From: Terriglobia bacterium
GTDB taxonomy: Bacteria > Acidobacteriota > Terriglobia > Terriglobales > SCQP01
Direction: 5' to 3'
Assembly (NCBI GenBank): GCA_021323595.1
Contig: JAJPKR010000031.1
Span: 13,599 to 77,598 of the forward strand
Length of the DNA stretch: 64,000 nt
In this document: positions 1-64,000 of the stretch, one piece after another
Position numbering within the stretch: position 1 is the stretch's first letter
How the letters are laid out: every line of letters starts with the position of its first letter
The notes under the pieces: model-generated
What the model was told of the DNA's origin: nothing
The model's input: the letters and a program-made list of their open reading frames with translations, nothing else
Databases searched by the model: none
Translations under genes and position numbers: made by a program

Positions 1-2
1 CC

Positions 3-80
3 GACCGCACGATCCATCTCTTCGACGGTCGCGTGGTCAGCGAGGCGGAGCTGGCGGCAGCGCAGGCGGCCCAGGCCTAA
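3..80 (+). CDS. 3' end of a gene entering from the left edge; tail resembles an ABC-transporter ATP-binding subunit (partial)
   Basis: Open frame from the window edge translating ...DRTIHLFDGRVVSEAELAAAQAAQA, stop TAA 78-80. Only 25 codons visible; assignment rests on resemblance of the ending to ABC ATPase C-termini. Confidence 0.35.
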   Translation, partial: DRTIHLFDGRVVSEAELAAAQAAQA

Positions 81-2015
81 TCAGTCCTGACGCGGGAAAT
101 CGGTCAAGTCCCGGGGGGCGGCGGCAGTGCGGGCGGCGTTGAGCACGGCCACGAGATCGATGACCTCCTGGGCGACGGCGCCGGCGATGGGCGGCAGCAG
201 GCCGAAGGCGGCGAAAATCATGCCGGCCAGGCTCAGGCCCATGCCGCCGAGCGCGCTCTCGAGCAAGATGCGCCGCAGGCGGCGCGCGATGTGGATCAGT
301 TCGTCGACTTTTTCGAGCGAAGCTTCCATCACCACGGCATCGGCGGTTTCCGCCGAAACATCGCTGGCCGTACCCAGGGCCACGCCCACGGTTGCCGCCA
401 GCAGCGCCGGCGCGTCGTTCATGCCATCGCCCACGAACAGCGTGAGGGCGCGCCGGGCGGCATCGCGGACGATCGCCACTTTATCCTCCGGGCTTTGATT
501 GGCATAGATTTCGCGGATTCCGACGCTGTCGGCCAAATACCGCACCTCGGACTCGCGATCGCCGGAGAGCAGGACCAAACGATTCACGCGGTGGCGTGGT
601 CCGAGGTGGCCGATAAACGAGCGGCTTTCGCGCCGGGGCGTATCCCGAAAGCGGAACGTGGCGGCGTAGCGGCCATCGACGAGCACGACGCACTCCAGGC
701 CGCCGATCTGAGGCGGCAGCTGCTGCACCGGCACGACCGCTTTCTCGCGGCCGGTGATTTGCACGACGTGGCCCGCGACGTTTCCGCGAAGGCCTTCGCC
801 GGGCTTTTCGCTCACGTCTTCGACGGCAGGCAGCGCCAAATTCGCCTGCGCCGCCGCCCGCAGAATGGCGGCGGCGAGCGGGTGCTTGGAATAGCGCTCC
901 AGGCTGGCGGCCGGCGCCAGCACCTGCGCCGGTTGAAAGCCGGGCGCGCAGTGAATTTCGGTCAACGTGGGCGTGCCGTAGGTCAGCGTTCCCGTCTTGT
1001 CGAAAATCAAGGTCGTGCAGGCATCGATCCGTTCGAGCGCAGCGGGACGGCGGATCACGATGCCGCGGCGCGCGGCCAGCGAAATGGCGCCGATGATCGC
1101 CACGGGAATGGCAATCAGCAGCGGGCAGGGGGTGGCGACCACGATCACGGCGAGGAACCGCTGCGCTCCCCCGCCGGCCGAGGCGGCAGCCAGGGCGATG
1201 GCCAGCGCCAGCGGCGTGTACCACGCGCCGAGCTGATCGCCGATACGCCGCAGTCGCGGGCGCGCCTCGCCCGACAACTGCAACACCGCCACGATCTTGG
1301 CGTAACGAGACTCCGTGGGCAAGCTGGTGGCGCGCACCGTGAGGGCAAAGTCGCCGTTCACGGCGCCGGAGATCACCGTCGAGCCCGGCGCCTTGGCCAT
1401 CAAGAACGGCTCGCCAGTCAAATAGGCTTCGTCCATGCTGCCGTGGCCCTCGGTCACCACGCCATCGACCGGGCAGATCTCGTGCGGCAGCACGACCAAG
1501 GTATCGCCGATGCGAATCTCGTCGAGCGTCACGCTGACCAGAGCGGCGTCTTGCCGGCGATGCGCCACGGATGGCGCGCGCCGCGCCAAAGCCTGCAGGA
1601 CCGACGTCGCGCGCTCGCTTGCGAATCGCTCCAGAGCCGAGCCCCCCGAGAGCATGAGGACGACGATCACCGCGACCAAGTATTCCCCGACCAGAAAGGC
1701 GGTGAGGATCGAAAGCCCCGCGAGCAGATCGGAACCGAATTCGCGACGCCAAAGCCGCCGCCCTAGGTCGAAGAGCTGAGGCACCGCGCCCGCCGCCAAG
1801 GCAATGAACAGCGGCCAATCGTAGCCTGCCGGCGTGGTATGGAAGGCGAAGCGAAGGAGAAGGTGGAGGAGAATCGCGGCCGCGGAAAGAGCCGCGATCC
1901 AGGCCTCCTTTGCCGCCAGCAACCGCCGCGGGCCGGCGGGTGGGCTGGCCGGCGGCGCGCCCGCAGAGGCGAGCGGCGGCCGCACGGCGGCTTCGGTCTT
2001 TTCAGTGGCAGCCAT
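81..2015 (-). CDS. P1B-type heavy-metal P-type ATPase, TPCP (P1B-5-like) subtype, no N-terminal metal-binding domain
   Basis: 644-aa ORF, ATG at 2015. Actuator TGEP (YLTGEPF), phosphorylation site DKTGTLT, hinge GDGMNDAPAL. Metal-site helix reads VVATPCPLLIAIP (TPCP, not CPC/CPH/SPC); last helix AQEVIDLVAVLNA. No HMA/CxxC or His-rich N-terminus. Confidence 0.9.
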   Translation of the reverse strand: MAATEKTEAAVRPPLASAGAPPASPPAGPRRLLAAKEAWIAALSAAAILLHLLLRFAFHTTPAGYDWPLFIALAAGAVPQLFDLGRRLWRREFGSDLLAGLSILTAFLVGEYLVAVIVVLMLSGGSALERFASERATSVLQALARRAPSVAHRRQDAALVSVTLDEIRIGDTLVVLPHEICPVDGVVTEGHGSMDEAYLTGEPFLMAKAPGSTVISGAVNGDFALTVRATSLPTESRYAKIVAVLQLSGEARPRLRRIGDQLGAWYTPLALAIALAAASAGGGAQRFLAVIVVATPCPLLIAIPVAIIGAISLAARRGIVIRRPAALERIDACTTLIFDKTGTLTYGTPTLTEIHCAPGFQPAQVLAPAASLERYSKHPLAAAILRAAAQANLALPAVEDVSEKPGEGLRGNVAGHVVQITGREKAVVPVQQLPPQIGGLECVVLVDGRYAATFRFRDTPRRESRSFIGHLGPRHRVNRLVLLSGDRESEVRYLADSVGIREIYANQSPEDKVAIVRDAARRALTLFVGDGMNDAPALLAATVGVALGTASDVSAETADAVVMEASLEKVDELIHIARRLRRILLESALGGMGLSLAGMIFAAFGLLPPIAGAVAQEVIDLVAVLNAARTAAAPRDLTDFPRQD

Positions 2016-2055
2016 GCTGGCCCGGCCCCGCTAGGGCAGCGGCCCGAAGCGAGAA

Positions 2056-2823
2056 CTAGCCGACGAGCGGCAGGCGCTCGGAAGCGGCGCGGTGCTCGGC
2101 CAACTTCCGCTCCAACTCGAGCGCTCGGGGAAACAGGACGTTGTTTTCCAGATGCACGTGGCGATGCAGATCGCGCTCGAATTCGGCCAGCTCCCGATAC
2201 AGGCGGCGATGAGCCGCGCCGGCCTGCGCGGGCGGAGCATAGCCGCCGGTCAACCGCCGTATCTCGGCCACCATGGCGCCGGCGGCGTCGTGATCTTCCA
2301 TCATCACGCGAATGGTGGAGTGCTCGCCGGCGCGACCGGGCGCCGCCGCCGCGGCCGGCCGCTCGCCGCGGCTTGCCATCTCAAGCTGTTCGATACGGGG
2401 AAAGAGCCCGCTCTCTTCCTTCGCCAAATGAAAGAGCGTTTCTTGCGAAAGCCGATTGAAAATGGAGGCGACCGCCGCGAGCTCCGGATACGCGGACTCG
2501 TGCTCCGCCCGCACCTCGCTCAGGCCGCGGCGGATCGCTTGGATCGCGCGCCGCGTGTATTCGTGATGGTGATGGATGATGAAGCCGATGATTTGGCGCA
2601 AGGAGGCTCGCTCCCAGTGCGGCGCTTCTTCGGAAGGGACCGTGGTGACGATTTCCGCCAGGCGCTCCAAGACAAGGTTCACATCCACATCGGCCAGGCG
2701 GCACGCCTCCGCCAAGCTCAACGCGCCGTGGCAGCAATAGTCGATTCCAAATTGCTCGAAGACTTCGATCGTGCCCGGATGCGCGGCCACGATGTCGCGG
2801 ATCAGCGTCTCGGTATCCGCCAT
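2056..2823 (-). CDS. RIC/ScdA-YtfE family di-iron protein (repair of iron centres; ScdA_N + hemerythrin-like domain)
   Basis: N-terminus IRDIVAAHPGTIEVFEQFGIDYCCHGALSLAEAC is ScdA_N-like. It is followed by His/Glu-rich four-helix motifs (IIHHHHEYTR, HLAKEE, MEDHD, HVHLENNVLFP). Start moved from the track's 2850 to ATG 2823, which has GGAGG 6 nt upstream. Confidence 0.85.
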   Translation of the reverse strand: MADTETLIRDIVAAHPGTIEVFEQFGIDYCCHGALSLAEACRLADVDVNLVLERLAEIVTTVPSEEAPHWERASLRQIIGFIIHHHHEYTRRAIQAIRRGLSEVRAEHESAYPELAAVASIFNRLSQETLFHLAKEESGLFPRIEQLEMASRGERPAAAAAPGRAGEHSTIRVMMEDHDAAGAMVAEIRRLTGGYAPPAQAGAAHRRLYRELAEFERDLHRHVHLENNVLFPRALELERKLAEHRAASERLPLVG

Positions 2824-2877
2824 GGGTTGCCTCCTCGCGCTCAATTCCATTGTGAATCCGTCCGCCGCCGCCGGAGA

Positions 2878-2889
2878 TGATTTTTGTCA
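2878..2889. promoter_or_regulatory. CRP/FNR-type (Dnr/NnrR-like) dyad box TGATTTTTGTCA, the reverse complement of TGACAAAAATCA, upstream of the RIC-ATPase operon
   Basis: Exact reverse complement of the box at 4984-4995. Lies 55-66 nt upstream of ATG 2823; CACAAT (minus strand, 2849-2854) sits 23 nt downstream of the box. Confidence 0.45.
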
Positions 2890-3002
2890 CGCACCGCCGT
2901 TCGCGTTCCGGGGTCGCGCCCGCACCCGTTCACCGGCGGATCGAAGCCGGGCGTTGGCGCGCTGCGGAAGCGCCGCAGGTCCGTGATATCGTGAGTACCG
3001 CC

Positions 3003-4415
3003 ATGACCGAAGCCAATCGCAGAGACTTCCTGAAAACCGCCGGCGCCGCCGGTTTGGCGCTGACCGCCGGCTCCCGCGCGCTGGGCTCGCCCATCGGCGC
3101 CAACGATCGCCTGGTCGCGGCGCTCATCGGAGCGGGCCGCCAGGGCACCTATGACATGCTCGATCACTTGCGTCACGGCAACGTGGACGTGGCGGCGATC
3201 TGCGACGTGTACCAGCCCAACCTACAAAAGGCGCTGAAGGAGGCCATGAACGCCGGGGCGCGGGCGCCGCAGGCCGTGAGCGATTTCCGGCGCATCCTCG
3301 ACCGCAAGGATATCGACATCGTCATTATCGGCACGCCCGATCATTGGCACGCGGCGATCATGGTCATGGCCTGCCAAGCAGGCAAGGATGTTTACGTCGA
3401 GAAGCCCATCTGCGTGCGCCTGGCGGAAGGCAAGAAGATGGTCGAAGCCGCGCGCCGCTACAACCGGGTCGTGCAGGTCGGAACGCAGCAACGGTCCGGC
3501 CGAAGTTTCCAGCGCGCCGTGGAACTGATCTGGAGCGGGCAGATCGGCAAGATCGAGTTCGTGCGCACCTGGAATTACGGCAACGAGTACCCCGAGGGCA
3601 TCGGCGATCCGCCCGACTCCTCCGCGCCAGCCGATCTCGATTGGGACATGTGGCTGGGCCCGGCGCCGAAGCGCCCATTCAATTGGAACCGCTTCGGCGT
3701 CGGCGACCGCTGGTCCACGTTCCGGTATTTCTGGGACTACGCCGGCGGCATGATGACCGACTGGGGCGTGCATTTGCTGGACATCGTGAATTGGGCGCTG
3801 CGCGCGGACGGCCCGCGCGTGATCACGGCCAGCGGCGGCAAATACCTATTGCGCGACAACCGCGAAACCCCGGACACGTTGCAAGCCACGTTCGAATATG
3901 CGTTGTCCTCTCCACCGGTGGAGGCCATCCGAGAGGCCGAACCCGGCGGCGGCGCGGCGGTGCCGAACCAGGATCCACCCGGCTGCGTGGTGGTCTATGA
4001 AAATCGCACCGCCAATGCCAACTCCATGTATGGGAAGGGTTATGGCATGGAATTCCATGGGACGTCCGGCACGCTCTTCGTGGATCGCTCCGGTTTTCAG
4101 GTCTATCCCGAAACGAAGCGCGGGCCCAGGGGCGAAGTGAACTTGACGGCGGCGGCGGAAATGCACGAAGAGCCGGACCCGCACGCCAATCACGTCATGA
4201 ACTTCCTCGAGTGCGTGCGCACGCGCCAGCGGCCGATCAGCGACATCGAGATCGGGCATCGTTCGACGTCGGTCTGCCTGCTCGCCAACGTCGCCTATCG
4301 CAGCCGCGAGCGCCTAGTTTGGGATCTGGAAAAGCAGGAACTGATCGAGGGCGGTCAGCAAGCGCGGGAACTCCTCTCCTACAGTTATCGCGCGCCCTGG
4401 GCGCTTAACGTGTAA
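3003..4415 (+). CDS. Gfo/Idh/MocA-family oxidoreductase with Tat signal
   Basis: Tat-type RRDFLKTAGAAGLALTAGS right after ATG 3003. Rossmann segment LIGAGRQG, family motif DVYVEKPI, PDHWH. The track ORF starts earlier (2877), but that N-terminal stretch is Arg-rich and precedes the signal peptide. Confidence 0.85.
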   Translation: MTEANRRDFLKTAGAAGLALTAGSRALGSPIGANDRLVAALIGAGRQGTYDMLDHLRHGNVDVAAICDVYQPNLQKALKEAMNAGARAPQAVSDFRRILDRKDIDIVIIGTPDHWHAAIMVMACQAGKDVYVEKPICVRLAEGKKMVEAARRYNRVVQVGTQQRSGRSFQRAVELIWSGQIGKIEFVRTWNYGNEYPEGIGDPPDSSAPADLDWDMWLGPAPKRPFNWNRFGVGDRWSTFRYFWDYAGGMMTDWGVHLLDIVNWALRADGPRVITASGGKYLLRDNRETPDTLQATFEYALSSPPVEAIREAEPGGGAAVPNQDPPGCVVVYENRTANANSMYGKGYGMEFHGTSGTLFVDRSGFQVYPETKRGPRGEVNLTAAAEMHEEPDPHANHVMNFLECVRTRQRPISDIEIGHRSTSVCLLANVAYRSRERLVWDLEKQELIEGGQQARELLSYSYRAPWALNV

Positions 4416-4419
4416 CGCA

Positions 4420-4453
4420 GGCAAGCGGCGGCATGCGCAGCCGTCCGCTTGCC
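4420..4453. terminator. Hairpin between convergent genes (possible terminator)
   Basis: GGCAAGCGG (4420-4428) pairs with CCGCTTGCC (4445-4453): 9-bp stem, 16-nt loop, 5 nt after the stop at 4415. Only a weak, distant T-tract (CTCTTT) follows. Confidence 0.3.
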
Positions 4454-4509
4454 CGCTCCGGCTCTTTGGGTCCTTGCGCAGAATCCACCTGCGCCCCACG
4501 CGCCAAGCG

Positions 4510-4770
4510 CTATTTCGTTTTCGCGACCTGGACGCGCCATTGGCGCGGACCTTGCTCCAGGTAATCCCACGTGAATTTGCCCTTGTGAACGAAATCCAGC
4601 TCGAAGTACAGCGGCTTGGGATCGTGATCAACCATCAAAACGAAAGCCTCGCCAGGCCTCAACCCTTCGTAGGTGTTGAAAATCAGCGGATGGCGATCCT
4701 GATGCGGAAGGATGCGGACGTCAATCGTCGTTGTGACCTTGGGCGTGCCCTTGCTCGCGGCTTCACTCAT
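4510..4770 (-). CDS. DUF2249-family small protein
   Basis: Core IDVRILPHQDRHPLIFNTYEGLRPGEAFVLMVDHDPKPLYFELDFVHKGKFTWDYLEQGPRQWRVQV matches the DUF2249 pattern. Start set to ATG 4770 because the upstream ATGs (4842, 4809) lie at or before the predicted box and -10. Confidence 0.7.
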   Translation of the reverse strand: MSEAASKGTPKVTTTIDVRILPHQDRHPLIFNTYEGLRPGEAFVLMVDHDPKPLYFELDFVHKGKFTWDYLEQGPRQWRVQVAKTK

Positions 4771-4836
4771 GGTTCGCGCTTGTGCCTCCTGGTGAATCAC
4801 CGCCTGCATTGTTTCGGCCCGAAGCGCTCCTGTCCA

Positions 4837-4848
4837 TGACATAAATCA
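4837..4848. promoter_or_regulatory. CRP/FNR-type dyad box TGACATAAATCA upstream of DUF2249
   Basis: One substitution relative to the boxes at 2878 and 4984. Lies 67-78 nt upstream of ATG 4770; AACAAT (minus strand, 4808-4813) sits 23 nt downstream. Confidence 0.4.
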
Positions 4849-4983
4849 GCGGCGAACCGGCACAACGGGGAAGCGGAGTGCCGAACGCGTCGCGAGCGCT
4901 CCGCTGCGTCCCTTGGCCGCCTGAGTTCGCTCGCGGCCCGCGGATGGTCAACTCGGCGGCAGGCGCAACTCGTCCCTTTCGGC

Positions 4984-4995
4984 TGACAAAAATCA
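4984..4995. promoter_or_regulatory. CRP/FNR-type dyad box TGACAAAAATCA upstream of the NnrS-like gene
   Basis: Lies 83-94 nt upstream of ATG 5078; TACGGT (5019-5024) sits 23 nt downstream. Read toward the downstream gene, it is identical over 14 nt (TGACAAAAATCATC) to the site at 2878-2889. Confidence 0.45.
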
Positions 4996-5077
4996 TCGTT
5001 CGCCGGAGACCCCGGGCTTACGGTCTTGGTAAGTGGATCGCCAAGGCGGCTCTTCCGCGCGGGCCCCACTCCCGAGA

Positions 5078-6634
5078 ATGAACATGGCCAGAACCATTGC
5101 AGCATCGACCAGCATCGCGGAGATCCTCCGGCTGTGTCCTTCGGCGCGAAGAATTTTCGACCGGCACGGACTTCATGGTTGCGGCGGGGAAAATGGGCCG
5201 GCCGAGCCGTTGGAGTTCTTTGCTTGCGTCCATCAGGCGGATCTGGGGGCGCTGCTGGCCGACCTCAATGCAGAGCTTGAAAGACCGGCGGAAGGCTATA
5301 CCTATCGAGAGAACTTGGCCGACTACATCTACCGGCGCTTTTTCAAGGCGGCGATCGGCATCGTCTTCAGCCTGGGTGGATTGTGGGGTGTGATCGCGTT
5401 GCTGCAGATCTCGCGCGGCGAGGCCCTGCTCCAGCCGCAATTGCTTCCCATGATTCATGCGCATGCGCACGCGATGATCTTCGGCTGGGTGGGTCTGTTC
5501 GTGATGGGGTTCGCCTACCAATCGTTTCCGCGCTTCAAGCACACGACGTTGTGGCGGCCTGGCTTGGCGAATCTCACGCTTTGGCTCATGCTGGCCGGCA
5601 TCGTCCTCCGGTTCGGCGCCGACAGCATCGGCCATGGCGCGCTGGCTTTGAGCATGGGCGCGGCTTCCGCGGCCGCGGAAATCGCCGCCATCCTTCTTTT
5701 CGTTCTCATCATCCTGCGCACCGCCCGCCAATCCGTAAATCCGCGCAGTCCCTATGAGGCCTTTATCCTCGCGGCGCTTGCCTGGTTCTTGATTCAGTCG
5801 ATTTTCAGCGCCTTCTTCTTTTTCGCTCAGGCCACAGCGGCGGACATGCAGGAAACCGTGCGGCGAATCGCCCTGCTGGATGGGCCGTTGCGGGACATGC
5901 AACTCTTCGGCTTCGCCGCCTTGATTATCGCGGGAGTGAGCCAGCGGTTCGTCCCCGGCGTCTATGGCCTGGGGGCGCCGAAGCACGGCCGGCAGCGGAT
6001 GATCTTTTGGTTGATGAATGGCAGCTTGGTGCTGGACATCGCCAGCTACCTTGCGCTGCTGACGAGCGGCAATGGCGTCTGGGCTTGGGCCCTCGAATTT
6101 TCTTACCTGCTCATGGCGCTATGGCCGGTGCTGCTGGTGCTCCAATTGCGGATTTTTTCGCCCACGACGCAGCCCGACCGGAGTTGGAAGTTCATCCGCG
6201 CCGCTTACGTCTGGCTGCTCATCGCGATGTTCATGATGCCGCTGCTAATGCCCTATAGCTTGTGGATGGGCGAGGCTTTTTCGCATGCCTTTTGGGGCGC
6301 GCACCGTCATGCCTTCACTGTCGGGTTCATCAGCATGATGATCGTGGGAGTTTCGTCACGCGTAGTGCCGATCTTGGCCGGGGTTGACTCCAGCCGGCTC
6401 GCGAATCTATGGGGCCCGTTCCTCCTGCTCAACGCCGGCTGCGCCGGCCGGGTGATTCTGGAGATTTTGACCGACGTTGCCCCAGCGATCGCCTATCCCT
6501 TGATCGGAATCACGGGCCTATTGGAATTGGGCGCGCTGGGGTGGTGGGGTATCGGGCTGTGGCGCGTGATGAACCTGGGAAAGACTCGGCGCGCAACCGC
6601 CGCCGCGAATGCCACGCCGGTGGCAGCGGCGTAA
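5078..6634 (+). CDS. NnrS-family heme/copper membrane protein with N-terminal DUF1858-like domain
   Basis: N-terminal ~65 aa (IAEILRLCPSARRIFDRHGLHGCGGENGPAEPLEFF) look like the DUF1858 / hybrid-cluster-associated redox domain. About 12 hydrophobic helices follow, with conserved-His motifs (MIHAHAHAMIFGW, HAFWGAHRHAFTVGF) as in NnrS. Start could be ATG 5078 or 5084. Confidence 0.7.
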   Translation: MNMARTIAASTSIAEILRLCPSARRIFDRHGLHGCGGENGPAEPLEFFACVHQADLGALLADLNAELERPAEGYTYRENLADYIYRRFFKAAIGIVFSLGGLWGVIALLQISRGEALLQPQLLPMIHAHAHAMIFGWVGLFVMGFAYQSFPRFKHTTLWRPGLANLTLWLMLAGIVLRFGADSIGHGALALSMGAASAAAEIAAILLFVLIILRTARQSVNPRSPYEAFILAALAWFLIQSIFSAFFFFAQATAADMQETVRRIALLDGPLRDMQLFGFAALIIAGVSQRFVPGVYGLGAPKHGRQRMIFWLMNGSLVLDIASYLALLTSGNGVWAWALEFSYLLMALWPVLLVLQLRIFSPTTQPDRSWKFIRAAYVWLLIAMFMMPLLMPYSLWMGEAFSHAFWGAHRHAFTVGFISMMIVGVSSRVVPILAGVDSSRLANLWGPFLLLNAGCAGRVILEILTDVAPAIAYPLIGITGLLELGALGWWGIGLWRVMNLGKTRRATAAANATPVAAA

Positions 6635-6659
6635 GTTCCCCGACTCGAGGGAGGCGGGC

Positions 6660-7559
6660 TCAGGCGATCGGAAAGGGATTGTCGGAGTTTAGGCCGGAAG
6701 GCCGGCCGGGCGGAAACCGGGAGTCCAGCAGCGCCTTGAATGGCGCAAAGCCCTCTTGTTTTCCTGTCAGCGTTTGGTAGCAAGCTTCAAGCGTCGCGCC
6801 GGCCGCAGCGACGACGGCGGGCCACGCAAACCCTAGCTGGTAATGCAAATAGTTGAGGAATAACACCGCGCAGCCGGTTGAAACCGCATTTTGGTCGGTG
6901 GGGTCGGTGCGGCTCACCCAATCCGGGCGCGGGGAGTCCAACCAAGCGGCAGCGGTCGCGAACCCGTCGAGTTGCGCGGGATAGAGCTCGGTCGCGAGGA
7001 CGCGCGATAACCCCTCGCCGTTGCTCGCGCCGCAATCCCAGCCCCGATTCTGCGCCGCCGAAAATACCTCCACCGCCTCGGCGACCATGAGAAAGCGGGT
7101 CAGGTCAAGATTCGGCGGAGTTGCGCTATCTCCATCGCAGTAGAGATCCGTGCCGGTGCAGCCATAATGGTACGCGCCGCCGATGCCGGGCGCGATGACC
7201 ACGTTCAGCGGCAGATTGGGCAGCGCAAGCTGGTTGAAGAACTCCGACATGGCCGCATAGTCGCGCTCGCACACGGCCAAGATCCCGGCCGCGATGGCGG
7301 GCCCGTTGCTGAAGCCGGTTTGATAATAGACGCCGAAATGGGTGGTGCTGCCGTCGAAGGTGACGGCGCGATCGAACCCTGCCGCCGGAGCCGCCGCGGC
7401 CCCGCACCGCACTTCCAGGAGCGGCCCGCGAGCGAGGACACGCAGCACGGCGTCGCGGCCCCGGCCTTCGCGCCCCGGCTCGGTTGGCTTGTGAGTCTGG
7501 CGAGTACGCCGCTTGGGTGCGGTTCCGGCGTCCTTGCCGGCATGCTTCTTCGGCGCCAC
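6660..7559 (-). CDS. Hypothetical protein with Lys/Arg-rich N-terminal tail; no family recognised
   Basis: 299-aa ORF with protein-like composition (Y/F/W/N/D-rich core). GTG start at 7559 with GGGAGG 5 nt upstream. No signal peptide, TM helix or catalytic motif that I recognise. Confidence 0.6.
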   Translation of the reverse strand: MAPKKHAGKDAGTAPKRRTRQTHKPTEPGREGRGRDAVLRVLARGPLLEVRCGAAAAPAAGFDRAVTFDGSTTHFGVYYQTGFSNGPAIAAGILAVCERDYAAMSEFFNQLALPNLPLNVVIAPGIGGAYHYGCTGTDLYCDGDSATPPNLDLTRFLMVAEAVEVFSAAQNRGWDCGASNGEGLSRVLATELYPAQLDGFATAAAWLDSPRPDWVSRTDPTDQNAVSTGCAVLFLNYLHYQLGFAWPAVVAAAGATLEACYQTLTGKQEGFAPFKALLDSRFPPGRPSGLNSDNPFPIA

Positions 7560-7668
7560 CCCTGCCTCCCGCTCTCCCTCACTCTACGCCAGGGGCAGGG
7601 TGAGTTCCGTGCGCGAAGACACCGCAACCTTCTTGCACGTGCACGCGACCAAACCGCGGGAGCGGGGC

Positions 7669-8700
7669 TTAGCGCACCAGCGGCAGGACGTGCGCGTCCA
7701 CCCAGGCATCACCGCGGCCGGCGGGCACGTCTTTGAACAACGACCATTGTTCCTCGTGCACGACGGTCTGGCCCGGGGCCACCCGCTGCATCGAACCCAG
7801 TGTTTCCAGCTCCAAGAACGTCGGGTCCGTATAGGTTTCGAAGTTGGCGCCGTAGTCGCTGTAGTCGGCCGCCGGATCGAACTTGCTGTGCACGACGAAC
7901 AAATGGCCGTTATTGTAATAGGCTCCCCACCCGGCTTGGTCGCGGACGCCGATCTTCTGCCATTGATAGCGGCCCGTCGGGTGCGTGTCTTGGTGCAGCT
8001 CGATGTACTTGTCGCCGAGCGTCCAGCGCGAGTCTTGAAAGTCGGTATAGGACCAAAGAGCCAGCGCGCCAACCGGCTGGAGATGCTGTTTATCCCAGGA
8101 CGCTTTCGGGGGGAGCGGCAAAATCACGGTTCCGTTCTGCTCCATCACGGAAATGGACCAGGGCGCGAAGCGCGTGGCCCGGCTACCGCGATTGGTGACT
8201 TTTTGGATCAACGTCAGGCCGGCACCACTTGCCGGCATGCGGACGTCGATCTCGCGCTGCAGATTCGTGGCGAAGGGCTTGCGCTCGACCGGCGCGATGA
8301 ACTTCACCAGGCTGCCCTGCCGCACCACCCGCACCGGAACGTTGTCGGGAAAATAAGTGCGATCGTTTTCCGGGGCGACCCACAGCCGGTGGCCGCCGTA
8401 GCTGCGGTACTCCGTGCCGCCGGTCTTGCCGACTTGATCGGGAAATTCATGAAACTCATTGCGGTCGCCATTGAAACCGAAATAGATCACGCGCGGCCCA
8501 ACGTCGGCGGTCACGATAGCCGTGACCGTGCCGTTGGTAATGCGGTAGGCGTGCTGCCAGCCCGCGTAGGGAACCTCTTCGACCTTGACCGCGCTCTGCG
8601 CCTGCGCGGACACAGCGCCCAAGACGAGCCCCACGGCGGCGGCCAAAGACAGCAACGACGCAAATTGCGGTGGCATGCGGAATCTCCCGTGCATCGACAT
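7669..8700 (-). CDS. Secreted DUF4380-like (galactose-mutarotase-like fold) protein, last gene of the arabinose operon
   Basis: Signal peptide MSMHGRFRMPPQFASLLSLAAAVGLVLGAVSAQAQS. The body resembles DUF4380 proteins. ATG 8700 lies 2 nt after the upstream stop (8703-8705). Confidence 0.55.
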   Translation of the reverse strand: MSMHGRFRMPPQFASLLSLAAAVGLVLGAVSAQAQSAVKVEEVPYAGWQHAYRITNGTVTAIVTADVGPRVIYFGFNGDRNEFHEFPDQVGKTGGTEYRSYGGHRLWVAPENDRTYFPDNVPVRVVRQGSLVKFIAPVERKPFATNLQREIDVRMPASGAGLTLIQKVTNRGSRATRFAPWSISVMEQNGTVILPLPPKASWDKQHLQPVGALALWSYTDFQDSRWTLGDKYIELHQDTHPTGRYQWQKIGVRDQAGWGAYYNNGHLFVVHSKFDPAADYSDYGANFETYTDPTFLELETLGSMQRVAPGQTVVHEEQWSLFKDVPAGRGDAWVDAHVLPLVR

Positions 8701-8702
8701 AG

Positions 8703-10127
8703 TTAACAGCGCTCCTCGGCGCTCCACAAAGTTGTCGGCCAGCGGCGGTAATTGCCCAAGGCTTCGGCGATGGCCGCCGCCGCGCGGCCATGATTGATCG
8801 CGACATGATGTTCGAAGCCTTCACGGCAAACGAAGTGCAAAAGTTTCTGCAAGCGCGGAATGCGCGCCACGCCGAAGCCGCCGAAGCTCTTGGGGCGGTC
8901 GGCGGTGATTTCGCCCTCGCCGGCATAAGCGCGCAGGCGGCCGCCGGCGTCGTCGGTGGTAATCCGGCAGAAGCTGATGGGGCCGGCGGCCAGCGGCCCG
9001 ACGATGGTGCCGAAGGTATTCTCCTTGCCCACCGTGCCGGCAATGATCTCTTGAAAGTGCATCTCCGCTTCCGCGAAGAAGCTCTTGGGCAGGTTGGAAC
9101 AGTGGAAGAGGACCGCGGCGTCGGGATCGTCGCCGTAGTTGTTGTTCCAATCCACGATGGCGCTGGGGCCGCCGGTGGCCAGCTGCAGCACGTGCATGGC
9201 GAGCATCCCGGTGACATCGGTCTCGCAGGCGCTCGGCAACAGCGACTCCGACATCATGCTCATCAGCGTGCAGGGCGCGATGCCGAAGTACTCCTCGAGC
9301 GCGGTCCAGCATTGGATGGAGGTTCCGGCCAGGCCGTTGGCGGCCATCCAGGCGTCGAGCACGGCGCCGAATTTGGCCATTTTCAAGAGCGCGGGCTCGG
9401 GCACGGCGCGCTGCGGAATGTAGCCGCGAATCGCGGCCAGCTTGGCTCGCACGCCCGGCTCGTCGTCGCCCAGGCGGCGCACGCGGCCCAGCACTTCCGA
9501 GAGATCCAGGGGCTCGACGGTGATGCCCTCGCGTTCGAGCAGCTTTTCGCTGAAGCGCACGGTATTAAACGCGGCCGGACGCGCGCCGACGATGCCCACG
9601 CGCAGGCCGCGCAGACCGCGCACGATGCGGCAGGTCGCGGCGAATTTCGCGAGGTCCGCGCGAAAGGCCTCGCTCGCCGGCGGGACGGTATGGCGCTCGG
9701 TGAGCGTGAAGGGAATGCCGTACTGGACCAAGTTATTGCAAAGCGAGATCTTGCCGCAGAAGCTGTCGCGACGGCGGTCAATCAGCATTTGACCGGGCTC
9801 GTCGGGATAGGCGTGCACCAAGACCGGCACGTCGAGGCCGGCCAAGCGGATGGCGTCGGCGGCGGCGCGCTCATCGCCGAAATTGGGAAGCGTCACGATG
9901 ACGCCGGCGATGTCCTCGCGGTGCGCGCGAAACAGCGCGGCGCAGCGGCGCGCGTCCTCGAGCGAACCCACGGCGCCCTCCGGCGTGGCGGTGGCGTCGA
10001 GGCAAACGACGCCGTAGCCGTGCTCCTTGAGCACGCGCAGCATCTCTTCGCGGCCGGCGCGGACGAGCTGCGCCGGAAAAAAGCCGCGATTCCCCACCAG
10101 CAAAGCGAAAGTAGTCGGCAAAGGCAT
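8703..10127 (-). CDS. L-fucose-isomerase-like sugar isomerase; likely non-canonical L-arabinose isomerase
   Basis: 474 aa. N-terminus FALLVGNRGFFPAQLV...TLPNFGDE...DSFCGKISLCNNL is typical of the FucI-like isomerase family. It sits in an operon with araB and araD where araA would be expected. Confidence 0.75.
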   Translation of the reverse strand: MPLPTTFALLVGNRGFFPAQLVRAGREEMLRVLKEHGYGVVCLDATATPEGAVGSLEDARRCAALFRAHREDIAGVIVTLPNFGDERAAADAIRLAGLDVPVLVHAYPDEPGQMLIDRRRDSFCGKISLCNNLVQYGIPFTLTERHTVPPASEAFRADLAKFAATCRIVRGLRGLRVGIVGARPAAFNTVRFSEKLLEREGITVEPLDLSEVLGRVRRLGDDEPGVRAKLAAIRGYIPQRAVPEPALLKMAKFGAVLDAWMAANGLAGTSIQCWTALEEYFGIAPCTLMSMMSESLLPSACETDVTGMLAMHVLQLATGGPSAIVDWNNNYGDDPDAAVLFHCSNLPKSFFAEAEMHFQEIIAGTVGKENTFGTIVGPLAAGPISFCRITTDDAGGRLRAYAGEGEITADRPKSFGGFGVARIPRLQKLLHFVCREGFEHHVAINHGRAAAAIAEALGNYRRWPTTLWSAEERC

Positions 10128-10148
10128 GAGGGATTCAGTCGGCGTGGG

Positions 10149-10817
10149 TTATTGTCCGTAGGCGGTATGGTAGCGCTGCCACCACTTTTGTACTTCCTGG
10201 CGCGGCAGCGGCTCAGGCTGACCCAACAGTAAGGCCAAGTGACACGTCTTAGCAACGTCTTCGAGCATGACCGCGGCCTTGAGCGCGGCGGTGGGCGTGG
10301 GGCCGAACGCGAAGGCGCCGTGGTGCGCGAGGAGCACGGCGGGCGCTTGATTGCGCGCCGCCACCAGAGCGGCGCCGATGGCGTCGCCCTGATTGTCAAC
10401 ATACGGCGCGCAGGGAATTTCGGGGCCGAATTCATCCGCCATGGCGGTCAGATAGGCGGGCAGGGGACGGCGAAGCAGCGCGAAGGCCGTCGCGTAATTG
10501 GAGTGAGTGTGGACGATGCCGCCAAGATCGGGACAGTGGCGGTAAAGGTAAAGATGGTGCGGCAGGTCCACGGACGGTTTCCAGCGGCCGGCCACGCGCC
10601 TCCCATCCAGATCCACGATCGCCAGGTCTTCCGGCCGCAGGCGGTCGTAGTCCATGCCGCTCGGCTTGATGGCGACGAGACCGCGGGAGCGATCGATGCC
10701 GCTGGCATTGCCGCTATGCATGGTGACCAGCCCGGCGCGATGAATGCCGCGATTGGCAGCCCACACTTCCCGGCGCAGCGCGGCGGGAAACGCGGCTGAG
10801 CGGGCGCGCGGGCTCAT
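10149..10817 (-). CDS. araD: L-ribulose-5-phosphate 4-epimerase (class II aldolase/adducin family)
   Basis: Motifs MHSGNASGIDR, VHTHSNYATAFA and HHGAFAFG. ATG 10817 overlaps the araB stop (ATGA). The track's longer ORF start (10889) lies inside araB. Confidence 0.85.
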   Translation of the reverse strand: MSPRARSAAFPAALRREVWAANRGIHRAGLVTMHSGNASGIDRSRGLVAIKPSGMDYDRLRPEDLAIVDLDGRRVAGRWKPSVDLPHHLYLYRHCPDLGGIVHTHSNYATAFALLRRPLPAYLTAMADEFGPEIPCAPYVDNQGDAIGAALVAARNQAPAVLLAHHGAFAFGPTPTAALKAAVMLEDVAKTCHLALLLGQPEPLPRQEVQKWWQRYHTAYGQ

Positions 10818-12568
10818 GAGGCGGCCCCTTGGATGCGAGCGCGGGCAGGGCGGCGCCGGGCGGGTGCGGCGGCCGCCTGGGAGCGGCACTCGTCGCGCAG
10901 GGCTTTGAGCCGCTTCATCACGAGCGAGCCGCCGCGGCCAAAGTAGTCGTGCAGCGCCCGATATTCCTCGAACAGCCGGTCATACGTTGCCTGCGCCGCC
11001 GGCCGGGGACGGTAGACGCGCCGCTCCAAGGAAGCCATGGCTTGCGCCGCCGCCTGGATCGAGGCGTACCCGCCCGCCGCCGGCCCCGCCGCCACGGCTG
11101 CGTGCAAGGCGGCCCCCAACGCGGAGGTCGTTTGCGGGTAGCGCGGCAAACGAATCTCGCGGCCGGTGACGTCGGCATAGATTTGCATCAAGAGCTGATT
11201 TTTTTCCGCCAGCCCGCCGCAGGCGTATAGGGCCTCGATCGCGACGCCCTGGGATTCGAAGGCGGCAATGATCTGGCGGGTGCCGAACGCGGTGGCTTCG
11301 ATCAAGGCACGGTAGATTTCTTCGCTGCGCGTCTCCAAGCCGAAGCCGACCATGAGACCGGAGAGGCCGGCGTCCACCAGCACCGAGCGGTTGCCGTTCC
11401 ACCAATCCAACGCGAGCAAGCCGGAGGCGCCGGGGGGCACGGCGGCCGCGCGCCGTTCCAGCCAGTCGGCAAGGGAAACGCCGGCGCGCCGCGCTTCGCG
11501 TTCCAGGGCGGCAGGAACGGCGCGATGGAAAAACCACGCGAAGATATCGCCCACCGCCGATTGCCCGGCCTCGTAACCCCACAAGCCGGGAATGACGCCG
11601 TCCTGCACGACGCCGCACATTCCCTCCACCCAGCGGCGGCTTTCGCCCAGCACCAGGTGGCAGATGGAAGTGCCCATGACCATGACCATGCGGCCGGGTG
11701 CGGTCACGGTGCAGGCCGGCACGGCGCCGTGCGCGTCCACATTGCCGATCGCCACCGGCGTGCCGGCGCGCAGGCCGGTCTTGCGCGCCCAATACGGCGT
11801 GAGCCCGCCGGCGCAGGCGCCGAGAGGATAGTAAGCGGTCGGCACGCGCGTCCCGATTACGTTTTCCAGCGAGGGATGCAAGGCGCGAAAGAAGCCCGGC
11901 GAGGGAAACGCGCCCCCTTCGCGGCGGGCGATCCACATCGCCTTGTAGCCGGCGGCGCACGCACTGCGCTTTTCGGCGCCGCACAATTGCCAGACGATCC
12001 AGTCGGCGGCCTCGATCCAACGCTCGATGGCGTCATAGACGCTCGGGTTTTCTTCGACGACCTGCAGAAGCTTGGCGAAGAACCATTCGGAGGAATAGCG
12101 GCCGCCATAGACGCGAACAAACTCTTCCTGGCGGGCGCGGCCGATTTCCGTGATCCGGTCGGCCTGGGGCTGGGCGGCGTGGTGCTTCCACAGCTTGACC
12201 CAGGCATGCGGTTCGCGCCGCCAGGCCGGCAGAAAGCAGAGCGGCGTGCCGTCGGCGGTGGTCGGCAGGGGCGTCGAACAGGTGAAGTCGGTCGCCAGGC
12301 CGATGACGCGCTCGCCGCGGACGCCGGCTTGCCGCAGCGCCCGCGGCACGCCCTTCTCGAGCACCCGCAAATAATCGCGAGGATTTTGCAGCGCCCATTC
12401 GGCGGGCAGGGGGCGGCTGCCGGGCAGCGGCAGCCGCTCGGAGATCACGCCGTCGGCATACGGCACCGTGGCGGAGCCGGCCATGACGCCATCCCGGACC
12501 CGCACCACTACCACCCGGCCCGATTCAGTGCCGTAATCGATGCCGAGGACAAAGGCATCGCGGGCCAT
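10814..12568 (-). CDS. araB: Ribulokinase (FGGY carbohydrate kinase)
   Basis: 584 aa. N-terminal GIDYGTESGRVVVV and FGGY C-terminal motifs (CGGLAEKNQLLMQIYADV). ATG 12568 overlaps the upstream stop. Confidence 0.85.
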   Translation of the reverse strand: MARDAFVLGIDYGTESGRVVVVRVRDGVMAGSATVPYADGVISERLPLPGSRPLPAEWALQNPRDYLRVLEKGVPRALRQAGVRGERVIGLATDFTCSTPLPTTADGTPLCFLPAWRREPHAWVKLWKHHAAQPQADRITEIGRARQEEFVRVYGGRYSSEWFFAKLLQVVEENPSVYDAIERWIEAADWIVWQLCGAEKRSACAAGYKAMWIARREGGAFPSPGFFRALHPSLENVIGTRVPTAYYPLGACAGGLTPYWARKTGLRAGTPVAIGNVDAHGAVPACTVTAPGRMVMVMGTSICHLVLGESRRWVEGMCGVVQDGVIPGLWGYEAGQSAVGDIFAWFFHRAVPAALEREARRAGVSLADWLERRAAAVPPGASGLLALDWWNGNRSVLVDAGLSGLMVGFGLETRSEEIYRALIEATAFGTRQIIAAFESQGVAIEALYACGGLAEKNQLLMQIYADVTGREIRLPRYPQTTSALGAALHAAVAAGPAAGGYASIQAAAQAMASLERRVYRPRPAAQATYDRLFEEYRALHDYFGRGGSLVMKRLKALRDECRSQAAAAPARRRPARARIQGAAS

Positions 12569-14112
12569 CAGCTCAGCCGAACCTCCAGGGCCACGACCGC
12601 CAGGCCGGGCACCGCTACCCGCAGACCGCGGCGGCCGGCCGTGACGGGATGCGGGCGCGGCACGATGCGGTTGGGCTGATCGAAGGTGTTGCAGGCATTC
12701 CAGTCCGGGTCGTGGAGGATTTGCGCCCGGCCCTCAGCCGCGAGGCCGCCGAAGTCGCAGTCCACCTGCACCACGCCATCCGGGCTGGGATTCACCAGAG
12801 TCACGAGCATCTGCCGGTCCTGGCGCGTGGCCGAGGCGGAGAGCGGCGCAGCGCCGCCGCCTTCCGCCTGCGTTTGCACGGAATCGCGGCCGCGGTGCGG
12901 CTTGAACATCGCGAAGACGTAATAGGTGGGCGTGCGAATGCAGCGCTCGCCATCGGGACCGTCGGTGAGCAACAGCGACTGCAAGACGTTCACCATCTGC
13001 GCGATATTGCACATGTACAACTTGTCCGCCTGGCGATTGAAGATATTGAGGCCAAGGCCGGCGGCGGCGGCGCCGCGCTGGGTATCCTGCTGCCACAAGC
13101 GGCCGTACCGCGCTTCGACCTCCGGGCCGGGACGATCCCAAACGCCCCACTCGTCGAGCACCAACCCGACCTGGGCGCCGCCGAAGTAGCCGTCGAGGAT
13201 GCTCCGTTGCTGCCCGATCGCCGCTTCCACGCGATCGAAGATGGCGAGCTGCTTGACCACTTGTTCGCGCGTGAATTGCGTGGGCGGGGCATCGCCGCCC
13301 TCGTAAAAGTGCATGGAGATGCCGCCGGGACGGGTGCGCCCCAGGCCGTCCATGAGCCCGCGCGTCCAGCGAATGTCATTGCCGTTGGGGCCGCTGGCGA
13401 TCATGACCGGGCGCACGCCGCCGAAGGAGTGGAGGAAGTTCGCATAGCGGCGGTAGAGCGTCGCGTATTCCTCCGGACGCATGTCGCCGCCGCAGCCCCA
13501 GCTCTCGTTGCCGATGCCCCAGTAGCGGACGTTAAAGGGCTGGGGCGAGCCGTTGCGCGCCCGCTCCTCGGCGAGCGTGCTGCCGCTGGGATAGTTGCAA
13601 TACTCCATCCAGTCGCGCAGTTCTTCGGGACTGCCGCTGCCGACATTCCCGGCCAGATAGGGCTCGGCGCCGATCTTGCGGCAGAGGCCGATGAACTCGT
13701 GCGTGCCGAAGCTGTTGTTATCGACGACGCCGCCCCACCAAATGTTCACCGTGTGCGGGCGGTCGGGACCGACGCCGTTGCGCCAATGGTAATCGTCGGC
13801 ATAGCAGCCGCCGGGCCAGCGCAAGACGGGAATACCCAAAGCGGCCAAATATTTGATCGCGTCGGCGCGATAACCTTCGTCGTTAGGAATGCGTGAGTCG
13901 CGGCCGACCCACAGCCCGCCGTAGATGCAAGCGCCGAGATGCTCGGCGAACTGACCGTGCAACTCGGGGCGGACTCGGCCGATGATCCGGTCGGGAAACA
14001 GGCGCAGCCGCGCGGTCGCGCCGGCCGCCTGCGTCCAGCCGCGCCGGGGCAACGCCAGCCCCGCCGCGGCCGCCGCGCCCGCCGCGAGAAACATTCGACG
14101 ATCCATGGACAT
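12568..14112 (-). CDS. alpha-L-arabinofuranosidase, GH51, Tat/Sec-exported
   Basis: Signal MSMDRRMFLAAGAAAAAGLALP. GH51-like LRWPGGCYADDYHWRNGVGP, FGTHEFIGLC, catalytic-region GIGNESWGCGG. Start set to ATG 14112; ATG 14106 is also possible. Confidence 0.85.
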   Translation of the reverse strand: MSMDRRMFLAAGAAAAAGLALPRRGWTQAAGATARLRLFPDRIIGRVRPELHGQFAEHLGACIYGGLWVGRDSRIPNDEGYRADAIKYLAALGIPVLRWPGGCYADDYHWRNGVGPDRPHTVNIWWGGVVDNNSFGTHEFIGLCRKIGAEPYLAGNVGSGSPEELRDWMEYCNYPSGSTLAEERARNGSPQPFNVRYWGIGNESWGCGGDMRPEEYATLYRRYANFLHSFGGVRPVMIASGPNGNDIRWTRGLMDGLGRTRPGGISMHFYEGGDAPPTQFTREQVVKQLAIFDRVEAAIGQQRSILDGYFGGAQVGLVLDEWGVWDRPGPEVEARYGRLWQQDTQRGAAAAGLGLNIFNRQADKLYMCNIAQMVNVLQSLLLTDGPDGERCIRTPTYYVFAMFKPHRGRDSVQTQAEGGGAAPLSASATRQDRQMLVTLVNPSPDGVVQVDCDFGGLAAEGRAQILHDPDWNACNTFDQPNRIVPRPHPVTAGRRGLRVAVPGLAVVALEVRLS

Positions 14113-14141
14113 TGCTAGGCTCCCGCTGCGCGACGCCCGGC

Positions 14142-14169
14142 GCGCAAACGATTGGGCAAACGCAAGCTT
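14142..14169. promoter_or_regulatory. Operator half-site-like repeats (GCGCAAACGATT, CGCAAGCTT) just upstream of the GH51-ara operon
   Basis: GCGCAAACGATT (14142-14153) differs by one base from GCGCAAGCGATT, which flanks the LacI-gene operators (30465-30476 and 30597-30608). Confidence 0.3.
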
Positions 14170-14273
14170 ACGCTGATTCCCGGGCGGCGGGTCAAGCAAA
14201 AACTCGCGCCAGTTCGGCGGCGGCGCGCCGCCGCGCCGCCACCGGCGGGCACCGCCACAAACGGTTGCGCGTT

Positions 14274-14287
14274 CGCTTGCGCAAGCG
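14274..14287. promoter_or_regulatory. Perfect 14-bp palindrome CGCTTGCGCAAGCG; putative LacI-family operator in the ara/SSS divergent region
   Basis: Identical to the palindrome at 30448-30461 next to the LacI-family gene. Lies in the 345-bp divergent intergenic region between the GH51-ara operon and the SSS transporter. Confidence 0.6.
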
Positions 14288-14377
14288 GTTGTACCAAGCC
14301 CACAGGGACACTTTGCGACAGGCGGCGGACAGAGTGAAACGCGCCGAAGATTTCCGCCGCGCGCGGCGGATTTTTCC

Positions 14378-14405
14378 TTGACAGCGATGGCGGCGCGTGT
14401 ACGAT
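14378..14405 (+). promoter_or_regulatory. Sigma70-like promoter for the SSS transporter
   Basis: TTGACA (14378-14383), 16-nt spacer, TACGAT (14400-14405), about 50 nt upstream of ATG 14458. Confidence 0.4.
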
Positions 14406-14457
14406 AACGCCTGAACGCATCGCGTTCGCGCCCCGACGGCTATGGGCGCGCGCCCCC

Positions 14458-16275
14458 ATGCCCCTCCTTCCCGCGCTTCTCGTCGGCACGCACCTGGCGC
14501 ACCTGGCGCCGGTAGACCTCGCAATCGTCGTTATCTATTTCGCGGCCGTGCTGGGTCTCGGCCTTTATCTCAAGAAGCGCACCGACACCGGCGAGGAGTT
14601 CTTTCTCGCGGGGCGCGGCATGTCCGCCTGGGTGGCCGGGCTGAGCTTCTTAGCCGCCAACCTGGGCGCGCTCGAACTCATGGGCTGGGCGGCCAGCGCC
14701 TACGAGTACGGCATTTTGGCGGTGCATTGGTACTGGATCGGCGCCATCCCGGCGATGGTCTTCCTCGCCCTGGTGATGATGCCGTTCTATTACATCTCCC
14801 GCACCCATTCGGTGCCCGGCTATCTGCGCCTGCGCTACGGCGAAGCAACGCGCTCGCTCAGCGCCGTCTGCTTTGCCGGCATGACCGTGTTGATGTCGGG
14901 CATCAACATGTTCGCCATGGCCAAGGTCATGGAGGTCGTGCTCGGCTGGAATCTGCACTTCTCCATCTGGGTCTCCTCAATTACCGTGGCGATCTACGTC
15001 GCCTTGGGCGGATTGACCTCGGCCATCTTGAACGAGGTCCTGCAATTTTTCTTGATCTGGTGCGGCGCGCTGGTAATTCCCATCGTCGGCCTGATCGAGG
15101 CCGGCGGCTGGACGGCGCTCAAGCAGCAGATCATCCATAACTTCGGCGCCAGCTACGTTCACGCCTGGACGACCCTGGGCAGCTTCCGCGCCAACCCCAT
15201 GGGGATTCACTGGACCGGCATCGTCTTCGGCCTGGGCTTCGTGATCTCGTTCGGCTACTGGACGACCGATTTCTTGGTGGTGCAACGCGTCATTGCCGCC
15301 AAGGATTTGCGGGCGGCGAAAATGGCGCCCATCATCGGCGCCTATTTCAAGATGGCGGTGCCGCTGATCGTGATCTTGCCGGGCTTGATCGCACTGGGGG
15401 TGCTGGGCACGGGCGCGCATCCGGTCCACCTCGTCGCGGAGTCGGTCGCCAAGACGGGCCAACCGACCTACAACGACGTCCTGCCGCTGATGCTGGTGCG
15501 CTACGCCGGCCCCGGGCTGATGGGGCTGGGCATCACCGCCTTGATTGCCGGGTTCATGTCGGGCATGGCCGGCAACGTCAGCGCCTTTGCCACCGTCTGG
15601 ACCTACGATATCTATCGCCCCGCGGTGCGCAAGCTGCGCGGGCTTGCCGCGATCGAGGATGTCGCGCCCATAGCGGCGGCCGCCGGCGCCGCGGGCGAGG
15701 GCGTCACGGTGGGAAGCAATGCGGAAGCAAGCGGCGATCTGCCCGACCGCCATTACTTGGCGATGGGGCGCTGGAGCACGATCGTCGGGGTGCTGGTGAG
15801 CGTAGGCACCGCCTATTTGGCGATGCAGTTCAACAGCATCATGGATTACGTCCAGGCGCTCTTCAGCTTCTTCGTCGCACCCCTGCTCGGCACCGTGCTG
15901 CTCGGCATGCTCTGGAAACGCGCCACCAAGGCCGCCGGCTTCTGGGGGCTGCTGGCGGGGACTTGCGCGTCCATCGCCATGTGGGCGTGGGCGCGGCTCG
16001 ACCCGGCGGCCCTGTCGGTGGTGGCGCTCTCGCGTTATGCCAAGCCCATGGCCGACGATATGTACCGAGCGCTGTGGTCGTGGATCGTGTGCGTCGTCGT
16101 TACCGTGGTCGTCAGCCTGTGCACCGCGCCGCGTCCGGTGGGCGAGCTGCGAGGCTTGGTCTACGGCTGCACGCCCCTGCCGAAGGAGAGCGAGTATGCC
16201 TGGTGGCAGCGGCCGCTCTTCTGGGGCATTTTGGTGCTGGTCATCTTGGTCTGGCTGAACTGGATTTTCCGATGA
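14458..16275 (+). CDS. Sodium:solute symporter (SSF/SGLT-like) family transporter
   Basis: 605 aa, about 13-14 TM helices. N-terminal FLAGRGMSAWVAGLSFLAANLGALELMG is typical of SSS transporters. Confidence 0.9.
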   Translation: MPLLPALLVGTHLAHLAPVDLAIVVIYFAAVLGLGLYLKKRTDTGEEFFLAGRGMSAWVAGLSFLAANLGALELMGWAASAYEYGILAVHWYWIGAIPAMVFLALVMMPFYYISRTHSVPGYLRLRYGEATRSLSAVCFAGMTVLMSGINMFAMAKVMEVVLGWNLHFSIWVSSITVAIYVALGGLTSAILNEVLQFFLIWCGALVIPIVGLIEAGGWTALKQQIIHNFGASYVHAWTTLGSFRANPMGIHWTGIVFGLGFVISFGYWTTDFLVVQRVIAAKDLRAAKMAPIIGAYFKMAVPLIVILPGLIALGVLGTGAHPVHLVAESVAKTGQPTYNDVLPLMLVRYAGPGLMGLGITALIAGFMSGMAGNVSAFATVWTYDIYRPAVRKLRGLAAIEDVAPIAAAAGAAGEGVTVGSNAEASGDLPDRHYLAMGRWSTIVGVLVSVGTAYLAMQFNSIMDYVQALFSFFVAPLLGTVLLGMLWKRATKAAGFWGLLAGTCASIAMWAWARLDPAALSVVALSRYAKPMADDMYRALWSWIVCVVVTVVVSLCTAPRPVGELRGLVYGCTPLPKESEYAWWQRPLFWGILVLVILVWLNWIFR

Positions 16276-16508
16276 GCGAACCGAGTCCGCGTCATGAGGC
16301 CGTCCCGGTCTGGATCTATATCGCGGGATTGCTGCTGGTCTATGGCTTGATGGTGCTGGGCGCCGGCATCGAGCAATGGAACCATCCGCCCGACATCGCG
16401 CTGCCGCAGATCCACGCCACGTTCTGGGGCGGCGTGCTTCTCACCGTGCTGAGCGGCTTTTTCCTCGCGTTTTCCGTACTGCAGCACAAGCGGAACCGGC
16501 GTTCATAG
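16272..16508 (+). CDS. Small two-TM membrane protein translationally coupled to the SSS transporter
   Basis: ATG 16272 overlaps the SSS stop (ATGA). 78 aa with two hydrophobic helices (VWIYIAGLLLVYGLMVLGAG; FWGGVLLTVLSGFFLAFSVL). Confidence 0.55.
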   Translation: MSEPSPRHEAVPVWIYIAGLLLVYGLMVLGAGIEQWNHPPDIALPQIHATFWGGVLLTVLSGFFLAFSVLQHKRNRRS

Positions 16509-18074
16509 CCCGGCGCGCGTCCACTCGCCGTCCACCAGCCGCCAAATGCCGAGCGGATTGGCGTCGCGCAATTCCTGCGGCAAGAGAAATTCCGGAGCGT
16601 CTTGGTAGCACACCGGCCGCGCGAAGCGAAAAATGGCGCGCGTGCCTACGGACGTCGCGCGGCTGTCGGACGTCGCCGGGTACGGGCCGCCATGCACGAT
16701 CGCATGCGAAACCTCGACCCCGGTGGGATAGCCATTGACGATCAGCCGGCCGGCTTTGGTTTCCAGCAGCGCGACCAGGCCGGCGTTGCGGCGCAGATCG
16801 GTCTCGGTGGCGTGCAGCGTGGCGGTGAGCTGGCCGGGAAGGCGCCGCGCAGCCTCCAGCGCCTCGCGCTCGTCGCCATAGCGGACGAGCAGCAATGCCG
16901 GTCCGAAGAGTTCTTCTTCGAGTTTCGGATTGGCGGCCAGGGTGGCGGAGGACACCTGAAACAGGGCGGTCGAGATCGGCGCGGCTGACTTGGCGAGAAG
17001 CTCGACGCCGGCGTGCCCAGCGCGCTCATCCACGCCCCGGCAGTAGGCTTCGGCGATCCCGCGGGTGAGCAGCGTAGCGGGCGGCGTGGTCTGAATCCGT
17101 TGCGCCAGCTCGCGCGTGAAGCTCGTCGCCGCCGTGCCGGCGCCGGGCAAAAAGACGAGTCCCGGTTTCGTGCAGAACTGTCCGGCGCCGAGCGTCGCCG
17201 ACGCGTGCAAGCCGGCGGCTAACGCCGCGCCGCGTTCGGCCAGCGCCTCGGGCAGCACGAAGACAGGATTGACGCTGCCCATCTCGGCAAAGACCGGAAT
17301 CGGCTCGGCGCGCGCCGCCGCCAGATCCATCAGCCGGCGGCCGGCGGCGAGCGAGCCGGTAAAGCCGACGGCGCGTATCGCGGGATGGCGCACCAGCGCG
17401 GCGCCGATTTCGACCCCGGAATCGAACAGCAGCGAAAATACCCCGTCTGGAGCGCCGGAGGCGCGTGCCGCCTCGAGGATCGCCTCGGCCGCCAGCTCGC
17501 TCGTTCCCGGATGAGCGGGATGCGCCTTGACGATGACAGGATTGCCGGCCGCCAGCGCCGAAGCGGTATCGCCTCCGGCGACGGAAAACGCCAAGGGGAA
17601 ATTGCTGGCGCCGAAGACTGCGACGGGTCCGAGCGGGCGCAAGCAGGAGCGCAAATCGGGCCGGCGCGGCTGATTCTCCTGCGCGGGATGCGAGCGATCG
17701 ATGCGCGCGTCCACCCAAGACCCTTCCTCGGCGAGCGCGGCGAAGAGGCGCAATTGATTGGCAGTGCGGCGGAGTTCGCCGCGCAAGCGCGGCTCGGGCA
17801 GCGCCGTTTCCTGGCCGGCGCGCGCGACCAGCGCATCGCCGCGCGCCTCGAGACGCTCGGCACAAGCGCGCAAGAAGGCGCCGCGAGCCGCGCCACTCGC
17901 GGCGCGGTATTCAGCCGCCGCGGCTTCCGCGAGCGCCGCCGCGCGCTCCACTTCGGAGTCCGTCGCCGATACGAAAGCGGGCTCGATCGCCACGCCTCGC
18001 GCGGGATCCCACGCCCGAAATCGCGTTCCCGACTCCGCGCCCAGGGTTTGGCCGATGCGCGAACGGCCGGTCAT
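16503..18074 (-). CDS. NAD(P)+ aldehyde dehydrogenase, alpha-ketoglutarate-semialdehyde dehydrogenase-like
   Basis: 523-aa ALDH-family protein (FTGSLAAGRRL, EMGSVNPVF, GQFCTKPG). Its N-terminal pattern and length resemble KGSADH. It abuts the DapA-family gene with no gap. Confidence 0.8.
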   Translation of the reverse strand: MTGRSRIGQTLGAESGTRFRAWDPARGVAIEPAFVSATDSEVERAAALAEAAAAEYRAASGAARGAFLRACAERLEARGDALVARAGQETALPEPRLRGELRRTANQLRLFAALAEEGSWVDARIDRSHPAQENQPRRPDLRSCLRPLGPVAVFGASNFPLAFSVAGGDTASALAAGNPVIVKAHPAHPGTSELAAEAILEAARASGAPDGVFSLLFDSGVEIGAALVRHPAIRAVGFTGSLAAGRRLMDLAAARAEPIPVFAEMGSVNPVFVLPEALAERGAALAAGLHASATLGAGQFCTKPGLVFLPGAGTAATSFTRELAQRIQTTPPATLLTRGIAEAYCRGVDERAGHAGVELLAKSAAPISTALFQVSSATLAANPKLEEELFGPALLLVRYGDEREALEAARRLPGQLTATLHATETDLRRNAGLVALLETKAGRLIVNGYPTGVEVSHAIVHGGPYPATSDSRATSVGTRAIFRFARPVCYQDAPEFLLPQELRDANPLGIWRLVDGEWTRAGL

Positions 18075-18992
18075 CTAGGCCCTCGCCATCCGCTGCGCCG
18101 CCATTACCGTGTCGCGCTGCTTCAGCGCTTGGCGGATGGTGCGGCGCGCGGCGTCGAGCTCTTCGCCGACCAAGCTCAGCCGCGGCGGACGAACGCGCGA
18201 ACTGCCCATGCCGGCTTCCTCCTGGATGAGCTTGATGAGCTGCACGAACTTCGGGAGCGTGTCCATGCGCAACAGCGGCAGCAGCCAGCGATACAACTCC
18301 CAAGCGCGCTCCCATTGCCCCTGGCGGCCGGCGTTCAAAAGCGCCACGGCCTCTTCCGGCATCGCGTCCGCCAGCCCGGAGACCCAGCCCACCGCCCCCA
18401 TGGCCACGCCCTCGAGCACGACATCGTCCACGCCCACGAAAATCGCCAAACGATCGCCGCACAGAGCGCGAATCGCGGTGACGCGGCGCGCATCGGTGCT
18501 TGACTCTTTCACCGCTTGCAGATTCGCATGCTCTTCTGCCAATTCGACGATGTGGGCGGGCAAGAAATCGGCGCCGTACGCGACAGGATTGTTGTACAGC
18601 ATCGACGGCAAGGGCGTGGCGCGCAAGACTGCGCTCACGTGCGCTTTCAGCTCGCGCCAATCGCCGGGATACACGTACGGCGGGAGAATCATCAGCCCGT
18701 CGCAGCCCTCCGCCTCGGCGGCTTTCGCCAAAGCGACCGCTTCGCGCGTGCCCAGCGCGGAAATCCCCGCCACCAGCGGCGCGCGCTCGAGCGCGCGCCG
18801 GCAGGTCTGCAAGATCCGCTTTTTTTCTTCGAACGAAAGCGTGGCGGCTTCGCCCAGCGACCCGAGAGCCACAACGCCGGTGCACCCGGCCTCGATCACT
18901 CGCCGGCAATGGTCGGCTACGAAGTTGTAATCTGGATCAAAGTGCACATCGAACGCGGTGGTAAGTGCGGGCCAGACGCCCTGCCAGTCCAT
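18075..18992 (-). CDS. DapA/NAL-family (dihydrodipicolinate-synthase-like) lyase/dehydratase
   Basis: Start ATG 18992 (MDWQGVWPALTTAF...). DHDPS-family motifs GVVALGSLGEAATLS and YNNPVAYG. The track ORF extends to 19217, but that part crosses the AT-rich divergent promoter. Confidence 0.85.
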   Translation of the reverse strand: MDWQGVWPALTTAFDVHFDPDYNFVADHCRRVIEAGCTGVVALGSLGEAATLSFEEKKRILQTCRRALERAPLVAGISALGTREAVALAKAAEAEGCDGLMILPPYVYPGDWRELKAHVSAVLRATPLPSMLYNNPVAYGADFLPAHIVELAEEHANLQAVKESSTDARRVTAIRALCGDRLAIFVGVDDVVLEGVAMGAVGWVSGLADAMPEEAVALLNAGRQGQWERAWELYRWLLPLLRMDTLPKFVQLIKLIQEEAGMGSSRVRPPRLSLVGEELDAARRTIRQALKQRDTVMAAQRMARA

Positions 18993-19041
18993 CAAAATGG
19001 TTCCTCCCAGGCACGGCAGAGGAATATTATATCCAGTATTC

Positions 19042-19287
19042 GTGTCGCGCACTATATCTATCCTTATTGATCGGCAAGTGGTGTCCGTGCCAGCGGGCAC
19101 GACCGTGGCAGCCGCGCTCATGGAGCGGGAATATGCGTGCCGGCGTTCCCGATCCGGCGAACTGCGCGGTCCGTTGTGCGGCATGGGGATCTGCTTCGAG
19201 TGCCGCGTCACCATCAACGGCCAGCCGCACCGGCGCAGCTGCCAGATTCTTTGCGAGGACGGAATGGCCGTCAGAACCGGAGACTAG
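19042..19287 (+). CDS. (2Fe-2S)-binding small subunit (HcnA / opine-oxidase / D-hydroxyproline-dehydrogenase gamma-like)
   Basis: 81 aa from GTG 19042. Motifs GELRGPLCGMGICFECRVTING and RSCQ are typical of the 2Fe-2S subunit family. Confidence 0.7.
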   Translation: MSRTISILIDRQVVSVPAGTTVAAALMEREYACRRSRSGELRGPLCGMGICFECRVTINGQPHRRSCQILCEDGMAVRTGD

Positions 19288-19310
19288 ACGGGTTCGCGGC
19301 GGATTCGGCA

Positions 19311-20630
19311 ATGAGCGCAGCACCTTGGGATTTGTTGGTCGTGGGTGGAGGACCGGCAGGACTGGCGGGTGCAGCCTGCGCGGCGGAAGCCGGGATGCGC
19401 GTGGCTTTGCTCGACGACAATCTGGCCCTTGGCGGCCAGATTTGGCGCGCGGAAGCCACCCGCGACGTCAACACCGCCGCGGCCAGGTGGATCCGGCGAG
19501 CGGCCACCGCCGGCGCCAAGATGGTGACTCGCGCGCGCGTTTTCGACGCGCCCGCCCCCGGGGTGCTGGCGGCTGAGATGAACGAAGGCGACGAAGAGCG
19601 CCGGATCGAGTTGCGCTACCGCCAATTGCTGGTGGCCACGGGCGCGCGCGAACGCTTTCTTCCCTTTCCCGGTTGGACCCTACGCAATGTGCTGGGCGCC
19701 GGCGGATTGCAAGCGATGGTCAAGTCCGGACTGCCGGTCGCCGGCAAACGCGTCGTGATCGCCGGCAGCGGCCCGCTGCTGGCGGCGGTCGCTGCATACC
19801 TGCGCCATCATGGCGCCGAGATTGCGCTGCTGTGCGAACAAGCGCCGGCCTCGCAGACCGCCGGACTCGCGCTAGCGCTGGCGAAATACCCCGGAAAATG
19901 GGCACCGGCGGCGGCGCTGGTCTGGCAACTCGCCGGCGTGCGGCGCGCGACGAACTGCTGGCCGATTGCGGCTGAAGGCGATGAGGTGCTGCGCGCCGTG
20001 CGCGTGCTGCGAAACGGCCGCGAAACGCGCATCGCCTGCGACTATCTCGCCTGCGGCTTTCATCTCGTCCCCAACCTCGAATTGCCGCTGCTGCTCGGGT
20101 GCCGGACCCGCGGCGGCTACATCGAAATCGACGAGGCGCAGCGCACATCCGTGGCAAACGTCTTTTGCGCCGGCGAGCCGACCGGGATCGCGGGCGTAGA
20201 CGCGGCGCTGATCGGCGGCCAGATCGCCGCGGCGGCTGCCGCCGGCCGGCCGATTTCGGCGCGCCAGAAGCGCGCGCGCCGCCGCTGGCATCGGTTTGGG
20301 ATGGCGCTCGACCGGGCTTGCGCGCTCCGTGCCGAGTTGCGCTTGCTGGCGGGCCCCGAGACCTTGGTTTGCCGCTGCGAGGACGTCGCCTATGCGCGCC
20401 TGGCCTCGTGCCGCGATTGGCGCGACGCGAAATTGCAGACGCGCTGCGGTATGGGTCCGTGCCAAGGCCGCGTCTGCGGCCCAGCGACGCGCTTTCTGTT
20501 CGGCTGGCAGGACGTCTCGATCCGTCCGCCGCTGTTTCCGGTCCCGGTCGCTTCGCTCGCCGCGGCCGCGACGCCGGACACCGGCGCCGAGCCGGCGTTC
20601 GAGGCGGTGGCCGGGAAAAACGATTCATAA
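19311..20630 (+). CDS. FAD/NAD(P)-binding pyridine-nucleotide-disulfide oxidoreductase with C-terminal BFD-like [2Fe-2S] motif (HcnB/OoxA-like)
   Basis: ATG 19311. Dinucleotide folds DLLVVGGGPAGLAGA and VVIAGSGPLLAAVA; C-terminal CRCEDV...RCGMGPCQGRVC. Confidence 0.8.
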   Translation: MSAAPWDLLVVGGGPAGLAGAACAAEAGMRVALLDDNLALGGQIWRAEATRDVNTAAARWIRRAATAGAKMVTRARVFDAPAPGVLAAEMNEGDEERRIELRYRQLLVATGARERFLPFPGWTLRNVLGAGGLQAMVKSGLPVAGKRVVIAGSGPLLAAVAAYLRHHGAEIALLCEQAPASQTAGLALALAKYPGKWAPAAALVWQLAGVRRATNCWPIAAEGDEVLRAVRVLRNGRETRIACDYLACGFHLVPNLELPLLLGCRTRGGYIEIDEAQRTSVANVFCAGEPTGIAGVDAALIGGQIAAAAAAGRPISARQKRARRRWHRFGMALDRACALRAELRLLAGPETLVCRCEDVAYARLASCRDWRDAKLQTRCGMGPCQGRVCGPATRFLFGWQDVSIRPPLFPVPVASLAAAATPDTGAEPAFEAVAGKNDS

Positions 20631-21778
20631 TGGACGCGACGGGATTCGTGGAGTCGCCGCATCAAGCGCGTGGGGTGCGCATCTTCCTGGCTGGGTGCGC
20701 GATGGTCGCTTTGGGCGTGGTCCTTGCGTTCAGCGCCGGCTTTGCGCAAATGGCGCCCTCCGCGCCCGCCACGCCGGAAGCGGAGCTGCAAGCGGGAATC
20801 GCGCTGACCCGCCAGGGGCGCTTTGCCGCCGCCATTCCCCATCTTGAGGCCGCGCGCGGCCGCGTGCAAGACGAGTTCGCCGCCGATTTCGATTTGGCGC
20901 TGTGTTATGTAGCGACCGGCGAGAACGAAGGCGCGATCGCGTTGCTGCGGCCTTGGAGCAATCAGGTTGGCCATGCCGCGCAGGTCCATGATTTGCTGGC
21001 GCAGGCGCAGATCGGCGCGGGCCATGCCGCCACCGCGCGCGCCGAGCTGAAGGCAGCGTCGGCCGCCGCCCCGAACGACGAACGGCTCTATGTGCTCGCA
21101 GCCGACGCCTGCGCCGACCACCACTGGCCCGAACTGGGACTCGAGGTCGTCGCCGTCGGACTCGAGCATCTTCCCCGCTCGGCGCGGCTGCACTACGAAC
21201 GCGGCGTGTTCCTTTCCGAACTCCAGCAATCGGATGACGCACGGCAAGAGTTCGCGCGGGCGCGGGCGCTCGATCCGCACGGCGCCATCGGCGCGCTGGC
21301 GGCCAGCCAGGCGGCGCTGCTGGAAGGCCGGCCGGAGGCGGCGGCCGCGGCGGCGCGAACCGGGCTGGCAACGGCGCCGCACAACTACATCCTGCAAACT
21401 CTGCTCGGCCAGGCGCTTTTGAAGAGCGGCGCGCAGCCGGGCCAACAGGCCTTCACCGACGCCCGGGCGGCACTCGTCGAAGCAGTCGCCGCCCGGCCCG
21501 ATTTCGCGCCCGCGCAACTCGCGCTCGGCCAAGCCGAATTGCTGGAGGGCCATGCGCGCGAGGCAGTGGCGCATTTGGAAGCGGCGCGCCGCTTGGATCC
21601 CAATGCTACCGCCTGCTACGCACTGCTGGCGTCAGCGTACCGGCAAATGGGCGACATGGCGCAAGCGCGGGCGGCGCTGGCGGCGCTGGAGGCCGTCAAC
21701 CAGCACCAAGTGGCCCGGTATAAGTCCGCACCGGCGAGCTACGTCGGAGCCGCCCCGGCTGGCGGGACTCCACATTAA
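20630..21778 (+). CDS. TPR-repeat protein, membrane-anchored or secreted
   Basis: ATG 20630 overlaps the preceding stop (TAATG). N-terminal hydrophobic helix, then Ala/Leu-rich TPR-like repeats. Confidence 0.7.
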
Positions 21779-21785
21779 TGAGCGG

Positions 21786-23504
21786 ATGCGAATGAGCTTT
21801 CGAGACGACCGGCGCGCGCGCTGCTCGCGGCGGCGCTTCTTGGGGACGGCGGGGCTGGCCGGTGCGGGAGCGTTGCTGCCGCTCCCGTGGGCGCGCGCCA
21901 TCGCCGCGACGGGAGGCGCCTTTGCGGAAGTGCCGGCCGCCGCCAGCGGCATCCATTGGCGGCACGTGGCGGGCATTTCGCCGCAGATGTACGAACCGGA
22001 GACGAACGGCGCCGGCTGCGCGTTTCTCGATTACGACGGCGACGGCTGGATGGACATTTACTTGGTCAATAGCGGCCGTTCGGATTTCTATACGCCTCCG
22101 CATTCACTGCGCAACGCTCTGTATCGCAACAATCACGACGGCACCTTTACCGACGTAACCGAGAAAGCGGGCGTATCCGGCGGCGGCTACGGCATGGGCG
22201 TGGCCGTCGGCGATTATGACGGCGACGGCCATCCCGATCTCTACGTGACGCAATATGGCCGCAACATTCTTTACCACAACAACGGCGACGGCACCTTTAG
22301 CGACGTCACCGAACGCGCCGGCGTGGCGGCGCCGGGCTGGTCCACGAGCGCCGTCTGGTTCGATTACGACAACGACGGGCGGCTGGATCTTTTCGTCTGT
22401 CAATTCGCGAAATTCGATCCCAAGATCTGGTGCGGCGACAAGCTCACGCATCAGAAGATTTACTGCCGGCCGAACGTGTATCCATCCATGCCGAGCTGGC
22501 TGTTTCACAACAACGGCGACGGCACCTTCACCGACGTCAGCAAGAGCAGCGGCATTGCCGCCTCGCTGGGCAAGGCCTGGGGCGTGGTGGCCGCCGATGT
22601 GAACAACGACGGCTGGATGGACCTATTCGTGGCCAACGACACGGTCGCGAACTTTCTGTTCATGAACCATCGCGGCCGTTTCGAGGAAACCGGCGCGCTG
22701 GCGGGCGTGGGCTACAGCGAATTCGGGCTGGCGCGCTCGGGCATGGGCGTGGATGCCGGCGACTACGACCAAGACGGCTGGCTCGACCTTTTCGTCTCGA
22801 ACATCGACCACGAAATGTTTGCGCTCTACCGCAACCAGCACGACGGCACCTTCAGCGACGCCGCCGCCAGCGACGGCATCGCCGCCGCCACGCTGATGCT
22901 GAGCGGCTGGGGCGTCAAATTCTTCGACTTCGACAACGACGGCAATCCCGATTTGATGCTCGTCAACGGCCATCCCGAGCCGCAGATCGCGCGGCTGGCG
23001 CACGGCGTGAGCTACGACGAGCGGCCGCTGCTGTTTCGCGGCGACGGCCGCGGCGGGTTCGTCAATGTCAGCGCCGGCAGCGGCGCGGTATTTCAGCAAG
23101 CCTTCGCGGGGCGCGGCCTGGCAGTCGGCGACTTCGACAACGATGGAGCGGTGGACGCGCTCATTTCCGTCAATGACGCCGCGCCCATCCTCTTGCGCAA
23201 CCAAGCGGCCGCGGGCCGCCATTGGCTCGGCGTGCGGCTGATCGGCAAGAAGAGCAACCCGGACGCGATCGGCGCCAAGCTGACCTATCGCGCCGGCGAC
23301 CTCGAGCGCCATCGCTGGCAAGTAGGCGGCGGCAGCTTCCTTTCGGCGCATGATCCCCGCCTCGTGCTGGGCCTTGGCGCGCGGCGCAAGCTCGACTGGC
23401 TGGAGGTGCGCTGGCCCCAGCCGGGCGGTTCGATCCAGCGGTTCACCGAACTCCCTGTCGACCGCTACATCACGATCACGGAAGGCGACCCAGGCTGGAA
23501 GTGA
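21786..23504 (+). CDS. CRTAC1-family protein (FG-GAP/VCBS repeats + ASPIC/UnbV domain), Tat signal
   Basis: Tat-type [16 protein letters not shown]. Repeated [36 protein letters not shown] and [10 protein letters not shown]; C-terminal [18 protein letters not shown]. Confidence 0.85.
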
Positions 23505-23558
23505 GCCCGGCGCCACGGCGGCACTCCCATCCCTGTTCCCGGCCCCGGCCCGGTTGGA

Positions 23559-24551
23559 TCAATGCGGCTGCAGCAGATCTTCGGTGGTCGCCGGGGCGCG
23601 GCGATGGGCCGCTTGCGTGCTTTGCGCGAGCGCCAGTTGCCGCTGGGCCTTGGCCTTGTCGCCGGACCGTCCATAGGCGAGGAAGAGCTGATAATGGCCG
23701 GCGGGATCGTCGGGCGCCGCGGCGACGTATTTTTCCAGGCTCGTCGCGGCCTCGGCGTACTCGCCGACGGCATTGAGCGCCATCCCCAGGCCGAGGTAGG
23801 CCTCGGTGAGACTGGCGTCAATTTGGATCGCGCGGCGGAAATGGCGGATCGCTTCCGGCGCGTTCTTTTCGTGAAACGCGATGTCGCCGAGCATGAACTC
23901 GGTCTCGGGCGAGGCGGGATCCACTTTGAGTTCCGCCTCGAACTCCGCGCGGGCCTGGCTGGCGGTCTCCGGCGTCATCGGTTTGGCAAGCAGAATGCGC
24001 CCCAGTTGGTAATGAATCCCGGGCTGATTCGGATACTGGGCGAGGATTTTTCTATATGCCGCCGTAGCGTCTTGGTATTGTCCGCGCGCCACCATGGCTT
24101 CGGCGATCAGTTCCTGCGCCTCGGCCGACTGAGGCGCTTGGTTCAGCAAGCGCTGCGCCGCGCGGTCGGCGAGTTCGGAAAAATCGTGCGTCGTGGTGTA
24201 AAGGACCTTGGGATCCGTGGGAAACTCGCGATTCAACAAATCGAGCGCTTCGATCACCGCATCCTCGCGGTCGAGGGTCATGCCGCACTGGGCGCTCGCC
24301 AAAGCCGCGCGATAGCGCAGGCGCTTGCCGGCAACCGCGGCGAGATGGTGCTGCAGCAGCGCCAAAGCGCGCTCGCAATGACCATCCGCCGCGAGATCGA
24401 TGCCGCGAACGACCGAATCGGGTTGTGACCAGGGCCGCGCCGTCCGCGCCTGTTGCGCCCCCAGCGACGCGGCCAAAAAAAGCGGCAGGGCCAGCTTCAC
24501 AAAGAGCGGCCCGCGCGAACCCAGAGGACGGGGATGCACTTCGTGGTTCAA
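23559..24551 (-). CDS. TPR-repeat protein with signal peptide
   Basis: 330-aa ORF. The track start is TTG 24551, and an internal GTG (VKLALPLFLAASLGAQQ) is also possible. TPR-like repeats run throughout (AIRHFRRAIQIDASLTEAYLGLGMAL...). Confidence 0.7.
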   Translation of the reverse strand: MNHEVHPRPLGSRGPLFVKLALPLFLAASLGAQQARTARPWSQPDSVVRGIDLAADGHCERALALLQHHLAAVAGKRLRYRAALASAQCGMTLDREDAVIEALDLLNREFPTDPKVLYTTTHDFSELADRAAQRLLNQAPQSAEAQELIAEAMVARGQYQDATAAYRKILAQYPNQPGIHYQLGRILLAKPMTPETASQARAEFEAELKVDPASPETEFMLGDIAFHEKNAPEAIRHFRRAIQIDASLTEAYLGLGMALNAVGEYAEAATSLEKYVAAAPDDPAGHYQLFLAYGRSGDKAKAQRQLALAQSTQAAHRRAPATTEDLLQPH

Positions 24552-24759
24552 ATGTCTTATCCGCTTGCCTTCATCATAGCCGTTCAGTCCGGCAGGCTAC
24601 GTCGAGGCGGATGGCTGCGATTGGCCTCTGGTCCTGGCTCCCGAGTCCCTGTCATACTACAAGCGGTTCCTAGTACCGCCGGCATGCTCCGCCGCGGACG
24701 CCGCCGGGCTTTGCTCGACGGAAAGGCCGCGCTTTTCATCCGCCATCAGGGAGCGCGGC

Positions 24760-26541
24760 GTGAACGGTGAAACCGATTCCACGCTTTCCCTGCTCGATTC
24801 CGTGCCCTTCGACCGCAATCTCACTCGCCGTCAACTGCTTTACCTGCTCGGCGCGGCAGCGGCGCCGAGCCGGCTCTGGTGGCCGGCTAGGGCGGAGCGT
24901 GACACGGCCGCCAGCCGGGTGCGATTCGTGGACGTGGCGCGCCACTCAGGCATTACATTTCGGCATGACAACGCCGCCTCGCCGGAAAAATTCCTGATCG
25001 AGACGATGGGCGCCGGCTGCGGCTGGCTCGACTACGACCAAAACGGCCTCTTCGACCTTTATCTCGCGCAAAGCGCGGCCACGCCCGCCTACCAGCCCGC
25101 GCATCCGCTGCGCGGCGCCTTGTACCGCAACAATGGCGACGGCACGTTCACCGACGTGACCGAGCGGGCCGGCGTGGGGGCTGAGGGACTGTTCGCGATG
25201 GGCGTGGCGGTCGGCGACTTCGACAACGACGGCTATCCCGATCTCTATGTCTGCGGCTACGGCCGTTCGCGCCTGTTTCACAACAACCGCGACGGCACGT
25301 TCACCGACGTCACCGAGCGCGCCGGCGTGGCCAACGCGGGCCGCTGGGCCTCGAGCGCGGCTTGGTTCGATTACAACAACGACGGTTTGCTCGACCTCGT
25401 CGTCGCCAATTACGTGGATTGGTCGCCGCGCCGCAACTTCTACTGCGGCGATCGCGGGCCCGGCCTGCGCAGCTACTGCCATCCCGACGATTTCAACGGC
25501 ACGCCGCCGGCGCTGTATCGCAACAACGGCGACGGGACGTTCACCGAGGTCAGCGCCGCCTCCGGCCTCGGCGCCAAGCCAGGCAACGGCTTGGGGGTCG
25601 TGACCTTCGATTACGACGACGACGGCTGGCAAGACGTCTTCATCGCCAACGACTCGATGGCCAATTTCCTCTTCCACAACAACCGCGACGGCACGTTCAC
25701 CGAGCTTGGCTATCTCGCCGGCGTCGCGGTCGGCATGAACGGCGAGCCGGAGGCGGGCATGGGCGTGGATGCCGGCGATCCGTTCGGAACCGGCCGCATG
25801 GACCTGGTGGTGACGCATCTCGACAACCAATTGGCGCGGCTTTACGCCAATCAGGGCGGGGGACTTTTCGACGACGTGACCGTGCGCTGCGGCATCGGCT
25901 ACGCCACCTTTCTCATGAGCGAGTTCGGAACGCGCTTCATGGATTACGACAACGACGGCCGCCTCGACGTCTTCATGGCTTGCGGCCACGTGCTCGACAA
26001 TATCGCCCGCTACAAATCGAACGTGCGCTACGCGGAGCCCAAACTCATGTTCCGCAACGCCGGCGGCGGGCGCTTCGATAACGTCAGCGGAGAGCTGGGC
26101 GGCGATTTTTCGCTGCCCTGCGTCAGCCGAGGCGCGGCTGTGGGCGACTTCGACAACGACGGCGATCTCGACATTCTCGTCAGCAACAACGGCGGCGCGC
26201 CGCAGTTGCTGCGCAACGACGGCGGCAACGCCAATCATTGGCTGGAGTTGCTGCTGATCGGCGCGGGCAAGAGCAACCGCGACGCCGTGGGCGCGCGCGT
26301 GCGCGTCGAGGCCGGCGATCGCGTCCTGACGGATCAGCGCAAGGGCGGCATGAGCTACCAATCCGCCCAAGACCCGCGGCTGCACTTCGGCCTGGGCGCG
26401 CGCGCCGCCGCCGATCGCATCGAAATTCGCTGGCCCAGCGGCGGCCGCACCGAGCTGCGCAACGTCAAGGCCGATCAAATCCTCGCCGTCGAGGAAGGCA
26501 AAGGAATCGTGCCGCGCCGGTTCCCGCGCGCAGCGACGTAG
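24760..26541 (+). CDS. CRTAC1-family protein (FG-GAP/VCBS repeats + ASPIC/UnbV), second copy
   Basis: GTG 24760 with GGGAG upstream. Same repeat pattern as 21786-23504 (DFDNDGYPDLYV, DYNNDGLLDLVV, DYDDDGWQDVFI, DFDNDGDLDILV); C-terminal GGMSYQSAQDPRLHFGLG. Confidence 0.85.
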   Translation: MNGETDSTLSLLDSVPFDRNLTRRQLLYLLGAAAAPSRLWWPARAERDTAASRVRFVDVARHSGITFRHDNAASPEKFLIETMGAGCGWLDYDQNGLFDLYLAQSAATPAYQPAHPLRGALYRNNGDGTFTDVTERAGVGAEGLFAMGVAVGDFDNDGYPDLYVCGYGRSRLFHNNRDGTFTDVTERAGVANAGRWASSAAWFDYNNDGLLDLVVANYVDWSPRRNFYCGDRGPGLRSYCHPDDFNGTPPALYRNNGDGTFTEVSAASGLGAKPGNGLGVVTFDYDDDGWQDVFIANDSMANFLFHNNRDGTFTELGYLAGVAVGMNGEPEAGMGVDAGDPFGTGRMDLVVTHLDNQLARLYANQGGGLFDDVTVRCGIGYATFLMSEFGTRFMDYDNDGRLDVFMACGHVLDNIARYKSNVRYAEPKLMFRNAGGGRFDNVSGELGGDFSLPCVSRGAAVGDFDNDGDLDILVSNNGGAPQLLRNDGGNANHWLELLLIGAGKSNRDAVGARVRVEAGDRVLTDQRKGGMSYQSAQDPRLHFGLGARAAADRIEIRWPSGGRTELRNVKADQILAVEEGKGIVPRRFPRAAT

Positions 26542-26542
26542 C

Positions 26543-26573
26543 AAAAAAATGGGCCGGCGCAATGCGCCGGCCC
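26543..26573 (-). terminator. Intrinsic terminator of the TonB-receptor gene (also closes the convergent CRTAC1 gene)
   Basis: GGGCCGGCGC-AAT-GCGCCGGCCC hairpin (26551-26573). On the minus strand it is followed by seven T (A-run 26543-26549). Confidence 0.7.
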
Positions 26574-26591
26574 AGATGGATTTCACTCAGC

Positions 26592-29500
26592 CTAGAAGGT
26601 GAAATTGGCGCGCAACTGCACCTGACGCTGACCGCTCGTGGGCGCTCCGATGTGCCCAAAGCCCGTGCTCAGGAGCGAGCCGTTCGGCGTGCCCCACACA
26701 GGGTGGTTCCAGACATTCAGGAACTCCCCTTGCAGTTCCATGTGCAGACGCTCGGTTAGGGAGACTGCTTTAGTGAGCGACAGGTCTTGGTAGAACTGCC
26801 GGGGCCCGTGCAACCAGGGAATGAACCCGAGAATCCCCGCCATAGTATTGGGCACCAAATAACTAGCGTTGGCGCGGCCGCCGCTGGCGATGAACTTCGG
26901 GTCGATGCCGGTCGCGTAGGTCTGGCCCGGAACCGGCTGGGCGTCTACCGAGCTTTGCAGCGCGGAGGTCGAAGCACCGGTCAAAGTGATACCACCGTTG
27001 CCGTAGTCGTTGAATGTGTGATAGGCGCCGGTAAGCCGGAAGGGTGCACCGGTTTGGTAGGTGACGAAAGTTCCCACGGTCCAATCGCCGAGAGCCTTCG
27101 CGGCCAAGCCGTTGTTGTTGAGCCAGGTCTTGCCCGTGCCAAACGGCAGATCATAGGTGCCGTAAGCGTGAATGACGTGGTTGTGGTCAAAGAGCGCGGG
27201 ACCGTAGCTGTTGCGCAGATTGCGCATCGTGTAGAGGTTAAAAGAGCCAGTCCAGGAATTATCCGGCTGGATCCCCAGCGTGTGACTCCACGTGTAGTTC
27301 ACGTCAAACTGCATGCCGTGCCACTGCTTTTGTCGGAAGTCCACTTGGAGACCGTTGTAGTTGCCCGATCCGGCATCGGTGGTGTAGCCGGCGGTGCCCG
27401 GCCCCAGGTACGGAGGACCTTCGGTGCCGGCGCCAAACGGATTCGCCTGGAAGAAGTTCATCGGGTAGGCGCCTGCCACCCCGGCTCCGACATAGGGGAC
27501 GCAGGGGGAGAAATTGGCGCTGCCCACGAGCGCGCAAAGGAAGTTCGGGTTGTTGGCGAGGTTGCCGGCGGCATCGCCAACCTGGCCGTTCTTCAGGTAG
27601 CGGACAAAGGTACCATCGGTCGGGCTGACTCCCGCAGTCGTCAGGATCGGGAGATTTACCTGGCCAGCATAGCCGTTGTTGGCGAAGGAGTTGTTGATGC
27701 CGTTGGCAGCGTTGATGGCGAGGTTGTTCTGCGCCGCCTTGAACTCGTTCAAGAATCCGTTTTCGAAGACGTTCACCTCATTCGGATTCAGCGAGACCCA
27801 TTGATGGATCGTGTGATTGGCGACGTATCGGACTTCAATGACGTTGCTCTGGCCTAATTGACGCTGAATCCCGAAGGTGAATGACTGCACGTACGGCTGC
27901 CGAATGTTGGGATTGATGCCGGTTGCGCCGTACGGGCTATTGCTGAACGTCAGCTCGGACATCGGGACTGTCGTCTGAAATGACGGCGGGGTCAGCGCGT
28001 AGGGCGGGAAAGGATCGCCCAACGCCAGGCTGCCGGGGGCGAAGGTTCCGGGCGCCCCGCCCGTGGCTTGGTTGAGATTGAAGCTCTGGTAATAGTTGAA
28101 GCCGCCATCGGTGGCGTCGTTCCAAAATAACTGGTTGGGTTCAGTGTAGTAGCGCAAAGAATAGCCGCCGCGAATGACCGTGCTCCGGCCGCCGAACAGC
28201 GAACCCAACCAGCCATTCTCCAGATCCGGGTTCCACGCGAATCCGAACGCCGGCTGCGGGCTCTTGTTCCAAGGGTTGTACTGATGCTCGCGCGTGGTGA
28301 GGACGGGATCGGCAACGCCGTTGAGGACACCCGGTTTGAAGAGATCGCCGACCGCCGTAGGACCGTAGATGTTGGCCAGGCTGGCGCTCGTGTAAGCGCT
28401 GGTAAGGTCGTGATCGTCACCCGTGAAGTCCCAGCGCAAACCGTAGTTCAGCGTCAGGCTGGGCGTGACATGGTAGGAATCCTCGAAGAACAAGCCCCAG
28501 CCCTTTTGGAGCTCGTCCAGAGGATACGCTCCCGGCCCGGTAAGGTACTGGTGGGTCTTGGGGTCGAGTGCGTGCTGGCCGTTGACGTCGCCGATGCGGC
28601 CCACCAGCGTCGCGTAGAGGGCGCCAGCCTCGTCGCTGACGGCGCTGGAGGAATTGGCAAACTGCGGCGCGTTCGCGAAGGTGCTCGCCGCGGGATCCTG
28701 GGGCCCGAGGTAGAGATCAATATTCGGATACCCCAGCGGAGCGTTCCAATAGTGGTCTTGTTCGCGGTAGAACGAGATGCCGAAGTTGAACAGGTGGGCG
28801 CCGCGCTCCCAGCTTAGGGTATTCGTGAAATTTACCACCGGGTAATAGGTTGAGATCGGGGTTGGGAAGGTCTGGCCGCCATCGCCCAGCGCGTAAAAGA
28901 TCTGCGGTTGGGTGAGATAAAGGGGCGCGGCGTCGTAGGCGTACCAGGTGGCATCGTAGAGGAAACCGCCACGGAATTGATTGATCAGCGTCGGGCTAAT
29001 TGTATAGTCCACCCCTAATCCGGTTGTGTAGTTGGTGGAACGATTGGAGGCCGACCGATTGGCGAAGTTGGCGCCAGGAAAGGGCGGCGCACTTGCGTTC
29101 GGATTGGAACTCGTCGTTTCCAGGTAGTTGAAATCTAACCTGAGATTGGAAGAGACGTTGTAGTCGAGGCGCAGCGATGGGTAATAGCTGGTAGTCGGCG
29201 CTGGATTCAGCCACGACACTTGCGAAAGGTTGGGGTCGCCCGTCGGCGTGACCGAACCGGCCTTGACGGCATCATTCACCGCTTGGAGTTGGCTCGCGAT
29301 TTGGGAGTTGACCGTCGAGGGCAGCCCGTTGGGCTGGGCAATGTCGGTCAGGACGTTGACCGTATGCACAACCCCGCTATTGTCAGTGAAGGTGTAATTG
29401 CCCGCCTGCGCCGCCGGCGTCAGAAACGTGTTCGAGGTGGTAAAGGAACTGGGTTCGCGCGAGGTCGCGAAGCTGCCGAAGAAGAATAGCTTGTTGTGCA

Positions 29501-30413
29501 GGATGGGGCCACCGAATGTGCCGCCAAAATCATTGAGGATCAGGGTATTGCGCTTCAGGGAGGCAGCGTTGTTGAACCAGCTGTTGGCGTTCAACCCGGA
29601 GTTGCGGAAATCCTCGTACGCGGAGCCATGGAAGGCGTTGCTCCCGCGCTTGGTGACGTAGTTGACCTGCATGTTGGATTGGCCGTTGCCCTGCGCCAAT
29701 CCCAACTGATCGGTCTGCACCGTCATCTCCTGCATGTCTTCCAGGCGGGCCTGGACCGCGGGCCGGGCATTGCCGGCGAACTTCATCCGGCTTGAACTGG
29801 AGACGACGCCGTTGATGTTGTTTCCTTGCGCCGCTTCCGGCAACCCGTTCCAAGTGCCGTTATATCCGGGCACGACTTGCGCGAGCTGGCTGACGTCTCG
29901 TCCGTTGAGCGGCAGATCGTTCACCTGCTTCAGGTCGATCGTCGTGCCGATGGTGTTGGTCGTGGTTTCGACGATGGGCACGGCGCTGCCGCTGACCACC
30001 ACTTCCGAGGTCACCGCCCCAACCTTCAATTGGGCGCGGACGTCGGTCACGCGCGCCTCCTGCACGATCACCGAACCGAAGACCTGCTTTTGAAAGCCTT
30101 GCTTGACGACCGTGAGCGAGTAGGTCGCCGCGGGCAGGCCGACGAAGGTGTAGGTGCCGGCCGATTGCGTCGTGCCGGTGCGCACGGTGCCGGTGCCCAG
30201 ATCGGTCAAGGTGAGAGTCGCGCCACTCACGACGGCGCCCGAGGTATCCGTCACTAACACGGTGACGCCGCCCTGGGTGCCGGTCTGCGCCGACAGCGTC
30301 AATGCCAGCAGCGCCACGGCGGCCAGAACCGACAGCATCACTGCACCGGCGCGCGCCAAACGGCGGATGCGGGTGCCCGAATGGAGGGGGAAGCGATATG
30401 ATGGGGTGGTCAC
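26592..30413 (-). CDS. TonB-dependent outer-membrane receptor with N-terminal carboxypeptidase-regulatory-like domain
   Basis: CarboxypepD_reg-like GVTVLVTDTSGAVVSGATLTLTDLGTGTVRTGTTQSAGTYTFVGLPAATYSLTV, then a very long beta-rich body and the terminal ...VQLRANFTF. Start set to GTG 30413 (AGGAGA 7 nt upstream). The track's TTG 30470 lies only ~9 nt downstream of the predicted TSS, upstream of the operator that fills the leader, and has no SD. Confidence 0.85.
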   Translation of the reverse strand: MTTPSYRFPLHSGTRIRRLARAGAVMLSVLAAVALLALTLSAQTGTQGGVTVLVTDTSGAVVSGATLTLTDLGTGTVRTGTTQSAGTYTFVGLPAATYSLTVVKQGFQKQVFGSVIVQEARVTDVRAQLKVGAVTSEVVVSGSAVPIVETTTNTIGTTIDLKQVNDLPLNGRDVSQLAQVVPGYNGTWNGLPEAAQGNNINGVVSSSSRMKFAGNARPAVQARLEDMQEMTVQTDQLGLAQGNGQSNMQVNYVTKRGSNAFHGSAYEDFRNSGLNANSWFNNAASLKRNTLILNDFGGTFGGPILHNKLFFFGSFATSREPSSFTTSNTFLTPAAQAGNYTFTDNSGVVHTVNVLTDIAQPNGLPSTVNSQIASQLQAVNDAVKAGSVTPTGDPNLSQVSWLNPAPTTSYYPSLRLDYNVSSNLRLDFNYLETTSSNPNASAPPFPGANFANRSASNRSTNYTTGLGVDYTISPTLINQFRGGFLYDATWYAYDAAPLYLTQPQIFYALGDGGQTFPTPISTYYPVVNFTNTLSWERGAHLFNFGISFYREQDHYWNAPLGYPNIDLYLGPQDPAASTFANAPQFANSSSAVSDEAGALYATLVGRIGDVNGQHALDPKTHQYLTGPGAYPLDELQKGWGLFFEDSYHVTPSLTLNYGLRWDFTGDDHDLTSAYTSASLANIYGPTAVGDLFKPGVLNGVADPVLTTREHQYNPWNKSPQPAFGFAWNPDLENGWLGSLFGGRSTVIRGGYSLRYYTEPNQLFWNDATDGGFNYYQSFNLNQATGGAPGTFAPGSLALGDPFPPYALTPPSFQTTVPMSELTFSNSPYGATGINPNIRQPYVQSFTFGIQRQLGQSNVIEVRYVANHTIHQWVSLNPNEVNVFENGFLNEFKAAQNNLAINAANGINNSFANNGYAGQVNLPILTTAGVSPTDGTFVRYLKNGQVGDAAGNLANNPNFLCALVGSANFSPCVPYVGAGVAGAYPMNFFQANPFGAGTEGPPYLGPGTAGYTTDAGSGNYNGLQVDFRQKQWHGMQFDVNYTWSHTLGIQPDNSWTGSFNLYTMRNLRNSYGPALFDHNHVIHAYGTYDLPFGTGKTWLNNNGLAAKALGDWTVGTFVTYQTGAPFRLTGAYHTFNDYGNGGITLTGASTSALQSSVDAQPVPGQTYATGIDPKFIASGGRANASYLVPNTMAGILGFIPWLHGPRQFYQDLSLTKAVSLTERLHMELQGEFLNVWNHPVWGTPNGSLLSTGFGHIGAPTSGQRQVQLRANFTF

Positions 30414-30447
30414 GGCGAATTCTCCTGCGCCTTGTCGCTCGAATAAA

Positions 30448-30461
30448 CGCTTGCGCAAGCG
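30448..30461. promoter_or_regulatory. Perfect 14-bp palindrome CGCTTGCGCAAGCG; putative LacI-family operator in the TonB-receptor leader
   Basis: Lies between the predicted -10 (30486-30491) and GTG 30413. A further half-site GCGCAAGCGATT is at 30465-30476. Identical to 14274-14287. Confidence 0.6.
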
Positions 30462-30485
30462 GAGGCGCAAGCGATTTCCTCGGAT

Positions 30486-30513
30486 ATTGTATGCACCCGC
30501 AAACCAGAGTCAA
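30486..30513 (-). promoter_or_regulatory. Sigma70-like promoter of the TonB-receptor gene
   Basis: Minus strand reads TTGACT (30508-30513), 16-nt spacer, TACAAT (30486-30491). Confidence 0.5.
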
Positions 30514-30561
30514 GGGTTTTTTGTAGTTTTTTTGCCCTAGGCGTGGCGCAAAAATTCGCCC

Positions 30562-30589
30562 TTGACCTGCGGTCCGGCGGGACTAGAAT
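30562..30589 (+). promoter_or_regulatory. Sigma70-like promoter of the LacI-family gene / GH operon
   Basis: TTGACC (30562-30567), 16-nt spacer, TAGAAT (30584-30589). Confidence 0.5.
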
Positions 30590-30591
30590 GA

Positions 30592-30605
30592 CGTTTGCGC
30601 AAGCG
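30592..30605. promoter_or_regulatory. Near-palindromic operator CGTTTGCGCAAGCG overlapping the predicted lacI-family transcription start (autoregulation)
   Basis: One mismatch from the 14-bp palindrome. Begins 3 nt after the -10 hexamer. Confidence 0.5.
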
Positions 30606-30626
30606 ATTGCGCCGAGCCGCCCGTTC

Positions 30627-31643
30627 ATGATCCGCATGCGAGATGTCGCTCTCCGCGCCGGCGTCAGCGCCAGCACGGTGTCGCACGTGCTCAACGGCAC
30701 GCGCTTCGTCGAGCCGGCCACCGGCGAGCGCGTGCGCCGCGCGATCGAGGAACTGGGCTACCATCCCAGCCGCGCCGCGCGCGCGCTGGTCCGCGGCGCC
30801 AGCGACTTGCTGGGCCTGATCATCAGCGACATCACCAACCCCTTCTTCCCGGAATTGGTCAAGGTCTTCGAAGCCGCCGCGCTGGGCATGGGCTGCGAGA
30901 TTACGCTGGCCAACACCAACTACGATCCCAAGCGCACGGTGGCCTGCGTCGAGCGCATGCTGGCGGAGCGGGTTCGCGGCGTGGCGGTGATGACCTCGGA
31001 GATGGACGAAATGCTGATCGAGCGGCTGCGGCGGGCGCAGGTGCCGGTCGTCTATTTCGAGCGGGGCGAAGCCGACGCGTTCGCTTCGAACATCGTGGTG
31101 GACTATCAATCGGGCATTCGCGCGGCAGTCGAGCACCTCTGGGATTTGGGGCACCGCCGCCTGGGCTTCATCAGCGCCCCGCCGACGCTGCGCTCGACGC
31201 GGCAGCGGCGCGAGGTCTTCGAGCGGTCGCTGGCGCGGCTGGGAGGGCGGGCGCGGGTGGAGATCGGCGATATGCGGCAATCGGGCGGCCACGAGGCGGC
31301 GCGGCGCCTGCTCGCCGGCGCGGAACCGGTGACCGCCATCATGGCGTCCAACGATCTGATGGCCTTCGGCGCCCTGCAAGCGATCAACGGCGCCGGCCTG
31401 CGCGTGCCGGAGGAGGTTTCGCTGATCGGCTTCGACAACGTGATGTTTTCCGCCCTCACCCAGCCGCCGCTGACAACGGTCGAGTTATCGCGGCAACAAT
31501 TGGGTGAGCTGGCGGTGCAGGCGCTGCGCAACATCGCCGCGGCGCCCAGCCACCAAGGGCAGCAGTACAAGCTGCGGACGCGCTTGATCGTCCGCGAGTC
31601 CACCGCCGTGCCGGCGCGCCGGGCGCGCCGGGCCAGCTCCTAG
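30627..31643 (+). CDS. LacI-family transcriptional regulator
   Basis: HTH MRDVALRAGVSASTVSHVLNG at the N-terminus (ATG 30627), followed by a periplasmic-binding-protein-like sugar-binding domain. Confidence 0.9.
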   Translation: MIRMRDVALRAGVSASTVSHVLNGTRFVEPATGERVRRAIEELGYHPSRAARALVRGASDLLGLIISDITNPFFPELVKVFEAAALGMGCEITLANTNYDPKRTVACVERMLAERVRGVAVMTSEMDEMLIERLRRAQVPVVYFERGEADAFASNIVVDYQSGIRAAVEHLWDLGHRRLGFISAPPTLRSTRQRREVFERSLARLGGRARVEIGDMRQSGGHEAARRLLAGAEPVTAIMASNDLMAFGALQAINGAGLRVPEEVSLIGFDNVMFSALTQPPLTTVELSRQQLGELAVQALRNIAAAPSHQGQQYKLRTRLIVRESTAVPARRARRASS

Positions 31644-31686
31644 TCCGTTTCCGTAGGGTCCGCAGCAAGCCAGGAGGGTATCCACC

Positions 31687-33621
31687 ATGTCCCACGCCAA
31701 TCGCCGCCAGTTCCTTGCCACTCTTGCCGCCGGCGCCGCCGCCGTGCCGCTGGTCAAGACCCGGGTCTTCGGCCAAGACCCGGTTATGGACGCCGCCGCC
31801 GCCCATCGCGCCAACTACAAGGAGGCCGTCGCCTGGCGCGCGCAACCCTTCCCCATGGGACGGGTGCGGCTGGCACCGGGGGTGTTCCAGAAGAACATGG
31901 AGGCCAACCGCGAATACTTGCTGACGCTGCCCACCGACCGCCTGGCCCATATGTTCCGGGTCACCGCCGGCCTGCCCTCCTCGGCGCAGCCCTTCGGCGG
32001 CTGGGAAGCGCCGGACGTCGAGTTGCGCGGCCATTTCACCGGCGGGCACTATCTTTCCGCCTGCGCGCTGCAATATGCCGGCGCCGGCGACGACGAGGTC
32101 AAGCAGCGCGGCGAAGCGCTGGTGGCGGCGCTCGCCGAATGCCAAGCCAAGCATCCCGACGGGTATCTCAGCGCCTTTCCCGAAACCTTTTTCGACCGCC
32201 TGCGCGACGGCCAGCCGGTGTGGGCGCCCTTCTACACCATTCACAAGATCATGGCCGGGCACCTCGACATGTATGTCCACTGCGGCACGCAACAGGCGCT
32301 CGACACCTGCGAGAAGATGGCCGGCTGGGTGGCGCATTGGATCGAGCCGCTCAGCGACGCCCACGTGCAGCGGGTGCTCGAGACCGAATACGGAGGCATG
32401 GGCGAGGTGCTCTACAATCTCGCCGCCGTCACCGGCAAACGCCAATACATCTATCTCGGCCATCGCTTCGACAAGCGCGCCTTCTTCGATCCGCTCTTGG
32501 CGCATCGCGACGAACTCAAAGGCCTGCACGCCAACACGCATATCCCCCAAGTGATCGGCGCCGCCCGCGCCTACGAGCTGACCGGCAATCATGATTCGCG
32601 GCAGATCGCCGAGTATTTCTGGCGCGAGGTCGTGAGCGAGCGCACCTATTGCACCGGCGGCACCAGCAACGACGAGCACTGGGAAGGCGATCCCGGCCAC
32701 CTGCGCATCGGTCCCGCGAGCGAGGAGTGCTGCTGCGGCTACAACATGCTCAAGCTCACCCGCCATGTCTACGGCTGGTCGGGCGATCCGCGCATGATGG
32801 ACTACTACGAACGCACGCTTTTCAATAGCCGGCTGGGCACCCAGGAAACGCACGGGCTGAAGATGTATTACCTGCCGCTGGCCGCGGGATATTGGAAGAC
32901 GTTCAACACGCCGTTCAACTCGTTCTGGTGCTGCACCGGCACCGGCGCGGAAGAGTTCGCCAAATTCGCCGACACCATTTACTTCCACGACGATGACGGC
33001 CTCTACGTGAACTTGTTCCTCGCCTCCGATCTCGACTGGCCGGAAAAGGGGCTGCGGTTGCGGCAGCGGACGAACTTCCCCGACGAGCAGGGCACGACGC
33101 TGACGATCCGCGCCGAGCGGCCGACCCAGCTCGACATCAATCTGCGCATTCCTTACTGGGTAGCCGACGGCGGCGCGGTCAAGGTCAACGGCGAAACCCT
33201 GCCGGCGTTCGCCAGCCCGGGCAGCTATCTCACGCTGCGGCGGGCCTGGCATGACGGCGACCGTATCGAGCTGAAGCTGCCGATGGCGGCGCATGTGGAG
33301 TCGTTGCCGGGCGACGAGACCTTGCAGGCGTACATGTATGGCCCGATCGTTTTGGCCGGACAGATGGGCGACGAAGGCTTGACGGAGAAAATGATCTTCG
33401 GCGGCTACGGCCCGCGCGCGCGGCCGACGCCGCCGCCCGAGATCGCCGGCACGGAGGCCTTGGCGGCGCTCAAGCCGGGCAGCGGCGGGCCGTTCGATTT
33501 CCAGCTCTTCACCGCGGGGCACGGGCCGATGGCGATGATGCCGCTCAACCAGACCTTCAACCAGCGCTACGCCGTGTATTTCAAGCTGAACCGGCCCACG
33601 TTCTTCGGCCGCCGCGCCTGA
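31687..33621 (+). CDS. GH127 (DUF1680) beta-L-arabinofuranosidase-like glycoside hydrolase, Tat signal
   Basis: Tat RRQFLATLAAGAAAV. DUF1680-type segments GHFTGGHYLSA, WAPFYTIHKIMAG, EYGGMGEVLYNL and the Cys motif FWCCTGTGAEEF. AGGAGGG lies upstream of ATG 31687. Confidence 0.85.
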   Translation: MSHANRRQFLATLAAGAAAVPLVKTRVFGQDPVMDAAAAHRANYKEAVAWRAQPFPMGRVRLAPGVFQKNMEANREYLLTLPTDRLAHMFRVTAGLPSSAQPFGGWEAPDVELRGHFTGGHYLSACALQYAGAGDDEVKQRGEALVAALAECQAKHPDGYLSAFPETFFDRLRDGQPVWAPFYTIHKIMAGHLDMYVHCGTQQALDTCEKMAGWVAHWIEPLSDAHVQRVLETEYGGMGEVLYNLAAVTGKRQYIYLGHRFDKRAFFDPLLAHRDELKGLHANTHIPQVIGAARAYELTGNHDSRQIAEYFWREVVSERTYCTGGTSNDEHWEGDPGHLRIGPASEECCCGYNMLKLTRHVYGWSGDPRMMDYYERTLFNSRLGTQETHGLKMYYLPLAAGYWKTFNTPFNSFWCCTGTGAEEFAKFADTIYFHDDDGLYVNLFLASDLDWPEKGLRLRQRTNFPDEQGTTLTIRAERPTQLDINLRIPYWVADGGAVKVNGETLPAFASPGSYLTLRRAWHDGDRIELKLPMAAHVESLPGDETLQAYMYGPIVLAGQMGDEGLTEKMIFGGYGPRARPTPPPEIAGTEALAALKPGSGGPFDFQLFTAGHGPMAMMPLNQTFNQRYAVYFKLNRPTFFGRRA

Positions 33622-33741
33622 AGATCCGGTCGCCGCAGCCGACCCGGACGATGGGAGCCTGGCGCGCACGCCCGCGACGAGCGGCGCGCCGCAGCTCGCG
33701 ATTGCGCGGTGTGCGCGCCGCCGAGCCAAAAGGAGAGCGGG

Positions 33742-35538
33742 ATGGAGGAGTTGACCAGACGCGATTTGCTGAAGGCAGCGGCGGCGACCGGCGCCGGCGC
33801 ATGGTTGGAGGCCGCGACGCCGGCCGCGGCGCGGACGCTCCAAGCCGGGGCGGGCGCGCAGATCGTGCCGCTCAACTCGACCAGCGACGTCTATATTCCG
33901 CCGCGCGGCCGCTCGTTCCTGAAATTCAGCTTCGACTTTCCGGAGCCATCGGTCCGCTTCGCCGATCTGCTGTTTTCGTTTCGGCTCTACACCTTCGAGA
34001 ATGTTTACGCGCTCGATCCCACGGCGATGGAGTGGAGCGATCACGGCGACCGCGGCGAGTTGGCGTGCCGCCGCCTGACTTGGGCGGGCGGGCAGGCGCC
34101 GGCGGCGGGGCGGCTGGAGGCGCATTTTCAGCGCACCGCAAACGGCGTCGAGTGGCGAGCCGAGGCGCGCATGGAGGGCTCGCGGCTGGCGCTGAAGGCG
34201 ATCTCCGCGATCGTGCGCGGCGTGCCGCGGGGGAAGATTTCGCCGGGCGGCGGCGGCTTCTTCGAGCCGCGCAACAACGAACTGCTGTTCGGCTATCCGT
34301 TCGGCGGCGACTCGCTATTCTTGGCCGGCGGCATGAATACGCCACTGGTCGTGATCGAAACGCCCGCGGGCGGCTACTTCGCGCTGGGCGCGCGCGATCA
34401 GGGCGTGCATGCCCATCGGTTTTACTTGCAGCCCGGCGACCAGGGCTATCGCGCCGAGCTGACCTACGAATCCGCGGGATGGCGGCGCAGCGCCGCGATC
34501 GCCTCGCCCGCGTGGCGCGCCGAGCGGGCGACGACGCTCGACGCCGCCTTCCGCCCGCACTTCGCCCACGTCGAGCAGGCGTTCGGCCTGCCCGATTGGG
34601 AGACGCGCGGGGACGTTCCCGACTGGCTGCGCCGCACGGCGCTGGTGATCGCGCTGCACGGCATGCATTGGACGGGGTATATCTTCAACGACTTCGCGCG
34701 CATGCGCCGCATCTTGGAATGGGTGGCGACGCAGATTCCCGGCGATCGCGTTCTCGTCTTCCTGCCCGCCTGGGATGGACGTTATTACTGGAATTATCCG
34801 CTCTACGAGCCCGACCCGCGGCTGGGCGGCGCCGCCGGGTTCAAGACGCTGATTGCCGCCGGCCACCGCCTGGGATTCCACTTCATGCCGATGTTCGGCT
34901 CCGACGCCGCCAACGACCATCTGCCCACGCGCGAGCGCCTGGCCGATGCACGCACGGTGCTAACCGACGGCGATCCCTTTCGCTTGAACTGGGTGGACTG
35001 GGACAACGACCGCCGCAACGAGGGCTGGTCGCCGTTCATGAACCTGGGCGTAGCCAGTTGGCGCGAATGGCTGACCGGGCGCATCGCCGCCACGGTGGCC
35101 GATTACGATGCCGACGCTTACTTTCTCGACATCGCCGGCGGCTGGGTGAACAACACGCAGGGAGACATGTTCGAAGGCGAACGGCAATTGGTCGCCGAGC
35201 TGCGCCGCCGCTTTCCACACGTTCTCGCGTGCGGCGAAATGTCTTACGATGCGCTGCTCGGCTCGATTCCGCTATTTCAGGTTTTCTCGGAACGCGGCTA
35301 CCCAGCGGCGTTCAAGAAGTATGCCCGCGCCTTCCAGCACTTGAGCCATCCCGCGCCCGGCCGCGGCAGCAGCGGCGTACACGAGTCCGGCTTTGGCCGG
35401 TTCAACCCCGCGACGCTCGATCTCGATCCCGAGGAGATCCCGACTATCACCGTGGTGGACGACACGTTCGATAACCACCGCGACATCATGGCCGCGATTA
35501 TTGTTGCCGCCAAGAAGCGCGCCGGCATCGCCAGTTGA
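33742..35538 (+). CDS. Tat-exported hypothetical protein, possibly a TIM-barrel glycoside hydrolase of unrecognised family
   Basis: AAGGAG upstream of ATG 33742; Tat signal RRDLLKAAAATGAGAWL. The C-terminal half alternates beta/alpha-like segments with acidic motifs (AYFLDIAGGW, LACGEMSYD). I recognise no named family. Confidence 0.6.
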   Translation: MEELTRRDLLKAAAATGAGAWLEAATPAAARTLQAGAGAQIVPLNSTSDVYIPPRGRSFLKFSFDFPEPSVRFADLLFSFRLYTFENVYALDPTAMEWSDHGDRGELACRRLTWAGGQAPAAGRLEAHFQRTANGVEWRAEARMEGSRLALKAISAIVRGVPRGKISPGGGGFFEPRNNELLFGYPFGGDSLFLAGGMNTPLVVIETPAGGYFALGARDQGVHAHRFYLQPGDQGYRAELTYESAGWRRSAAIASPAWRAERATTLDAAFRPHFAHVEQAFGLPDWETRGDVPDWLRRTALVIALHGMHWTGYIFNDFARMRRILEWVATQIPGDRVLVFLPAWDGRYYWNYPLYEPDPRLGGAAGFKTLIAAGHRLGFHFMPMFGSDAANDHLPTRERLADARTVLTDGDPFRLNWVDWDNDRRNEGWSPFMNLGVASWREWLTGRIAATVADYDADAYFLDIAGGWVNNTQGDMFEGERQLVAELRRRFPHVLACGEMSYDALLGSIPLFQVFSERGYPAAFKKYARAFQHLSHPAPGRGSSGVHESGFGRFNPATLDLDPEEIPTITVVDDTFDNHRDIMAAIIVAAKKRAGIAS

Positions 35539-35585
35539 TGCGCGCGCGGCCAGCCTTCGCCGGTGCGCGTTGAGGCCGCTGATCC

Positions 35586-37916
35586 ATGCCAAAGCCAACG
35601 CGACGTGACGCGCTGAAGACCTTGGCCGCCGGCGCCGCCGGTCTGGCGCTCGCTCCCGCTTTGGGCGCAACGGAAGCCGGCAGAACGTCATTCGGGCCGG
35701 TTGCATTTGCCGGCGCGTCCTGCGTGTTGCTCGCAGCCGCGATCTCGAAGCGCACGCTGCGCTTCACCTTCCTCCCGACGGCAACAACCATCGCCGCACC
35801 CGACGATGGGGCTCTTGTCATCGGGGAGCCGGACGCGTCCGGGCGCCCGCAACCCATCTCAGGGGGACAGGAAGTCGCCTGCGGCGATTTCCGGCTGCGC
35901 CTGACCGCGCAGCCGCTGGGCATTGAAATTCGCGACCGCAACGGCTCGCTCCGCCAGCGCCTGAGATTCGACGCCGGCACCGGCGCCATGGCCTTCGACC
36001 TAAGTGCGGCGCCGCTTTACGGGCTGGGCGAAGGCGGCGCGCAATTCAGCCCTCGCGGCGACTTCGACCGCAGCGGCTCGCTGTATCGGATGCGCAACGG
36101 CGAGTTCGGCGGGGAGCTGGCGCACGATGGCGCGCGCCTGCCGATCCCATTCCTGTTGAGCAGCGGCGGCTGGTCGCTTTTCGTGCATGCGCCGTATGGG
36201 GATTTTGATCTGAACGGCACGCCGCCTCCGGCGGGAACGGCGGCCGCAGGCGCAGGCTGGTTTCATCCCGATCGCGGCGCCGAGCTGTACCCGCGCCGCG
36301 GGGCAGAGCTTTTGCCCGCCACGGCGCTGCCGCTCGACGTCTTTTTCAGCTTCGGCGAGGGCCCGGCCGAACTGCTGGCGGAATACGCGCGGCTGACCGG
36401 CTTTCCCGCGCTGCCACCGCTCTGGGCCCTGGGCTTCCAGCAATCGCATCGCACGCTCGAGAGCCGCGAACAAGTGCTGGGGATCGCCCGCACCTACCGG
36501 GCCAAACGGCTGCCCTGCGACGTGCTGATCTATCTCGGCACCGGCTTCGCGCCTTCGGGGTGGAACACGGCCAATGGCTCGTTCGACTTCAATCCGCGCA
36601 TCTTCCCCGACCCCAAGGCGATGCTGGACGAGCTGCACTCCGAGCACTTTCATGTCGTCATGCACGCAGTCATTCTCGCGCCGCGCCTTAGCGGCAACGC
36701 GGGCGACGCTTGTCCGGTGGCGCGCTTCGATGACGAGCAGGCAGGATGTTACTGGGATGAGCACCGCCGCGATTTCGCGCTCGGCGTCGATGGCTGGTGG
36801 GCCGACGAAGGCGATGGGCTCGACCCAGCTTCCCGGCTGAATCGGATCCGCATGTACTGGGAAGGGCAACAGCGGGACCGGCCCAACCGCCGGCCCTATC
36901 TGCTGACTCGCAACGGTTACGCCGGGATGCAGCGCTATGCGCCGCTGGCTTGGTCGGGCGACATTACTTCCCAATGGCAGACGCTGCGCACACAGATCGC
37001 CGTCGGCCTCAATGCCGGTCTCAGCGGGCTGCCTTTCTGGGGCACCGATATCGGCGGCTTCTATCCCACGCCGGAGTTCACGGCTGAACTGTTCCTGCGC
37101 TGGTTTCAGTTCGGCGCTTTCTGCCCCGTGTTTCGCTGCCACGGCCGCGCCTGGATGCTGCGGCTGCCCTGGGGCTGGGATCGGGGCGAGATCGGTCCCG
37201 GCGAGATGGGCCCGAACGGCGCCAAAGTGCTGCCGCCGCCTTCGGCGCTGCACAATGCCACGGTCGAGCCGGTCTGCCGCCGTTACTTGGAACTGCGCTA
37301 CCGGCTCTTGCCCTACATCTATAGCCTCGCCTACCAAGCGCATCGCACGGGACAGCCGCTGATGCGTCCACTCTGGATGCACGCTCCCGGCGACGCGAAT
37401 GCCCACCGCGCCGATCAATATTTCTGGGGGCGCGACCTGATTGTTTCGCCGGTGCTCGAGCCGGGGGCGCAAACCCGGCGAACTTATCTTCCCGGCGGGA
37501 TCTGGCACGACTTCTGGACGGGCGAGCGCATCCACGGCGGCAAGGAGATCGAGCGCCAGGTGGATCTCGCTACCTTGCCGCTGCATGTGCGCAGCGGCGC
37601 GATCCTGCCCTTCGCGCCGGTGCGGCAGTACACGGCGGAGCCGGTAACGGACCCGCTGGAAATCGCGGTCTATCCGGGCGCGGACGGCGATTTCCTGCTG
37701 TTCGAGGATGACGGCGTCAGCTTCGACTATCAGCGCGGCGCGTGGATGGGGCTGCGCCTGCGCTGGCGCGACGACGCGCGCACGCTATCGCTTTCGCTCG
37801 CGCCGGGGTCGCGCCTGCTCGCGCCCCGGCCCCGTCCGCTGAAAGTGCGGGTCGTGGGGCAAGCCGAGTCGCGCGCCCTCGCATTCTCCGGCGCGCCGCA
37901 AACCATTCGGCTCTGA
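35586..37916 (+). CDS. GH31 glycoside hydrolase (alpha-glucosidase/xylosidase/galactosidase family), Tat signal
   Basis: Tat RRDALKTLAAGAAGLALAP. GH31 hallmarks GVDGWWADEGD, WSGDITSQWQTL and FWGTDIGGF. Confidence 0.85.
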   Translation: MPKPTRRDALKTLAAGAAGLALAPALGATEAGRTSFGPVAFAGASCVLLAAAISKRTLRFTFLPTATTIAAPDDGALVIGEPDASGRPQPISGGQEVACGDFRLRLTAQPLGIEIRDRNGSLRQRLRFDAGTGAMAFDLSAAPLYGLGEGGAQFSPRGDFDRSGSLYRMRNGEFGGELAHDGARLPIPFLLSSGGWSLFVHAPYGDFDLNGTPPPAGTAAAGAGWFHPDRGAELYPRRGAELLPATALPLDVFFSFGEGPAELLAEYARLTGFPALPPLWALGFQQSHRTLESREQVLGIARTYRAKRLPCDVLIYLGTGFAPSGWNTANGSFDFNPRIFPDPKAMLDELHSEHFHVVMHAVILAPRLSGNAGDACPVARFDDEQAGCYWDEHRRDFALGVDGWWADEGDGLDPASRLNRIRMYWEGQQRDRPNRRPYLLTRNGYAGMQRYAPLAWSGDITSQWQTLRTQIAVGLNAGLSGLPFWGTDIGGFYPTPEFTAELFLRWFQFGAFCPVFRCHGRAWMLRLPWGWDRGEIGPGEMGPNGAKVLPPPSALHNATVEPVCRRYLELRYRLLPYIYSLAYQAHRTGQPLMRPLWMHAPGDANAHRADQYFWGRDLIVSPVLEPGAQTRRTYLPGGIWHDFWTGERIHGGKEIERQVDLATLPLHVRSGAILPFAPVRQYTAEPVTDPLEIAVYPGADGDFLLFEDDGVSFDYQRGAWMGLRLRWRDDARTLSLSLAPGSRLLAPRPRPLKVRVVGQAESRALAFSGAPQTIRL

Positions 37917-37959
37917 GCCGCGCCGATTAGGCTCAGCGGCGGAGCCTCAATCCCGCCGC

Positions 37960-39195
37960 TTATCCGGCGTTGGCCGAGCGGGCATCGGCGCCGAAATGCA
38001 GGAGACGATCGAGGACGTAGTTGCTGTCGATGGCTTCTCCGCTGAGCGCCATCGCCAGAATTTCGCCGCCTAGCACCTGGGGCGCCAGCAAGATATCGGG
38101 CTGCACCCGCCGCACGCGCTCGAGATACTTGCCGTCGTTGATCGCGGCCACGGTCTTGGCGCGGCTTTCGAGTTCCTTGACGGCGAGGACGATGAAGGCG
38201 TTCTCGGAGTCGTCGGCGCGCAGCGCGAGCACTGCGCGCGCTTGCTTGGCGCCGGCTTTCTCCAAGACGTCGAGGCTGTTGGGATCGCCGATCACGATGT
38301 CGGCGCCGTCGAATTGCCCTTCCGCCGGCGCTTGCGCGAAAAGCAAGGTCACCGGCTGCTTGCGGCGGCTCAACTCGCGATAGGTGTTATACGCCAGCGG
38401 CGTGTTGCCGATGATGATGAAGTGATCCTTGCGGTTCATGAGCTTGCCTCGCCGTTCCACGATGCGCCGGAGACTGCCCCCGACCACCGGTCCCATGATG
38501 GCGCTGAGCGAGGTGGCGAAGACGGTGATGCCGAGGATGATAATCGAAACCGCGAACAGGCGCGCGTGCGGGGTGCGCGGCGTAATATCGCCGTAACCGA
38601 CGGTGCCCATGGTGACGATCGCATAGTACAAAGCGGTGGTGAGATCGTTGATGGGCGGCGTGAACTGCATCCCCATGTAGAACGCGCCGAACACGGCATA
38701 GAGCAGCAGCAAGACGCCGCTGGCGAGCGCGAAGAGCGTGCCTGCGGCCAAGCTGCTGCGGTTGAAGCGCCGGTAGCTGACGAGCAGCGCGCAGAGCAGC
38801 AGCGCATCGTAATAAATCAGCGCGGAGTAAAACGTGTGCGTGATTTTGATCGCCACCAAGATGGTGATGGCGGTCAGGCCGAGCGAGACGATCCAGGAAA
38901 ATCGCGAGCGCAGCAGCAAACCCACCGACATGGCGAGCATGCCCAGGCCGATCATGGCGAAGGGGATGCCGCGGGCGCCGAGGCGCAAGCTGGTGGTCGT
39001 CAGCGCCGCGAACGGCTGACGCCAGATGGGGGCGGCGCCGTGCAAGCCGGAGAGCAGCAGCAGCGCCCCGCCGAGGGCGAGACCGGCAGCCAGGGGCACG
39101 TGCGGGAACCAGGCGGAGTCGTTGAGGCCGCGCAGCGCGCGCTTGGAGCCGGCCAGAGCGGCGCGCACAAGCGATTGCGGCGGTTCGCGGAGCAC
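37960..39195 (-). CDS. Potassium channel with C-terminal RCK/TrkA-N domain
   Basis: Selectivity filter TVGYGD; multiple TM helices; Rossmann-like FIIIGNTPLAYNTYREL. GTG start at 39195. Confidence 0.85.
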   Translation of the reverse strand: MLREPPQSLVRAALAGSKRALRGLNDSAWFPHVPLAAGLALGGALLLLSGLHGAAPIWRQPFAALTTTSLRLGARGIPFAMIGLGMLAMSVGLLLRSRFSWIVSLGLTAITILVAIKITHTFYSALIYYDALLLCALLVSYRRFNRSSLAAGTLFALASGVLLLLYAVFGAFYMGMQFTPPINDLTTALYYAIVTMGTVGYGDITPRTPHARLFAVSIIILGITVFATSLSAIMGPVVGGSLRRIVERRGKLMNRKDHFIIIGNTPLAYNTYRELSRRKQPVTLLFAQAPAEGQFDGADIVIGDPNSLDVLEKAGAKQARAVLALRADDSENAFIVLAVKELESRAKTVAAINDGKYLERVRRVQPDILLAPQVLGGEILAMALSGEAIDSNYVLDRLLHFGADARSANAG

Positions 39196-39275
39196 GTTTC
39201 AGAATAGAGCCGAAGGCCGCGCTCCCGCCACGCTTATGGTGGGCAGGGCGATAAGCTTCGCAGGGCGTCGTTCTT

Positions 39276-39398
39276 CCACCCCAAGCCGCGCCGCTGCGCC
39301 TTGGGGACCCCGGTTCCCACCCCTAGCCGCGCCGCTGCGCCTTGGGGACCCCGGTTCCCACCCCAAGCCGCGCCGCTGCGCCTTGGGGACCCCGGTTC
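39276..39398. repeat. Tandem repeat, 3 x 41 bp, each unit containing a hairpin
   Basis: Unit is CCACCCCAAGCCGCGCCGCTGCGCCTTGGGGACCCCGGTTC at 39276, 39317 and 39358. Copies 1 and 3 are identical; copy 2 has one A-to-T change. CCCCAAG/CTTGGGG form a 7-bp stem. Confidence 0.9.
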
Positions 39399-39632
39399 GG
39401 CTGCTCGGGGCGGACCGGATACGTTGGTGTATTCCTCCGCCCCGCCCAGCCTGCGACCTCGCCCTGCTGGCTTCTCGCTGCGCTCCGGCGTGGTCAGCTG
39501 ACAAGGACCCGCCCCGCGGAACTCGCACGTCCTCGCCCAGCGCTTCGCTGCGCTGCGGATTCCCCTCGATCTCGGCTGGCTGGAGTTTCAGTTGTGGACT
39601 CGGCGGCTGCCGCCTGCGATGATGCCGGGAGG

Positions 39633-41306
39633 CTAGGTTTGGATGACGCCGGTGCGCAGGGGCGGCAGCTCAGCATTATGGGCGGCGGCTTCGAGCGCGG
39701 CGATCAGCCAGGCGCGCGTGTCCAGCGGATCGATGACGGCATCCACCCAGAGACGCGCGGCGCCATAGCGCGGATCGGCCTGCGCGTCGTAGCTGGCGCG
39801 GATCGAGGCGAGCAGCTCCTCCTGCTCGGCGGCTGACAAAGATTTCCCTTCCTTCTTCAACTGACTGAGCTTGATCTCCAGCAGGGTCTGGGCAGCCTGA
39901 TCACCGCCCATGACCGCATACCGCGCGCTCGGCCAGGCCAGCAAGAAACGCGGATCGTAGGCCTTGCCGCACATGGCATAGTGGCCGGCCCCGAAGCTGC
40001 CGCCGACGACGACGCTGATTTTAGGGACGACGCTGTTCGCCACCGCGTTCACCATCTGCGCGCCGGCCCGGATGATGCCCTCGGCTTCGGCCTCGCGCCC
40101 CACCATGAAACCGTTGACATCATGCAGGAACACCAGCGGAATGCGGTTCTGATTGCAATCCAAGATGAAGCGGGCCGCCTTGGAGGCGGCTTCGGCATAG
40201 ATCACGCCGCCCACTTCGATGCGCTGATCGGGCCGCCGCACGACGCGTTTTTGGTTGGCAACGATGCCGACGGCAAAACCGCCGAGGCGGGCGAAGCCGC
40301 ACACCAAGGTTTGCCCATACTCGGCGCGGTACTCGTCAAAGCGGCTGCCATCGAGCAGGCAGGCGAGCAGGTCGCGCATTTCATACTGCTGGCGCGGATC
40401 GCTGGTGAACAAGCCGTACAAGTCCTCGGCGGGAAACAGCGGATCCTCGGCCATGATGCGGTCGAAGGGCGACGCCGGGGGCCGGCCGAGCCGCGACATC
40501 AGCCCGCGAATGCGCGCCAAGCAAGCGGCATCGTCAGGCTCGCGGAAATCCACGGTGCCGCTGATAGCGGCGTGCATCTTAGCGCCGCCGAGATCTTCGC
40601 TCGTGACCTTTTGCCCGATCGCCGACTGCACCAGCGCAGGACCGGCGAGATAGAGGCCGCTGCCTTCGGTCATCAGAATGGTGTCGCACATGACCGGCAG
40701 GTACGCGCCACCGGCCACGCAGTTGCCCATGATGGCGGCAACCTGCGGCACGCCAAGAGCCGACAGGACGGCGTTATTGCGGAAGACGCGGCCGAAATCG
40801 TCGGTGTCGGGAAATACATCCTCTTGCAGGGGCAGGAACACGCCCGCCGAATCCACCAGGTAAATCACCGGCAAGCGATTGTCCAGGGCGATGTTTTGGG
40901 CCCGAATCACCTTCTTCGCCGTCATGGGGAAGAAAGCGCCTGCCTTGACGGTGGCATCGTTGGCGATGATCATCGCCATCCGGCCCTCAACGACACCCAG
41001 CCCGCAGACCACGCCCGCGGCCGGCGCACCGCCCCACTCCTGGTACATGCCATCAGCGGCGTAGAGGCCGATCTCGAAAAACGTCGTGTCGCGATCGAGC
41101 AGGGAGGCGATGCGCTCGCGCGCGGTCAGCCGCCCTTTAGCGTGCTGGCGCGCGATCGCCGCGTCGCCGCCACCTTGCATCAGCGCCGCTTCCTCTTCGA
41201 GCACGCGGCGCGCAAGCGCCGCCATGGTCTTTTGATTGGCCTGGTAGCGCGCCGATTGGCGGTCAATTTGTGGGGATAATAAATTGCCGGTCGTCTTCCC
41301 GCTCAT
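39633..41306 (-). CDS. Acyl-CoA carboxylase carboxyltransferase (beta) subunit, methylcrotonyl-/propionyl-CoA carboxylase type
   Basis: 557 aa. Carboxyltransferase motifs IIANDATVKAGAFFPMTAKK, IYLVDSAGVFLP and AAIMGNCVAGGAYLP. Confidence 0.85.
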   Translation of the reverse strand: MSGKTTGNLLSPQIDRQSARYQANQKTMAALARRVLEEEAALMQGGGDAAIARQHAKGRLTARERIASLLDRDTTFFEIGLYAADGMYQEWGGAPAAGVVCGLGVVEGRMAMIIANDATVKAGAFFPMTAKKVIRAQNIALDNRLPVIYLVDSAGVFLPLQEDVFPDTDDFGRVFRNNAVLSALGVPQVAAIMGNCVAGGAYLPVMCDTILMTEGSGLYLAGPALVQSAIGQKVTSEDLGGAKMHAAISGTVDFREPDDAACLARIRGLMSRLGRPPASPFDRIMAEDPLFPAEDLYGLFTSDPRQQYEMRDLLACLLDGSRFDEYRAEYGQTLVCGFARLGGFAVGIVANQKRVVRRPDQRIEVGGVIYAEAASKAARFILDCNQNRIPLVFLHDVNGFMVGREAEAEGIIRAGAQMVNAVANSVVPKISVVVGGSFGAGHYAMCGKAYDPRFLLAWPSARYAVMGGDQAAQTLLEIKLSQLKKEGKSLSAAEQEELLASIRASYDAQADPRYGAARLWVDAVIDPLDTRAWLIAALEAAAHNAELPPLRTGVIQT

Positions 41307-41395
41307 CGCCCCCCAGTGTACGCGACCCCCGCCCCCGCCGCCTCGCCACTCGCCGCAGCGTCAAGCAGCGCGACTTTCGGGCACATTATTTTCGT

Positions 41396-41614
41396 ATGAG
41401 GAACATCAGGCTCAGCGCCGACGCCAAACTGGTCGCGCAGGCGCGCCCGGTTGCGCGGCAGCGGCACGCGACGTTGGACGCAGCCTCTCGGGAACGGTTA
41501 AGGCAATACGCGGACCGTAACCAGGTCGCGCGGAACTACGAAGCGCTTATGGATCGGCTGTCTTACTTGCGTCCGGGTAGAAAATTCGCTCGCGAAGAGA
41601 TGAATGGGCGATAG
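41396..41614 (+). CDS. Putative type II antitoxin (VapB-like small DNA-binding protein)
   Basis: 72 aa (MRNIRLSADAKLVAQARPVARQRHATLDAA...). Its stop overlaps the ATG (41604) of a PIN-like reading frame, the classic TA arrangement. Confidence 0.5.
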   Translation: MRNIRLSADAKLVAQARPVARQRHATLDAASRERLRQYADRNQVARNYEALMDRLSYLRPGRKFAREEMNGR

Positions 41615-42022
41615 GTTCTTCCTAGATACGAACATTTGATCTATTCGCCCGATCCGGATGCACCGGACAAGCGCGCACGCGCCCGGGCGCTGAAAGCGCG
41701 AGCGATCGCGACCCGCCGGGTGCAGCGATCAGGCGGCGCAAGAGTTTTTTTAATAATGCTGCGCCGCTTCGATCGCTCCGTAGAGCCGCACGACGCGCTT
41801 CGCTACCCGGCGGAAATGTTCGCCCCACTCTGGGGCGAGAACGCGCCCCCCAGTTGTTGGTCGCAGCGGATGCTCTAGCCGAGGCGCACCGCCTTGCCTG
41901 GCACGACGCGCTAGTCGTCGCCGCCGCGCAAGTAGCCGAGTGCGCCGTGCTCTATAGCGAGGGCTCCCCGCTCGGCCGCCTCTTCGCCACGAGCCCAGAG
42001 CCCCGAGCGATTTTCTGCTTAA
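41604..42022 (+). pseudogene. Frameshifted PIN-domain (VapC-like) toxin remnant
   Basis: ATG 41604 gives MGDRFFLDTNI then stop. The PIN-like sequence continues in other frames: LIYSPDPDAPDKRARARAL (frame of 41636), SDQAAQEFF (stops at the T7 run 41745-41751), NNAA...LLVAADALAEAHRLAWHDALVVAAAQVAECAVLYSEG. At least 3 frame changes; two fall in T-runs. Confidence 0.5.
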
Positions 42023-42063
42023 AGTGTGCGCCCCCGCAGCCAGGGCGGCAATGCAAGGAGAAT

Positions 42064-44544
42064 TTAGACCTGCCGCAAAATCTCGGCTGGGTTCACGGCG
42101 CGAATGGACCAACCCCCAATCAGCGCCGCGAGGCATCCGGAACCCACGGCGAGAAGCGCAACCACTCCCAATTGTGCCCAAAAATAAGTGATCCCGTCCG
42201 GGGCGAGCAAGCGCAAGGAAGGTCGAAAGAGCTCGACCGCCGCCGCGCTCGCTGCGACTCCCGCCAGCATCGGGCCGCAAACTTTGACCAGAAGAATCCG
42301 CATTACCCGTGACACTGGGCTGCCGAGCGCAAGCCGCACCGCGATCTCCCGCCTGGACTCGCGGGCGACAAAGGAAGCGACGGCAAAACTCCCCGCCGCG
42401 GCCAGTAAGAGCGCCAGAGCGGCGAAGATCAGCAAAACCGCTTTCCTGTTTTCCGGCGCCGCGGAGCCCTCCTTGAGCGCTTGGCTCGCTGCCTGAACGG
42501 AAACGGCAACGGGAGTTTGTTGCCCAACCGCAAGCGCCCTCCGGATGCTCGGCACTGGCGGTGGCGCTGCGCCCCTAGATCGCACCAGCAACCACTCCAA
42601 CGGCAGGACCAGGTGCTGGGGGAAGGGGAGATATACCAGAGGTTCGGCATCGCTGAATATCCCCGTGTCCAAGCGAGCTTGAGACGCCTCGCCCACGACC
42701 GTGAATGTGCCCAACCCTGCCGTCTCGATTTGCCGGCCGAGGGGGGAAGCCGCGCCCCAAAAGAAGCGTGCAAACGCGGCATCGACGACCGCCACGTGCG
42801 CATTACCCAGGCATTCCGCCCGTGTGAACCCGCGTCCCCTCTCCAGACGTGTGCCGACCGCCTTGAAGTAATCCGGCGTGACCGCGAGAGCCGTGAACTG
42901 CAGCCCCTGTGCCGGCAGAGCTCGCGTGCTGCCGCCCGCGCCCGTCACAACCAAGGTCTCACCGCTGTCTTCGGAAGCCGGGCTGCCGTCCGCCAGCGCC
43001 GCCGCCATGACTTCCGGCTGTCGCGCGACCTCGTCGACGCGGCGTAGAGCATCCTCGGCGGCCAGCGGCAGCGCCGGTGATGCCCCGTGGGGGCTGAATG
43101 AGTAAAACCACAAATGGGCCGGCTGCCATCCTAGCGGCTTTTGTTCCGCCCTCCACAAGGCCCCGGCGGCGATTGCGGCCGCACCAGTGAGGATAAATGC
43201 TAGCGCGGCCTGAGAGCCAAGCAGCACCGAGAAGAGCCGCCGTTGGCGCCGCGAGGCGGTCACGGATAGCCCGGGCTCCTGCAAGTGGCGAGCCAGACCC
43301 AAGCTGCCGAGCCGCAGCCCGACAGCGAGCAGTGGAACCGCCGCGCTGGCACCGATGATCGCTACAAGCAAAAAATACGAGGTGCCCGAAGCGGGCGCCA
43401 ATCCGCTTTGGGCCCCAGCCCCGGGCGTGGGCAGCACCGCAAGAAAGCACCGCCCTGCCCAGCCGGACGTTGCGCCGGCCACCACCGCCCCGATCAGGCA
43501 GACGAGCGCGATCTCTATTCCCGTCCCGAGAACCGCACGGACACGGGTGGCGCCCAAGGCAATCCGCACGGCAATTTCGCGTTCCCGGCGGGCTGCACGC
43601 ACCCAAAAAAGAATGCAGATGACGGCCCAAGCGTTCAGAAGCACAAGCAGCGTGCCCGCTAATAGGAGCGCGGCCACACCGCGGTGATCGCCCTGGAGAT
43701 CGGTGGCCAGGGGCACCAGGCGAAGGCTGACATGCGGCCAACCTAAAAGGTGCGGCTCGCGCATGCGCGCGAGTGGGGCCCGAAGCTGCGCCTCCGCCTC
43801 GGCAGGGGTGAGGCGGGCTCGCAATCGCCCAACAGCATGCGGCAAAAACTCGAAGAAGCTGCCCTGCGAATTCATGATCGTGTTGACGGTCACCGGATCC
43901 GCGCCGGGCAGCCAAATTTCGCTGCCAAGTGGAAAGTCGAAGTGCGGCGGCATCACCCCGGTCACGCGATAGGCCCTATCGTTAATGACAACGGCTCGCC
44001 CCAGCACGCTCGCTCTGCCGCCGAAACGCTGGCGCCAGAGGCGATCGCTAATCACGGCGACGGAGCCCACCGGCGATCCCGGTGAGCCAGTTATGAGGCC
44101 GAAGCCCGGACCGAGCTGCGGGGCGACGCCCAGCACGCGAAACAGGTCGAGCGAGACCACGGCGCCACGCAGCTTGGCCGGCGGCCCGGGTTCGGTAATG
44201 TCGAGCGACAGGTTGGGGCTGGGAGGAATGTAGAGCCCCACTCCTTCGAATACCTGGGTCTGCCGACGCACCAGCAAATAATTCGCGTAGGTCAGGTTGA
44301 GGAACGGTACGCCGAGGCGCCGGCTCGCTGCCGGGGGGATTCGTTCATGGATTGCCACCAGGGCATCGGGCCGGGCAAACGGCAGTTGGGGGAAAAAAAC
44401 GCTCTGCACCAGCCGCCAGGCCGCAAAATTCAAGCCGACCCCCGCGGCCAGGATCAGACCGACCGCCGCTATGAAGCCCGGGGTTTTCGCGGCCGACCGC
44501 AGCGCATGCCGTGCATCCTCCCCAAGGCCAGACATCCGCGACAT
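42064..44544 (-). CDS. ADOP-type duplicated FtsX/MacB-like ABC permease (no adjacent ATPase)
   Basis: 826 aa from ATG 44544. Two FtsX-like 4-TM modules, each preceded by a large extracytoplasmic domain. The N-terminus ALRSAAKTPGFIAAVGLILAAGVGLN is typical of this family. Confidence 0.85.
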   Translation of the reverse strand: MSRMSGLGEDARHALRSAAKTPGFIAAVGLILAAGVGLNFAAWRLVQSVFFPQLPFARPDALVAIHERIPPAASRRLGVPFLNLTYANYLLVRRQTQVFEGVGLYIPPSPNLSLDITEPGPPAKLRGAVVSLDLFRVLGVAPQLGPGFGLITGSPGSPVGSVAVISDRLWRQRFGGRASVLGRAVVINDRAYRVTGVMPPHFDFPLGSEIWLPGADPVTVNTIMNSQGSFFEFLPHAVGRLRARLTPAEAEAQLRAPLARMREPHLLGWPHVSLRLVPLATDLQGDHRGVAALLLAGTLLVLLNAWAVICILFWVRAARREREIAVRIALGATRVRAVLGTGIEIALVCLIGAVVAGATSGWAGRCFLAVLPTPGAGAQSGLAPASGTSYFLLVAIIGASAAVPLLAVGLRLGSLGLARHLQEPGLSVTASRRQRRLFSVLLGSQAALAFILTGAAAIAAGALWRAEQKPLGWQPAHLWFYSFSPHGASPALPLAAEDALRRVDEVARQPEVMAAALADGSPASEDSGETLVVTGAGGSTRALPAQGLQFTALAVTPDYFKAVGTRLERGRGFTRAECLGNAHVAVVDAAFARFFWGAASPLGRQIETAGLGTFTVVGEASQARLDTGIFSDAEPLVYLPFPQHLVLPLEWLLVRSRGAAPPPVPSIRRALAVGQQTPVAVSVQAASQALKEGSAAPENRKAVLLIFAALALLLAAAGSFAVASFVARESRREIAVRLALGSPVSRVMRILLVKVCGPMLAGVAASAAAVELFRPSLRLLAPDGITYFWAQLGVVALLAVGSGCLAALIGGWSIRAVNPAEILRQV

Positions 44545-44552
44545 TACCAATC

Positions 44553-45137
44553 CTATTTCGGGAGCGAAAGCAGGCGGCGGATGAAATCGTTCCCGTCGGG
44601 CGCTCCTAGGGCAGGCGCGTCCTCGAAGGCCACGCGATGGCGGGCGCGGTCCAGTACCAGCTTCCATGGTGTGCGGGGCGGGCTGAGCGCTTGCAGGCGC
44701 CGGCCATCCTCGTCTATTAGCAACGGGTATAGTAGCAAGTTTCGGCGCGCAAACGCGCGCGCCTGTTCGCGGGTGGCATAGGCCATGATGCCAAAGACCG
44801 CGATATCAGACCGCCGCGATACTACACGACTTAAAGCCGCGGACTCCGCCGTGAGGAATGGGGCATCGTATCGCGTAAAAACATAAAACGCCAAATAACG
44901 CCCCTCGGCGTGGGCCGGCACGACCAAACCGCCTTGGGCGCTGGGGAAAGCCGAATCCATCAACCAGTCGATAGCACTGCTCGACGGGCGGCCGTAGGCG
45001 CGCTGGACATCGGCCTTTAGAGCCTGAGTCTTCCACAATAGAGCGGCGTTTGCCGCGATTAGGGCGATTACACAGATGGGCCACAGCCGCCGCCGAGCGG
45101 CGGCCCCCACCGCGGCGATCCCGTTCGCGACTCTCAC
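44553..45137 (-). CDS. Membrane-anchored thioredoxin-fold (TlpA/redoxin-like) protein lacking the CxxC motif
   Basis: N-terminal TM (LWPICVIALIAANAALL). Redoxin-like layout GRYLAFYVFTRYDAPFL...VFGIMAYATREQARAFARRNLLLYPLLIDEDG...PWKLVLD, with RYDAPF where WCxxC normally sits. GTG start sits 7 nt after the upstream stop. Confidence 0.5.
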   Translation of the reverse strand: MRVANGIAAVGAAARRRLWPICVIALIAANAALLWKTQALKADVQRAYGRPSSSAIDWLMDSAFPSAQGGLVVPAHAEGRYLAFYVFTRYDAPFLTAESAALSRVVSRRSDIAVFGIMAYATREQARAFARRNLLLYPLLIDEDGRRLQALSPPRTPWKLVLDRARHRVAFEDAPALGAPDGNDFIRRLLSLPK

Positions 45138-45144
45138 CGTAACG

Positions 45145-46236
45145 TCACCTCAGATCGCGCAGCTCGGCACGGATCAGTTGCGCGCCACCCTTGCTGCTGG
45201 CGCCGAAGAGCAAGGCGTCGCCGCGCCCTGTTCCAACCAGCCGCCCGGGCGCAGGCACGTCGGTCCCGATCTGCGCGCCCGATAGATTGAAAAGCTCGAG
45301 CCAGAAATGTCCCGAGCGCCGCACGCAAACAATCACTGTTCTCCCTGAAATCACGATGGAAACGGGGACTGCCGCGTTTTGCATATAAGTCCGCACATAC
45401 TCGGCGCCACCCATAGCGTCAAAAGCGCCCGCCCTCGGCATGACCCGGCTTTGGATCGGGTGCGACGACACCCGTCCGGAACTCGGGTCAATCGAATAGA
45501 GTGTCCAAGCCGGGGAATCGATGGCCCAGACATTTCCTCTCGGTCCAACCTCGATGGGCACCGTCTGCACGGAAAACTGTCGCTTCTGGAGCACCTCGGG
45601 CGCCGTCGGCAGAAACGAGCGGACGTACTGCAGACCTGGGAACGTAAATTGATGGATGAGCAGACAGCCGCCGGGCGGTTTCGATCTTGGCGAGCAACCG
45701 GCGACGAAGACCCGTCCGCGCGTCTCGTCCAGCGCGAGCCCATAAGTGATTCGGATCGCTTTGAGCAATACCGCAGATATGAGTGAGCCCTGCGAAAACC
45801 GCGCCAGCTCAGGCGGGTAAAGTGTCGATACCCAAGTGTCGCCAAGATGGTCGACCCGAAAACCCTCGACCCGCGAAAGCCCGGTCGGTATATCCGTTCC
45901 CGCCAGCTTGCCGATCAGGCGCCCCGACAGATCGAATTGCGCAAGGCTGACTGTATCGGGCCCTGAGAACGTCCCCGATAGCACGGTCAGGCGGCCCTCG
46001 GGGCGCTCGGTCGCGAATATAACCCTCGGCAGCGCCCCGATTAGCATGGTCTTCCGGGCGATTCGCAGCGTGTACCCGCCCGCCCACCGAGCCGCCGTTC
46101 GCTTTTGGCTACGACGGGCGGCACCAGGCACCCAAGCGGCTAGCTGCAGCGCCGCGCCGCCGACTACCGCCAGGAGCGCCAGCCGATACAGGGCGCGCAG
46201 GGCCCTACCCCCGCGCGCCCGTTCCGCAGCCTGCAC
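45145..46236 (-). CDS. Membrane-anchored hypothetical protein, beta-propeller-like
   Basis: TM helix LRALYRLALLAVVGGAALQLAAW, then a beta-rich body (GNVWAIDSPAWTLYSIDPSSGRV...). Start set to GTG 46236 (GGAG 9 nt upstream, 1 nt after the peptide stop). ATG 46260 is the track alternative. Confidence 0.5.
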   Translation of the reverse strand: MQAAERARGGRALRALYRLALLAVVGGAALQLAAWVPGAARRSQKRTAARWAGGYTLRIARKTMLIGALPRVIFATERPEGRLTVLSGTFSGPDTVSLAQFDLSGRLIGKLAGTDIPTGLSRVEGFRVDHLGDTWVSTLYPPELARFSQGSLISAVLLKAIRITYGLALDETRGRVFVAGCSPRSKPPGGCLLIHQFTFPGLQYVRSFLPTAPEVLQKRQFSVQTVPIEVGPRGNVWAIDSPAWTLYSIDPSSGRVSSHPIQSRVMPRAGAFDAMGGAEYVRTYMQNAAVPVSIVISGRTVIVCVRRSGHFWLELFNLSGAQIGTDVPAPGRLVGTGRGDALLFGASSKGGAQLIRAELRDLR

Positions 46237-46237
46237 G

Positions 46238-46438
46238 CTAGCTGCTCCAAGTGCAGTCATAGGGTGGCTCTATTGCAGCGCACCCCACCTTCTGCCCTTG
46301 AAGATTGTACAGATAGTTGCCGTTACGGACCAGTGTGACCGCGTCCGCCCGGGTTGGCACAAACAGGACCGCGGCGCTAGCTCCGAGCACAAGCACCGCA
46401 GTTGTGGAAAGAACCAATTTCAAGAAACGCGAAAGCAT
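46238..46438 (-). CDS. Small secreted peptide precursor (66 aa) with two Cys in the C-terminal part
   Basis: ATG 46438 preceded by GGAGGGAG with a 7-nt spacer. Sec-type signal MLSRFLKLVLSTTAVLVLGASAAVLFVPTRADA; predicted mature peptide VTLVRNGNYLYNLQGQKVGCAAIEPPYDCTWSS. Confidence 0.55.
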   Translation of the reverse strand: MLSRFLKLVLSTTAVLVLGASAAVLFVPTRADAVTLVRNGNYLYNLQGQKVGCAAIEPPYDCTWSS

Positions 46439-46455
46439 AACTTCTCCCTCCGCGC

Positions 46456-46484
46456 AGAATTCCCCCCCCAGAGGCCTTTGTCAA
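46456..46484 (-). promoter_or_regulatory. Possible promoter of the peptide-ADOP operon
   Basis: Minus strand reads TTGACA (46479-46484), 17-nt spacer, AATTCT (46456-46461). Weak -10, and it would leave a very short leader, so confidence is low. Confidence 0.25.
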
Positions 46485-46488
46485 GCGA

Positions 46489-46510
46489 TTGTTCACAATT
46501 GTTTTCACAA
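46489..46510. promoter_or_regulatory. Two adjacent TTGT..ACAA dyads just upstream of the TTGACA hexamer
   Basis: TTGTTCACAA (46489-46498) and TTGTTTTCACAA (46499-46510). On the minus strand they read TTGTGAAAACAA-TTGTGAACAA, ending 4 nt before TTGACA. Confidence 0.3.
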
Positions 46511-46688
46511 CGTGATGAGGCAGATTCGGCCCCAGACATACTGACGGCGAATCGAGCCACCCGCATGCATCCTTCAGCCGAGGTAGGGGCCCGTGGCGGC
46601 GGTTCACCAATCGCCCTCGCCCCCATGCCGCCGAGCATGGGCCGACGATGCAGCGTCGCTCGCCCCGGCGTGCGGGATGCCCGTTCGC

Positions 46689-47939
46689 TTAGAGCGTGTT
46701 CATCGCGGCGAGGAAGTCGGCATTGCTCTTGGCCTTGAGCAGCTTGTCCCGCAGCAGTTCCATGGACTCGGTCACGGATAGCGGATTAAGGACCTTGCGC
46801 AGGACCCAGATGCGGTTCAGGTCATCTTTCGGGATCAGCAGCTCTTCCTTGCGGGTGCCCGAGCGCTGGATATCGATCGCCGGGAAGATGCGCTTATCCA
46901 CCAGCTTGCGGTCGAGAATGATTTCCATGTTGCCGGTGCCCTTGAACTCCTCGAAGATCACGTCGTCCATGCGGCTGCCGGTTTCGATGAGAGCGGTGGC
47001 GATGATCGTGAGCGACCCGCCTTCTTCGATGTTCCGCGCCGCGCCGAAGAAGCGCTTGGGGCGTTGCAAGGCGTTGGAGTCCACGCCGCCGCTCAGCACT
47101 TTGCCGGAAGGCGGCACGACGGTGTTGTAGGCGCGGCCGAGGCGCGTAATCGAATCGAGCAAAATCACGACATCGCGCTTGTGCTCGACGAGCCGTTTGG
47201 CCTTCTCGATCACCATTTCGGCCACTTGCACGTGGCGCGAGGCCGGCTCGTCGAAGGTCGAACTGATGACTTCGCCCTTGACCGTCCGCTGCATATCGGT
47301 GACTTCTTCCGGCCGCTCGTCAATGAGCAGAACGATCAGCACCACCTCGGGATGGTTGGCGGTGATGGAGTTGGCGATCGACTGCAGCAGCATCGTCTTG
47401 CCGGTGCGGGGCGGGGCGACGATCAAGCCGCGCTGCCCTTTGCCGATCGGCGTGAGCAGATCCATGATGCGGCCGGAGATGTTTTCACGCACCGTTTCCA
47501 ACTTGATCCGCTCGTTGGGATAGAGCGGGGTCAGATTGTCGAAAAGGATCTTGTTGCGGGCCTCCTCGGGCGCCTCGAAGTTGATCGCCTCGATTTTGAC
47601 CAAGGCGAAGTACTTTTCACCCTCATGCGGGGGCCGCACTTGGCCGGAGCAGGTATCGCCGGTGCGCAGGTCGAAGCGGCGGATTTGCGAGGGGGAGACG
47701 TAAATGTCATCCGGGCCAGGCAAATAGTTGTAATCGGGGGAGCGCAGGAAGCCATAGCCGTCGGGGAGGATTTCCAGCACGCCTTCGGCAAAGATGTGGC
47801 CTTCTTTTTCGCTCTGCGCCTGCAAGATCTTGAAGATCAGATCCTGCTTGCGCATGCCGCTGGCGCCGGGCAGCTCGAGGGTGCGGGCGATGCGGGTGAG
47901 TTCGGTGATGTTCTTTTCCTTCAATTCAGCAATTGTCAT
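46689..47939 (-). CDS. rho: Transcription termination factor Rho
   Basis: 416 aa. N-terminal [37 protein letters not shown]-binding [14 protein letters not shown], Walker [13 protein letters not shown]. Confidence 0.97.
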
Positions 47940-48113
47940 GCGGGTTTAACGTGCGGGCGGGAAAATCAAACACGTCCTCAACGCAAGTTCTGGAGAAGCC
48001 CAGGATTTCAGGGAACTACCGCGGGGAAGCGAGCGGGAAAAACCCGCCCGAACCAGTAGATTGAAAATATACCATAGTCACGTGAACTGACGCAAGAGGC
48101 CGCGCGGGAGGGT

Positions 48114-48410
48114 TCAGTCCAAGTCAACATCCCGCGGCGGGGGCGGCGCGGTAGGGTCCTCGCGAGCGCGCCGCAGGGCCTCCTGGAACTTTTGGCCCAG
48201 CAACTCATCACGATGCTTCTCCGCCTGGACGGACTCTTCGAAGCGCCGGTTGCGTTGCTCTTCTTGGCGTTTCAATTGCTCGTTCGCGTGTTCTAAGTCC
48301 AGGCTGGCCTTCTTGCCGGGGCGGCGGTGCTCGAGGACGGCACCGCTGGCGGCATCCACGGTAATTTCCGTGCCACAGCCGGGACACCGGATATGCAACA
48401 GCTTAGCCAT
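48114..48410 (-). CDS. Zinc-ribbon small protein (hypothetical)
   Basis: ATG 48410 with GGGGAGGA upstream. MAKLLHIRCPGCGTEITVD is a CxxC ribbon; the C-terminal half is charged and coiled-coil-like. Confidence 0.55.
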   Translation of the reverse strand: MAKLLHIRCPGCGTEITVDAASGAVLEHRRPGKKASLDLEHANEQLKRQEEQRNRRFEESVQAEKHRDELLGQKFQEALRRAREDPTAPPPPRDVDLD

Positions 48411-48552
48411 TCCTCCCCAAAGTTTACGCCCTCCAGCCCCGTTGGCGCGCGGCCGCGCGCCGCCAATCTCGGCATCGCTCGCCGCCACGATCGAGCCATG
48501 GGCGGCCTGGGGGCGGCGTTGGGGGGGCCGGGGGCCCGGCTGCTAGACTGGA

Positions 48553-49386
48553 ATGAGCCGCATGTTCCCTGTATTGCTAAAGATCGGCAACTTCACCCTG
48601 CATACCTATGGCTTGCTCGTGGCGACGGGTTTTCTGGTTGGCATTTTCGTCGCCGAGCGAATGGCGCGCCGGTTCGAGCTCAATCCGGACCGCATTTTCA
48701 CTCTGGCCATTTTTCTAGCGATCGGCGCCATATTCGGCGCCAAGCTCTTCCTGGTCATACAGGAATGGCGCTACTACGTCCACGACCCGCGCGCCTTTCT
48801 CGGCGCCGACTTCTGGGAGTCCGGCGGAATTTTCTATGGCGGCGTGATCGTCGCCCTGCTGGTTCTCACTTGGTATGTGCGACGGCACCATTTGCGGTGG
48901 CTGGCGGTCGGGGATGCGGTAGCGCCGGGCGTGGCCATTGGCCACTCGATCGGCCGGCTGGGCTGCTTCTCCGCGGGATGCTGTTTCGGCAAGCCGACGG
49001 CGCTTTTCTTCGGGGTGACGTTCACCAGCCTGTATGCCCATAACACCGTCGGGGTTCCGCTCAACATTCCGCTCTACCCGACGCAGTTGATGGAATCGGC
49101 GGCGGAGGCGGTCATTTTCATTCTGCTCTGGCGCATGGCCCGGAAGCGCGCCTTCGAGGGGCAACTGACCGCGTTTTACTTGGTCGCCTATGGCGCCGTG
49201 CGCTTCGGAGTGGACTTCCTGCGCGCCTATGAGCCCCAAGCCATGTTGTTCCATGGGCTGATGACGGACGCACAGCTCACCAGCCTGGGCATGATCGCGC
49301 TGGCTATCGCCATCTTGGTCCGCCAGCGGCGGCTGGCCGGGAGTGCCCATCCGCCGCGGGAGGCGCGCGCGGCGCGCCCAGCTTAG
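48553..49386 (+). CDS. lgt: Prolipoprotein diacylglyceryl transferase
   Basis: N-terminus FTLHTYGLLVATGFLVG; signature GRLGCFSAGCCFGKPT. Confidence 0.92.
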   Translation: MSRMFPVLLKIGNFTLHTYGLLVATGFLVGIFVAERMARRFELNPDRIFTLAIFLAIGAIFGAKLFLVIQEWRYYVHDPRAFLGADFWESGGIFYGGVIVALLVLTWYVRRHHLRWLAVGDAVAPGVAIGHSIGRLGCFSAGCCFGKPTALFFGVTFTSLYAHNTVGVPLNIPLYPTQLMESAAEAVIFILLWRMARKRAFEGQLTAFYLVAYGAVRFGVDFLRAYEPQAMLFHGLMTDAQLTSLGMIALAIAILVRQRRLAGSAHPPREARAARPA

Positions 49387-49405
49387 CGCGGCGGGGCGCG
49401 GACCC

Positions 49406-50347
49406 GTGCCGACGATCGTCAGCGAGCCTCGCCATCGCGGCTGGCGCTTGGACCGCGTGCTCGCCGAGCAGTTCCCCGATTCCAGCCGGGTTCGGCTGCA
49501 AGAGCTGATTCGCGCCGGCCGCGTCACGCTGGGCGGACAGATTCAGATGGAGCCGGCGCGGCGTTTGCGCGGCGGCGAAACGATTGGCGTCGAGTTCCTC
49601 GAGCGCCCGGCACGGGCGCTCCGGCCAGCGCCCATGGCGCTCAAGATCGCATACGAGGACGAGGCGATCGCCGTAGTCGATAAGCCGGCCGGCCTGGTGG
49701 TGCATCCCGGGGCGGGCACCGCCGCCTCCGGGGCGACGCTGGTGGAAGGGCTGCTGGCGCACTTTGGCTCACTACCAGCGGGATTCGCGGGCGGACCGCC
49801 CCGGCCGGGGATCGTTCACCGGCTGGACCGCGATACCAGCGGCCTGTTGATCGTGGCCAAGAGCGACCTGGCGCACCAGCGATTGGCGCGGCAGTTCCAG
49901 CGCCGCGAAGTGGAGAAGTACTACCTGGCGCTGGTGCACCGGCAGATGCCACGACGGGAAGGCGAGATCACGACCCCCATCAGCCGGGACACGCGCCGCC
50001 GCACGCGCATGACCACGCGGCGCAGCGGCGGCCGGGAAGCGCGCACCGCCTATACCGTATTGGAGGCGATCGGCGCGAGGCAGGGCGGGCTCCACAGTGG
50101 GTATAGCCTCTTGCGGGTACGAATCTTCACGGGCCGGACTCACCAGATCCGGGTGCACCTGAGCTCGATCGGCCATCCTATTGCCGGCGATCGGGTATAC
50201 GGCGCACCAGCCGGGCCGCTCGGGCGGCTTTTCCTGCACGCCGCCGAACTGCGGTTTCGCCATCCGCTGACCGGGCAGCCGCTGGAATTGCGCTCGCCCA
50301 TGCCGAGCGAGCTGGAGGATTACTTGGAGCACCTGCGCCGCCTATAA
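49406..50347 (+). CDS. RluA-family 23S rRNA pseudouridine synthase (RluD-like, S4 domain + catalytic domain)
   Basis: S4-like WRLDRVLAEQFPDSSRVRLQELIRAGRVTLGG; catalytic HRLDRDTSGLLIVAKS. Start taken as GTG 49406; the track's 49343 start overlaps lgt. Confidence 0.85.
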   Translation: MPTIVSEPRHRGWRLDRVLAEQFPDSSRVRLQELIRAGRVTLGGQIQMEPARRLRGGETIGVEFLERPARALRPAPMALKIAYEDEAIAVVDKPAGLVVHPGAGTAASGATLVEGLLAHFGSLPAGFAGGPPRPGIVHRLDRDTSGLLIVAKSDLAHQRLARQFQRREVEKYYLALVHRQMPRREGEITTPISRDTRRRTRMTTRRSGGREARTAYTVLEAIGARQGGLHSGYSLLRVRIFTGRTHQIRVHLSSIGHPIAGDRVYGAPAGPLGRLFLHAAELRFRHPLTGQPLELRSPMPSELEDYLEHLRRL

Positions 50348-50403
50348 TTTGGGCAGGCAGCGCCGCCGCGTCACAATCCCAGCAAGCGGGGTCTTGCGCC
50401 GAT

Positions 50404-51342
50404 ATGCTTCGAACCGCCGTTTTACCGGCCTGTGCAGTTCTTTTTTTGGCGAGTCTGCCCGCTGCCGCCCAAGGCACCGCGGCACCGCCAGCACCCGCTC
50501 AGCGGCAGAGCCCGACGACCATCGTCAAGAACGTCAACGAGGTCAACATCGTCTTTTCCGCCCTCGACAAGCACCACCACATCATCACGGGACTGCGCAG
50601 GGATCAAATTGAAGTTTTCGACTCCAAGCGCCCCCAGGTGATTACGCGATTCCTCAGCGAGGGCGACCTGCCGCTGCGAATCGCATTGCTCATCGATACC
50701 AGCACCAGCGTGCGCGGGCGATTCAAATTCGAGCAAGAAGCGGCAATCGAGTTCATCGAATCGGTGCTGCGCCAAGGCACGGACAAGGCCATGGTCGTGG
50801 CTTTCGACTCGAATTTTCAGGTCGTGCAAGACTTCACCGACAACGAAGAAGCGCTGGCACAGGCGATCAACAGCCTGCGCGCGGGAGGCGGCACGGCGCT
50901 GTACGACGCGATTTATTACACCGCGCGCCAGAAGCTCTTCCACGACGGATCGGATCTTCGCAACGTCATGGTGGTGATCAGCGACGGCGACGACGACCAG
51001 AGCCGCTACAGCGCCAGCGAAGCCCTCGCGATGGCCCAGCAGGCGGGCGCGATCATTTACACGATCAGCACCGACCAGACCGGTTCCGATCCGGAGGATG
51101 ACAAGCTGATGAAAACGTTCGCCGACGCCACAGGCGGGCGCAGTTTTTTCCCCTTCGAGGCTCCCGAATTGGGCCACATCTTCGCCTCGATCACAAATGA
51201 ACTGCGGCACCAATACGTTGTCTCCTACGAGCCCAACGACTTTACCGCCAATGGGGCATTTCACCCGATTGAGGTCAAGATCCTAGTCAAGAACGTCATA
51301 GCCCGCACGCGCCGCGGCTATTACGCCACGCAAAATCCTTAG
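50404..51342 (+). CDS. Secreted VWA-domain protein (acidobacterial VWFA-related type)
   Basis: Signal peptide AVLFLASLPAAAQG. VWA/MIDAS-like LLIDTSTSV...GGGTALYDAI...VVISDGDD. Confidence 0.8.
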   Translation: MLRTAVLPACAVLFLASLPAAAQGTAAPPAPAQRQSPTTIVKNVNEVNIVFSALDKHHHIITGLRRDQIEVFDSKRPQVITRFLSEGDLPLRIALLIDTSTSVRGRFKFEQEAAIEFIESVLRQGTDKAMVVAFDSNFQVVQDFTDNEEALAQAINSLRAGGGTALYDAIYYTARQKLFHDGSDLRNVMVVISDGDDDQSRYSASEALAMAQQAGAIIYTISTDQTGSDPEDDKLMKTFADATGGRSFFPFEAPELGHIFASITNELRHQYVVSYEPNDFTANGAFHPIEVKILVKNVIARTRRGYYATQNP

Positions 51343-51785
51343 CGACCGGGGGCGGAGGGCCGCCCACCGTGTGGGGAGCCGGCGTTAGTTGCAGGCTGCG
51401 AGTCGGCACCAGAGGCCGCAGCCACCGCACATTTCGGGCGGCAGATGAGATGAGACCACCCTCGGCGGCAATCGCGTGGGTGCAGAACGAGAACATCAAG
51501 CAGCACAATGGGTTAGCGGTGAGGAGACCAACGAAAAACCGATCGAAAAATGGTCTCCTGGTCGAAAGTACAGGTAGCGCGCCACCCGCCATCCCGGCAC
51601 GCGGGAACACGAGGCTAACCCTTTGCAGTGCTTTGGCTTGAGGTGAGGCTGCGGCACACAGCCCGGTTCTGATCTCCTTTTTGGGACGAGCTCCGGGACG
51701 CGATGCCGAGGCGTCCACCGCGCCGGAAAGGTGGCGTCGAAACGGCGGACCGATAGACGCACGAGCCAAGGCAAGGGCCACCACT

Positions 51786-51830
51786 AAGGAGGGGATCGCA
51801 CGCACGGGGCGACGACCCCCTCCTTTTTGC
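51786..51830 (+). terminator. Rho-independent terminator, + strand, ~450 nt beyond the VWA stop
   Basis: AAGGAGGGG (51786-51794) pairs with CCCCTCCTT (51817-51825), followed by TTTG. The T-tract lies on the + strand only. Confidence 0.55.
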
Positions 51831-52351
51831 GCGGTCGGAGAGACGCAAGAGTTAGGTTGTCAAACAGCGGCGGGACGCGATGGATCGGGCGGCCCGGGGA
51901 GGCACCCCTGGGGGGCCTCATAAGTAGGATTCAGATTGGGCCAGGAGAGTTGGCCGAGGTTGCCGGATGACAGGGGCAGATGCTTGGCTAGAAGGCTCTC
52001 GCGCCTAGCGGCCGGTAGGGATGCTTGCCGGCCGGTGAAGCCCATACTGGCAGGCAGACGTGCCCCCCAATACCACTGCGCTGCCCGCCGGACGGTGGGC
52101 GGGGTCGGCGTTCGCCGCCTCGGGGGAGGAGGCGCTGGCGGCCTACCGGGCCGGGCTTCGGCGCGGCGCAGGCGCGGCTGGCGGCGGAGCCGGCGCGCGA
52201 GCTGCTCAGCTAAATCGGCGGAGTTACAGAGCGCCGACGCGTTGGCAGCTGACACCGGACGCGGCAGCAGACCCTGGGCCCCGGCCGAGGGGCGCCGCGG
52301 CGGAAGGACGCCGGACGCCCCGGGGAACACGATTGCGGCGGAGGGTCAGGC

Positions 52352-53095
52352 TTAGCAGTTCATGGCCTTCCGGATGAACTCACTCGCCCGGTCGCTGTAG
52401 GGCGGTTTGAAATCCTCCGGCCAGTTTTTGCGATCGGCGTAAAGCCGGTTTAGACCGGCCTGAATTTCCGGGTCGCCGCCGGTAAATCCTTGGAGCAGCT
52501 CACGCCAGCGGCGGGCCAAAGCTTGCGCCGACGGGCAAGCCGGATCCATGCCCGCCTTCGCTGCCGCTTCAACCTCGGCGATCAGCGCCGCCCAGTCACG
52601 CTCGGCCTGCTGCACCTGTTCCGCAGTCCATTGGCTACGGCGCGCGCGAATCTTGGCGCGCGCCGCTTCGCTGTAATACTTGCCCATCCAATCTTTGCGT
52701 GCGTTCATTTCAATCTCCCGGATGATTTGCCGCAACGCCTCCGCCCGCTCCCGGCGACCACGCGCAAGCGCAGCCTCGGCCGCGGCGATCGCACGGATGG
52801 CGCGGCCCAAATGGGCGCGCCGCTGCTCGAGCGCAAGGCGCTGAGCGGCCAGCGCGCGGCGCAGGTCGTAGTCCGGCCGGCGGAGGAAGTCGCGAATTTG
52901 CCGCAGCGACAACCCGATGAACTTGAGGGTGACGATCTGCTGCAGGCGCTCGAGTTCAGGGGCGCCGTAGAGACGGTATCCCGCCGCGCTGCGACCGGCG
53001 GGCAGCAGCCCCAACCGATCGTAGTGGTGCAGCGCCCGCACGGTCACACCGGCGAGCTTGGCGAACTCTTGCGCTTGCCAACGCCGCTCGTTCAT
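52352..53095 (-). CDS. MerR-family regulator with TipAS-like C-terminal effector domain
   Basis: HTH FAKLAGVTVRALHHYDRLGLL from ATG 53095. The C-terminal part (WMGKYYSEAA...WAALIAEVEAA...RWRELLQGFTGGDPEIQAGL) resembles the TipAS antibiotic-recognition domain. Confidence 0.85.
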   Translation of the reverse strand: MNERRWQAQEFAKLAGVTVRALHHYDRLGLLPAGRSAAGYRLYGAPELERLQQIVTLKFIGLSLRQIRDFLRRPDYDLRRALAAQRLALEQRRAHLGRAIRAIAAAEAALARGRRERAEALRQIIREIEMNARKDWMGKYYSEAARAKIRARRSQWTAEQVQQAERDWAALIAEVEAAAKAGMDPACPSAQALARRWRELLQGFTGGDPEIQAGLNRLYADRKNWPEDFKPPYSDRASEFIRKAMNC

Positions 53096-53147
53096 GGTTG
53101 CGCTCGTATTCCCAGCTTCCACCCTGACGCAAGGTCAGGGTCAAGAG

Positions 53148-53651
53148 CTATGGCTCCGAGGGCGAAAACTGGAACTGGGGGGACTCGAGGGCGAGCAATG
53201 CCGCCTTGACGGCCACTCCGCCGCCGAAGCCGGTGAGCGCGCCGGATGCGCCAATCACGCGATGGCAGGGAATGACGATCGGGATGGGGTTGGCGCCGTT
53301 GGCCGCGCCGACGGCGCGAGCCGCGCCCGGCCGGCCGATGCGGCGCGCCAGTTCGCCATAGCTGATGGTGGCGCCGTAAGGGATGGCTTGCAAGCACTTC
53401 CAGACGCGCCGCTGGAAATCGGTGCCTTGCGGCGCGAGGGGCAAATCGAAGTCGCGGCGCGCGCGCGCGAAATATTCCGCCAACTGGCGGAGAGCGTCGG
53501 CAACGGGCCCGGGCGGGGGCGGCGTGATTTGCCGCGGGCGCGTCCGGCCGGCGTTCGGAAACTCGATACTCCGGATGGCTTGCTCATCGCCGGCGATGCG
53601 GAGCCAACCGACCGGACTCGGATAATAGCCGACGATTTCGCGCGACGACAT
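53148..53651 (-). CDS. ogt: Methylated-DNA--protein-cysteine methyltransferase
   Basis: Active-site PCHRVIGASG, preceded by VWKCLQAIPYGATISYGELA. Confidence 0.9.
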   Translation of the reverse strand: MSSREIVGYYPSPVGWLRIAGDEQAIRSIEFPNAGRTRPRQITPPPPGPVADALRQLAEYFARARRDFDLPLAPQGTDFQRRVWKCLQAIPYGATISYGELARRIGRPGAARAVGAANGANPIPIVIPCHRVIGASGALTGFGGGVAVKAALLALESPQFQFSPSEP

Positions 53652-53715
53652 CCGGCTTCAGTCTAGCGCGACGGCGGGACGGCGGCCGGACGCGCGCCGT
53701 GGCGCGCGAGCGGCG

Positions 53716-54669
53716 CTAGGCGGGTCGCGCGGCGGCGAGGGCCGCCAGGGTGGCGCGAATGCCTGCGTCGTAGGGAGTCTTGCTCAAGCCGCCGAGCAGG
53801 GCGCGCAGCGCGGAGTCATCCAAGAGCACCGGCGTCTCACGCAGGTAATGCATCTCGATGAGTTCGCGCAGCACGCGATTGAATAGACCGAGCCAGCGCA
53901 GCGTCCAAAGCCCGACCGCCCGCACCTTGGGCGCGCGGCCCACGGCGGCGAAGACTTTGGCGGCGAAATCTCGCGGCGTAATGGGGGCAAAGCCGCCGAG
54001 GTTCCAGGCGCGGCCATAGGCGTTCGGCTGCGCGGCCAGCTGCAGCGCCGTCCTGGCCGCGTCGGGGACGAACACAAACTCCTGCGGCGTGTCGAGGGGC
54101 GCGAGCAGGGGCGCCGCTTTGCCTTGAACCGCGGCGCGGAAAACACCCGCCATGATACTGGTCTCGACGCCGGGGCCGTAAAAATCGGGCAAGCGCAAGA
54201 TCGTGCCGCGGACGCGCCCGCCGGCGTCGGCCGCCAGCAGCAGGTCTTCCTGCTCTTTGCGCATGCGGCCCTTAAACGCCGCCGGTTCGCGCGGATGGTC
54301 CTCGCGCACCGGCGTGGTTTGCGGTACGCCGTAGGAGTACACGGTGCCGACGAGCAGGATGCGGGCAACGTTTTCGGCCGCGGCCGCGTCGAGCACTTGC
54401 CGCATCAACGCGGGATATCGGCCAAAGCCCGAGTAGGGCAAGCCGACCAAGAAAAATACCGTTTGGGCGCCGCGGAGCGCCGCGCGCACGGACGCCGGCT
54501 CGTCGGGATTCCAAGTGCAGAACTCAGCTTCGGGAGAGCCGGCGAAGGTCTCCGCCAGGCGCGAGCGGGAGCGGGCAACGGCCCGGAACGGGCGGCCGGC
54601 GGCGCGCAGTTCGGCACCCAGCGCCCGGCCCATGGCTCCGGTGGCGCCGAGCAGGACGATCTCAGGCAT
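53716..54669 (-). CDS. NAD-dependent epimerase/dehydratase (extended SDR) family protein
   Basis: N-terminal Rossmann motif IVLLGATGAMGRAL; 317 aa. Confidence 0.75.
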   Translation of the reverse strand: MPEIVLLGATGAMGRALGAELRAAGRPFRAVARSRSRLAETFAGSPEAEFCTWNPDEPASVRAALRGAQTVFFLVGLPYSGFGRYPALMRQVLDAAAAENVARILLVGTVYSYGVPQTTPVREDHPREPAAFKGRMRKEQEDLLLAADAGGRVRGTILRLPDFYGPGVETSIMAGVFRAAVQGKAAPLLAPLDTPQEFVFVPDAARTALQLAAQPNAYGRAWNLGGFAPITPRDFAAKVFAAVGRAPKVRAVGLWTLRWLGLFNRVLRELIEMHYLRETPVLLDDSALRALLGGLSKTPYDAGIRATLAALAAARPA

Positions 54670-54711
54670 GGCGGGAGCTTTCGGGGACGGGGCCAGGAGG
54701 CATGGTCCCGG

Positions 54712-55170
54712 CTAGTCCGCCCGCAGGAATTGGGATTCGAGCGCTTGCACCTTGGCCAAGCGCCGAACATGGCGCTCGGCGCCGCTGAAGACGGCTTCCA
54801 AGTAAATGCGGACGAGGTCGCGGGCGAGCTCGGTGGCGATCACGCGCGAGCCCAGGACCAGCACGTTCATGCGGTCGTGCTCGACGCCCTGGTGCGCGGA
54901 ATAGCAATCGTGGCAAACGGCGGCGCGAATCCCGGGAAACTTATTGGCGGCGACGGAGGCGCCCACGCCACTGCCGCAAATCAGCACGCCGCGCTCGGCG
55001 CGGCCTGCGCGCACCGCCTCGGCCACCGCCGCGGCGAAATCGGGATAATCCACCGGCGCTTCGCTGGCGGTGCCGACATCGAGCGTTTCGTGGCCGAGCG
55101 AGCGGACGTAGTCGAGCAAATGGCTCTTGAGCTCGAAACCGGCGTGATCGGAACCCAGCACCACTCGCAC
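54712..55170 (-). CDS. rpiB: Ribose-5-phosphate isomerase B (RpiB/LacAB family)
   Basis: GTG 55170 with AAGGAG 6 nt upstream. Motifs VVLGSDHAGFELK and LICGSGVGASVAANK. The track ORF's upstream 90 codons are Arg/Ser-rich shadow sequence. Confidence 0.85.
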   Translation of the reverse strand: MRVVLGSDHAGFELKSHLLDYVRSLGHETLDVGTASEAPVDYPDFAAAVAEAVRAGRAERGVLICGSGVGASVAANKFPGIRAAVCHDCYSAHQGVEHDRMNVLVLGSRVIATELARDLVRIYLEAVFSGAERHVRRLAKVQALESQFLRAD

Positions 55171-55189
55171 GCACCGCTCCTTACGCCGG

Positions 55190-55681
55190 CTACTCCCCGC
55201 TCCCCGGCTCCTCTTCCGACTCCGATTGCTTTTGCGCTTGCAGTTCCTCGGCAGCCTTCTTCTGCGCGGCTGCCTTGCGTTCCATGCGTTCGGCGCGGCG
55301 CTGCTTCTTGGCCTGCTGCGCCTTTTCGCTGCCCAGGTATTCGATGAACGCCAATTCGGCGTTATCGCCGGCGCGGAATCCGCTCTTGATGATGCGCGTG
55401 TAGCCGCCGGCGCGGTCGCCGAAGCGCGGCGCGATATCTTCAAAGAGCTTGGCCACGGCCTTGGGATCTTGAAGATAAGAAGCCGCCTGGCGCCGCGCGT
55501 GGAGGGTGCCGGTCTTGCCCAGGGTCACCATGCGCTCGGCCCAGGGGCGAATCGCCTTGGCCTTGGGCACGGTAGTCTGCACCCGCTCCTCGAGCACCAG
55601 CGACGTGACCAGGTTGCGCAGCAGGGCGCGACGATGCGAGGTATTGCGCCCGAGTTTGTAGCCCGCGTTGCGATGTCGCAT
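55190..55681 (-). CDS. rplQ: 50S ribosomal protein L17 (with Lys/Glu-rich C-terminal extension)
   Basis: [24 protein letters not shown]... from ATG 55681. 163 aa; the tail is [45 protein letters not shown]. Confidence 0.95.
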
Positions 55682-55685
55682 TTCG

Positions 55686-56684
55686 CTATCCCACGCTGGT
55701 TTCGGCGCTGCCCGGCACGGGATTGCCATGCTCGTCGATGCGCATGCCCAGCGACAGGCCCATGCTCGCCAAGATCTCCTTGATCTCGTTGAGCGACTTG
55801 CGGCCGAAGTTCTTGGTTTTGAGCATTTCGCTTTCGGTCTTTTGCACAAGTTCGCCGATGGTCTGAATATTGGCGTTCTTCAGGCAATTGTAGGAGCGGA
55901 CCGAAAGCTCCAACTCCTCGACGGAGCGGTTCAAATTGTCGTTGCGCAGCTGCAGGGCGCTGCTGTCGTACTCGCTCTGCTCGGGCGATTCCTCGAAGTT
56001 GATGAAGATGTTCATGTGGTCCTTCAGCAGCTTCGCGGCCAAGCCGACGGCGTCGGCCGGGCGCACGGCGCCGTTGGTCCAAACTTCGAGGGTGAGCCGT
56101 TCGTAATCAGTGGTCTGGCCCAGGCGGGCGGCATCGACGGTGTAGTTGGCCTTGCGCACCGGCGAATGGACGCTATCGATGGGAATGAAACCGAGGGCGA
56201 GGTCGTCGTCGTAGTTGCGGTCGGCGGAGACATAGCCGCGGCCGACTTTCAAGCGCAGTTCCATGTCCAGACTGCCGCTCTCGCTGACGGTGGCAATGTA
56301 GATGTTCTTGTCGAGCACCTCCACGTCGCCATCGGTATCGAGCATGCCTGAGGTCACGACACCCGGCCGATCGGCGCGCAAGTAAATGTGCTTGGGCCCA
56401 TCCACGTTCAACCGGAAGGGAACCTGTTTGAGGTTCAAGATGATGTCGGTCGCGTCTTCGACGACGCCAGGAATCGACTGAAATTCGTGGCTGACGCCCT
56501 CGATGCGAACGGCGGTGATCGCACCGCCCTCGATCGAGCTCAGCAGCACGCGGCGAAGGGCGTTGCCGATAGTATTGCCGAAGCCGCGTTCGAAGGGCTG
56601 GGCGGTGAATTTGCCGTAGCGATCGGTCAGGGTTTCTTGTTCGGCGGCGAGGCGCTTGGGCTTTTGAAAGCCTTTCCAAAGCAT
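55686..56684 (-). CDS. rpoA: DNA-directed RNA polymerase alpha subunit
   Basis: [12 protein letters not shown]...[25 protein letters not shown]... and C-terminal domain [26 protein letters not shown] 56684 (GGAGG 11 nt upstream); ATG 56693 is an alternative. Confidence 0.95.
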
Positions 56685-56707
56685 GGGTGTCATTGCCTCC
56701 AAATCGG

Positions 56708-57337
56708 CTACTTGCTGTACAACTCCACGATCATTTGTTCTTGAATGGGCAGGCTGGCGTCCTCGCGTTTGGGAACGCTCAGCACGCGCCCGGACAACTG
56801 CTCGCGGCTGACTTCCAGCCAAGCGGGCAGGCCCTGATGGCTGGCGAACTCGAGGGCGCTCAAAATGGCCGGGTTCTGGCGGCTGCCTTCGCGCACGGCG
56901 ATGGTCTCCCCGACCGCGACCTGATAGCTGGGGATATTGACTTTGCGGCCGTTGACCGTGATGTGACCATGGCGCACGAGCTGCCGCGCCTGGGCGCGGG
57001 AGGTGGCGAAGCCGAGGCGATAGACGACATTGTCGAGGCGGGCCTCCAACTGGCGCAGCAAGTGCTCGCCGGTAACCCCGGCGCGGCGGCTCGCACGCTC
57101 GAAGTAGCCGCGGAATTGCCGCTCCAGCACGCCGTAGACACGCCGCGTCTTTTGCTTTTCCCGCAATTGCAAGCCGTAGCCGACCAGCTTGGGGCGGCGA
57201 TCCTTGCCGTGCTGGCCGGGCGCGAAATTGCGCTTCTCGACCGGGCACTTGCTGGAAAAGCACTTTTCGCCCTTGAGAAACAGTTTCATGCCCTCGCGCC
57301 GGCAGAGGCGGCAAACGGGGCCGGTATAACGTGCCAT
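56708..57337 (-). CDS. rpsD: 30S ribosomal protein S4
   Basis: [26 protein letters not shown]...; 209 aa. Confidence 0.96.
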
Positions 57338-57353
57338 AGAAAGACTCTCTCCC

Positions 57354-57764
57354 TTAGACGCGGCGCTTCTTGGGCGGCCGGCACCCGTTGTGAGGAATGG
57401 GCGTGACGTCCTTGATGACCCGCACGTCGAGGCCGGCGGTGGCGAGCGAACGGATGGCGGTTTCGCGCCCCGAACCCGGCCCACTCACGCGCACCTCGAC
57501 GGTGCGCAGGCCCATATCGCGGGCGACACCGCCGGCACGCAGCGCCGCCTGGCCGGCGGCAAACGGCGTGCCCTTGCGCGAGCCGCGAAACCCCAGGGCG
57601 CCGGCGCTCGACCAAGCGATCACCTTGCCCTCCGGGTCGGTAATCGTGACCAGGGTGTTGTTGAACGTGGCCTGGATGTACACCACGCCCACGGGCACGT
57701 GGCGCCGCTCCTTTTTCTTGAACGACTTTTTCTTGCCTGCCGGCTTTGCCGCTGGCTTCGCCAT
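57354..57764 (-). CDS. rpsK: 30S ribosomal protein S11
   Basis: ...[30 protein letters not shown]...[13 protein letters not shown]. Confidence 0.96.
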
Positions 57765-57782
57765 GGGATTCGTTCTCGCTCC

Positions 57783-58169
57783 TTAGGTTTTGGCCGTAGC
57801 CTTCTTCTTGTTGGCGATGGTGCCCTTGCGCGGGCCCTTGCGCGTGCGCGCGTTGGTGTGCGTGCGCTGGCCCCGCACCGGCAAGCTGCGGCGATGGCGC
57901 AACCCGCGGTAGGAGCCGATCTCGATCAGCCGCTTGACGTTGACCGCGATCTCCTTGCGCAAGTCGCCTTCGACGCCGCCCTGGCTTTCGATGACCTGCC
58001 GAATGCGATTGACCTCTTCCTCGCTCAGCTCCTCGACCTTCTTACCCGGCTCGACGTTCGCCTGAGCCAGAATGGCCAACGCGCGGGCGCGGCCGATCCC
58101 GTAAATGTAAGTCAGGGCGATCTCCGCGCGTTTTTGCCGCGGTAAATCCACGCCTGCGATGCGAGCCAT
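57783..58169 (-). CDS. rpsM: 30S ribosomal protein S13
   Basis: [26 protein letters not shown]...[21 protein letters not shown]. Confidence 0.96.
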
Positions 58170-58191
58170 ACCTAATCCCTTTCCGGCGGCC

Positions 58192-58305
58192 TCAGCCCTG
58201 CCGCTGCTTATGCTTCGGGTTTTCGCAGATCACGCGCACCACGCCCTTGCGGTGCACGATCTTGCACTTGGCGCAAATCTTCTTCACCGATGCTCGAACT
58301 TTCAT
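58192..58305 (-). CDS. rpmJ: 50S ribosomal protein L36
   Basis: Not in the ORF track (too short). Minus strand translates [37 protein letters not shown] with stop. Confidence 0.9.
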
Positions 58306-58323
58306 ATCCGGGCTCCGCTCCGG

Positions 58324-58542
58324 CTACTTGTAGCGGTAGACGATGCGACCGCGCGTCAGGTCGTAAGGAGACAGCTCGATGGCCACGCGATCCCCGGGAA
58401 GAATGCGGATGAAATTCTTGCGCATTTTGCCGCTGATGTGGGCCAGCACCTGATGCTTGTTTTCCAGTTCCACACGGAACGTGGCGTTGGGCAGGGGCTC
58501 CAGCACGGTGCCCATGACTTCGATCGCGTCTTCCTTACTCAT
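58324..58542 (-). CDS. infA: Translation initiation factor IF-1
   Basis: [53 protein letters not shown]... Confidence 0.96.
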
Positions 58543-58584
58543 AGCCTCCTATCGCTTCGTCGTTCTCTCTCCGCCGGCGCCGGC

Positions 58585-59343
58585 TCACGGCTGGGTCAAA
58601 ATCCACGGCCCATCCTTGGTGATGGCGACGGTGTGCTCGAAGTGAGCGGAATAACCGCCGTCGGCGGTGACCGCGGTCCAGCCATCGGGCATCATTCTCA
58701 CTTCCGCCGAGCCTTGGTTCACCATGGGCTCGATCGCCAGCACCATGCCTTCGCGCAGTTTCGGCCCCGACCCCGGGGCACCGAAGTTGGGGATCTGCGG
58801 CTCTTCGTGCAGGTGGGTGCCGATGCCGTGTCCGACGAACTCGCGCACCACACTGAACCCCGAGGCCTCCACGTGCCGCTGCACGGCATGGGAGATATCG
58901 CCCAGGTAGTTTCCCGGCCTCGCCACCTCGATGGCCGCCGCCAGCGACTCGCGGGTGGCATCCAATAGCCGGCGGAGCGACGGCGAGAGCAACTCCTCGC
59001 CGCCGGCGACGGTTGTCATCGCAGCGTCGCCGTAATATCCGTCCAGCACCACGCCGCAGTCCAGCGAAACCACATCCCCCGCGGCCAAGATGCGCTTGCG
59101 CGTGGGAATGCCGTGGACCACCTGGTCGTTCACCGACGCGCAGAGCACGCAGGGATAACCGCGATAGCCGCGAAAGGCCGGCGTCGCTCCCCGCTCCTTG
59201 ATCGCACGCTGCGCGATCTCTTCCAAATCCCAGGTGCTCACGCCCGGCCGCACCGCTGCCGCGACGGAGCGCAAGACTTCATGCACAACCAGGCCGCTGC
59301 GGCGCAGCCGTTCCAGTTCTTGGGGGGAGCGGCGCACGATCAT
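58585..59343 (-). CDS. map: Methionine aminopeptidase type I
   Basis: ATG 59343 overlaps the adk stop (ATGA). Motifs CASVNDQVVHGIP, DCGVVLDGYYGD, FVGHGIG and FEHTVAIT. Confidence 0.93.
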   Translation of the reverse strand: MIVRRSPQELERLRRSGLVVHEVLRSVAAAVRPGVSTWDLEEIAQRAIKERGATPAFRGYRGYPCVLCASVNDQVVHGIPTRKRILAAGDVVSLDCGVVLDGYYGDAAMTTVAGGEELLSPSLRRLLDATRESLAAAIEVARPGNYLGDISHAVQRHVEASGFSVVREFVGHGIGTHLHEEPQIPNFGAPGSGPKLREGMVLAIEPMVNQGSAEVRMMPDGWTAVTADGGYSAHFEHTVAITKDGPWILTQP

Positions 59344-60146
59344 TCCGCCGCGCCCCGGCAGGCCGCAAGCGCCCCGAACACGTTGGCCGTGACCCGGTCG
59401 ATGGGATCGGTTCCCAGGATCTGATGAAAGCACGAGCACCGCCGCAGATACTCGATCAACGGCAGAGTTTGCTCTTCGTAGGCAATAAGGCGCTCTCGAA
59501 CCACTTGGGGGTCGTCGTCCCGGCGTTGCTGCAACTCCGTCCCGTCCACGTCGCACCGGCCCGCCACGCGGGGCGGCTGGGTGGCATCGTTGTAGATGCG
59601 TCCGCAGGAGGGACAGAACCGGCGTCCGGCGAGACGCCGATAAAGCTCATTATAGCCCACGGTCAAATAGATCACAATCAGCCCGCACGGTCCGAGCATG
59701 CCGTTTTCGTCCAGAAAGCCGCGCAGCCATTCCGCCTGGGCGACGGTGCGGGGGAAGCCGTCCAGGATGCAGCCGCGGCGGCAATCCGGCAGCAGCAAGC
59801 GCGCCGCCACGATCTCGCAAACCAACTCATCGGGCACCAGTTCGCCCTTTTCCATGTAGCCCGCCAATTCGCGTCCGGCGGGCGTGCCAGCGGCGACGGC
59901 GGCGCGAAAGATGTCCCCGGTCGAGATTTGGGGCAGCCCGAAGCGTTCGACGATGCGGCGCGCCTGCGTGCCCTTGCCGGCGCCCGGCACCCCCAGCATC
60001 ACGATCGGCCCGAGCGAATCCGCGGGGGCGCCGCCCGGCGCCGCCGCATCCGGGCGCCGGCGCGGCTGGGCGGATTCGGCCGAGGGGTCCTCCCGCCGGG
60101 CGAGCAGGGCAAACGGGCGAAACCGCACGGCCGTGATCGTCGCCAT
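59340..60146 (-). CDS. adk: Adenylate kinase (Zn-lid type); start uncertain
   Basis: P-loop GVPGAGKGTQ, FPRTVAQA, lid CPSCGRIY...CDVDG. The ORF from ATG 60146 places ~45 Ala/Pro/Arg-rich residues before the P-loop. GTG 60002 and ATG 59999 are shorter alternatives. Confidence 0.85.
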   Translation of the reverse strand: MATITAVRFRPFALLARREDPSAESAQPRRRPDAAAPGGAPADSLGPIVMLGVPGAGKGTQARRIVERFGLPQISTGDIFRAAVAAGTPAGRELAGYMEKGELVPDELVCEIVAARLLLPDCRRGCILDGFPRTVAQAEWLRGFLDENGMLGPCGLIVIYLTVGYNELYRRLAGRRFCPSCGRIYNDATQPPRVAGRCDVDGTELQQRRDDDPQVVRERLIAYEEQTLPLIEYLRRCSCFHQILGTDPIDRVTANVFGALAACRGAAE

Positions 60147-60173
60147 CTTGCCCGGTGCGCTCCGCCGGCCCTC

Positions 60174-61583
60174 CTAGACCCACGTCGCGCGCCGGCCGCG
60201 AATCCGCGTGGAGCGCGTCGTAAAGCCCTCGTAATGACGCATGATGAGCTGCGCCTCGACCTGCTGCACCGTGTCCATGGCCACGCCGACCACGATCAGC
60301 AACGAGGTGCCGCCGAAATAGAAGGTTACGTTCAATCCATTCAGGAACCAGGTCGGCCAGCTTTCGAACCAGTTGCCGATAAAGCCGGGCAGATACTGCA
60401 ACTGCGTGCCGGTCATCAGAAACTGCGGCAGCAGCGAGACCAACACCAGGTAGATGCCGCCCACCAGGGTGATGCGCGTCAAGATCTGATTCAGGTACTC
60501 GGAGGTATGGCGGCCGGGACGGATGCCGGGAATGAAGCCGCCGTACTTGCGCATATTGTCGGCCACTTCCACGGGATTGAAGATGATCGAAACGTAGAAG
60601 TAGGCGAAAAAGATGATGCCCACACAGTAGATCACGGTGTAGAGCGGACGGCCGAAGCCCAGGGCCGCGAAGGCCTGCGAGAAGAACGGGCTGTTCTTGA
60701 CCGCCGGCAGCAGGCTGGCAGTCTGCGGAAAGGTCATGATGGAGGCGGCGAAGATCACCGGCATGACGCCGCCGCTATTGACCCGAATGGGCAAATGGGT
60801 GGACTGGCCGCCCATCAGCTTGCGGCCGACGATGCGCTTGGCGTACTGGACCGGCACCCGGCGCTCGCTGCGCTCGACCCAGACGATGAACGCCACCACC
60901 GCCACCATCATGATCAGCAGCAGCAGGACGGCGGGCACGGTCAGCGGGCCGTAGGCCGAGGTGGTGACCTTATTCCACAGATCCTCGATGGCGCCGGGCA
61001 GGCCGACGACGATGCCGGCGAAGATCAACAGCGACATGCCGTTGCCGATGCCGCGCTCGGTGATCTGCTCGCCCAGCCACATCACGAACACGGAGCCGGT
61101 AGTCAGCGTCAGCACGGTCATGAAGAGGAAGCCGGCGCCGGGATGGCGGACGAAGGCGGCGCCGTTATCCGTGTTCTTCATCAGGGTGAAGGCGATCATC
61201 AGGCCCTGAAACACGGACAAGATCACCGTCAAGTAGCGGGTGTACTGGGTAATCTTGCGGCGGCCGAGCTCGCCCTCTTTTTGCAATTTCTCCAGATAGG
61301 GCCAGACCACCGTCATCAGCTCGAGGATGATGGCGGCGGTGATGTAGGGCATGATGCCCAGGGCGAAAACGGTCAAGCTACGGAAGTTGCCGCCGCTGAA
61401 CATATCCAGGTAGCCGAGCAAGGTGCCGGCGTTCTGCTGGAACCATTGGCGCAGGAGGTCGGTATTGATGCCCGGCGTGGGGATATGGGCGCCCAGGCGG
61501 TAGATCGCCAGGATGAAGAAGGTGAACAAGACCCGCTTGCGCAGGTCCGGCACCTTGAAGATGTTGGCGATGGATTTAAACAT
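60174..61583 (-). CDS. secY: Preprotein translocase subunit SecY
   Basis: 469 aa, 10 TM. MFKSIANIFKVPDLRKRVLFT...ITERGIGNGMSLLIFAGI... Confidence 0.96.
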   Translation of the reverse strand: MFKSIANIFKVPDLRKRVLFTFFILAIYRLGAHIPTPGINTDLLRQWFQQNAGTLLGYLDMFSGGNFRSLTVFALGIMPYITAAIILELMTVVWPYLEKLQKEGELGRRKITQYTRYLTVILSVFQGLMIAFTLMKNTDNGAAFVRHPGAGFLFMTVLTLTTGSVFVMWLGEQITERGIGNGMSLLIFAGIVVGLPGAIEDLWNKVTTSAYGPLTVPAVLLLLIMMVAVVAFIVWVERSERRVPVQYAKRIVGRKLMGGQSTHLPIRVNSGGVMPVIFAASIMTFPQTASLLPAVKNSPFFSQAFAALGFGRPLYTVIYCVGIIFFAYFYVSIIFNPVEVADNMRKYGGFIPGIRPGRHTSEYLNQILTRITLVGGIYLVLVSLLPQFLMTGTQLQYLPGFIGNWFESWPTWFLNGLNVTFYFGGTSLLIVVGVAMDTVQQVEAQLIMRHYEGFTTRSTRIRGRRATWV

Positions 61584-61607
61584 CGAAACGGCTCGAATCC
61601 TCCGCCG

Positions 61608-62048
61608 CTACGGCAGCAGCTCGGCTTTGCCCCCGGCTTTTTCTATTTTCTCCCGGGCGGCCCGGGAAAAGGCGTGCGCGCTCACCCGCAACGGGCGATC
61701 CACCACGCCGTTGGCGAGCACCTTGACGCCATCCTCGACGTGGCGGATGACGCCGCGGTCGAGCAGCACCGCGGGCGTGATCTCCTCGACGCCGAGCCCG
61801 GCCAGGCGGTCCAAGTTCACCTGGGCCCAGCGCTTGCGAAAGGGGTTGTGAAACCCGCGCTTGGGCAAGCGGCGATGGAGGGGCATCTGCCCGCCCTCGA
61901 AGCCGCGCACCAGGCGATGTCCGGAGCGCGAGCGCTGCCCTTTGTGGCCGCGGGTGGCAGTTTTGCCGTGGCCGCTGCCCATGCCCCGCCCGACGCGCTT
62001 GCGCGGATGGGTGGCGCCTTTCGGCTTGCGAATTTGGCTCAGATTCAT
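61608..62048 (-). CDS. rplO: 50S ribosomal protein L15
   Basis: [38 protein letters not shown]... Confidence 0.95.
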   Translation of the reverse strand: MNLSQIRKPKGATHPRKRVGRGMGSGHGKTATRGHKGQRSRSGHRLVRGFEGGQMPLHRRLPKRGFHNPFRKRWAQVNLDRLAGLGVEEITPAVLLDRGVIRHVEDGVKVLANGVVDRPLRVSAHAFSRAAREKIEKAGGKAELLP

Positions 62049-62323
62049 TGGTCGGTTCCTATTTGCCGCCGCCCGCGCGCGTCGGGCTCGCCCGGCGCCA
62101 AGATGCGCACCAGATGAGGCACCTTGGCGACCATGCCGCGGATGCCCGGCGTGTCAGGGCGCACGCGCACCTGGCGCAGTTTGGTAAAGCCCAAGCCCCG
62201 CACGATCAGCTTTTGCCGCCAGCTCCGTCCGATGGCGGAGCGGTAGTATTCCAGCCGCAGGGTTTTCGCGGCGGAGTCGGCCGGCGCCGCTTTAGCCGCT
62301 CGGGGCTGCTTTTGGGTTGCCAT
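62045..62323 (-). CDS. rpmD: 50S ribosomal protein L30 (extended at both ends)
   Basis: Core [57 protein letters not shown] 62323 has GGAGG 7 nt upstream. Stop overlaps the rplO ATG. Confidence 0.88.
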
Positions 62324-62338
62324 CGCCTTGCCTCCGCC

Positions 62339-62848
62339 CTACAGTTCCGCCGCCGCCTTGCCGCGCAGCCCGGCGACCGCCTCGCGGTCGCGCAACTGCC
62401 GCAGCGCGGCGAAAGTCGCCTTGATAACGTTATGCGGATTGGTGGTGCCGATGCTCTTGGTGAGCACGTTGGAGATTCCCGCCGATTCCATCACCGCGCG
62501 CACGGCGCCGCCGGCAATGACGCCGGTGCCTTCGGCAGCGGGCTTGAGCAGCACGCGGCCGCTGCCGAAGCACCCCAGCACTTGGTGGGGAATGGTGGAG
62601 TCGCGGCGATGAATGCGCACGAGGTTTTTCTTGGCCGCCTCGATGCCCTTGCGAATGGCCTGCGGCACTTCCTTAGCTTTGCCGCTGCCATAGCCCACCA
62701 CCGCCGCCCCGGGATCGCCGACGACCACCAAGGCGCTAAAGGATAGATTCTTGCCGCCCTTGACCACCTTGGTGACGCGGTTGATGGCCACTACCTGGTC
62801 TTTGAGCTGAAATTGATTGGCGTCGAGCCGCTGTCTGATTATCGGCAT
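62339..62848 (-). CDS. rpsE: 30S ribosomal protein S5
   Basis: ATG 62848 (GGAGAT upstream). ...[27 protein letters not shown]... Confidence 0.95.
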
Positions 62849-62861
62849 GCTATCTCCGCGC

Positions 62862-63224
62862 CTAGAAGCGCAAACCTCCCTCGCGCGCCGCCTCCGCCAA
62901 GGCCTTGACGCGGCCATGGTAAACATAGCCGCTGCGGTCGAAGACGACGCGTTCGATGCCCTGGGATTTGGCAGCGGCGGCGATCTTTCGTCCCACGGCT
63001 TGCGCCGCCGCGACGTTGCCGCCGCGCCCGGGGTCGTCCTTCTTGCCGAGGCTGGAAACCGCCAACAGGACCCGGCCGCTGTCGTCGTCGATCAACTGCG
63101 CGTAGATATGCTGCAAGGAGCGGAATACGCTCAAGCGCGGCTGCTCGGGCGTCCCCCGCAGCCGCTTGCGCGCCCGCTCGTGGCGCGCGCGCCGGCGTTG
63201 GTTCTTGGAGGTGGAATCGCTCAT
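62862..63224 (-). CDS. rplR: 50S ribosomal protein L18
   Basis: ...[18 protein letters not shown]...[28 protein letters not shown]. Confidence 0.95.
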
Positions 63225-63234
63225 GGCCTTTCTC

Positions 63235-63774
63235 TCACTTGGCTCCCGTCTTGCCGACCTTCTTCTTCAAGCGCTCGCCGGTGTAGCGGACGCCCTTGTT
63301 CTTGTAGGGATCGGGCGGCCGCAGGGCGCGCAGCTCGGCGGCGACCTGCCCCACTTTTTGCCGGTCGATGCCGCGCACGGTGAGGTGCGTCTGCTTGGCA
63401 TCCACCGCGATCTCGATGCCGGGCGGCAGGGGATACTCGATGGGGTGGCTGAAGCCCAGCGTCAGCACGAGCATGTTTTTGTTTTTCACTTCGGCGCGAA
63501 AGCCGACGCCCACGATATCGAGTTCTTTCTGAAATCCGTTTTGCACGCCGTGCACGGCGTTGGCCACCAGGCTGCGGGCCAGGCCATGCAACGCCGCCTG
63601 CTCGTCGTTTTGGCGCACGGCGAGCAAGTGGCCGTTCTCCTGCCGCATGGTGATGCCCGGCGGCAGCGGGACGGTGAGCTTGCCCTTGGGGCCCTCCACG
63701 CCCACCTCGGCCGGCTTGAGCGCGACCTTGACGCCGGCGGGGAGCGGAATCGGTTTGCGTCCTATCCTCGACAT
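63235..63774 (-). CDS. rplF: 50S ribosomal protein L6
   Basis: [17 protein letters not shown]...[15 protein letters not shown]... Confidence 0.95.
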
Positions 63775-63778
63775 GGCC

Positions 63779-64000
63779 TCACCACACCTCGCACAGCAAT
63801 TCGCCGCCGATGCCGATTTGGCGCGCCTCGCGCCCGGTCATCACGCCGCGCGGCGTGCTGAGAATATTGATTCCCATGCCGCCCAGCACGGGGCGAATCT
63901 GCTTGCGGCCGACATAGACGCGGCAGCCCGGCTTGGAGACGCGCTGCAGATCGCTGATCACCGGCTGATCACTGGCGTCGTACTTAAGGAAGACACGCAG
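63779..64000 (-). CDS. rpsH: 30S ribosomal protein S8 (5' end beyond the window)
   Basis: The frame is open to the right edge: ...[30 protein letters not shown]...GGELLCEVW, stop at 63779-63781. Confidence 0.9.

Follow-up and report, generated by a model that had tools for sequence, protein, structure and literature searches.

DNR of Pseudomonas and NnrR of the alpha-proteobacteria are NO-responsive activators of class II promoters, including those of nnrS and dnrN (RIC); their boxes read TTGAT-N4-ATCAA and TTGCG-N4-CGCAA, respectively. At the class II promoters of E. coli CRP, the site is centred at -41.5 and a -35 hexamer is missing. The Terriglobia (Acidobacteriota) belong to the most abundant bacteria of soil, a habitat of major importance for the turnover of NO and N2O. 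A full-text literature search found no description of a transcriptional response of Terriglobia to nitrogen oxides. HcpR of delta-proteobacteria and cyanobacteria recognizes the palindromes wTGTGAnnnnnnTCACAw (in proteins with R180) or wyTTGACnnnnGTCAArw, and its targets are nitrosative-stress genes, among them norB in Synechocystis (Rodionov et al. 2005, PMC1274295).

Our analysis started from a 64 kb stretch of Terriglobia DNA (the window; G+C content 65.8%), in which a first-pass annotation had described three similar boxes upstream of stress genes. The coordinates and strands of these boxes, the identity of two of them over 14 nt and the 23-nt spacing to a downstream hexamer were all found as described when re-read from the sequence, and the gene assignments (RIC, P1B ATPase, DUF2249, NnrS) hold as well. 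The features are as follows:

81-2015, minus strand: P1B-type heavy-metal ATPase, 40 nt 3' of RIC on the same strand
2056-2823, minus strand: RIC (ScdA_N and hemerythrin domains; Pfam), di-iron repair protein, first gene of the box-1 unit
2849-2854, minus strand: -10-like CACAAT, 23 nt 3' of box 1; putative start near 2842
2878-2889, minus strand: box 1, TGACAAAAATCA, where an activator of the RIC-ATPase promoter is predicted to bind, centre at about -41.5
4510-4770, minus strand: DUF2249 (Pfam: PF10006, 93.7 bits)
4808-4813, minus strand: -10-like AACAAT, 23 nt 3' of box 2; putative start near 4801
4837-4848, minus strand: box 2, TGATTTATGTCA read toward DUF2249, TGACATAAATCA on the plus strand
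4984-4995, plus strand: box 3, TGACAAAAATCA, where an activator of the DUF1858-NnrS promoter is predicted to bind
5019-5024, plus strand: -10 hexamer TACGGT, 23 nt 3' of box 3; putative start near 5031
5084-6634, plus strand: NnrS-family membrane protein (Pfam: NnrS) with a DUF1858/ScdA_N-like N-terminal module

The sequence TGACAWAAATCA has three copies in the window, all of them intergenic, and the genes behind them are RIC-ATPase, DUF2249 and DUF1858-NnrS. None of 100 dinucleotide shuffles of the window gave three copies, and only 0.17 matches are expected by chance when one mismatch is allowed. The three boxes are also the only TGA-N6-TCA sites of the window with a spacer made up entirely of A and T; read toward their genes, boxes 1 and 3 share the same 14 nt (TGACAAAAATCATC). 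In a scan of the 64 kb with the family matrix the boxes take the first ranks, from the top score of 22.7 bits for box 1 down to 13.0 bits for box 2, although this range of 13-23 bits lies below the family median of 28.8. The distance from box to hexamer is exactly 23 nt at all three sites; two of the hexamers, CACAAT and AACAAT, are weak. Two other roles for the boxes were rejected: a -35 element (TGACA resembles TTGACA), because the box is placed 30 nt from the -10 hexamers, and, for box 1, a promoter of the divergent Tat-GFO/IDH/MocA gene, because the sequence at +23 in that direction is GTCGCG, which is not -10-like.

The RIC product scores 201 bits against NCBIfam TIGR03652 (cut-off 204.7), and its gene is preceded by the Shine-Dalgarno sequence GAGGAGG at 2830-2836. 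The 40-nt gap suggests that the P1B ATPase is probably co-transcribed with RIC. The length of the DUF2249 product differs between gene callers (86 vs 99 aa); of the two, the 86-aa product, which starts with ATG at 4770 and has GGAGG 7 nt before it, agrees with the promoter. The NnrS product (P0001) has 516 aa, and DUF1858/ScdA_N matches were found in its orthologues.

For comparison we examined 80 orthologous Terriglobia loci around NnrS genes, 998 kb in total. This set contains 158 copies of the palindrome TGAC-N4-GTCA, compared with 13 predicted from composition and 8-15 for composition-matched control patterns; because the 80 loci share a phylogeny, such site counts do not represent independent events. 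Among all palindromes of the form 4-mer/gap/4-mer it ranks first, the runners-up being its own sub-patterns, and 67 of 101 regions upstream of NnrS contain it. Across six lineages, TGACAAAA(G/A)TCATCG is the sole invariant and alignable block of otherwise diverged NnrS spacers. The extended family consensus reads c-y-G-TGAC-N4-GTCA-T-C-G, and in the productive orientation the base before the box is G in 87 of 88 sites and the base after it is T in 79 of 88. By inspection, about 12 sites lie within genes; they have G+C-rich spacers, and their number equals the chance expectation.

On the first-pass reading, the box should be conserved upstream of orthologous genes in relatives. This is borne out for 64 of the 80 NnrS orthologues, with a box at no more than 300 nt, and also for RIC (14 of 15 loci), hemerythrin (12 of 14) and the TIGR04053 radical SAM gene (17 of 22). 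Further genes preceded by the box are DUF1858 and, in some lineages, qNor; no respiratory or carbon-catabolic genes were found behind boxes in the 1 Mb examined. Genes for narGH and MobA lie near some of the loci. We conclude that the boxes are real, and that TGAC-N4-GTCA is kept at a fixed distance upstream of NO-protection genes in soil Terriglobia.

The class II geometry proposed for the window is seen throughout the family as a sharp -10 peak: of 157 sites, 65 have the pattern TAnnnT at +23 and a further 23 have it at +24 (together 88), and every other offset accounts for 0-6 sites. Hemerythrin and radical-SAM promoters of relatives carry CAnnAT and TnnAAT at +23, the former being common at the hemerythrin promoters. 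With this spacing, the dyad centre lies 29.5 bp upstream of the first -10 base, i.e. at -41.5 relative to the predicted starts, which is the class II position; the dyad itself, TGAC-N4-(G/A)TCA in the window and TGAC-N4-GTCA in relatives, is of the type expected at class II CRP/FNR promoters. The box promoters of the family have no -35 element. The rigid spacing of 23/24 nt and the missing -35 element constitute an activator geometry.

A candidate regulator is encoded within 8 kb in 29 of the 80 loci. It is a CRP/FNR protein of about 232 aa with the domain architecture of that family, cNMP_binding (Pfam: PF00027, E 1e-22) followed by HTH_Crp_2 (Pfam: PF13545, E 5e-17). On further contigs its gene lies directly upstream of a box, which is then followed by NnrS-B, RIC or qNor. 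Its sequence matches in the PDB are CRP, GlxR and DNR; among solved structures, those of cAMP-type CRPs (M. tuberculosis CRP, GlxR) are closest in sequence, and DNR comes after them, its structure 3dkw being among the better matches (E 6e-24). The recognition helix GTVRELVSRNL (R-E-x-x-S-R) is nearly invariant and carries the equivalents of CRP R180, E181 and R185. According to a published rule, R180 pairs with G3 and E181 with A6 (PMC1274295), and the observed yGTGA is therefore what this helix predicts. An alignment of 28 regulators lacks the FNR-type N-terminal cysteine cluster; two internal cysteines and one histidine of the sensor domain are conserved. The subfamily is large, with over 2,000 members at E <= 1e-30, and a homologue with 62% identity (P0196) is encoded in a Candidatus Koribacter versatilis MAG. 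The regulator scores far below every curated NCBIfam cut-off, e.g. 59-67 bits against NF008365 Fnr (cut-off 228), and is no orthologue of the curated Dnr, NnrR, Fnr or FixK models.

Neither tblastn nor a family HMM run against all stop-to-stop frames detected a CRP/FNR gene in the window, in agreement with the first-pass annotation, and none is present in the 5 kb to its left. The place downstream of NnrS where the regulator usually lies is taken by an unrelated 299-aa ORF. Seven candidate homologues of the regulator (P0126, P0137, P0124, P0136, P0138, P0238, P0141) all come from other samples, one of them from the sister assembly GCA_037025285.1, with a canonical GTCA box. We infer that the cognate regulator is encoded elsewhere in the genome of the window.

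How does this system relate to the described ones? Like the DNR and NnrR regulons, it has class II FNR-type promoters before NO-related genes. However, the boxes TTGATnnnnATCAA and TTGCGnnnnCGCAA of these factors differ from the Terriglobia box TGACnnnnGTCA, which has G rather than T before TGA, and nir/nos genes are absent from the Terriglobia neighbourhoods. Only the variant half of the window boxes (ATCA) resembles a DNR/FNR half-site, and FNR proper is set apart by its [4Fe-4S] N-terminal cysteine cluster. With the class II promoters of E. coli CRP, the Terriglobia promoters share the distance between dyad and -10, the R180/E181/R185 equivalents and the distal half-site GTGA, but they have an asymmetric, A-rich spacer and TCATCG instead of TCACA as the proximal half; the targets are different, and the signal presumably differs too. 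The consensus comes closest to the motifs of HcpR/CRP type that Rodionov et al. (2005) describe. HcpR, too, belongs to the CRP/FNR family and lacks the FNR cysteine cluster; c-y-G-TGAC-N4-GTCA joins G3 of the first HcpR palindrome with C7 of the second, and the Terriglobia helix agrees with HcpR in the link between motif and residues 180/181. In contrast to HcpR, no hcp or frdX gene was found behind a box in the loci covered (roughly 1 Mb), the core targets are NnrS, RIC, hemerythrin, DUF1858, DUF2249 and the TIGR04053 radical SAM protein, and the motif is strongly oriented, with GTCA-TCG on the promoter side. Thus, of the regulon first proposed, the CRP/FNR-type NO part is supported by the box footprint, the class II spacing, the linked regulator and the targets in the 80 loci, while its Dnr/NnrR-like character and the likeness to TTGAT-N4-ATCAA are not, the latter since the consensus is nearer to the HcpR/CRP type, with G before TGA in nearly all sites.

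All three window boxes carry the same single G-to-A change, which gives the ATCA half-site. In relatives, this position is C/G in 90 of 93 sites, and an ATCA-type change occurs in 1-3 of 93; relative to the family consensus TGAC-N4-GTCA, the window half-site is derived and specific to its lineage. In populations that are about 5-10% diverged, 36 of 36 box positions are unchanged, while 50 of 492 spacer positions vary. Box 1 and CACAAT are unchanged in these near relatives; positions 4819-4854 around box 2 are invariant in a 313-nt spacer of which 40 positions vary, and so are positions 4977-5006 around box 3, where the -10 reads TAAGGT (5021 C>A) and thus keeps TAnnnT. A metagenome scan for a hypothetical ATCA variant of the conserved regulator-to-NnrS-B box (CCATGACTAAAATCATCGAA) returned only five chance matches: two lay in contigs of low G+C content, and the other three fell within the first part of an ABC-ATPase gene.

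Taken as a whole, we consider it highly probable that the boxes are class II operators through which a Terriglobia CRP/FNR activator responds to NO and controls RIC with the ATPase, DUF2249 and DUF1858-NnrS. According to this model, a homodimeric factor of this family most likely binds the boxes of activator-dependent promoters without -35 elements, contacting the 12-bp dyad within the extended motif c-y-G-TGAC-N4-GTCA-T-C-G. From -41.5 it would recruit RNA polymerase and switch on the three units of the window. The likely signal is NO or nitrosative stress, which would be sensed by the N-terminal cNMP-type domain. That NO is the signal is suggested by the target genes, and the promoter geometry argues for activation rather than repression.

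The same class II mechanism could instead respond to oxygen limitation, redox or another ligand. The closer match of the regulator to cAMP-type CRPs than to DNR, the Cys and His residues kept in its sensor domain and the narGH and MobA neighbours would fit such a signal. We nevertheless regard it as unlikely, given that the FNR-type cysteine cluster is missing, that the conserved targets (RIC, NnrS, hemerythrin and, in some lineages, qNor) are linked to NO, and that no respiratory or carbon-catabolic gene follows a box in the 1 Mb examined. An operator for a repressor of another family, e.g. an NO-sensitive one of the Rrf2/NsrR type, has hardly any probability in our view. NsrR does control ytfE (RIC), hmp and nnrS in proteobacteria (PMC1274295), and an Rrf2 gene is found in 4 of the 80 loci, in some of them beside a box; yet this is to be set against 29 loci with the CRP/FNR gene, whose helix fits the TGA-N6-TCA shape typical of CRP/FNR sites. 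Moreover, the NsrR consensus gATGyAT-N5-ATrCATc is unlike the motif, and the rigid spacing without a -35 element is that of an activator.

The boxes of the window could also be decaying relics in a lineage that lost the regulator, the 299-aa ORF now occupying its usual place. Such a loss would agree with the lack of a regulator gene in or near the window, with the change of all three boxes at an otherwise nearly constant position, and with the close lineage L001, whose NnrS has neither box nor regulator nearby. Decay, however, would hardly produce exactly one change per box, identical in all three, nor keep the TCG flank and the 23-nt spacing within a spacer that is unalignable between lineages; furthermore, the boxes are intact in the 5-10% diverged populations, where about 10% of the spacer positions vary (P ~0.02). 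This explanation is therefore improbable.

The substitution shared by the boxes, which adjoins the A-tract and is fixed in the 5-10% diverged populations, allows a further and more tentative reading: throughout its local regulon, the lineage of the window may possibly have exchanged the symmetric operator TGAC-N4-GTCA for the asymmetric TGAC-AwAA-ATCA, which would mark cis-trans co-evolution. In that case, either the half-site preference of the regulator changed, or, once the linked regulator gene had been lost from beside NnrS, the regulon came under the control of a different CRP/FNR paralogue that prefers an FNR/Dnr-like TGAT.

The proposed switch is a known, textbook kind of mechanism, in a phylum for which we found no description of it. 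It yields a testable regulon: the operator has a consensus, the promoters share an architecture from which starts are predicted, one subfamily supplies the candidate regulator, and the target set is conserved. Most of these targets (DUF1858-NnrS, DUF2249, hemerythrin, the TIGR04053 radical SAM protein, RIC with the P-type ATPase) are poorly understood, and their conserved position behind one box thereby ties families of unknown function to a single stress response.

The box that the first-pass annotation had placed before three stress genes stands at the positions described for it, and the genes assigned to its flanks agree with our own calls:

81-2015, P1B-type ATPase, 40 nt after the RIC gene
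2056-2823, minus strand, RIC, a di-iron repair protein (ScdA_N + hemerythrin)
2849-2854, hexamer CACAAT
2878-2889, minus strand, box TGACAAAAATCA
3003-4415, Tat-signal GFO/IDH/MocA oxidoreductase, between the flanking genes
4510-4770, minus strand, DUF2249
4808-4813, hexamer AACAAT
4837-4848, box TGACATAAATCA
4984-4995, box TGACAAAAATCA
5019-5024, hexamer TACGGT
5084-6634, NnrS-family protein with a DUF1858-like N-terminus

Both the 14-nt identity between two of the sites (TGACAAAAATCATC) and the 23 nt from each box to its hexamer were verified. The 64 kb of the window, with a G+C content of 65.8%, hold no further copy when one mismatch is tolerated; the three copies compare with 0.17 expected from dinucleotide shuffles, and none of 100 shuffles reached three. 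Only these three sites combine TGA-N6-TCA with an all-A/T spacer. The oxidoreductase gene has no -10-like hexamer at the proper distance from the RIC box. Public gene calls disagree on the start of DUF2249 (86 versus 99 aa; window 4770 versus 4809): the shorter form starts with ATG at 4770, has GGAGG 7 nt upstream and is compatible with the predicted promoter, while the longer one would coincide with the -10 hexamer.

The NnrS-like protein has thousands of homologues in Terriglobia; for comparison we took 80 orthologous loci, altogether 998 kb, out of species-representative genomes. The box is conserved in these relatives: upstream of nearly all NnrS orthologues lies a perfect 12-bp palindrome, TGAC-N4-GTCA, frequently in two copies, from which the window box differs by one substitution. 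The palindrome occurs 158 times, versus 8-15 times for composition-matched controls and 13 predicted from composition. When all 4-mer/gap/4-mer palindromes were enumerated independently of the annotated motif, it ranked first (67 of 101 NnrS upstream regions), and ranks two and three were sub-patterns of it. An alignment of NnrS promoters from six lineages, with a mean column identity of 30%, contains a single invariant block, TGACAAAA(G/A)TCATCG. This enrichment, rank and invariance identify the box as a selected cis-element, a reading that is well supported. In the close lineage L001 (NnrS 77% identical; L001:7790-8000), neither box nor regulator is found within 8 kb of NnrS; hence, the regulon is not universal in the clade. 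Two MAGs labelled Chlamydiota and Candidatus Limnocylindrales (loci L079 and L069) contain a Terriglobia-type locus with canonical box and NnrS 56-60% identical, reflecting either contaminated bins or transfer of the locus. Short tandem repeats adjoin some boxes (L028:7370-7600, gtcgacagttgacagtcgacagttgacagtc; L030:7820-7920, gtcgagagtcgagagtcaagagtcgagag), and three TGAAACCTGTCA units lie 14 nt apart beside the boxes at L049:7870-7910.

What is more unusual is the ATCA half-site of the window. In a training set of 93 sites from relatives, defined by TGA-N6-TCA plus a TAnnnT hexamer at +23/24 so that box positions 4 and 9 were unconstrained, position 4 is C and position 9 is G in 90 sites each, and A occurs only once at position 9. 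All three window boxes carry the G-to-A change, always at the base after the A-run on the TGAC-AwAA-ATCA strand; that independent decay produced the same change three times is very unlikely. Populations diverged by 5-10% from the window, present in four soil runs (X10, X12, X13, X16), have boxes letter-identical to it, although the DUF2249-NnrS spacer (313 nt) differs by 36 substitutions and 4 indels and the RIC spacer (179 nt) by 9 substitutions and 1 indel. The probability that all 36 box positions escaped change is ~0.02. The sole hexamer change in these populations, 5021 C>A, preserves TAnnnT. The family matrix places the three boxes at the top of the window (22.7, 14.9 and 13.0 bits; next site 10.6; family median 28.8). 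Because the boxes are unchanged in diverged populations and rank highest, the ATCA variant looks maintained rather than decaying. This variant, asymmetric and fixed, is the only truly odd trait of the regulon.

Among 157 usable boxes, counted in both orientations, TAnnnT hexamers peak sharply at downstream offsets +23 (n = 65) and +24 (n = 23), with 0-6 at all others, and a -35 hexamer is absent; the class II geometry proposed for the window thus extends to the family. With a 12-bp dyad and 23 nt before the -10 element, the dyad centre lies 29.5 bp upstream of the hexamer's first base, i.e. at -41.5, the class II position. The site is also directional: of 88 sites read in productive orientation, 87 have a G immediately before the box; the spacer within the box ends in AA, and the box itself is followed by T-C-G. 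The relatives' hexamer at +23 reads CAnnAT in hemerythrin promoters and TnnAAT in radical-SAM promoters, and CACAAT and AACAAT of the window are of this type. Transcription in the window would start near 2842 (RIC), 4801 (DUF2249) and 5031 (NnrS).

Clustering of all ORFs from the 80 loci revealed a candidate regulator, a ~232-aa protein that combines a cNMP-binding domain with a helix-turn-helix of the Crp type, in 29 of them. It falls far below all curated NCBIfam equivalog cut-offs (FtrB, 78-87 bits versus 211; Fnr, 59-67 versus 228), and the top-scoring PDB entries are generic (M. tuberculosis CRP, GlxR, Thermus CRP; DNR at E 6e-24). FNR proper is ruled out, since the N-terminal cysteine cluster is missing. 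The near-invariant recognition helix, QELAAQIGTVRELVSRNLSRLQ, holds the equivalents of CRP R180, E181 and R185. According to the CRP/FNR rule, a G in the third motif position accompanies R180 and an A in the sixth accompanies E181 (Rodionov et al., PMC1274295); the c-y-G-TGAC-N4-GTCA logo of Terriglobia is as this helix would predict. The same study gives wTGTGAnnnnnnTCACAw and wyTTGACnnnnGTCAArw as HcpR motifs, and the Terriglobia operator is nearest to these. In L019, the sole relative whose linked regulator (L019:9997-10734) has another helix (GSVREVITRILNRF), the NnrS promoter box at L019:7639-7650 has a TGAT half-site (TGATAAAAGTCA, TATCTT at +23), a single case that hints at a correlation between helix and half-site.

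On additional contigs, the regulator gene immediately precedes a box that stands in front of RIC, qNor or a second NnrS paralogue; none of the 29 regulator genes is itself preceded by a box. Many relatives possess a second module, absent from the window, in the order regulator gene, box, second NnrS paralogue (~525 aa) and family-less membrane protein (~135-150 aa); examples are L002, L003, L013 (L013:6642-9528), L077, L087, L098 and L099, and its box has a strongly conserved extended form, ccaTGACTAAAGTCAtcgaa. In the close relatives L004, L009 and L012, the regulator gene is located just downstream of NnrS, convergent to it. In this position the window contains an unrelated convergent ORF (6660-7559, minus strand; 299 aa) with no Pfam or NCBIfam match. 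As the first-pass annotation had noted, the window encodes no CRP/FNR regulator, and none is present in the 5 kb to its left. That segment (L081:1-4997) directly adjoins the ATPase gene and encodes an ABC ATPase, a DUF3037 protein, a histidine kinase and a sigma-54 response regulator of the NtrC type; with no GAF domain hit among them, these proteins do not resemble NorR.

With a box within 300 nt upstream as criterion, the regulon of the relatives includes NnrS (64/80 loci), RIC (14/15), a 190-aa hemerythrin (12/14), a small ScdA_N/DUF1858 protein (12/17) and a TIGR04053 radical-SAM/SPASM protein (17/22). DUF2249 is mostly the second gene after hemerythrin, and some lineages extend the set by a quinol NO reductase and by a multihaem cytochrome. 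All three window targets belong to this set and are thus conserved members. NO as the signal is inferred from the gene set. The HcpR, DNR and NnrR nitric-oxide regulons are nearest in function; however, the boxes differ from those of DNR and NnrR, and the hcp target typical of HcpR was not seen among the box-associated genes of the loci examined. Of the Dnr/NnrR-like regulon originally proposed, the class II CRP/FNR type is supported, but not the DNR/NnrR box, and we consider a class II CRP/FNR-type activator the most likely mechanism. Full-text searches of the literature turned up no account of a regulon of this kind in Acidobacteriota. In L026, L028 (L028:6139-7314), L030, L031, L051, L056, L066 and others, the TIGR04053 gene (498 bits; runner-up model, haem b synthase AhbD) and NnrS are divergently oriented; together with the boxes before this gene, this hints that the response to NO involves a step related to haem or a cofactor.

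Follow-up and report, generated by a model that had tools for sequence, protein, structure and literature searches.

The closest described counterparts of the locus reported here are bacterial pathways for hydroxyproline breakdown. The L-hydroxyproline pathway of Pseudomonas aeruginosa and Azospirillum brasilense comprises the epimerase LhpA, the subunits beta, gamma and alpha of a heterotrimeric D-hydroxyproline dehydrogenase, the deaminase LhpC and an alpha-ketoglutarate semialdehyde dehydrogenase (KGSADH). The beta, gamma and alpha genes lie there in tandem, and beta is the catalytic subunit (PMC4575208). Streptomyces coelicolor SCO6289-6293, with the GntR regulator HypR, likewise encodes beta (DAO), gamma (Fer2_4), alpha, a DHDPS-like deaminase and an epimerase, and KGSADH may lie apart from this operon (PMC6608401).

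The window, by which we mean the whole stretch of 64,000 nucleotides analysed, carries genes of four of these families. An aldehyde dehydrogenase gene (16503-18074, minus strand, 523 aa; PF00171), probably encoding a KGSADH of the NADP+-type subfamily, abuts a DHDPS-family gene for a predicted LhpC-like deaminase (18075-18992, minus strand, 305 aa; PF00701). Divergent from them, across a gap of only 49 bp, are the genes for a 2Fe-2S gamma subunit of the D-hydroxyproline-dehydrogenase type (Fer2_4; 19042-19287, plus strand, 81 aa, GTG start; PF13510, E 6.5e-21) and an alpha subunit, an FAD oxidoreductase with a C-terminal Cys cluster (19311-20630, plus strand, 439 aa; PF07992, SoxA-like), whose stop codon overlaps the start codon of a downstream TPR gene. 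The left flank, which is the host locus of the insertion (8703..16508; Pfam/NCBIfam), holds a PF02952 sugar isomerase, presumed to be L-arabinose isomerase, together with AraD, ribulokinase, a GH51 arabinofuranosidase, a sodium:solute symporter and a small membrane gene.

The preliminary description had recognized a DapA-family gene next to a KGSADH-like gene, divergent from gamma- and alpha-type subunits, and the domains and Cys motifs confirm this arrangement. It had also remarked that the window lacks a beta subunit and an epimerase; the genome search for LhpA and LhpB homologues that it proposed recovered both, each as a single copy, on contig C48 only. The C48 epimerase (C48:28379-29341) has both catalytic cysteines, C92 and C242 (Cys/Cys, PA1268-like), and with PRK13970, a model for 4-hydroxyproline epimerases, it reaches 442 bits, equal to the cut-off of 442. 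It matches PDB 4J9W (E 8e-128) and PA1268/2AZP (E 3e-119), which belong to the characterised 4HypE cluster 2 (PMC4113996). The FAD beta-subunit gene (C48:29338-30462) encodes GxGxxG at G12-G17 and the FMN motif R302-x-W304 (as defined in PMC4575208), invariant in 22 orthologues. Because the epimerase and beta subunit occur on C48 of the same genome, the pathway gene set is complete, and the suggestion of an incomplete hydroxyproline pathway falls away. The two genes appeared to be absent because the limits of the window exclude C48. The apparent anomaly of a dehydrogenase lacking its catalytic subunit thereby dissolves, since the genes most probably belong to a known pathway spread over two loci.

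We put at roughly 0.88 the probability that the window holds four-sixths of a split-operon trans-4-hydroxy-L-proline pathway, with reactions, subunit assembly and co-regulation inferred as follows. The C48 epimerase would convert trans-4-hydroxy-L-proline to cis-4-hydroxy-D-proline, which the flavin/FeS dehydrogenase composed of the C48 beta subunit and the window alpha and gamma subunits would oxidize to pyrroline-4-hydroxy-2-carboxylate. From this product the DHDPS-family enzyme would form alpha-ketoglutarate semialdehyde by deamination, and alpha-ketoglutarate would then be produced by the aldehyde dehydrogenase.

Several features of the DHDPS-family protein accord with a deaminase. The possibility that it is a true DapA was rejected: it scores 161 bits against TIGR00674 dapA, under the cut-off of 206, and has G-S-L-G instead of the DapA motif G-T-T-G, and the true DapA of this genome sits on C49 (327 bits). 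Tyr133 and Lys162 are retained, Tyr133 in all orthologues, and the G-S-x-G and G-V-D motifs are common to this protein and Sinorhizobium meliloti HypD (5CZJ), the single characterised deaminase compared. In a tree that left out P. aeruginosa LhpC and the Azospirillum L-2-keto-3-deoxyarabinonate (L-KDA) dehydratase, the protein groups with HypD, apart from true DapA (SH-aLRT 99), but HypD is a long branch and the join is tentative. In relatives, its orthologues are found inside epimerase-beta-gamma-alpha clusters. The aldehyde dehydrogenase has 1EYY and 3V4C as top PDB matches (E about 1e-135), and its catalytic E264 and C301 motifs are intact. Gene content, motifs and orthologue clusters support the hydroxyproline identification of the LhpC-like deaminase, KGSADH, gamma and alpha.

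The gamma and alpha subunits retain their cofactor motifs. The gamma Cys pattern C46-x4-C51-x2-C54-x12-C67 agrees with the family pattern C-x4-C-x2-C-x11/12-C and is invariant in 21 orthologues. The alpha subunit has GxGxxG at G12-G17 and the Cys cluster C354-x-C356-x22-C379-x4-C384, plus C389, with C354, C356, C384 and C389 invariant in 23 orthologues; the Cys spacer is 22 residues here and 15-20 in PMC4575208. Compared with one variant strain, which keeps the gamma start codon and reading frame, pN/pS is 0.06-0.25 for all six genes, which are under purifying selection. When the beta subunit from C48 was modelled together with alpha and gamma, the complex scored 0.89 (best control 0.02), with at least 94% contact agreement between runs and partner pLDDT of at least 90; of 80 solved pairs 58 attain the mark used, and of 110 mismatched ones 2 do. 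This fold model favours alpha-gamma-beta binding, and its pass may stem from likeness to the solved structure 1Y56.

The beta gene lies on C48 and the gamma-alpha pair on the window contig, C65, an arrangement seen in no other of the 50 genomes that have gamma; in all 49 other genomes with a gamma match, beta is at most 2.4 kb away. Contig geometry places the beta locus at least about 48 kb from the window locus. The tandem beta-gamma-alpha order, a feature of layout and not of catalysis, is not found in this genome, while most relatives have all six orthologues in one cluster. Misassembly of the genome bin could be suspected in a 65-contig assembly, but is extremely improbable: the two halves turn up again, in 18 and 20 contigs that come from several assemblies and more than one assembler, both are present in the variant strain (pS about 0.1-0.2), and the longest exact word common to the three junction regions does not exceed 10 nt. 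Assemblies of ENA, JGI, Logan and NCBI together supply 18 contigs with the identical DHDPS-family protein, and over whatever length they cover, the best 8 of these 18 places match the window gene order. The split layout is genuine and not an assembly artefact. It could also be taken to mean that alpha and gamma act without this beta subunit, as the two-subunit variant proposed in the preliminary description, a module for electron transfer, or that they pair with a different DAO-family protein. Their transcription apart from beta here, their detachment from beta inside the clusters of genomes G075 and G148, and the published subunit exchange of opine dehydrogenase (PMC4575208) fit such a reading. 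We nevertheless judge it very unlikely, given that beta, the subunit that carries catalysis, is present in every sampled genome with gamma, that the orthologous beta gene here is intact, under purifying selection and encodes a protein predicted to dock on the window alpha, and that, beyond beta, the genome has just two full-length DAO-family genes, ThiO and an L-2-hydroxyglutarate-oxidase-like gene.

A different question is whether the substrate is hydroxyproline at all. The four genes sit within an arabinose locus, and the family of the predicted deaminase also includes L-KDA dehydratase (PMC9795676), which would with KGSADH give the second oxidative arabinose branch considered previously. 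In L-KDA dehydratase, however, Gln143 replaces the family Tyr, and the catalytic Glu173 lies two residues past Lys171 (PMC9795676); the window protein has Tyr133, and Ser164 at Lys+2 (K162-E163-S164), a position deduced from the published numbering and not from an alignment with the Azospirillum sequence. No L-arabinonate dehydratase was found in the genome (97.6% complete), whose sole PF00920 (IlvD/Edd-family) gene is a true IlvD at 684 bits (cut-off 618) that scores 414 bits as an arabinonate dehydratase (cut-off 882). The orthologues also track hydroxyproline genes even without arabinose genes nearby, and the arabinose locus of the sister genome G001 lacks the four genes. The arabinose reading fails because the Gln/Glu catalytic residues and the arabinonate dehydratase are absent, and little credence can be given to it. 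A small probability attaches to the same six genes serving another substrate or middle step, such as D-proline, another hydroxyproline isomer or a lyase, for example 4-hydroxy-2-oxoglutarate aldolase. The DHDPS-family protein is only 28-32% identical to HypD, a Granulicella orthologue bears the electronic RefSeq term 'glyoxylate catabolic process', and proline-racemase-family enzymes may be promiscuous (PMC4113996). Characterised deaminases themselves share only ~32-33% identity with S. coelicolor SCO6292 (PMC6608401). Against another substrate or step stand the close relationship of the C48 epimerase to characterised 4-hydroxyproline epimerases, the combination of epimerase, DAAO, DHDPS and ALDH by which the 4-hydroxyproline route is recognized in the literature (PMC4113996), and the weak match of human HOGA (E 7e-21, among the matches listed).

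The arabinose neighbourhood appears to be a recent setting for the hydroxyproline genes. In G001 the arabinose genes have the same order, with nothing between the small gene and the TPR gene; this flank is uninterrupted there, and therefore the insertion of the four genes appears to be recent. The deaminase groups with its same-genus G001 counterpart (96/90) and the epimerase likewise (96/96), which fits rearrangement within the lineage. Genus g7 shares the divergent layout, and horizontal arrival from it was considered but is unsupported, given this deaminase grouping and a host-like GC3. The tree that addressed a g7 origin of the four genes did not resolve the aldehyde dehydrogenase branch. 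A metagenome scan with the alpha subunit gave no matches.

Within the 49-bp divergent gap lies an operator-like palindrome, GGATA-WWW-TATCC with one mismatch (19022..19034). The pattern, derived from three sites in G001, has three matches in the genome under study, two of which precede the two hydroxyproline loci, the one on C48 lying at C48:28350. The window site ranks second genome-wide by PWM, with single PWM scores within the shuffle range, is unchanged in the variant strain and overlaps -10-like hexamers; a sigma-70 scan of the gap found no consensus promoter. Both loci thus carry the same operator-like palindrome, a presumptive regulator-binding site. One GntR-family regulator, probably encoded at C62:111601-112269, would act on it before both loci, and the common site may keep the separately encoded subunits coordinated. 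A similar site upstream of a TonB receptor (window ~30482) was rejected as the same operator and is not counted, because its score of 14.6 is in the shuffle range and it coincides in G001 with the receptor's own -10 box.

The window also encodes a GH146-like beta-L-arabinofuranosidase (31687..33621, plus strand; PF07944, E 6.7e-110), which is matched far better by 5OPJ (E 2.6e-100) and 8K7X (E 7e-60) than by 3WKW (E 9e-8) and so appears to resemble structures of the GH146 type more closely than GH127 HypBA1. In 9 of 35 genomes its orthologue has hydroxyproline genes no more than 25 kb away, a proximity that suggests feeding on plant hydroxyproline-arabinosides. The arabinose neighbourhood may therefore be meaningful through such compounds and not through a common KGSA route. 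It is a tentative idea, with the odds somewhat against it, that insertion into the arabinose/GH146/TonB-receptor locus was selected, re-assembling a kit for extensin-type hydroxyproline-arabinosides in which sugar and amino acid are both burnt, while the catalytic beta subunit would come from a far-off locus that shares the GntR operator. Among titles and abstract openings, we found no such locus described for Acidobacteria hydroxyproline/proline racemase or GH127-hydroxyproline epimerase clusters. The locus adds a further example, apparently of recent origin, of hydroxyproline genes coming together with those for beta-arabinofuranosidase and arabinose use, here in a lineage that its closest named relatives mark as Acidobacteria-like, and fits putative feeding on plant hydroxyproline-rich glycoproteins.

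Set against known systems, the consulted portions of the accounts of Xanthomonas euvesicatoria XeHypBA1 and Bifidobacterium longum hypBA describe sugar removal only, XeHypBA1 freeing arabinose from Ara-Hyp (PMC6085000, PMC10850190); the window likewise has its GH146-like enzyme and GH51 near hydroxyproline genes, with a putative role on Ara-Hyp. The A. brasilense L-KDA dehydratase has the same fold family and Schiff-base lysine as the window deaminase and also feeds a KGSADH, but differs in the catalytic residues and the arabinonate dehydratase discussed above. The S. meliloti hyp cluster resembles the present genes in its DHDPS-family deaminase and in its ALDH (52.6% identical), but relies on a dehydrogenase of the HypO type, which is not related to the three-subunit enzyme (PMC6608401). 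The S. coelicolor genes form a single operon with a different operator sequence and a collagenase link, whereas the present genes are split and arabinose-linked. The pathway of P. aeruginosa and A. brasilense has the same six families and cofactor motifs, and its epimerase PA1268 is close to that of C48. Its three dehydrogenase subunits are encoded in tandem, whereas here beta stands apart and gamma-alpha lead their own unit, a probable natural case of one flavoenzyme whose subunits, unlike those of 49 relatives, are encoded apart.

The four genes in the window are half of an ordinary trans-4-hydroxy-L-proline pathway that is unusual only in its layout. An aldehyde dehydrogenase gene (ALDH; 16503-18074, minus strand) abuts a DHDPS-family gene (18075-18992, minus strand), and across a divergent gap of 49 bp the plus strand carries a Fer2_4 protein of 81 aa (gamma; 19042-19287) and an FAD oxidoreductase of 439 aa (alpha; 19311-20630). 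The Cys motif of gamma and the C-terminal Cys cluster of alpha are intact, and both are conserved in orthologues. The preliminary description reported no epimerase and no beta subunit, which is correct for the window; its option of an incomplete hydroxyproline pathway does not hold, because a search of the genome (97.6% complete) for homologues finds both on another contig, C48. The sole proline-racemase-family gene (C48:28379-29341) is overlapped by a DAO-family gene (C48:29338-30462). The epimerase has both catalytic cysteines, scores exactly at the cut-off of the 4-hydroxyproline epimerase model (442 bits against 442), and matches 4J9W and PA1268, both characterised epimerases (PMC4113996). 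The beta subunit shares 56-73% identity with the beta genes that stand before gamma in acidobacterial relatives, and its R-x-W FMN motif is retained (PMC4575208). All six pathway genes are single-copy, the remaining full-length DAO-family genes being ThiO and an L-2-hydroxyglutarate-oxidase-like gene. Also on C48 is a short S9-type peptidase remnant (24511-24915; L010 about 6512-6916), in which pieces of the two termini lie close to each other; in the same-genus sister genome the corresponding position holds an intact copy of the gene.

When the window alpha and gamma were modelled with the C48 beta, the complex scored 0.89 (best control 0.02), with runs agreeing in at least 94% of contacts and a partner pLDDT of at least 90. 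That mark is attained by 58 of 80 solved pairs and by 2 of 110 mismatched ones, counts that hold only roughly for this case. Since a like complex has been solved (1Y56; beta E 7e-23), the predicted assembly's pass shows likeness to that complex, not binding by this copy.

Misassembly as the source of the split was rejected, because both halves recur across assemblies with the same neighbours. An identical deaminase was found on 18 contigs and an identical beta on 20 (ENA, JGI, Logan and NCBI assemblies), with the same neighbours at the places listed, and a variant strain shares this layout for both halves. Rough, uncorrected pN/pS counts against that strain were 0.06 for the deaminase, 0.18 for ALDH, 0.19 for gamma, 0.25 for alpha, 0.19 for the epimerase and 0.17 for beta, so that none of the six looks like a decaying orphan. 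The longest exact word common to the junctions is at most 10 nt. The sister genome retains the C48 junction, a BNR/sortilin-type gene divergent from epimerase-beta, but runs on into gamma, and its arabinose locus reads symporter, small gene, TPR with nothing in between; we infer from this that the four genes moved from their earlier places into the arabinose locus in the lineage studied here. The grouping of the deaminase (96/90) and the epimerase (96/96) with the sister fits rearrangement within the lineage; the ALDH and beta trees do not resolve the two genomes.

Gamma matches occur in 50 of the 151 genomes sampled from the order, and only in the present one do beta and gamma lie at separate loci, at least about 48 kb apart judging by their positions in the contigs. 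In the other 49 (hand count) beta lies within 2.4 kb of gamma, 47 in tandem (with beta in two pieces in one) and 2 rearranged inside the cluster. Most other relatives carry a single run, epimerase-beta-gamma-alpha-deaminase-ALDH; Granulicella tundricola also has one run in permuted order, and in a related genus (g7) ALDH and deaminase diverge from epimerase-beta-gamma-alpha. Seven genomes (G087, G104, G109, G131, G141, G142 and G080; loci L094-L100) carry epimerase-beta-deaminase; genome-wide searches of these gave no gamma match, and a search without positive control gave no alpha match in the five checked. They may hold a beta-only version of the same orthologue, the converse of the two-subunit variant proposed in the preliminary description; catalysis by beta on its own is reported (PMC4575208).

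An operator-like palindrome, GGATA-WWW-TATCC, precedes each of three scattered hydroxyproline units in the sister genome (one copy with a mismatch). In the genome studied three sites match it with at most one mismatch: one falls within the 49-bp gap and another stands 28 bp upstream of the epimerase. Since 0-4 matches per genome also turn up after block shuffling, the number of sites is unremarkable and the evidence lies in where they stand. A PWM derived from other genomes places the gap and epimerase sites 2nd and 4th; the site overlaps -10-like hexamers, so its conservation may in part reflect the promoter. Ranks 1 and 3 fall at C45:1983 and 6365 (L092), before two secreted-looking proteins (601 and 758 aa) that are possible further regulon members. 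A GntR gene flanks ALDH in the sister and in genus g7, and its orthologue here (C62:111601-112269; 84% identical to the sister's protein) adds a third location to the system. Palindrome and GntR would coordinate the two hydroxyproline loci.

The four-gene block is flanked on one side by a sodium:solute symporter and a small membrane gene and on the other by a TPR/ASPIC-UnbV run, in a wider locus of presumed arabinose isomerase, AraD, ribulokinase, GH51, TonB receptor, LacI, PF07944 beta-arabinofuranosidase and GH31. TPR genes alternate with FG-GAP/ASPIC-UnbV genes at 20630-26541; the first overlaps the alpha stop codon and so may now be transcribed from the hydroxyproline promoter. After the beta-arabinofuranosidase comes a TAT-exported protein of 609 aa (33709-35538) with no Pfam family beyond the signal, whose homologues (60-69%) adjoin a beta-arabinofuranosidase gene in three other genomes (G004, G008 and G014). 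The PF07944 enzyme is nearer to GH146-type structures, among them 5OPJ (the GH146 enzyme BT0349), than to HypBA1. In plant extensins hydroxyproline bears beta-arabinofuranosides, and the GH146 enzyme XeHypBA1 releases arabinose from arabinosylated hydroxyproline (PMC10850190, PMC6085000). The arabinose neighbourhood may be meaningful through such plant hydroxyproline-arabinosides. Of the 35 sampled genomes that carry beta together with this beta-arabinofuranosidase, 9, from 5 genera, have the enzyme within 25 kb of hydroxyproline genes (hand count; about 1% per genome expected under random placement, with kin not independent and fragmented bins hiding links). In genus g14 the hydroxyproline operon is directly adjoined by arabinose genes; there and in a relative (L093, L103, L104, L105 and L030) arabinose/symporter genes stand directly before beta-gamma-alpha, at the usual epimerase place, and the epimerase is on another contig in all four g14 genomes checked. 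In the genome studied the arabinose-hydroxyproline link appears to be recent.

The identity of the DHDPS-family protein as a putative deaminase draws mainly on gene neighbourhood. An oxidative arabinose branch, as the preliminary description suggested, would need it to be an L-2-keto-3-deoxyarabinonate dehydratase, and this was rejected. The search for an arabinonate dehydratase covered the IlvD/Edd fold family, whose only member in the genome is IlvD and fails the arabinonate dehydratase model. True DapA, with which clustering had been named as the adverse outcome, was likewise ruled out: the protein scores below the model cut-off, and DapA itself is on C49. The tree, with a long-branch warning, groups the protein with the characterised S. 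meliloti deaminase HypD (identified as 5CZJ), with which it shares G-S-x-G and G-V-D. On Rhizobium leguminosarum pRL4 (L069), a DHDPS-family gene, 43% identical, has on one side a GntR gene (60% identity to its counterpart in the hyp cluster of S. meliloti) and on the other a sugar ABC transporter accompanied by an annotated GH127, with an Xaa-Pro peptidase nearby. Whereas L-2-keto-3-deoxyarabinonate dehydratase has Gln143 in place of the family Tyr and Glu173 two residues after Lys171 (PMC9795676), the window protein has Tyr133, Lys162 and Ser164. Taken as a whole, the system is a known pathway in a rare split layout.

What the first reader, a model, noticed from the sequence alone, without database searches (positions are those of the whole stretch)
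33742..35538. 598-aa Tat-exported protein of unrecognised family between GH127 and GH31: candidate new glycoside hydrolase
Strong SD (AAGGAG) and a clear twin-arginine signal. The N-terminal half is beta-rich. The C-terminal half alternates beta/alpha segments with conserved-looking acidic residues at strand ends (AYFLDIAGGW, LACGEMSYD, VDWDNDRRNEGW), as in TIM-barrel glycosidases. I cannot assign it to a named CAZy or Pfam family by eye. Its position in a glycan-utilisation operon makes a carbohydrate-active role likely.
Basis: partly seen in the sequence, partly recalled or inferred. Interest (0 to 1): 0.55.

Follow-up and report, generated by a model that had tools for sequence, protein, structure and literature searches.

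The report
Unnamed periplasmic glycosidase beside arabinofuranosidase
This gene encodes an exported two-domain enzyme from a large, uncharacterised family of probable sugar-cleaving enzymes; soil Acidobacteria keep it next to a beta-L-arabinofuranosidase and to L-arabinose and hydroxyproline breakdown genes, which makes it a good candidate for a new glycoside hydrolase family acting on plant hydroxyproline-rich glycoproteins.

Summary
The ORF is real: 33742-35538, 598 aa, AAGGAG 6 nt upstream and a TRRDLLK twin-arginine leader. It is conserved in at least 437 species genomes, almost all Acidobacteriota.

P0001 matches no Pfam, NCBIfam or PDB sequence. Its distant homologues pass the threshold of Pfam DUF6259, for which I found no paper. 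The AlphaFold model (pLDDT 92.4) shows an N-terminal beta-sandwich plus a (beta/alpha)8 barrel. The best two-domain matches are GH129 (NagBb Z 23.2, DagB Z 22.0). The barrel alone matches GH13.

A family profile aligns the invariant Asp463 with the GH13 nucleophile and Glu499 with the GH13 acid/base.

Across 160 related loci the gene recurs in three settings:
- beside a GH127/GH146 beta-L-arabinofuranosidase;
- at the head of an L-arabinose catabolic operon;
- next to the complete 4-hydroxyproline pathway.

In this window a 14-bp palindrome links its operon to the ara operon.

Best reading: a periplasmic retaining glycosidase of a new family that trims 1,2-cis sugars from imported extensin or arabinogalactan-protein fragments. 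These sugars are most likely beta-L-arabinosyl. The substrate is inferred, not shown.

This scan had already noted the family on other DNA.

The parts
33730..33735 (+). Shine-Dalgarno AAGGAG, 6 nt before the ATG
   Evidence: read directly
33742..35538 (+). ORF of the 598-aa protein (P0001), stop codon included
   Evidence: conserved in 437 species genomes
33742..33834 (+). Twin-arginine signal peptide region (residues 1-31; RR at 33757-33762); the cleavage site is not determined
   Evidence: TRRDLLK motif; TAT_signal E 3e-4 and TIGR01409, both just under cut-off; pLDDT below 50 for residues 1-38
33859..34536 (+). N-terminal all-beta sandwich domain (about residues 40-265). It includes the conserved Y185-P186 loop, inferred to reach the active site
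   Evidence: DSSP on the model; aligned with the N-domains of GH129, GH36 and GH101; P186 conserved 98% and Y185 86% in A2
34624..35535 (+). (beta/alpha)8 catalytic barrel (about residues 295-598) with a long beta3-alpha3 insertion (387-437)
   Evidence: VIA Z 20-22.6 to GH13 barrels; profile match to GH13, E 7.8e-11
34996..35010 (+). D419-W-D-N-D423 motif in the beta3-alpha3 insertion. It is a candidate metal/sugar-binding loop (inference only)
   Evidence: D419 96%, W420 86%, D421 80% in A2; the analogy with the Ca2+ and Trp platform of NagBb (PMC8106489) was not tested
35128..35130 (+). Asp463 codon: predicted catalytic nucleophile at the end of beta4
   Evidence: invariant in 56 of 56 diverse homologues; aligned with the GH13 region II nucleophile Asp
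35236..35238 (+). Glu499 codon: predicted general acid/base at the end of beta5
   Evidence: 95% conserved; aligned with the GH13 region III Glu. PDB mutant chains 1j0j and 1gvi carry Q and L at that column
31687..33621 (+). Upstream operon partner: Tat-type GH127/GH146 beta-L-arabinofuranosidase (GH146-like). It is the only PF07944 gene in the genome
35586..37916 (+). Downstream operon partner: GH31 glycosidase with an RR leader
30543..31643 (+). LacI-family repressor, first gene of the operon. The true start is probably downstream of the promoter at 30562-30589
26592..30470 (-). Divergent TonB-dependent-receptor-like outer-membrane barrel (CarboxypepD_reg + OMP_b-brl_4); presumed importer
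   Evidence: recurs near the gene in 22 of 74 loci
30448..30461 (.). Perfect 14-bp palindrome CGCTTGCGCAAGCG just downstream of the -10 of the minus-strand promoter; candidate LacI operator
30592..30605 (.). Second copy of the palindrome (1 mismatch) just downstream of the -10 of the plus-strand promoter
14274..14287 (.). Identical palindrome in the divergent GH51 | SSF-transporter intergenic region of the L-arabinose operon
7669..14199 (-). L-arabinose utilisation operon: GH51 alpha-L-arabinofuranosidase (12568-14199), FGGY kinase (10814-12568), class II aldolase/AraD-like (10149-10889), Fucose_iso_C isomerase (8703-10127), DUF4380 mutarotase-like protein (7669-8727)
16503..20630 (.). Aldehyde dehydrogenase (16503-18074, -), DHDPS-family protein (18075-19217, -) and Pyr_redox_2 flavoprotein (19137-20630, +). 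These families sit with DAO and proline racemase next to the gene in other genomes, where together they form the 4-hydroxyproline pathway

Best explanation
P0001 is a Tat-exported periplasmic glycoside hydrolase of an uncharacterised family. The family is an outlying clade of Pfam DUF6259, and its fold is closest to GH129.

It most likely works by the double-displacement (retaining) mechanism of its structural relatives. Asp463 at the end of barrel strand 4 would be the nucleophile and Glu499 at the end of strand 5 the acid/base. A loop of the N-terminal sandwich (Y185-P186) and the beta3-alpha3 insertion (DWDND, 419-423) would help shape the sugar pocket.

Its job is to trim a 1,2-cis-linked sugar from fragments of plant hydroxyproline-rich glycoproteins or arabinose-rich glycans. 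I commit to beta-linked L-arabinose as that sugar. The leading case is the beta-1,2-arabinofuranosyl units of Hyp-arabinosides, where it would stand in for the taxonomically narrow GH121 arabinobiosidase. Beta-L-arabinopyranosyl caps are the next option.

Proposed pathway: the fragments enter through the divergent TonB-dependent receptor. P0001 acts alongside the adjacent GH146-like beta-L-arabinofuranosidase and the GH31. The released L-arabinose and hydroxyproline feed the nearby catabolic pathways. A LacI-type repressor appears to control the whole system together with the ara operon.

Shown here: the gene, its conservation, the fold, the conserved Asp/Glu pair and its alignment to GH13 catalytic residues, the genomic associations and the shared palindrome. 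Inferred: catalysis, retention of configuration, export, substrate and regulation.
For: Fold: pLDDT 92.4, beta-sandwich plus (beta/alpha)8 barrel.

Two-domain structural matches: GH129 NagBb Z 23.2 (475 aligned, rmsd 3.6), DagB Z 22.0, GH36 FpGalNase Z 20.4, GH101 Z 20.2. Foldseek E 3e-19 to GH129, GH36 and GH31.

Catalytic pair: the A2 profile hits GH13 maltogenic amylase and neopullulanase at E 8e-11 and 2e-10. Family D463 sits on the region II nucleophile and E499 on the region III acid/base, where the 1j0j and 1gvi mutant chains differ. D463 is 100% and E499 95% conserved.

Family links: 27 of 56 homologues hit DUF6259, and others hit GHL10, GH66, DUF5696 and GH114. Six homologues pass the DUF6259 cut-off.

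Context in 74 genome loci:
- GH127/146 within 8 kb in 25 loci, directly adjacent in 19.
- Aldose epimerase directly downstream in 15 loci, heading SSF - isomerase - FGGY - AraD - GH51.
- ALDH-DHDPS-Pyr_redox_2-DAO-proline racemase plus GntR beside it in 5-7 loci.

In metagenome loci GH127/146 lies nearby in 34 of 80, and still at 44-46% identity. On the protein tree, GH127 adjacency needs at least 7 state changes and ara adjacency at least 6.

The window itself has the ara operon, Hyp-type genes, and the exact palindrome at 14274 and 30448. All three operon enzymes have RR leaders. The genome has one copy of this gene and one PF07944 gene, and they are adjacent.

Literature: GH146 enzymes cleave Araf-beta-Hyp (PMC10850190). 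GH121 is almost confined to bifidobacteria and Xanthomonas (10.1101/2020.03.26.009860). GH127 and a GH129-like enzyme share one substrate in one locus in Zobellia (PMC5698469).
Against: No member of the family has been assayed, and I found no paper on DUF6259.

P0001 itself hits no glycosidase model. The catalytic assignment rests on a profile alignment over strands 3-5 only. A third catalytic acid was not identified.

Every characterised structural relative acts on pyranosides (alpha-Glc, alpha-Gal, alpha-GalNAc, 3,6-anhydro-alpha-Gal). None acts on a furanoside, which weakens the beta-L-arabinofuranoside version.

About 30 of the 80 genome loci, including a large Acidiferrales clade, show no informative neighbours.

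ALDH plus DHDPS alone could also belong to a non-phosphorylative L-arabinose route. Proline racemase is on another contig in this genome.

The Tat profile scores are just under their cut-offs.
Confidence: 0.6

Rival explanations
1. It is an alpha-D-galactosidase that removes the single alpha-galactose from serine in the Ser-Hyp4 repeats of extensin, or Gal-alpha-1,3-Araf caps of AGP. It would work as GH129 NagBb and GH101 do on GalNAc-alpha-Ser/Thr.
For: The best structural match is NagBb, which hydrolyses GalNAc-alpha-Ser/Thr (PMC8106489). GH36, GH27 and GH31 alpha-galactosidases are also close. The ESM Atlas names one sister cluster 'alpha-galactosidase family protein' automatically. Extensin fragments that feed a Hyp pathway would also carry Gal-Ser (general knowledge). 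An aldose 1-epimerase lies directly downstream in 15 loci.
Against: No galactose (Leloir) genes are seen next to the gene. The epimerase is part of a typical arabinose operon. A GH27 closest to plant-type alpha-galactosidases (E 9e-100), or a GH31, often sits in the same loci. GH27 and GH31 never occur together, which suggests that this role is already filled. The K-x-D nucleophile motif of GH27/GH36 is absent (the sequence is FLD).
Confidence: 0.15
2. It is a glycosidase for another plant or microbial glycan, for example an alpha-glucan, alpha-xyloside or dextran-like linkage, or a transglycosylase. Its arabinose and Hyp neighbours would reflect a general plant-litter locus rather than its own substrate.
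For: Profile similarity is to GH13, GH66 and GHL10. The GH31 neighbour is closest to alpha-xylosidases and alpha-glucosidases. More distant clades sit with GH95, GH116 and PfkB, or with an ABC transporter, GH43 and FGGY. A large clade has no arabinose context.
Against: The most frequent direct neighbours are a beta-L-arabinofuranosidase and the arabinose operon, in several independent arrangements. The GH13 signature residues beyond the Asp/Glu pair are missing. No member hits Pfam Alpha-amylase.
Confidence: 0.17
3. It is not an enzyme. It would be a periplasmic carbohydrate-binding or scaffold protein that kept a glycosidase fold.
For: P0001 hits no catalytic family model directly. A third catalytic acid was not identified.
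Against: The nucleophile-position Asp is invariant and the acid/base-position Glu is 95% conserved across homologues down to 22% identity, along with many pocket-type residues: R289, D291, H306, W344, R347, Y348, D419, N470 and R529. Pseudo-enzymes usually lose these residues.
Confidence: 0.05

Closest known systems
Pfam DUF6259 (PF19773), uncharacterised, TIM-barrel glycosidase-like
   Same: Homologues found by phmmer from P0001 pass the DUF6259 gathering score: P0152 (E 7e-75), P0204, P0209, P0218, P0221 and P0266 score 32-56 bits against a cut-off of 28.7. 27 of 56 family members hit it. The ESM Atlas structural neighbours are DUF6259 clusters with TM 0.73-0.83.
   Different: P0001 and its close Acidobacterial relatives do not hit the model even at E 10; one relative, P0076, scores 27.9 bits, just under the cut-off. 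Searching the genome with the model finds nothing. No function is known for DUF6259 (no paper found).
GH129: NagBb alpha-N-acetylgalactosaminidase (5WZN) and DagB/ZgGH129 3,6-anhydro-D-galactosidase (5OPQ)
   Same: Same two-domain layout of N-terminal beta-sandwich plus (beta/alpha)8 barrel, and the best whole-protein structural matches (Z 23.2 and 22.0 over 475-477 residues). An Asp on strand 4 is followed about 31-43 residues later by a Glu (D435/E478 in NagBb, D486/E517 in DagB; PMC5698469), against D463/E499 here. DagB also sits in one locus with GH127 enzymes.
   Different: Sequence identity is 9-12%. There is no hit to Pfam Glyco_hydro_129, and only weak DUF5696 hits in 6 of 56 relatives. 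This protein ends with the barrel and has no C-terminal Ig-like domain. The substrates and habitats differ (mucin or carrageenan versus soil plant litter).
GH13 / clan GH-H alpha-amylase superfamily
   Same: It is the only solved family with a significant sequence-profile match (E 8e-11), covering strands 3-5 with the nucleophile Asp and acid/base Glu in register. Barrel Z is 20-22.6. There is an insertion between beta3 and alpha3 where GH13 has domain B.
   Different: The Arg two residues before the nucleophile is missing (FLD, not RxD). The region I His and the region IV His-Asp are missing or not aligned. There is no Pfam Alpha-amylase hit. It has an N-terminal sandwich of the GH129/GH36 type.
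Clan GH-D (GH27, GH31, GH36) alpha-galactosidases and alpha-glucosidases
   Same: N-terminal sandwich plus barrel, retaining enzymes for 1,2-cis pyranosides. GH27 includes beta-L-arabinopyranosidases. Foldseek E 5e-19 to 1e-15.
   Different: TM-scores are lower (0.46-0.53). Those families place the acid/base on strand 6 and have K-x-D or W-x-D nucleophile motifs that are absent here. There are no Pfam hits.
GH121 HypBA2 beta-L-arabinobiosidase (functional analogue only)
   Same: It would fill the same step of Hyp-arabinoside breakdown next to a GH127/146 enzyme (PMC6085000; 10.1101/2020.03.26.009860).
   Different: The fold is unrelated (an (alpha/alpha)6 barrel). The equivalence is purely a hypothesis from gene context.

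Membership tests
Pfam DUF6259 (PF19773) | Score at or above the gathering cut-off (28.7 bits) for the protein itself | tested here: not met
   P0001 has no hit even at E 10. Searching the genome with the model finds nothing.
Pfam DUF6259 (PF19773) | Homology to bona fide members (transitive) | tested here: met
   phmmer from P0001 finds P0152 (E 7e-75), P0209 (8e-38), P0218, P0221 and P0266. Each of these passes the DUF6259 cut-off at 32.7-56.3 bits.
GH129 | Sequence membership (Pfam Glyco_hydro_129 / DUF5696) | tested here: not met
   No PF11308 hit for P0001 or any of the 56 relatives. DUF5696 is hit only weakly (E 3e-4 or worse) in 6 of 56.
GH129 | Beta-sandwich plus (beta/alpha)8 architecture with an Asp on strand 4 and a downstream Glu | tested here: met
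   VIA Z 23.2 and 22.0 over both domains. D463 and E499 are conserved. Residue-level superposition on NagBb or DagB could not be done because no coordinates were available.
GH13 (clan GH-H) | Catalytic Asp (region II) and Glu (region III) in register | tested here: met
   hmmsearch alignment to 1sma, 1j0h, 1j0j and 1gvi.
GH13 (clan GH-H) | Conserved regions I, II (Arg-x-Asp) and IV (His-Asp) and a Pfam Alpha-amylase hit | tested here: not met
   The sequence reads F-L-D463, not R-x-D. The region I His column is Ala389 in P0001 in the alignment. Region IV is not covered by any alignment. PF00128 is absent.
Clan GH-D (GH27/GH36/GH31) | Pfam Melibiase / Melibiase_2 / Glyco_hydro_31 hit and a K-x-D or W-x-D-M nucleophile motif | tested here: not met
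   No such hits. The motif is absent from the sequence. The fold resemblance is weaker than to GH129.
Tat-exported proteins | S/T-R-R-x-F-L-K motif followed by a hydrophobic stretch; profile over the cut-off | tested here: inconclusive
   T-R-R-D-L-L-K plus an Ala/Gly-rich h-region is present. TAT_signal scores 20.9 vs 22.7 bits and TIGR01409 16.3 vs 16.7 bits. Five A2 members hit TAT_signal. Export was not tested.
Glycoside hydrolase (functional class) | Demonstrated hydrolysis of a glycosidic bond | not testable with these tools
   Needs an enzyme assay.

The most novel reading that the evidence does not exclude
The family is a new glycoside hydrolase family whose members cleave beta-L-arabinofuranosyl linkages of Hyp-linked arabino-oligosaccharides. 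This would be the step done by GH121 in bifidobacteria and Xanthomonas, or the sugar-hydroxyproline bond itself. It would use an Asp/Glu retaining mechanism on a GH129/GH13-type TIM barrel. That would be the first furanosidase in this structural superfamily and the missing enzyme of extensin turnover in soil Acidobacteria.
Probability: 0.3. Interest if true: 0.75.

Novelty: new variant of a known kind. Interest (0 to 1): 0.58.

Why it matters
Hydroxyproline-rich glycoproteins (extensins, arabinogalactan proteins) are a sizeable nitrogen-containing part of plant cell walls. Their microbial breakdown has been worked out only in bifidobacteria, Bacteroides and Xanthomonas.

The known beta-arabinobiosidase family, GH121, is almost confined to two of those groups (10.1101/2020.03.26.009860). 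It is therefore open how abundant soil bacteria deglycosylate these proteins.

This family occurs in at least 437 species genomes, mostly Terriglobia from soils and peat. It is wired to a beta-L-arabinofuranosidase, to L-arabinose catabolism and to the full hydroxyproline pathway. That makes it a concrete, cheap-to-test candidate for a new CAZy family and for a missing step in soil carbon and nitrogen cycling. It would also give a first function to the DUF6259 superfamily.

Tried and rejected
- Direct family assignment of P0001 gave only the sub-threshold Tat signal in Pfam at E 10 and NCBIfam at E 1. The PDB sequence search gave one meaningless hit at E 2.1.
- Literature searches for DUF6259, DUF5696, DUF5695, PF19773 and PF18952 found nothing relevant. 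A search for 'new glycoside hydrolase family' with 'arabinopyranosidase' gave nothing matching.
Context was obtained through the search for related loci instead.
- The search for related loci with the diverse alignment A2 failed because no stretch was conserved enough. It worked with A1 and A3.
- A search for longer fused forms found none, which is weak evidence.
- I tried to reach a distinct cytoplasmic clade through the metagenome scan. Most loci returned were the same Acidobacterial clade. The few distant ones gave mixed glycosidase contexts: GH95, GH116, and an ABC transporter with GH43 and FGGY.
- Residue-level superposition on NagBb or DagB, inspection of pocket shape and any docking were not possible, because model coordinates are not exposed to scripts.
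- I could not test whether GH121 is absent from this genome, having no GH121 model accession or sequence by reference.
- Rejected readings: a GH13 member (signature regions missing), a GH129 member by sequence, a clan GH-D member, and a phage or mobile-element origin (no sign of either).
Full report
**1. Observation**

The ORF at 33742-35538 (+) is open for 598 codons and ends in TGA. AAGGAG lies at 33730-33735, 6 nt before the ATG. The N-terminus MEELTRRDLLKAAAATGAGAW carries a textbook T-R-R-x-L-L-K motif. The Pfam TAT_signal profile (20.9 vs 22.7 bits) and TIGR01409 (16.3 vs 16.7 bits) score just under their cut-offs.

The window is 66% G+C and the ORF has 84% GC3. The long overlapping ORFs in other frames are artefacts of that composition.

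The protein is conserved. More than 1648 clusters score E<=1e-3 in the word-indexed search, with the top hits at 55-86% identity. The exhaustive search of 50% representatives gives 516 hits. 437 species-level genomes encode a relative. Nearly all named sources are Acidobacteriota (Terriglobia, 'Acidoferrum', 'Acidiferrales'), with a few Gemmatimonadota and one Eisenbacteria MAG. Where the sources give a name at all, almost all say 'hypothetical protein'.

**2. What the protein is**

P0001 itself hits nothing but the Tat signal in Pfam (even at E 10) and NCBIfam, and nothing meaningful among PDB sequences. I scanned 56 diverse homologues (alignment A2, down to 22% identity). Of these, 27 hit Pfam DUF6259 (best E 3.6e-15), 14 GHL10, 10 GH66, 6 DUF5696, 5 GHL6 and 3 GH114. 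All of these are TIM-barrel glycosidase-type families.

Six homologues that phmmer finds directly from P0001 (for example P0152 at E 7e-75 and P0209 at E 8e-38) pass the DUF6259 gathering score. The window protein therefore belongs to a divergent clade at the edge of DUF6259 that the current model does not capture. No paper in the library mentions DUF6259, DUF5696 or their accessions.

AlphaFold2 on A2 gives a confident model (mean pLDDT 92.4, pTM 0.90; only residues 1-38 are disordered). It has an all-beta sandwich (about 70-263) followed by a (beta/alpha)8 barrel (about 300-595), with a long insertion between strand 3 and helix 3.

- Foldseek against the PDB returns only glycosidases at the top: GH129 DagB (E 2.8e-19), GH36 alpha-galactosidases, GH31 sulfoquinovosidases and GH129 NagBb (TM 0.60-0.62).
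- The Foldseek-independent VIA search ranks NagBb first (Z 23.2, 475 residues, rmsd 3.6). Next over both domains are DagB (Z 22.0, 477 residues), the GH36 FpGalNase (Z 20.4) and GH101 EngBF (Z 20.2). GH13 amylases match the barrel alone at Z 20-22.6.
- The ESM Atlas neighbours are DUF6259, DUF5696/GH129 and Melibiase clusters.

**3. Catalytic residues**

In A2 the only invariant side chain is Asp463. Asp419 (96%), Glu499 (95%), Asn470 (95%), Arg289 (95%), Trp295 (98%), Asp291 (91%), His306 (89%) and Pro186 (98%) are nearly invariant.

A profile of A2 searched against PDB sequences hits GH13 maltogenic amylase and neopullulanase at E 7.8e-11 and 1.8e-10 over strands 3-5. The family column 'vDavFLDia' lies on GH13 region II ('DIDGWRLDVA'). 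The column 'vaGEgwyDa' lies on region III ('YILGEIWHD'). The deposited mutant chains 1j0j and 1gvi carry Q and L exactly at the Glu column, which marks it as the residue those studies targeted.

By established knowledge of GH13, these are the nucleophile Asp and the acid/base Glu. In the model, D463 ends strand 4 (459-463) and E499 ends strand 5 (495-499). NagBb (D435/E478) and DagB (D486/E517) have the same Asp-then-Glu order and similar spacing (PMC5698469).

I therefore predict a retaining double-displacement mechanism with D463 and E499. A third acid could be E548 (82% conserved) or D573/D574, but I could not assign it. The DWDND loop (419-423) in the beta3-alpha3 insertion looks like a metal or sugar-stacking element, as in NagBb (Ca2+ plus a Trp platform, PMC8106489). 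That is a guess only.

Every characterised relative cleaves a 1,2-cis (alpha-D-type) glycoside with retention. Beta-L-arabinosides are also 1,2-cis.

**4. Context in the window**

LacI (30543-31643), the GH127-domain gene (31687-33621), P0001 and GH31 (35586-37916) follow each other on the + strand with gaps of 43, 120 and 47 bp. There are no convincing terminators between them. All three enzymes begin with RR motifs.

The 'GH127' gene is much closer to GH146 BT0349 (E 2.6e-100) and Bll3HypBA1 (E 7e-60) than to GH127 structures (E 4e-22). GH146 enzymes include XeHypBA1 and Bll4HypBA1, which cleave Araf-beta-Hyp (PMC10850190). A TonB-dependent-type outer-membrane barrel is transcribed divergently.

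Two sigma-70-like promoters face away from each other at 30513-30486 (-) and 30562-30589 (+). Each is followed directly by the palindrome CGCTTGCGCAAGCG: exact at 30448, one mismatch at 30592. A third, exact copy lies at 14274 between the GH51 gene and an SSF transporter.

That region holds a full L-arabinose operon on the minus strand: GH51, FGGY kinase, class II aldolase, a Fucose_iso_C-type isomerase and a mutarotase-like protein. Between the two loci lie an aldehyde dehydrogenase, a DHDPS-family gene and a Pyr_redox_2 flavoprotein.

The genome (3.55 Mb, 97.6% complete) has one copy of P0001 and one PF07944 gene, and they are adjacent. A proline racemase gene is on another contig.

**5. Context elsewhere**

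In 80 loci from different species genomes I clustered the neighbouring ORFs and named the clusters with Pfam. In 74 of these loci the gene's ORF was recognised. Three recurrent settings appear.

- (i) GH127/146 lies within 8 kb in 25 of 74 loci and is directly adjacent in 19. It often comes with GH31 downstream (12 loci), a TonB-type receptor (22) and FG-GAP/ASPIC proteins (19). In five loci an amino-acid permease lies within the 8-kb flank.
- (ii) The gene heads an arabinose operon: gene - aldose 1-epimerase - (GH27) - SSF transporter - isomerase - FGGY kinase - AraD-like aldolase - GH51. The epimerase is directly downstream in 15 loci, and at least two ara genes are present in 17.
- (iii) The gene abuts a GntR-regulated ALDH - DHDPS - Pyr_redox_2 - DAO - proline racemase cluster. 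This is the complete trans-4-hydroxy-L-proline pathway by established knowledge. ALDH and DHDPS occur together in L013, L023, L031, L061 and L070. L065 and L076 carry DHDPS plus GntR.

GH31 and GH27 never occur in the same locus. In 80 metagenome loci, GH127/146 is again near the gene in 34. This includes two loci where the protein is only 44-46% identical to P0001 and the GH127-like gene only 33-36% identical to the query GH127/146 representative.

On a maximum-likelihood tree of the protein, GH127 adjacency needs at least 7 state changes and ara adjacency at least 6, so the links are not one inherited arrangement. A large 'Acidiferrales' clade has the gene alone among unrelated genes. More distant, leaderless homologues sit with GH95, GH116 and PfkB, or with an ABC transporter, a GH43-like gene and an FGGY kinase.

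**6. Mechanistic reading**

The simplest model is as follows. Glycopeptides or oligosaccharides from hydroxyproline-rich glycoproteins cross the outer membrane through the receptor. In the periplasm the GH146-like enzyme, P0001 and GH31 (or GH27 in other species) remove the sugars. L-arabinose and hydroxyproline are then taken up and catabolised. A LacI-type repressor ties the locus to the ara operon.

In the known pathway, GH43 HypAA removes the alpha-1,3 cap, GH121 HypBA2 releases beta-Ara2 from Ara3-Hyp, and GH127/146 HypBA1 cleaves beta-Ara2 and Ara-Hyp (PMC6085000). GH121 is almost restricted to bifidobacteria and Xanthomonas, while GH127/146 are widespread (10.1101/2020.03.26.009860). 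A non-homologous enzyme for the beta-1,2 units is therefore expected in other degraders, and P0001 is the obvious candidate.

The Zobellia carrageenan locus offers a precedent. There GH127 enzymes and the GH129-like DagB act on the same sugar (PMC5698469). Against this reading, no relative of this fold is a furanosidase. Beta-L-arabinopyranosyl caps are the stereochemical analogue of alpha-D-galactose and are handled by GH27 enzymes, so they are a serious alternative. So is alpha-galactose on Ser or on Araf.

My estimates:
- glycosidase or transglycosidase: about 0.85;
- releases L-arabinose: about 0.55-0.6;
- beta-L-Araf specifically: about 0.3;
- beta-L-Arap: about 0.25;
- alpha-D-Gal: about 0.15.

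**7. Comparison and novelty**

The protein works like a GH129 or GH13-type retaining alpha-glycosidase, but it fails the sequence membership tests of GH129, GH13 and clan GH-D. It is linked to DUF6259 only through intermediate sequences. It is best described as a candidate new glycoside hydrolase family within a known fold class.

Earlier notes of this scan had already flagged the same family next to GH127 on other genomes, and one follow-up reached a similar verdict. This report adds:
- the alignment of D463 and E499 to GH13 catalytic residues;
- the transitive DUF6259 membership;
- the GH146 identity of the neighbour;
- the adjacency statistics and the tree;
- the full Hyp-pathway linkage;
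- the shared operator.

**8. Limits**

Model coordinates could not be inspected, so pocket shape and residue superposition on NagBb or DagB are untested. GH121 absence was not tested.

Noticed in passing
window 14274-14287, 30448-30461, 30592-30605: A perfect 14-bp palindrome, CGCTTGCGCAAGCG, occurs twice exactly and once with 1 mismatch. Two copies sit just downstream of the -10 boxes of the divergent TonB-receptor and LacI-operon promoters, and one sits in the GH51 | SSF intergenic region. It is a likely LacI-family operator joining this locus and the ara operon in one regulon. The annotated GTG start of LacI at 30543 lies upstream of the promoter, so the real start is probably later.
   Followed up: partly
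window 31687-33621: The 'GH127' neighbour is GH146-like by PDB similarity: BT0349 (5opj) E 2.6e-100, against E 4e-22 for GH127 4qjy. It is the only PF07944 gene in the genome.
   Followed up: yes
window 16503-20630; loci L013, L023, L031, L061, L070: ALDH, DHDPS-family and Pyr_redox_2 genes lie between the ara operon and this locus. In other genomes the same families, together with DAO, proline racemase and a GntR regulator, form a complete 4-hydroxyproline pathway directly beside the gene. In the window alone, ALDH plus DHDPS could instead be a non-phosphorylative arabinose route.
   Followed up: partly
L066:6077-8014, also L071, L074, L076: A conserved 646-aa protein with no Pfam hit lies directly upstream of the gene in four genomes. 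It is another unassigned candidate glycan-active protein.
   Followed up: no
L066:11964-14777, also L063, L074, L076: A roughly 940-aa DUF5695 protein (E 2e-88) recurs in four of these loci (directly upstream of the gene in L063). In three of them (L066, L074, L076) it lies next to a GH127-like gene (24-29% identical to the window's).
   Followed up: no
window 21552-23504, 24760-26541, 20099-21778, 23559-24551: Two FG-GAP/ASPIC (UnbV) proteins and two TPR proteins flank the TonB-type receptor. The FG-GAP/ASPIC, TPR and receptor trio recurs near the gene in about 20 of 80 genome loci. Its role is unknown.
   Followed up: no
genome loci L002-L081 and metagenome loci L084-L163: GH31 and GH27 genes near the family member are mutually exclusive; no locus has both. 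This suggests that they fill the same role. The GH27 is closest to plant-type alpha-galactosidases (6f4c, E 9e-100).
   Followed up: partly
L084, L086, L093, L096: Leaderless homologues 36-47% identical to P0001 sit with GH95 and GH116 (L084), with GH95, a PfkB kinase and a beta-helix protein (L086), with a solute-binding protein (L093), or with an ABC-transporter permease, a GH43-like gene and an FGGY kinase (L096). These are probably cytoplasmic versions with other specificities.
   Followed up: partly
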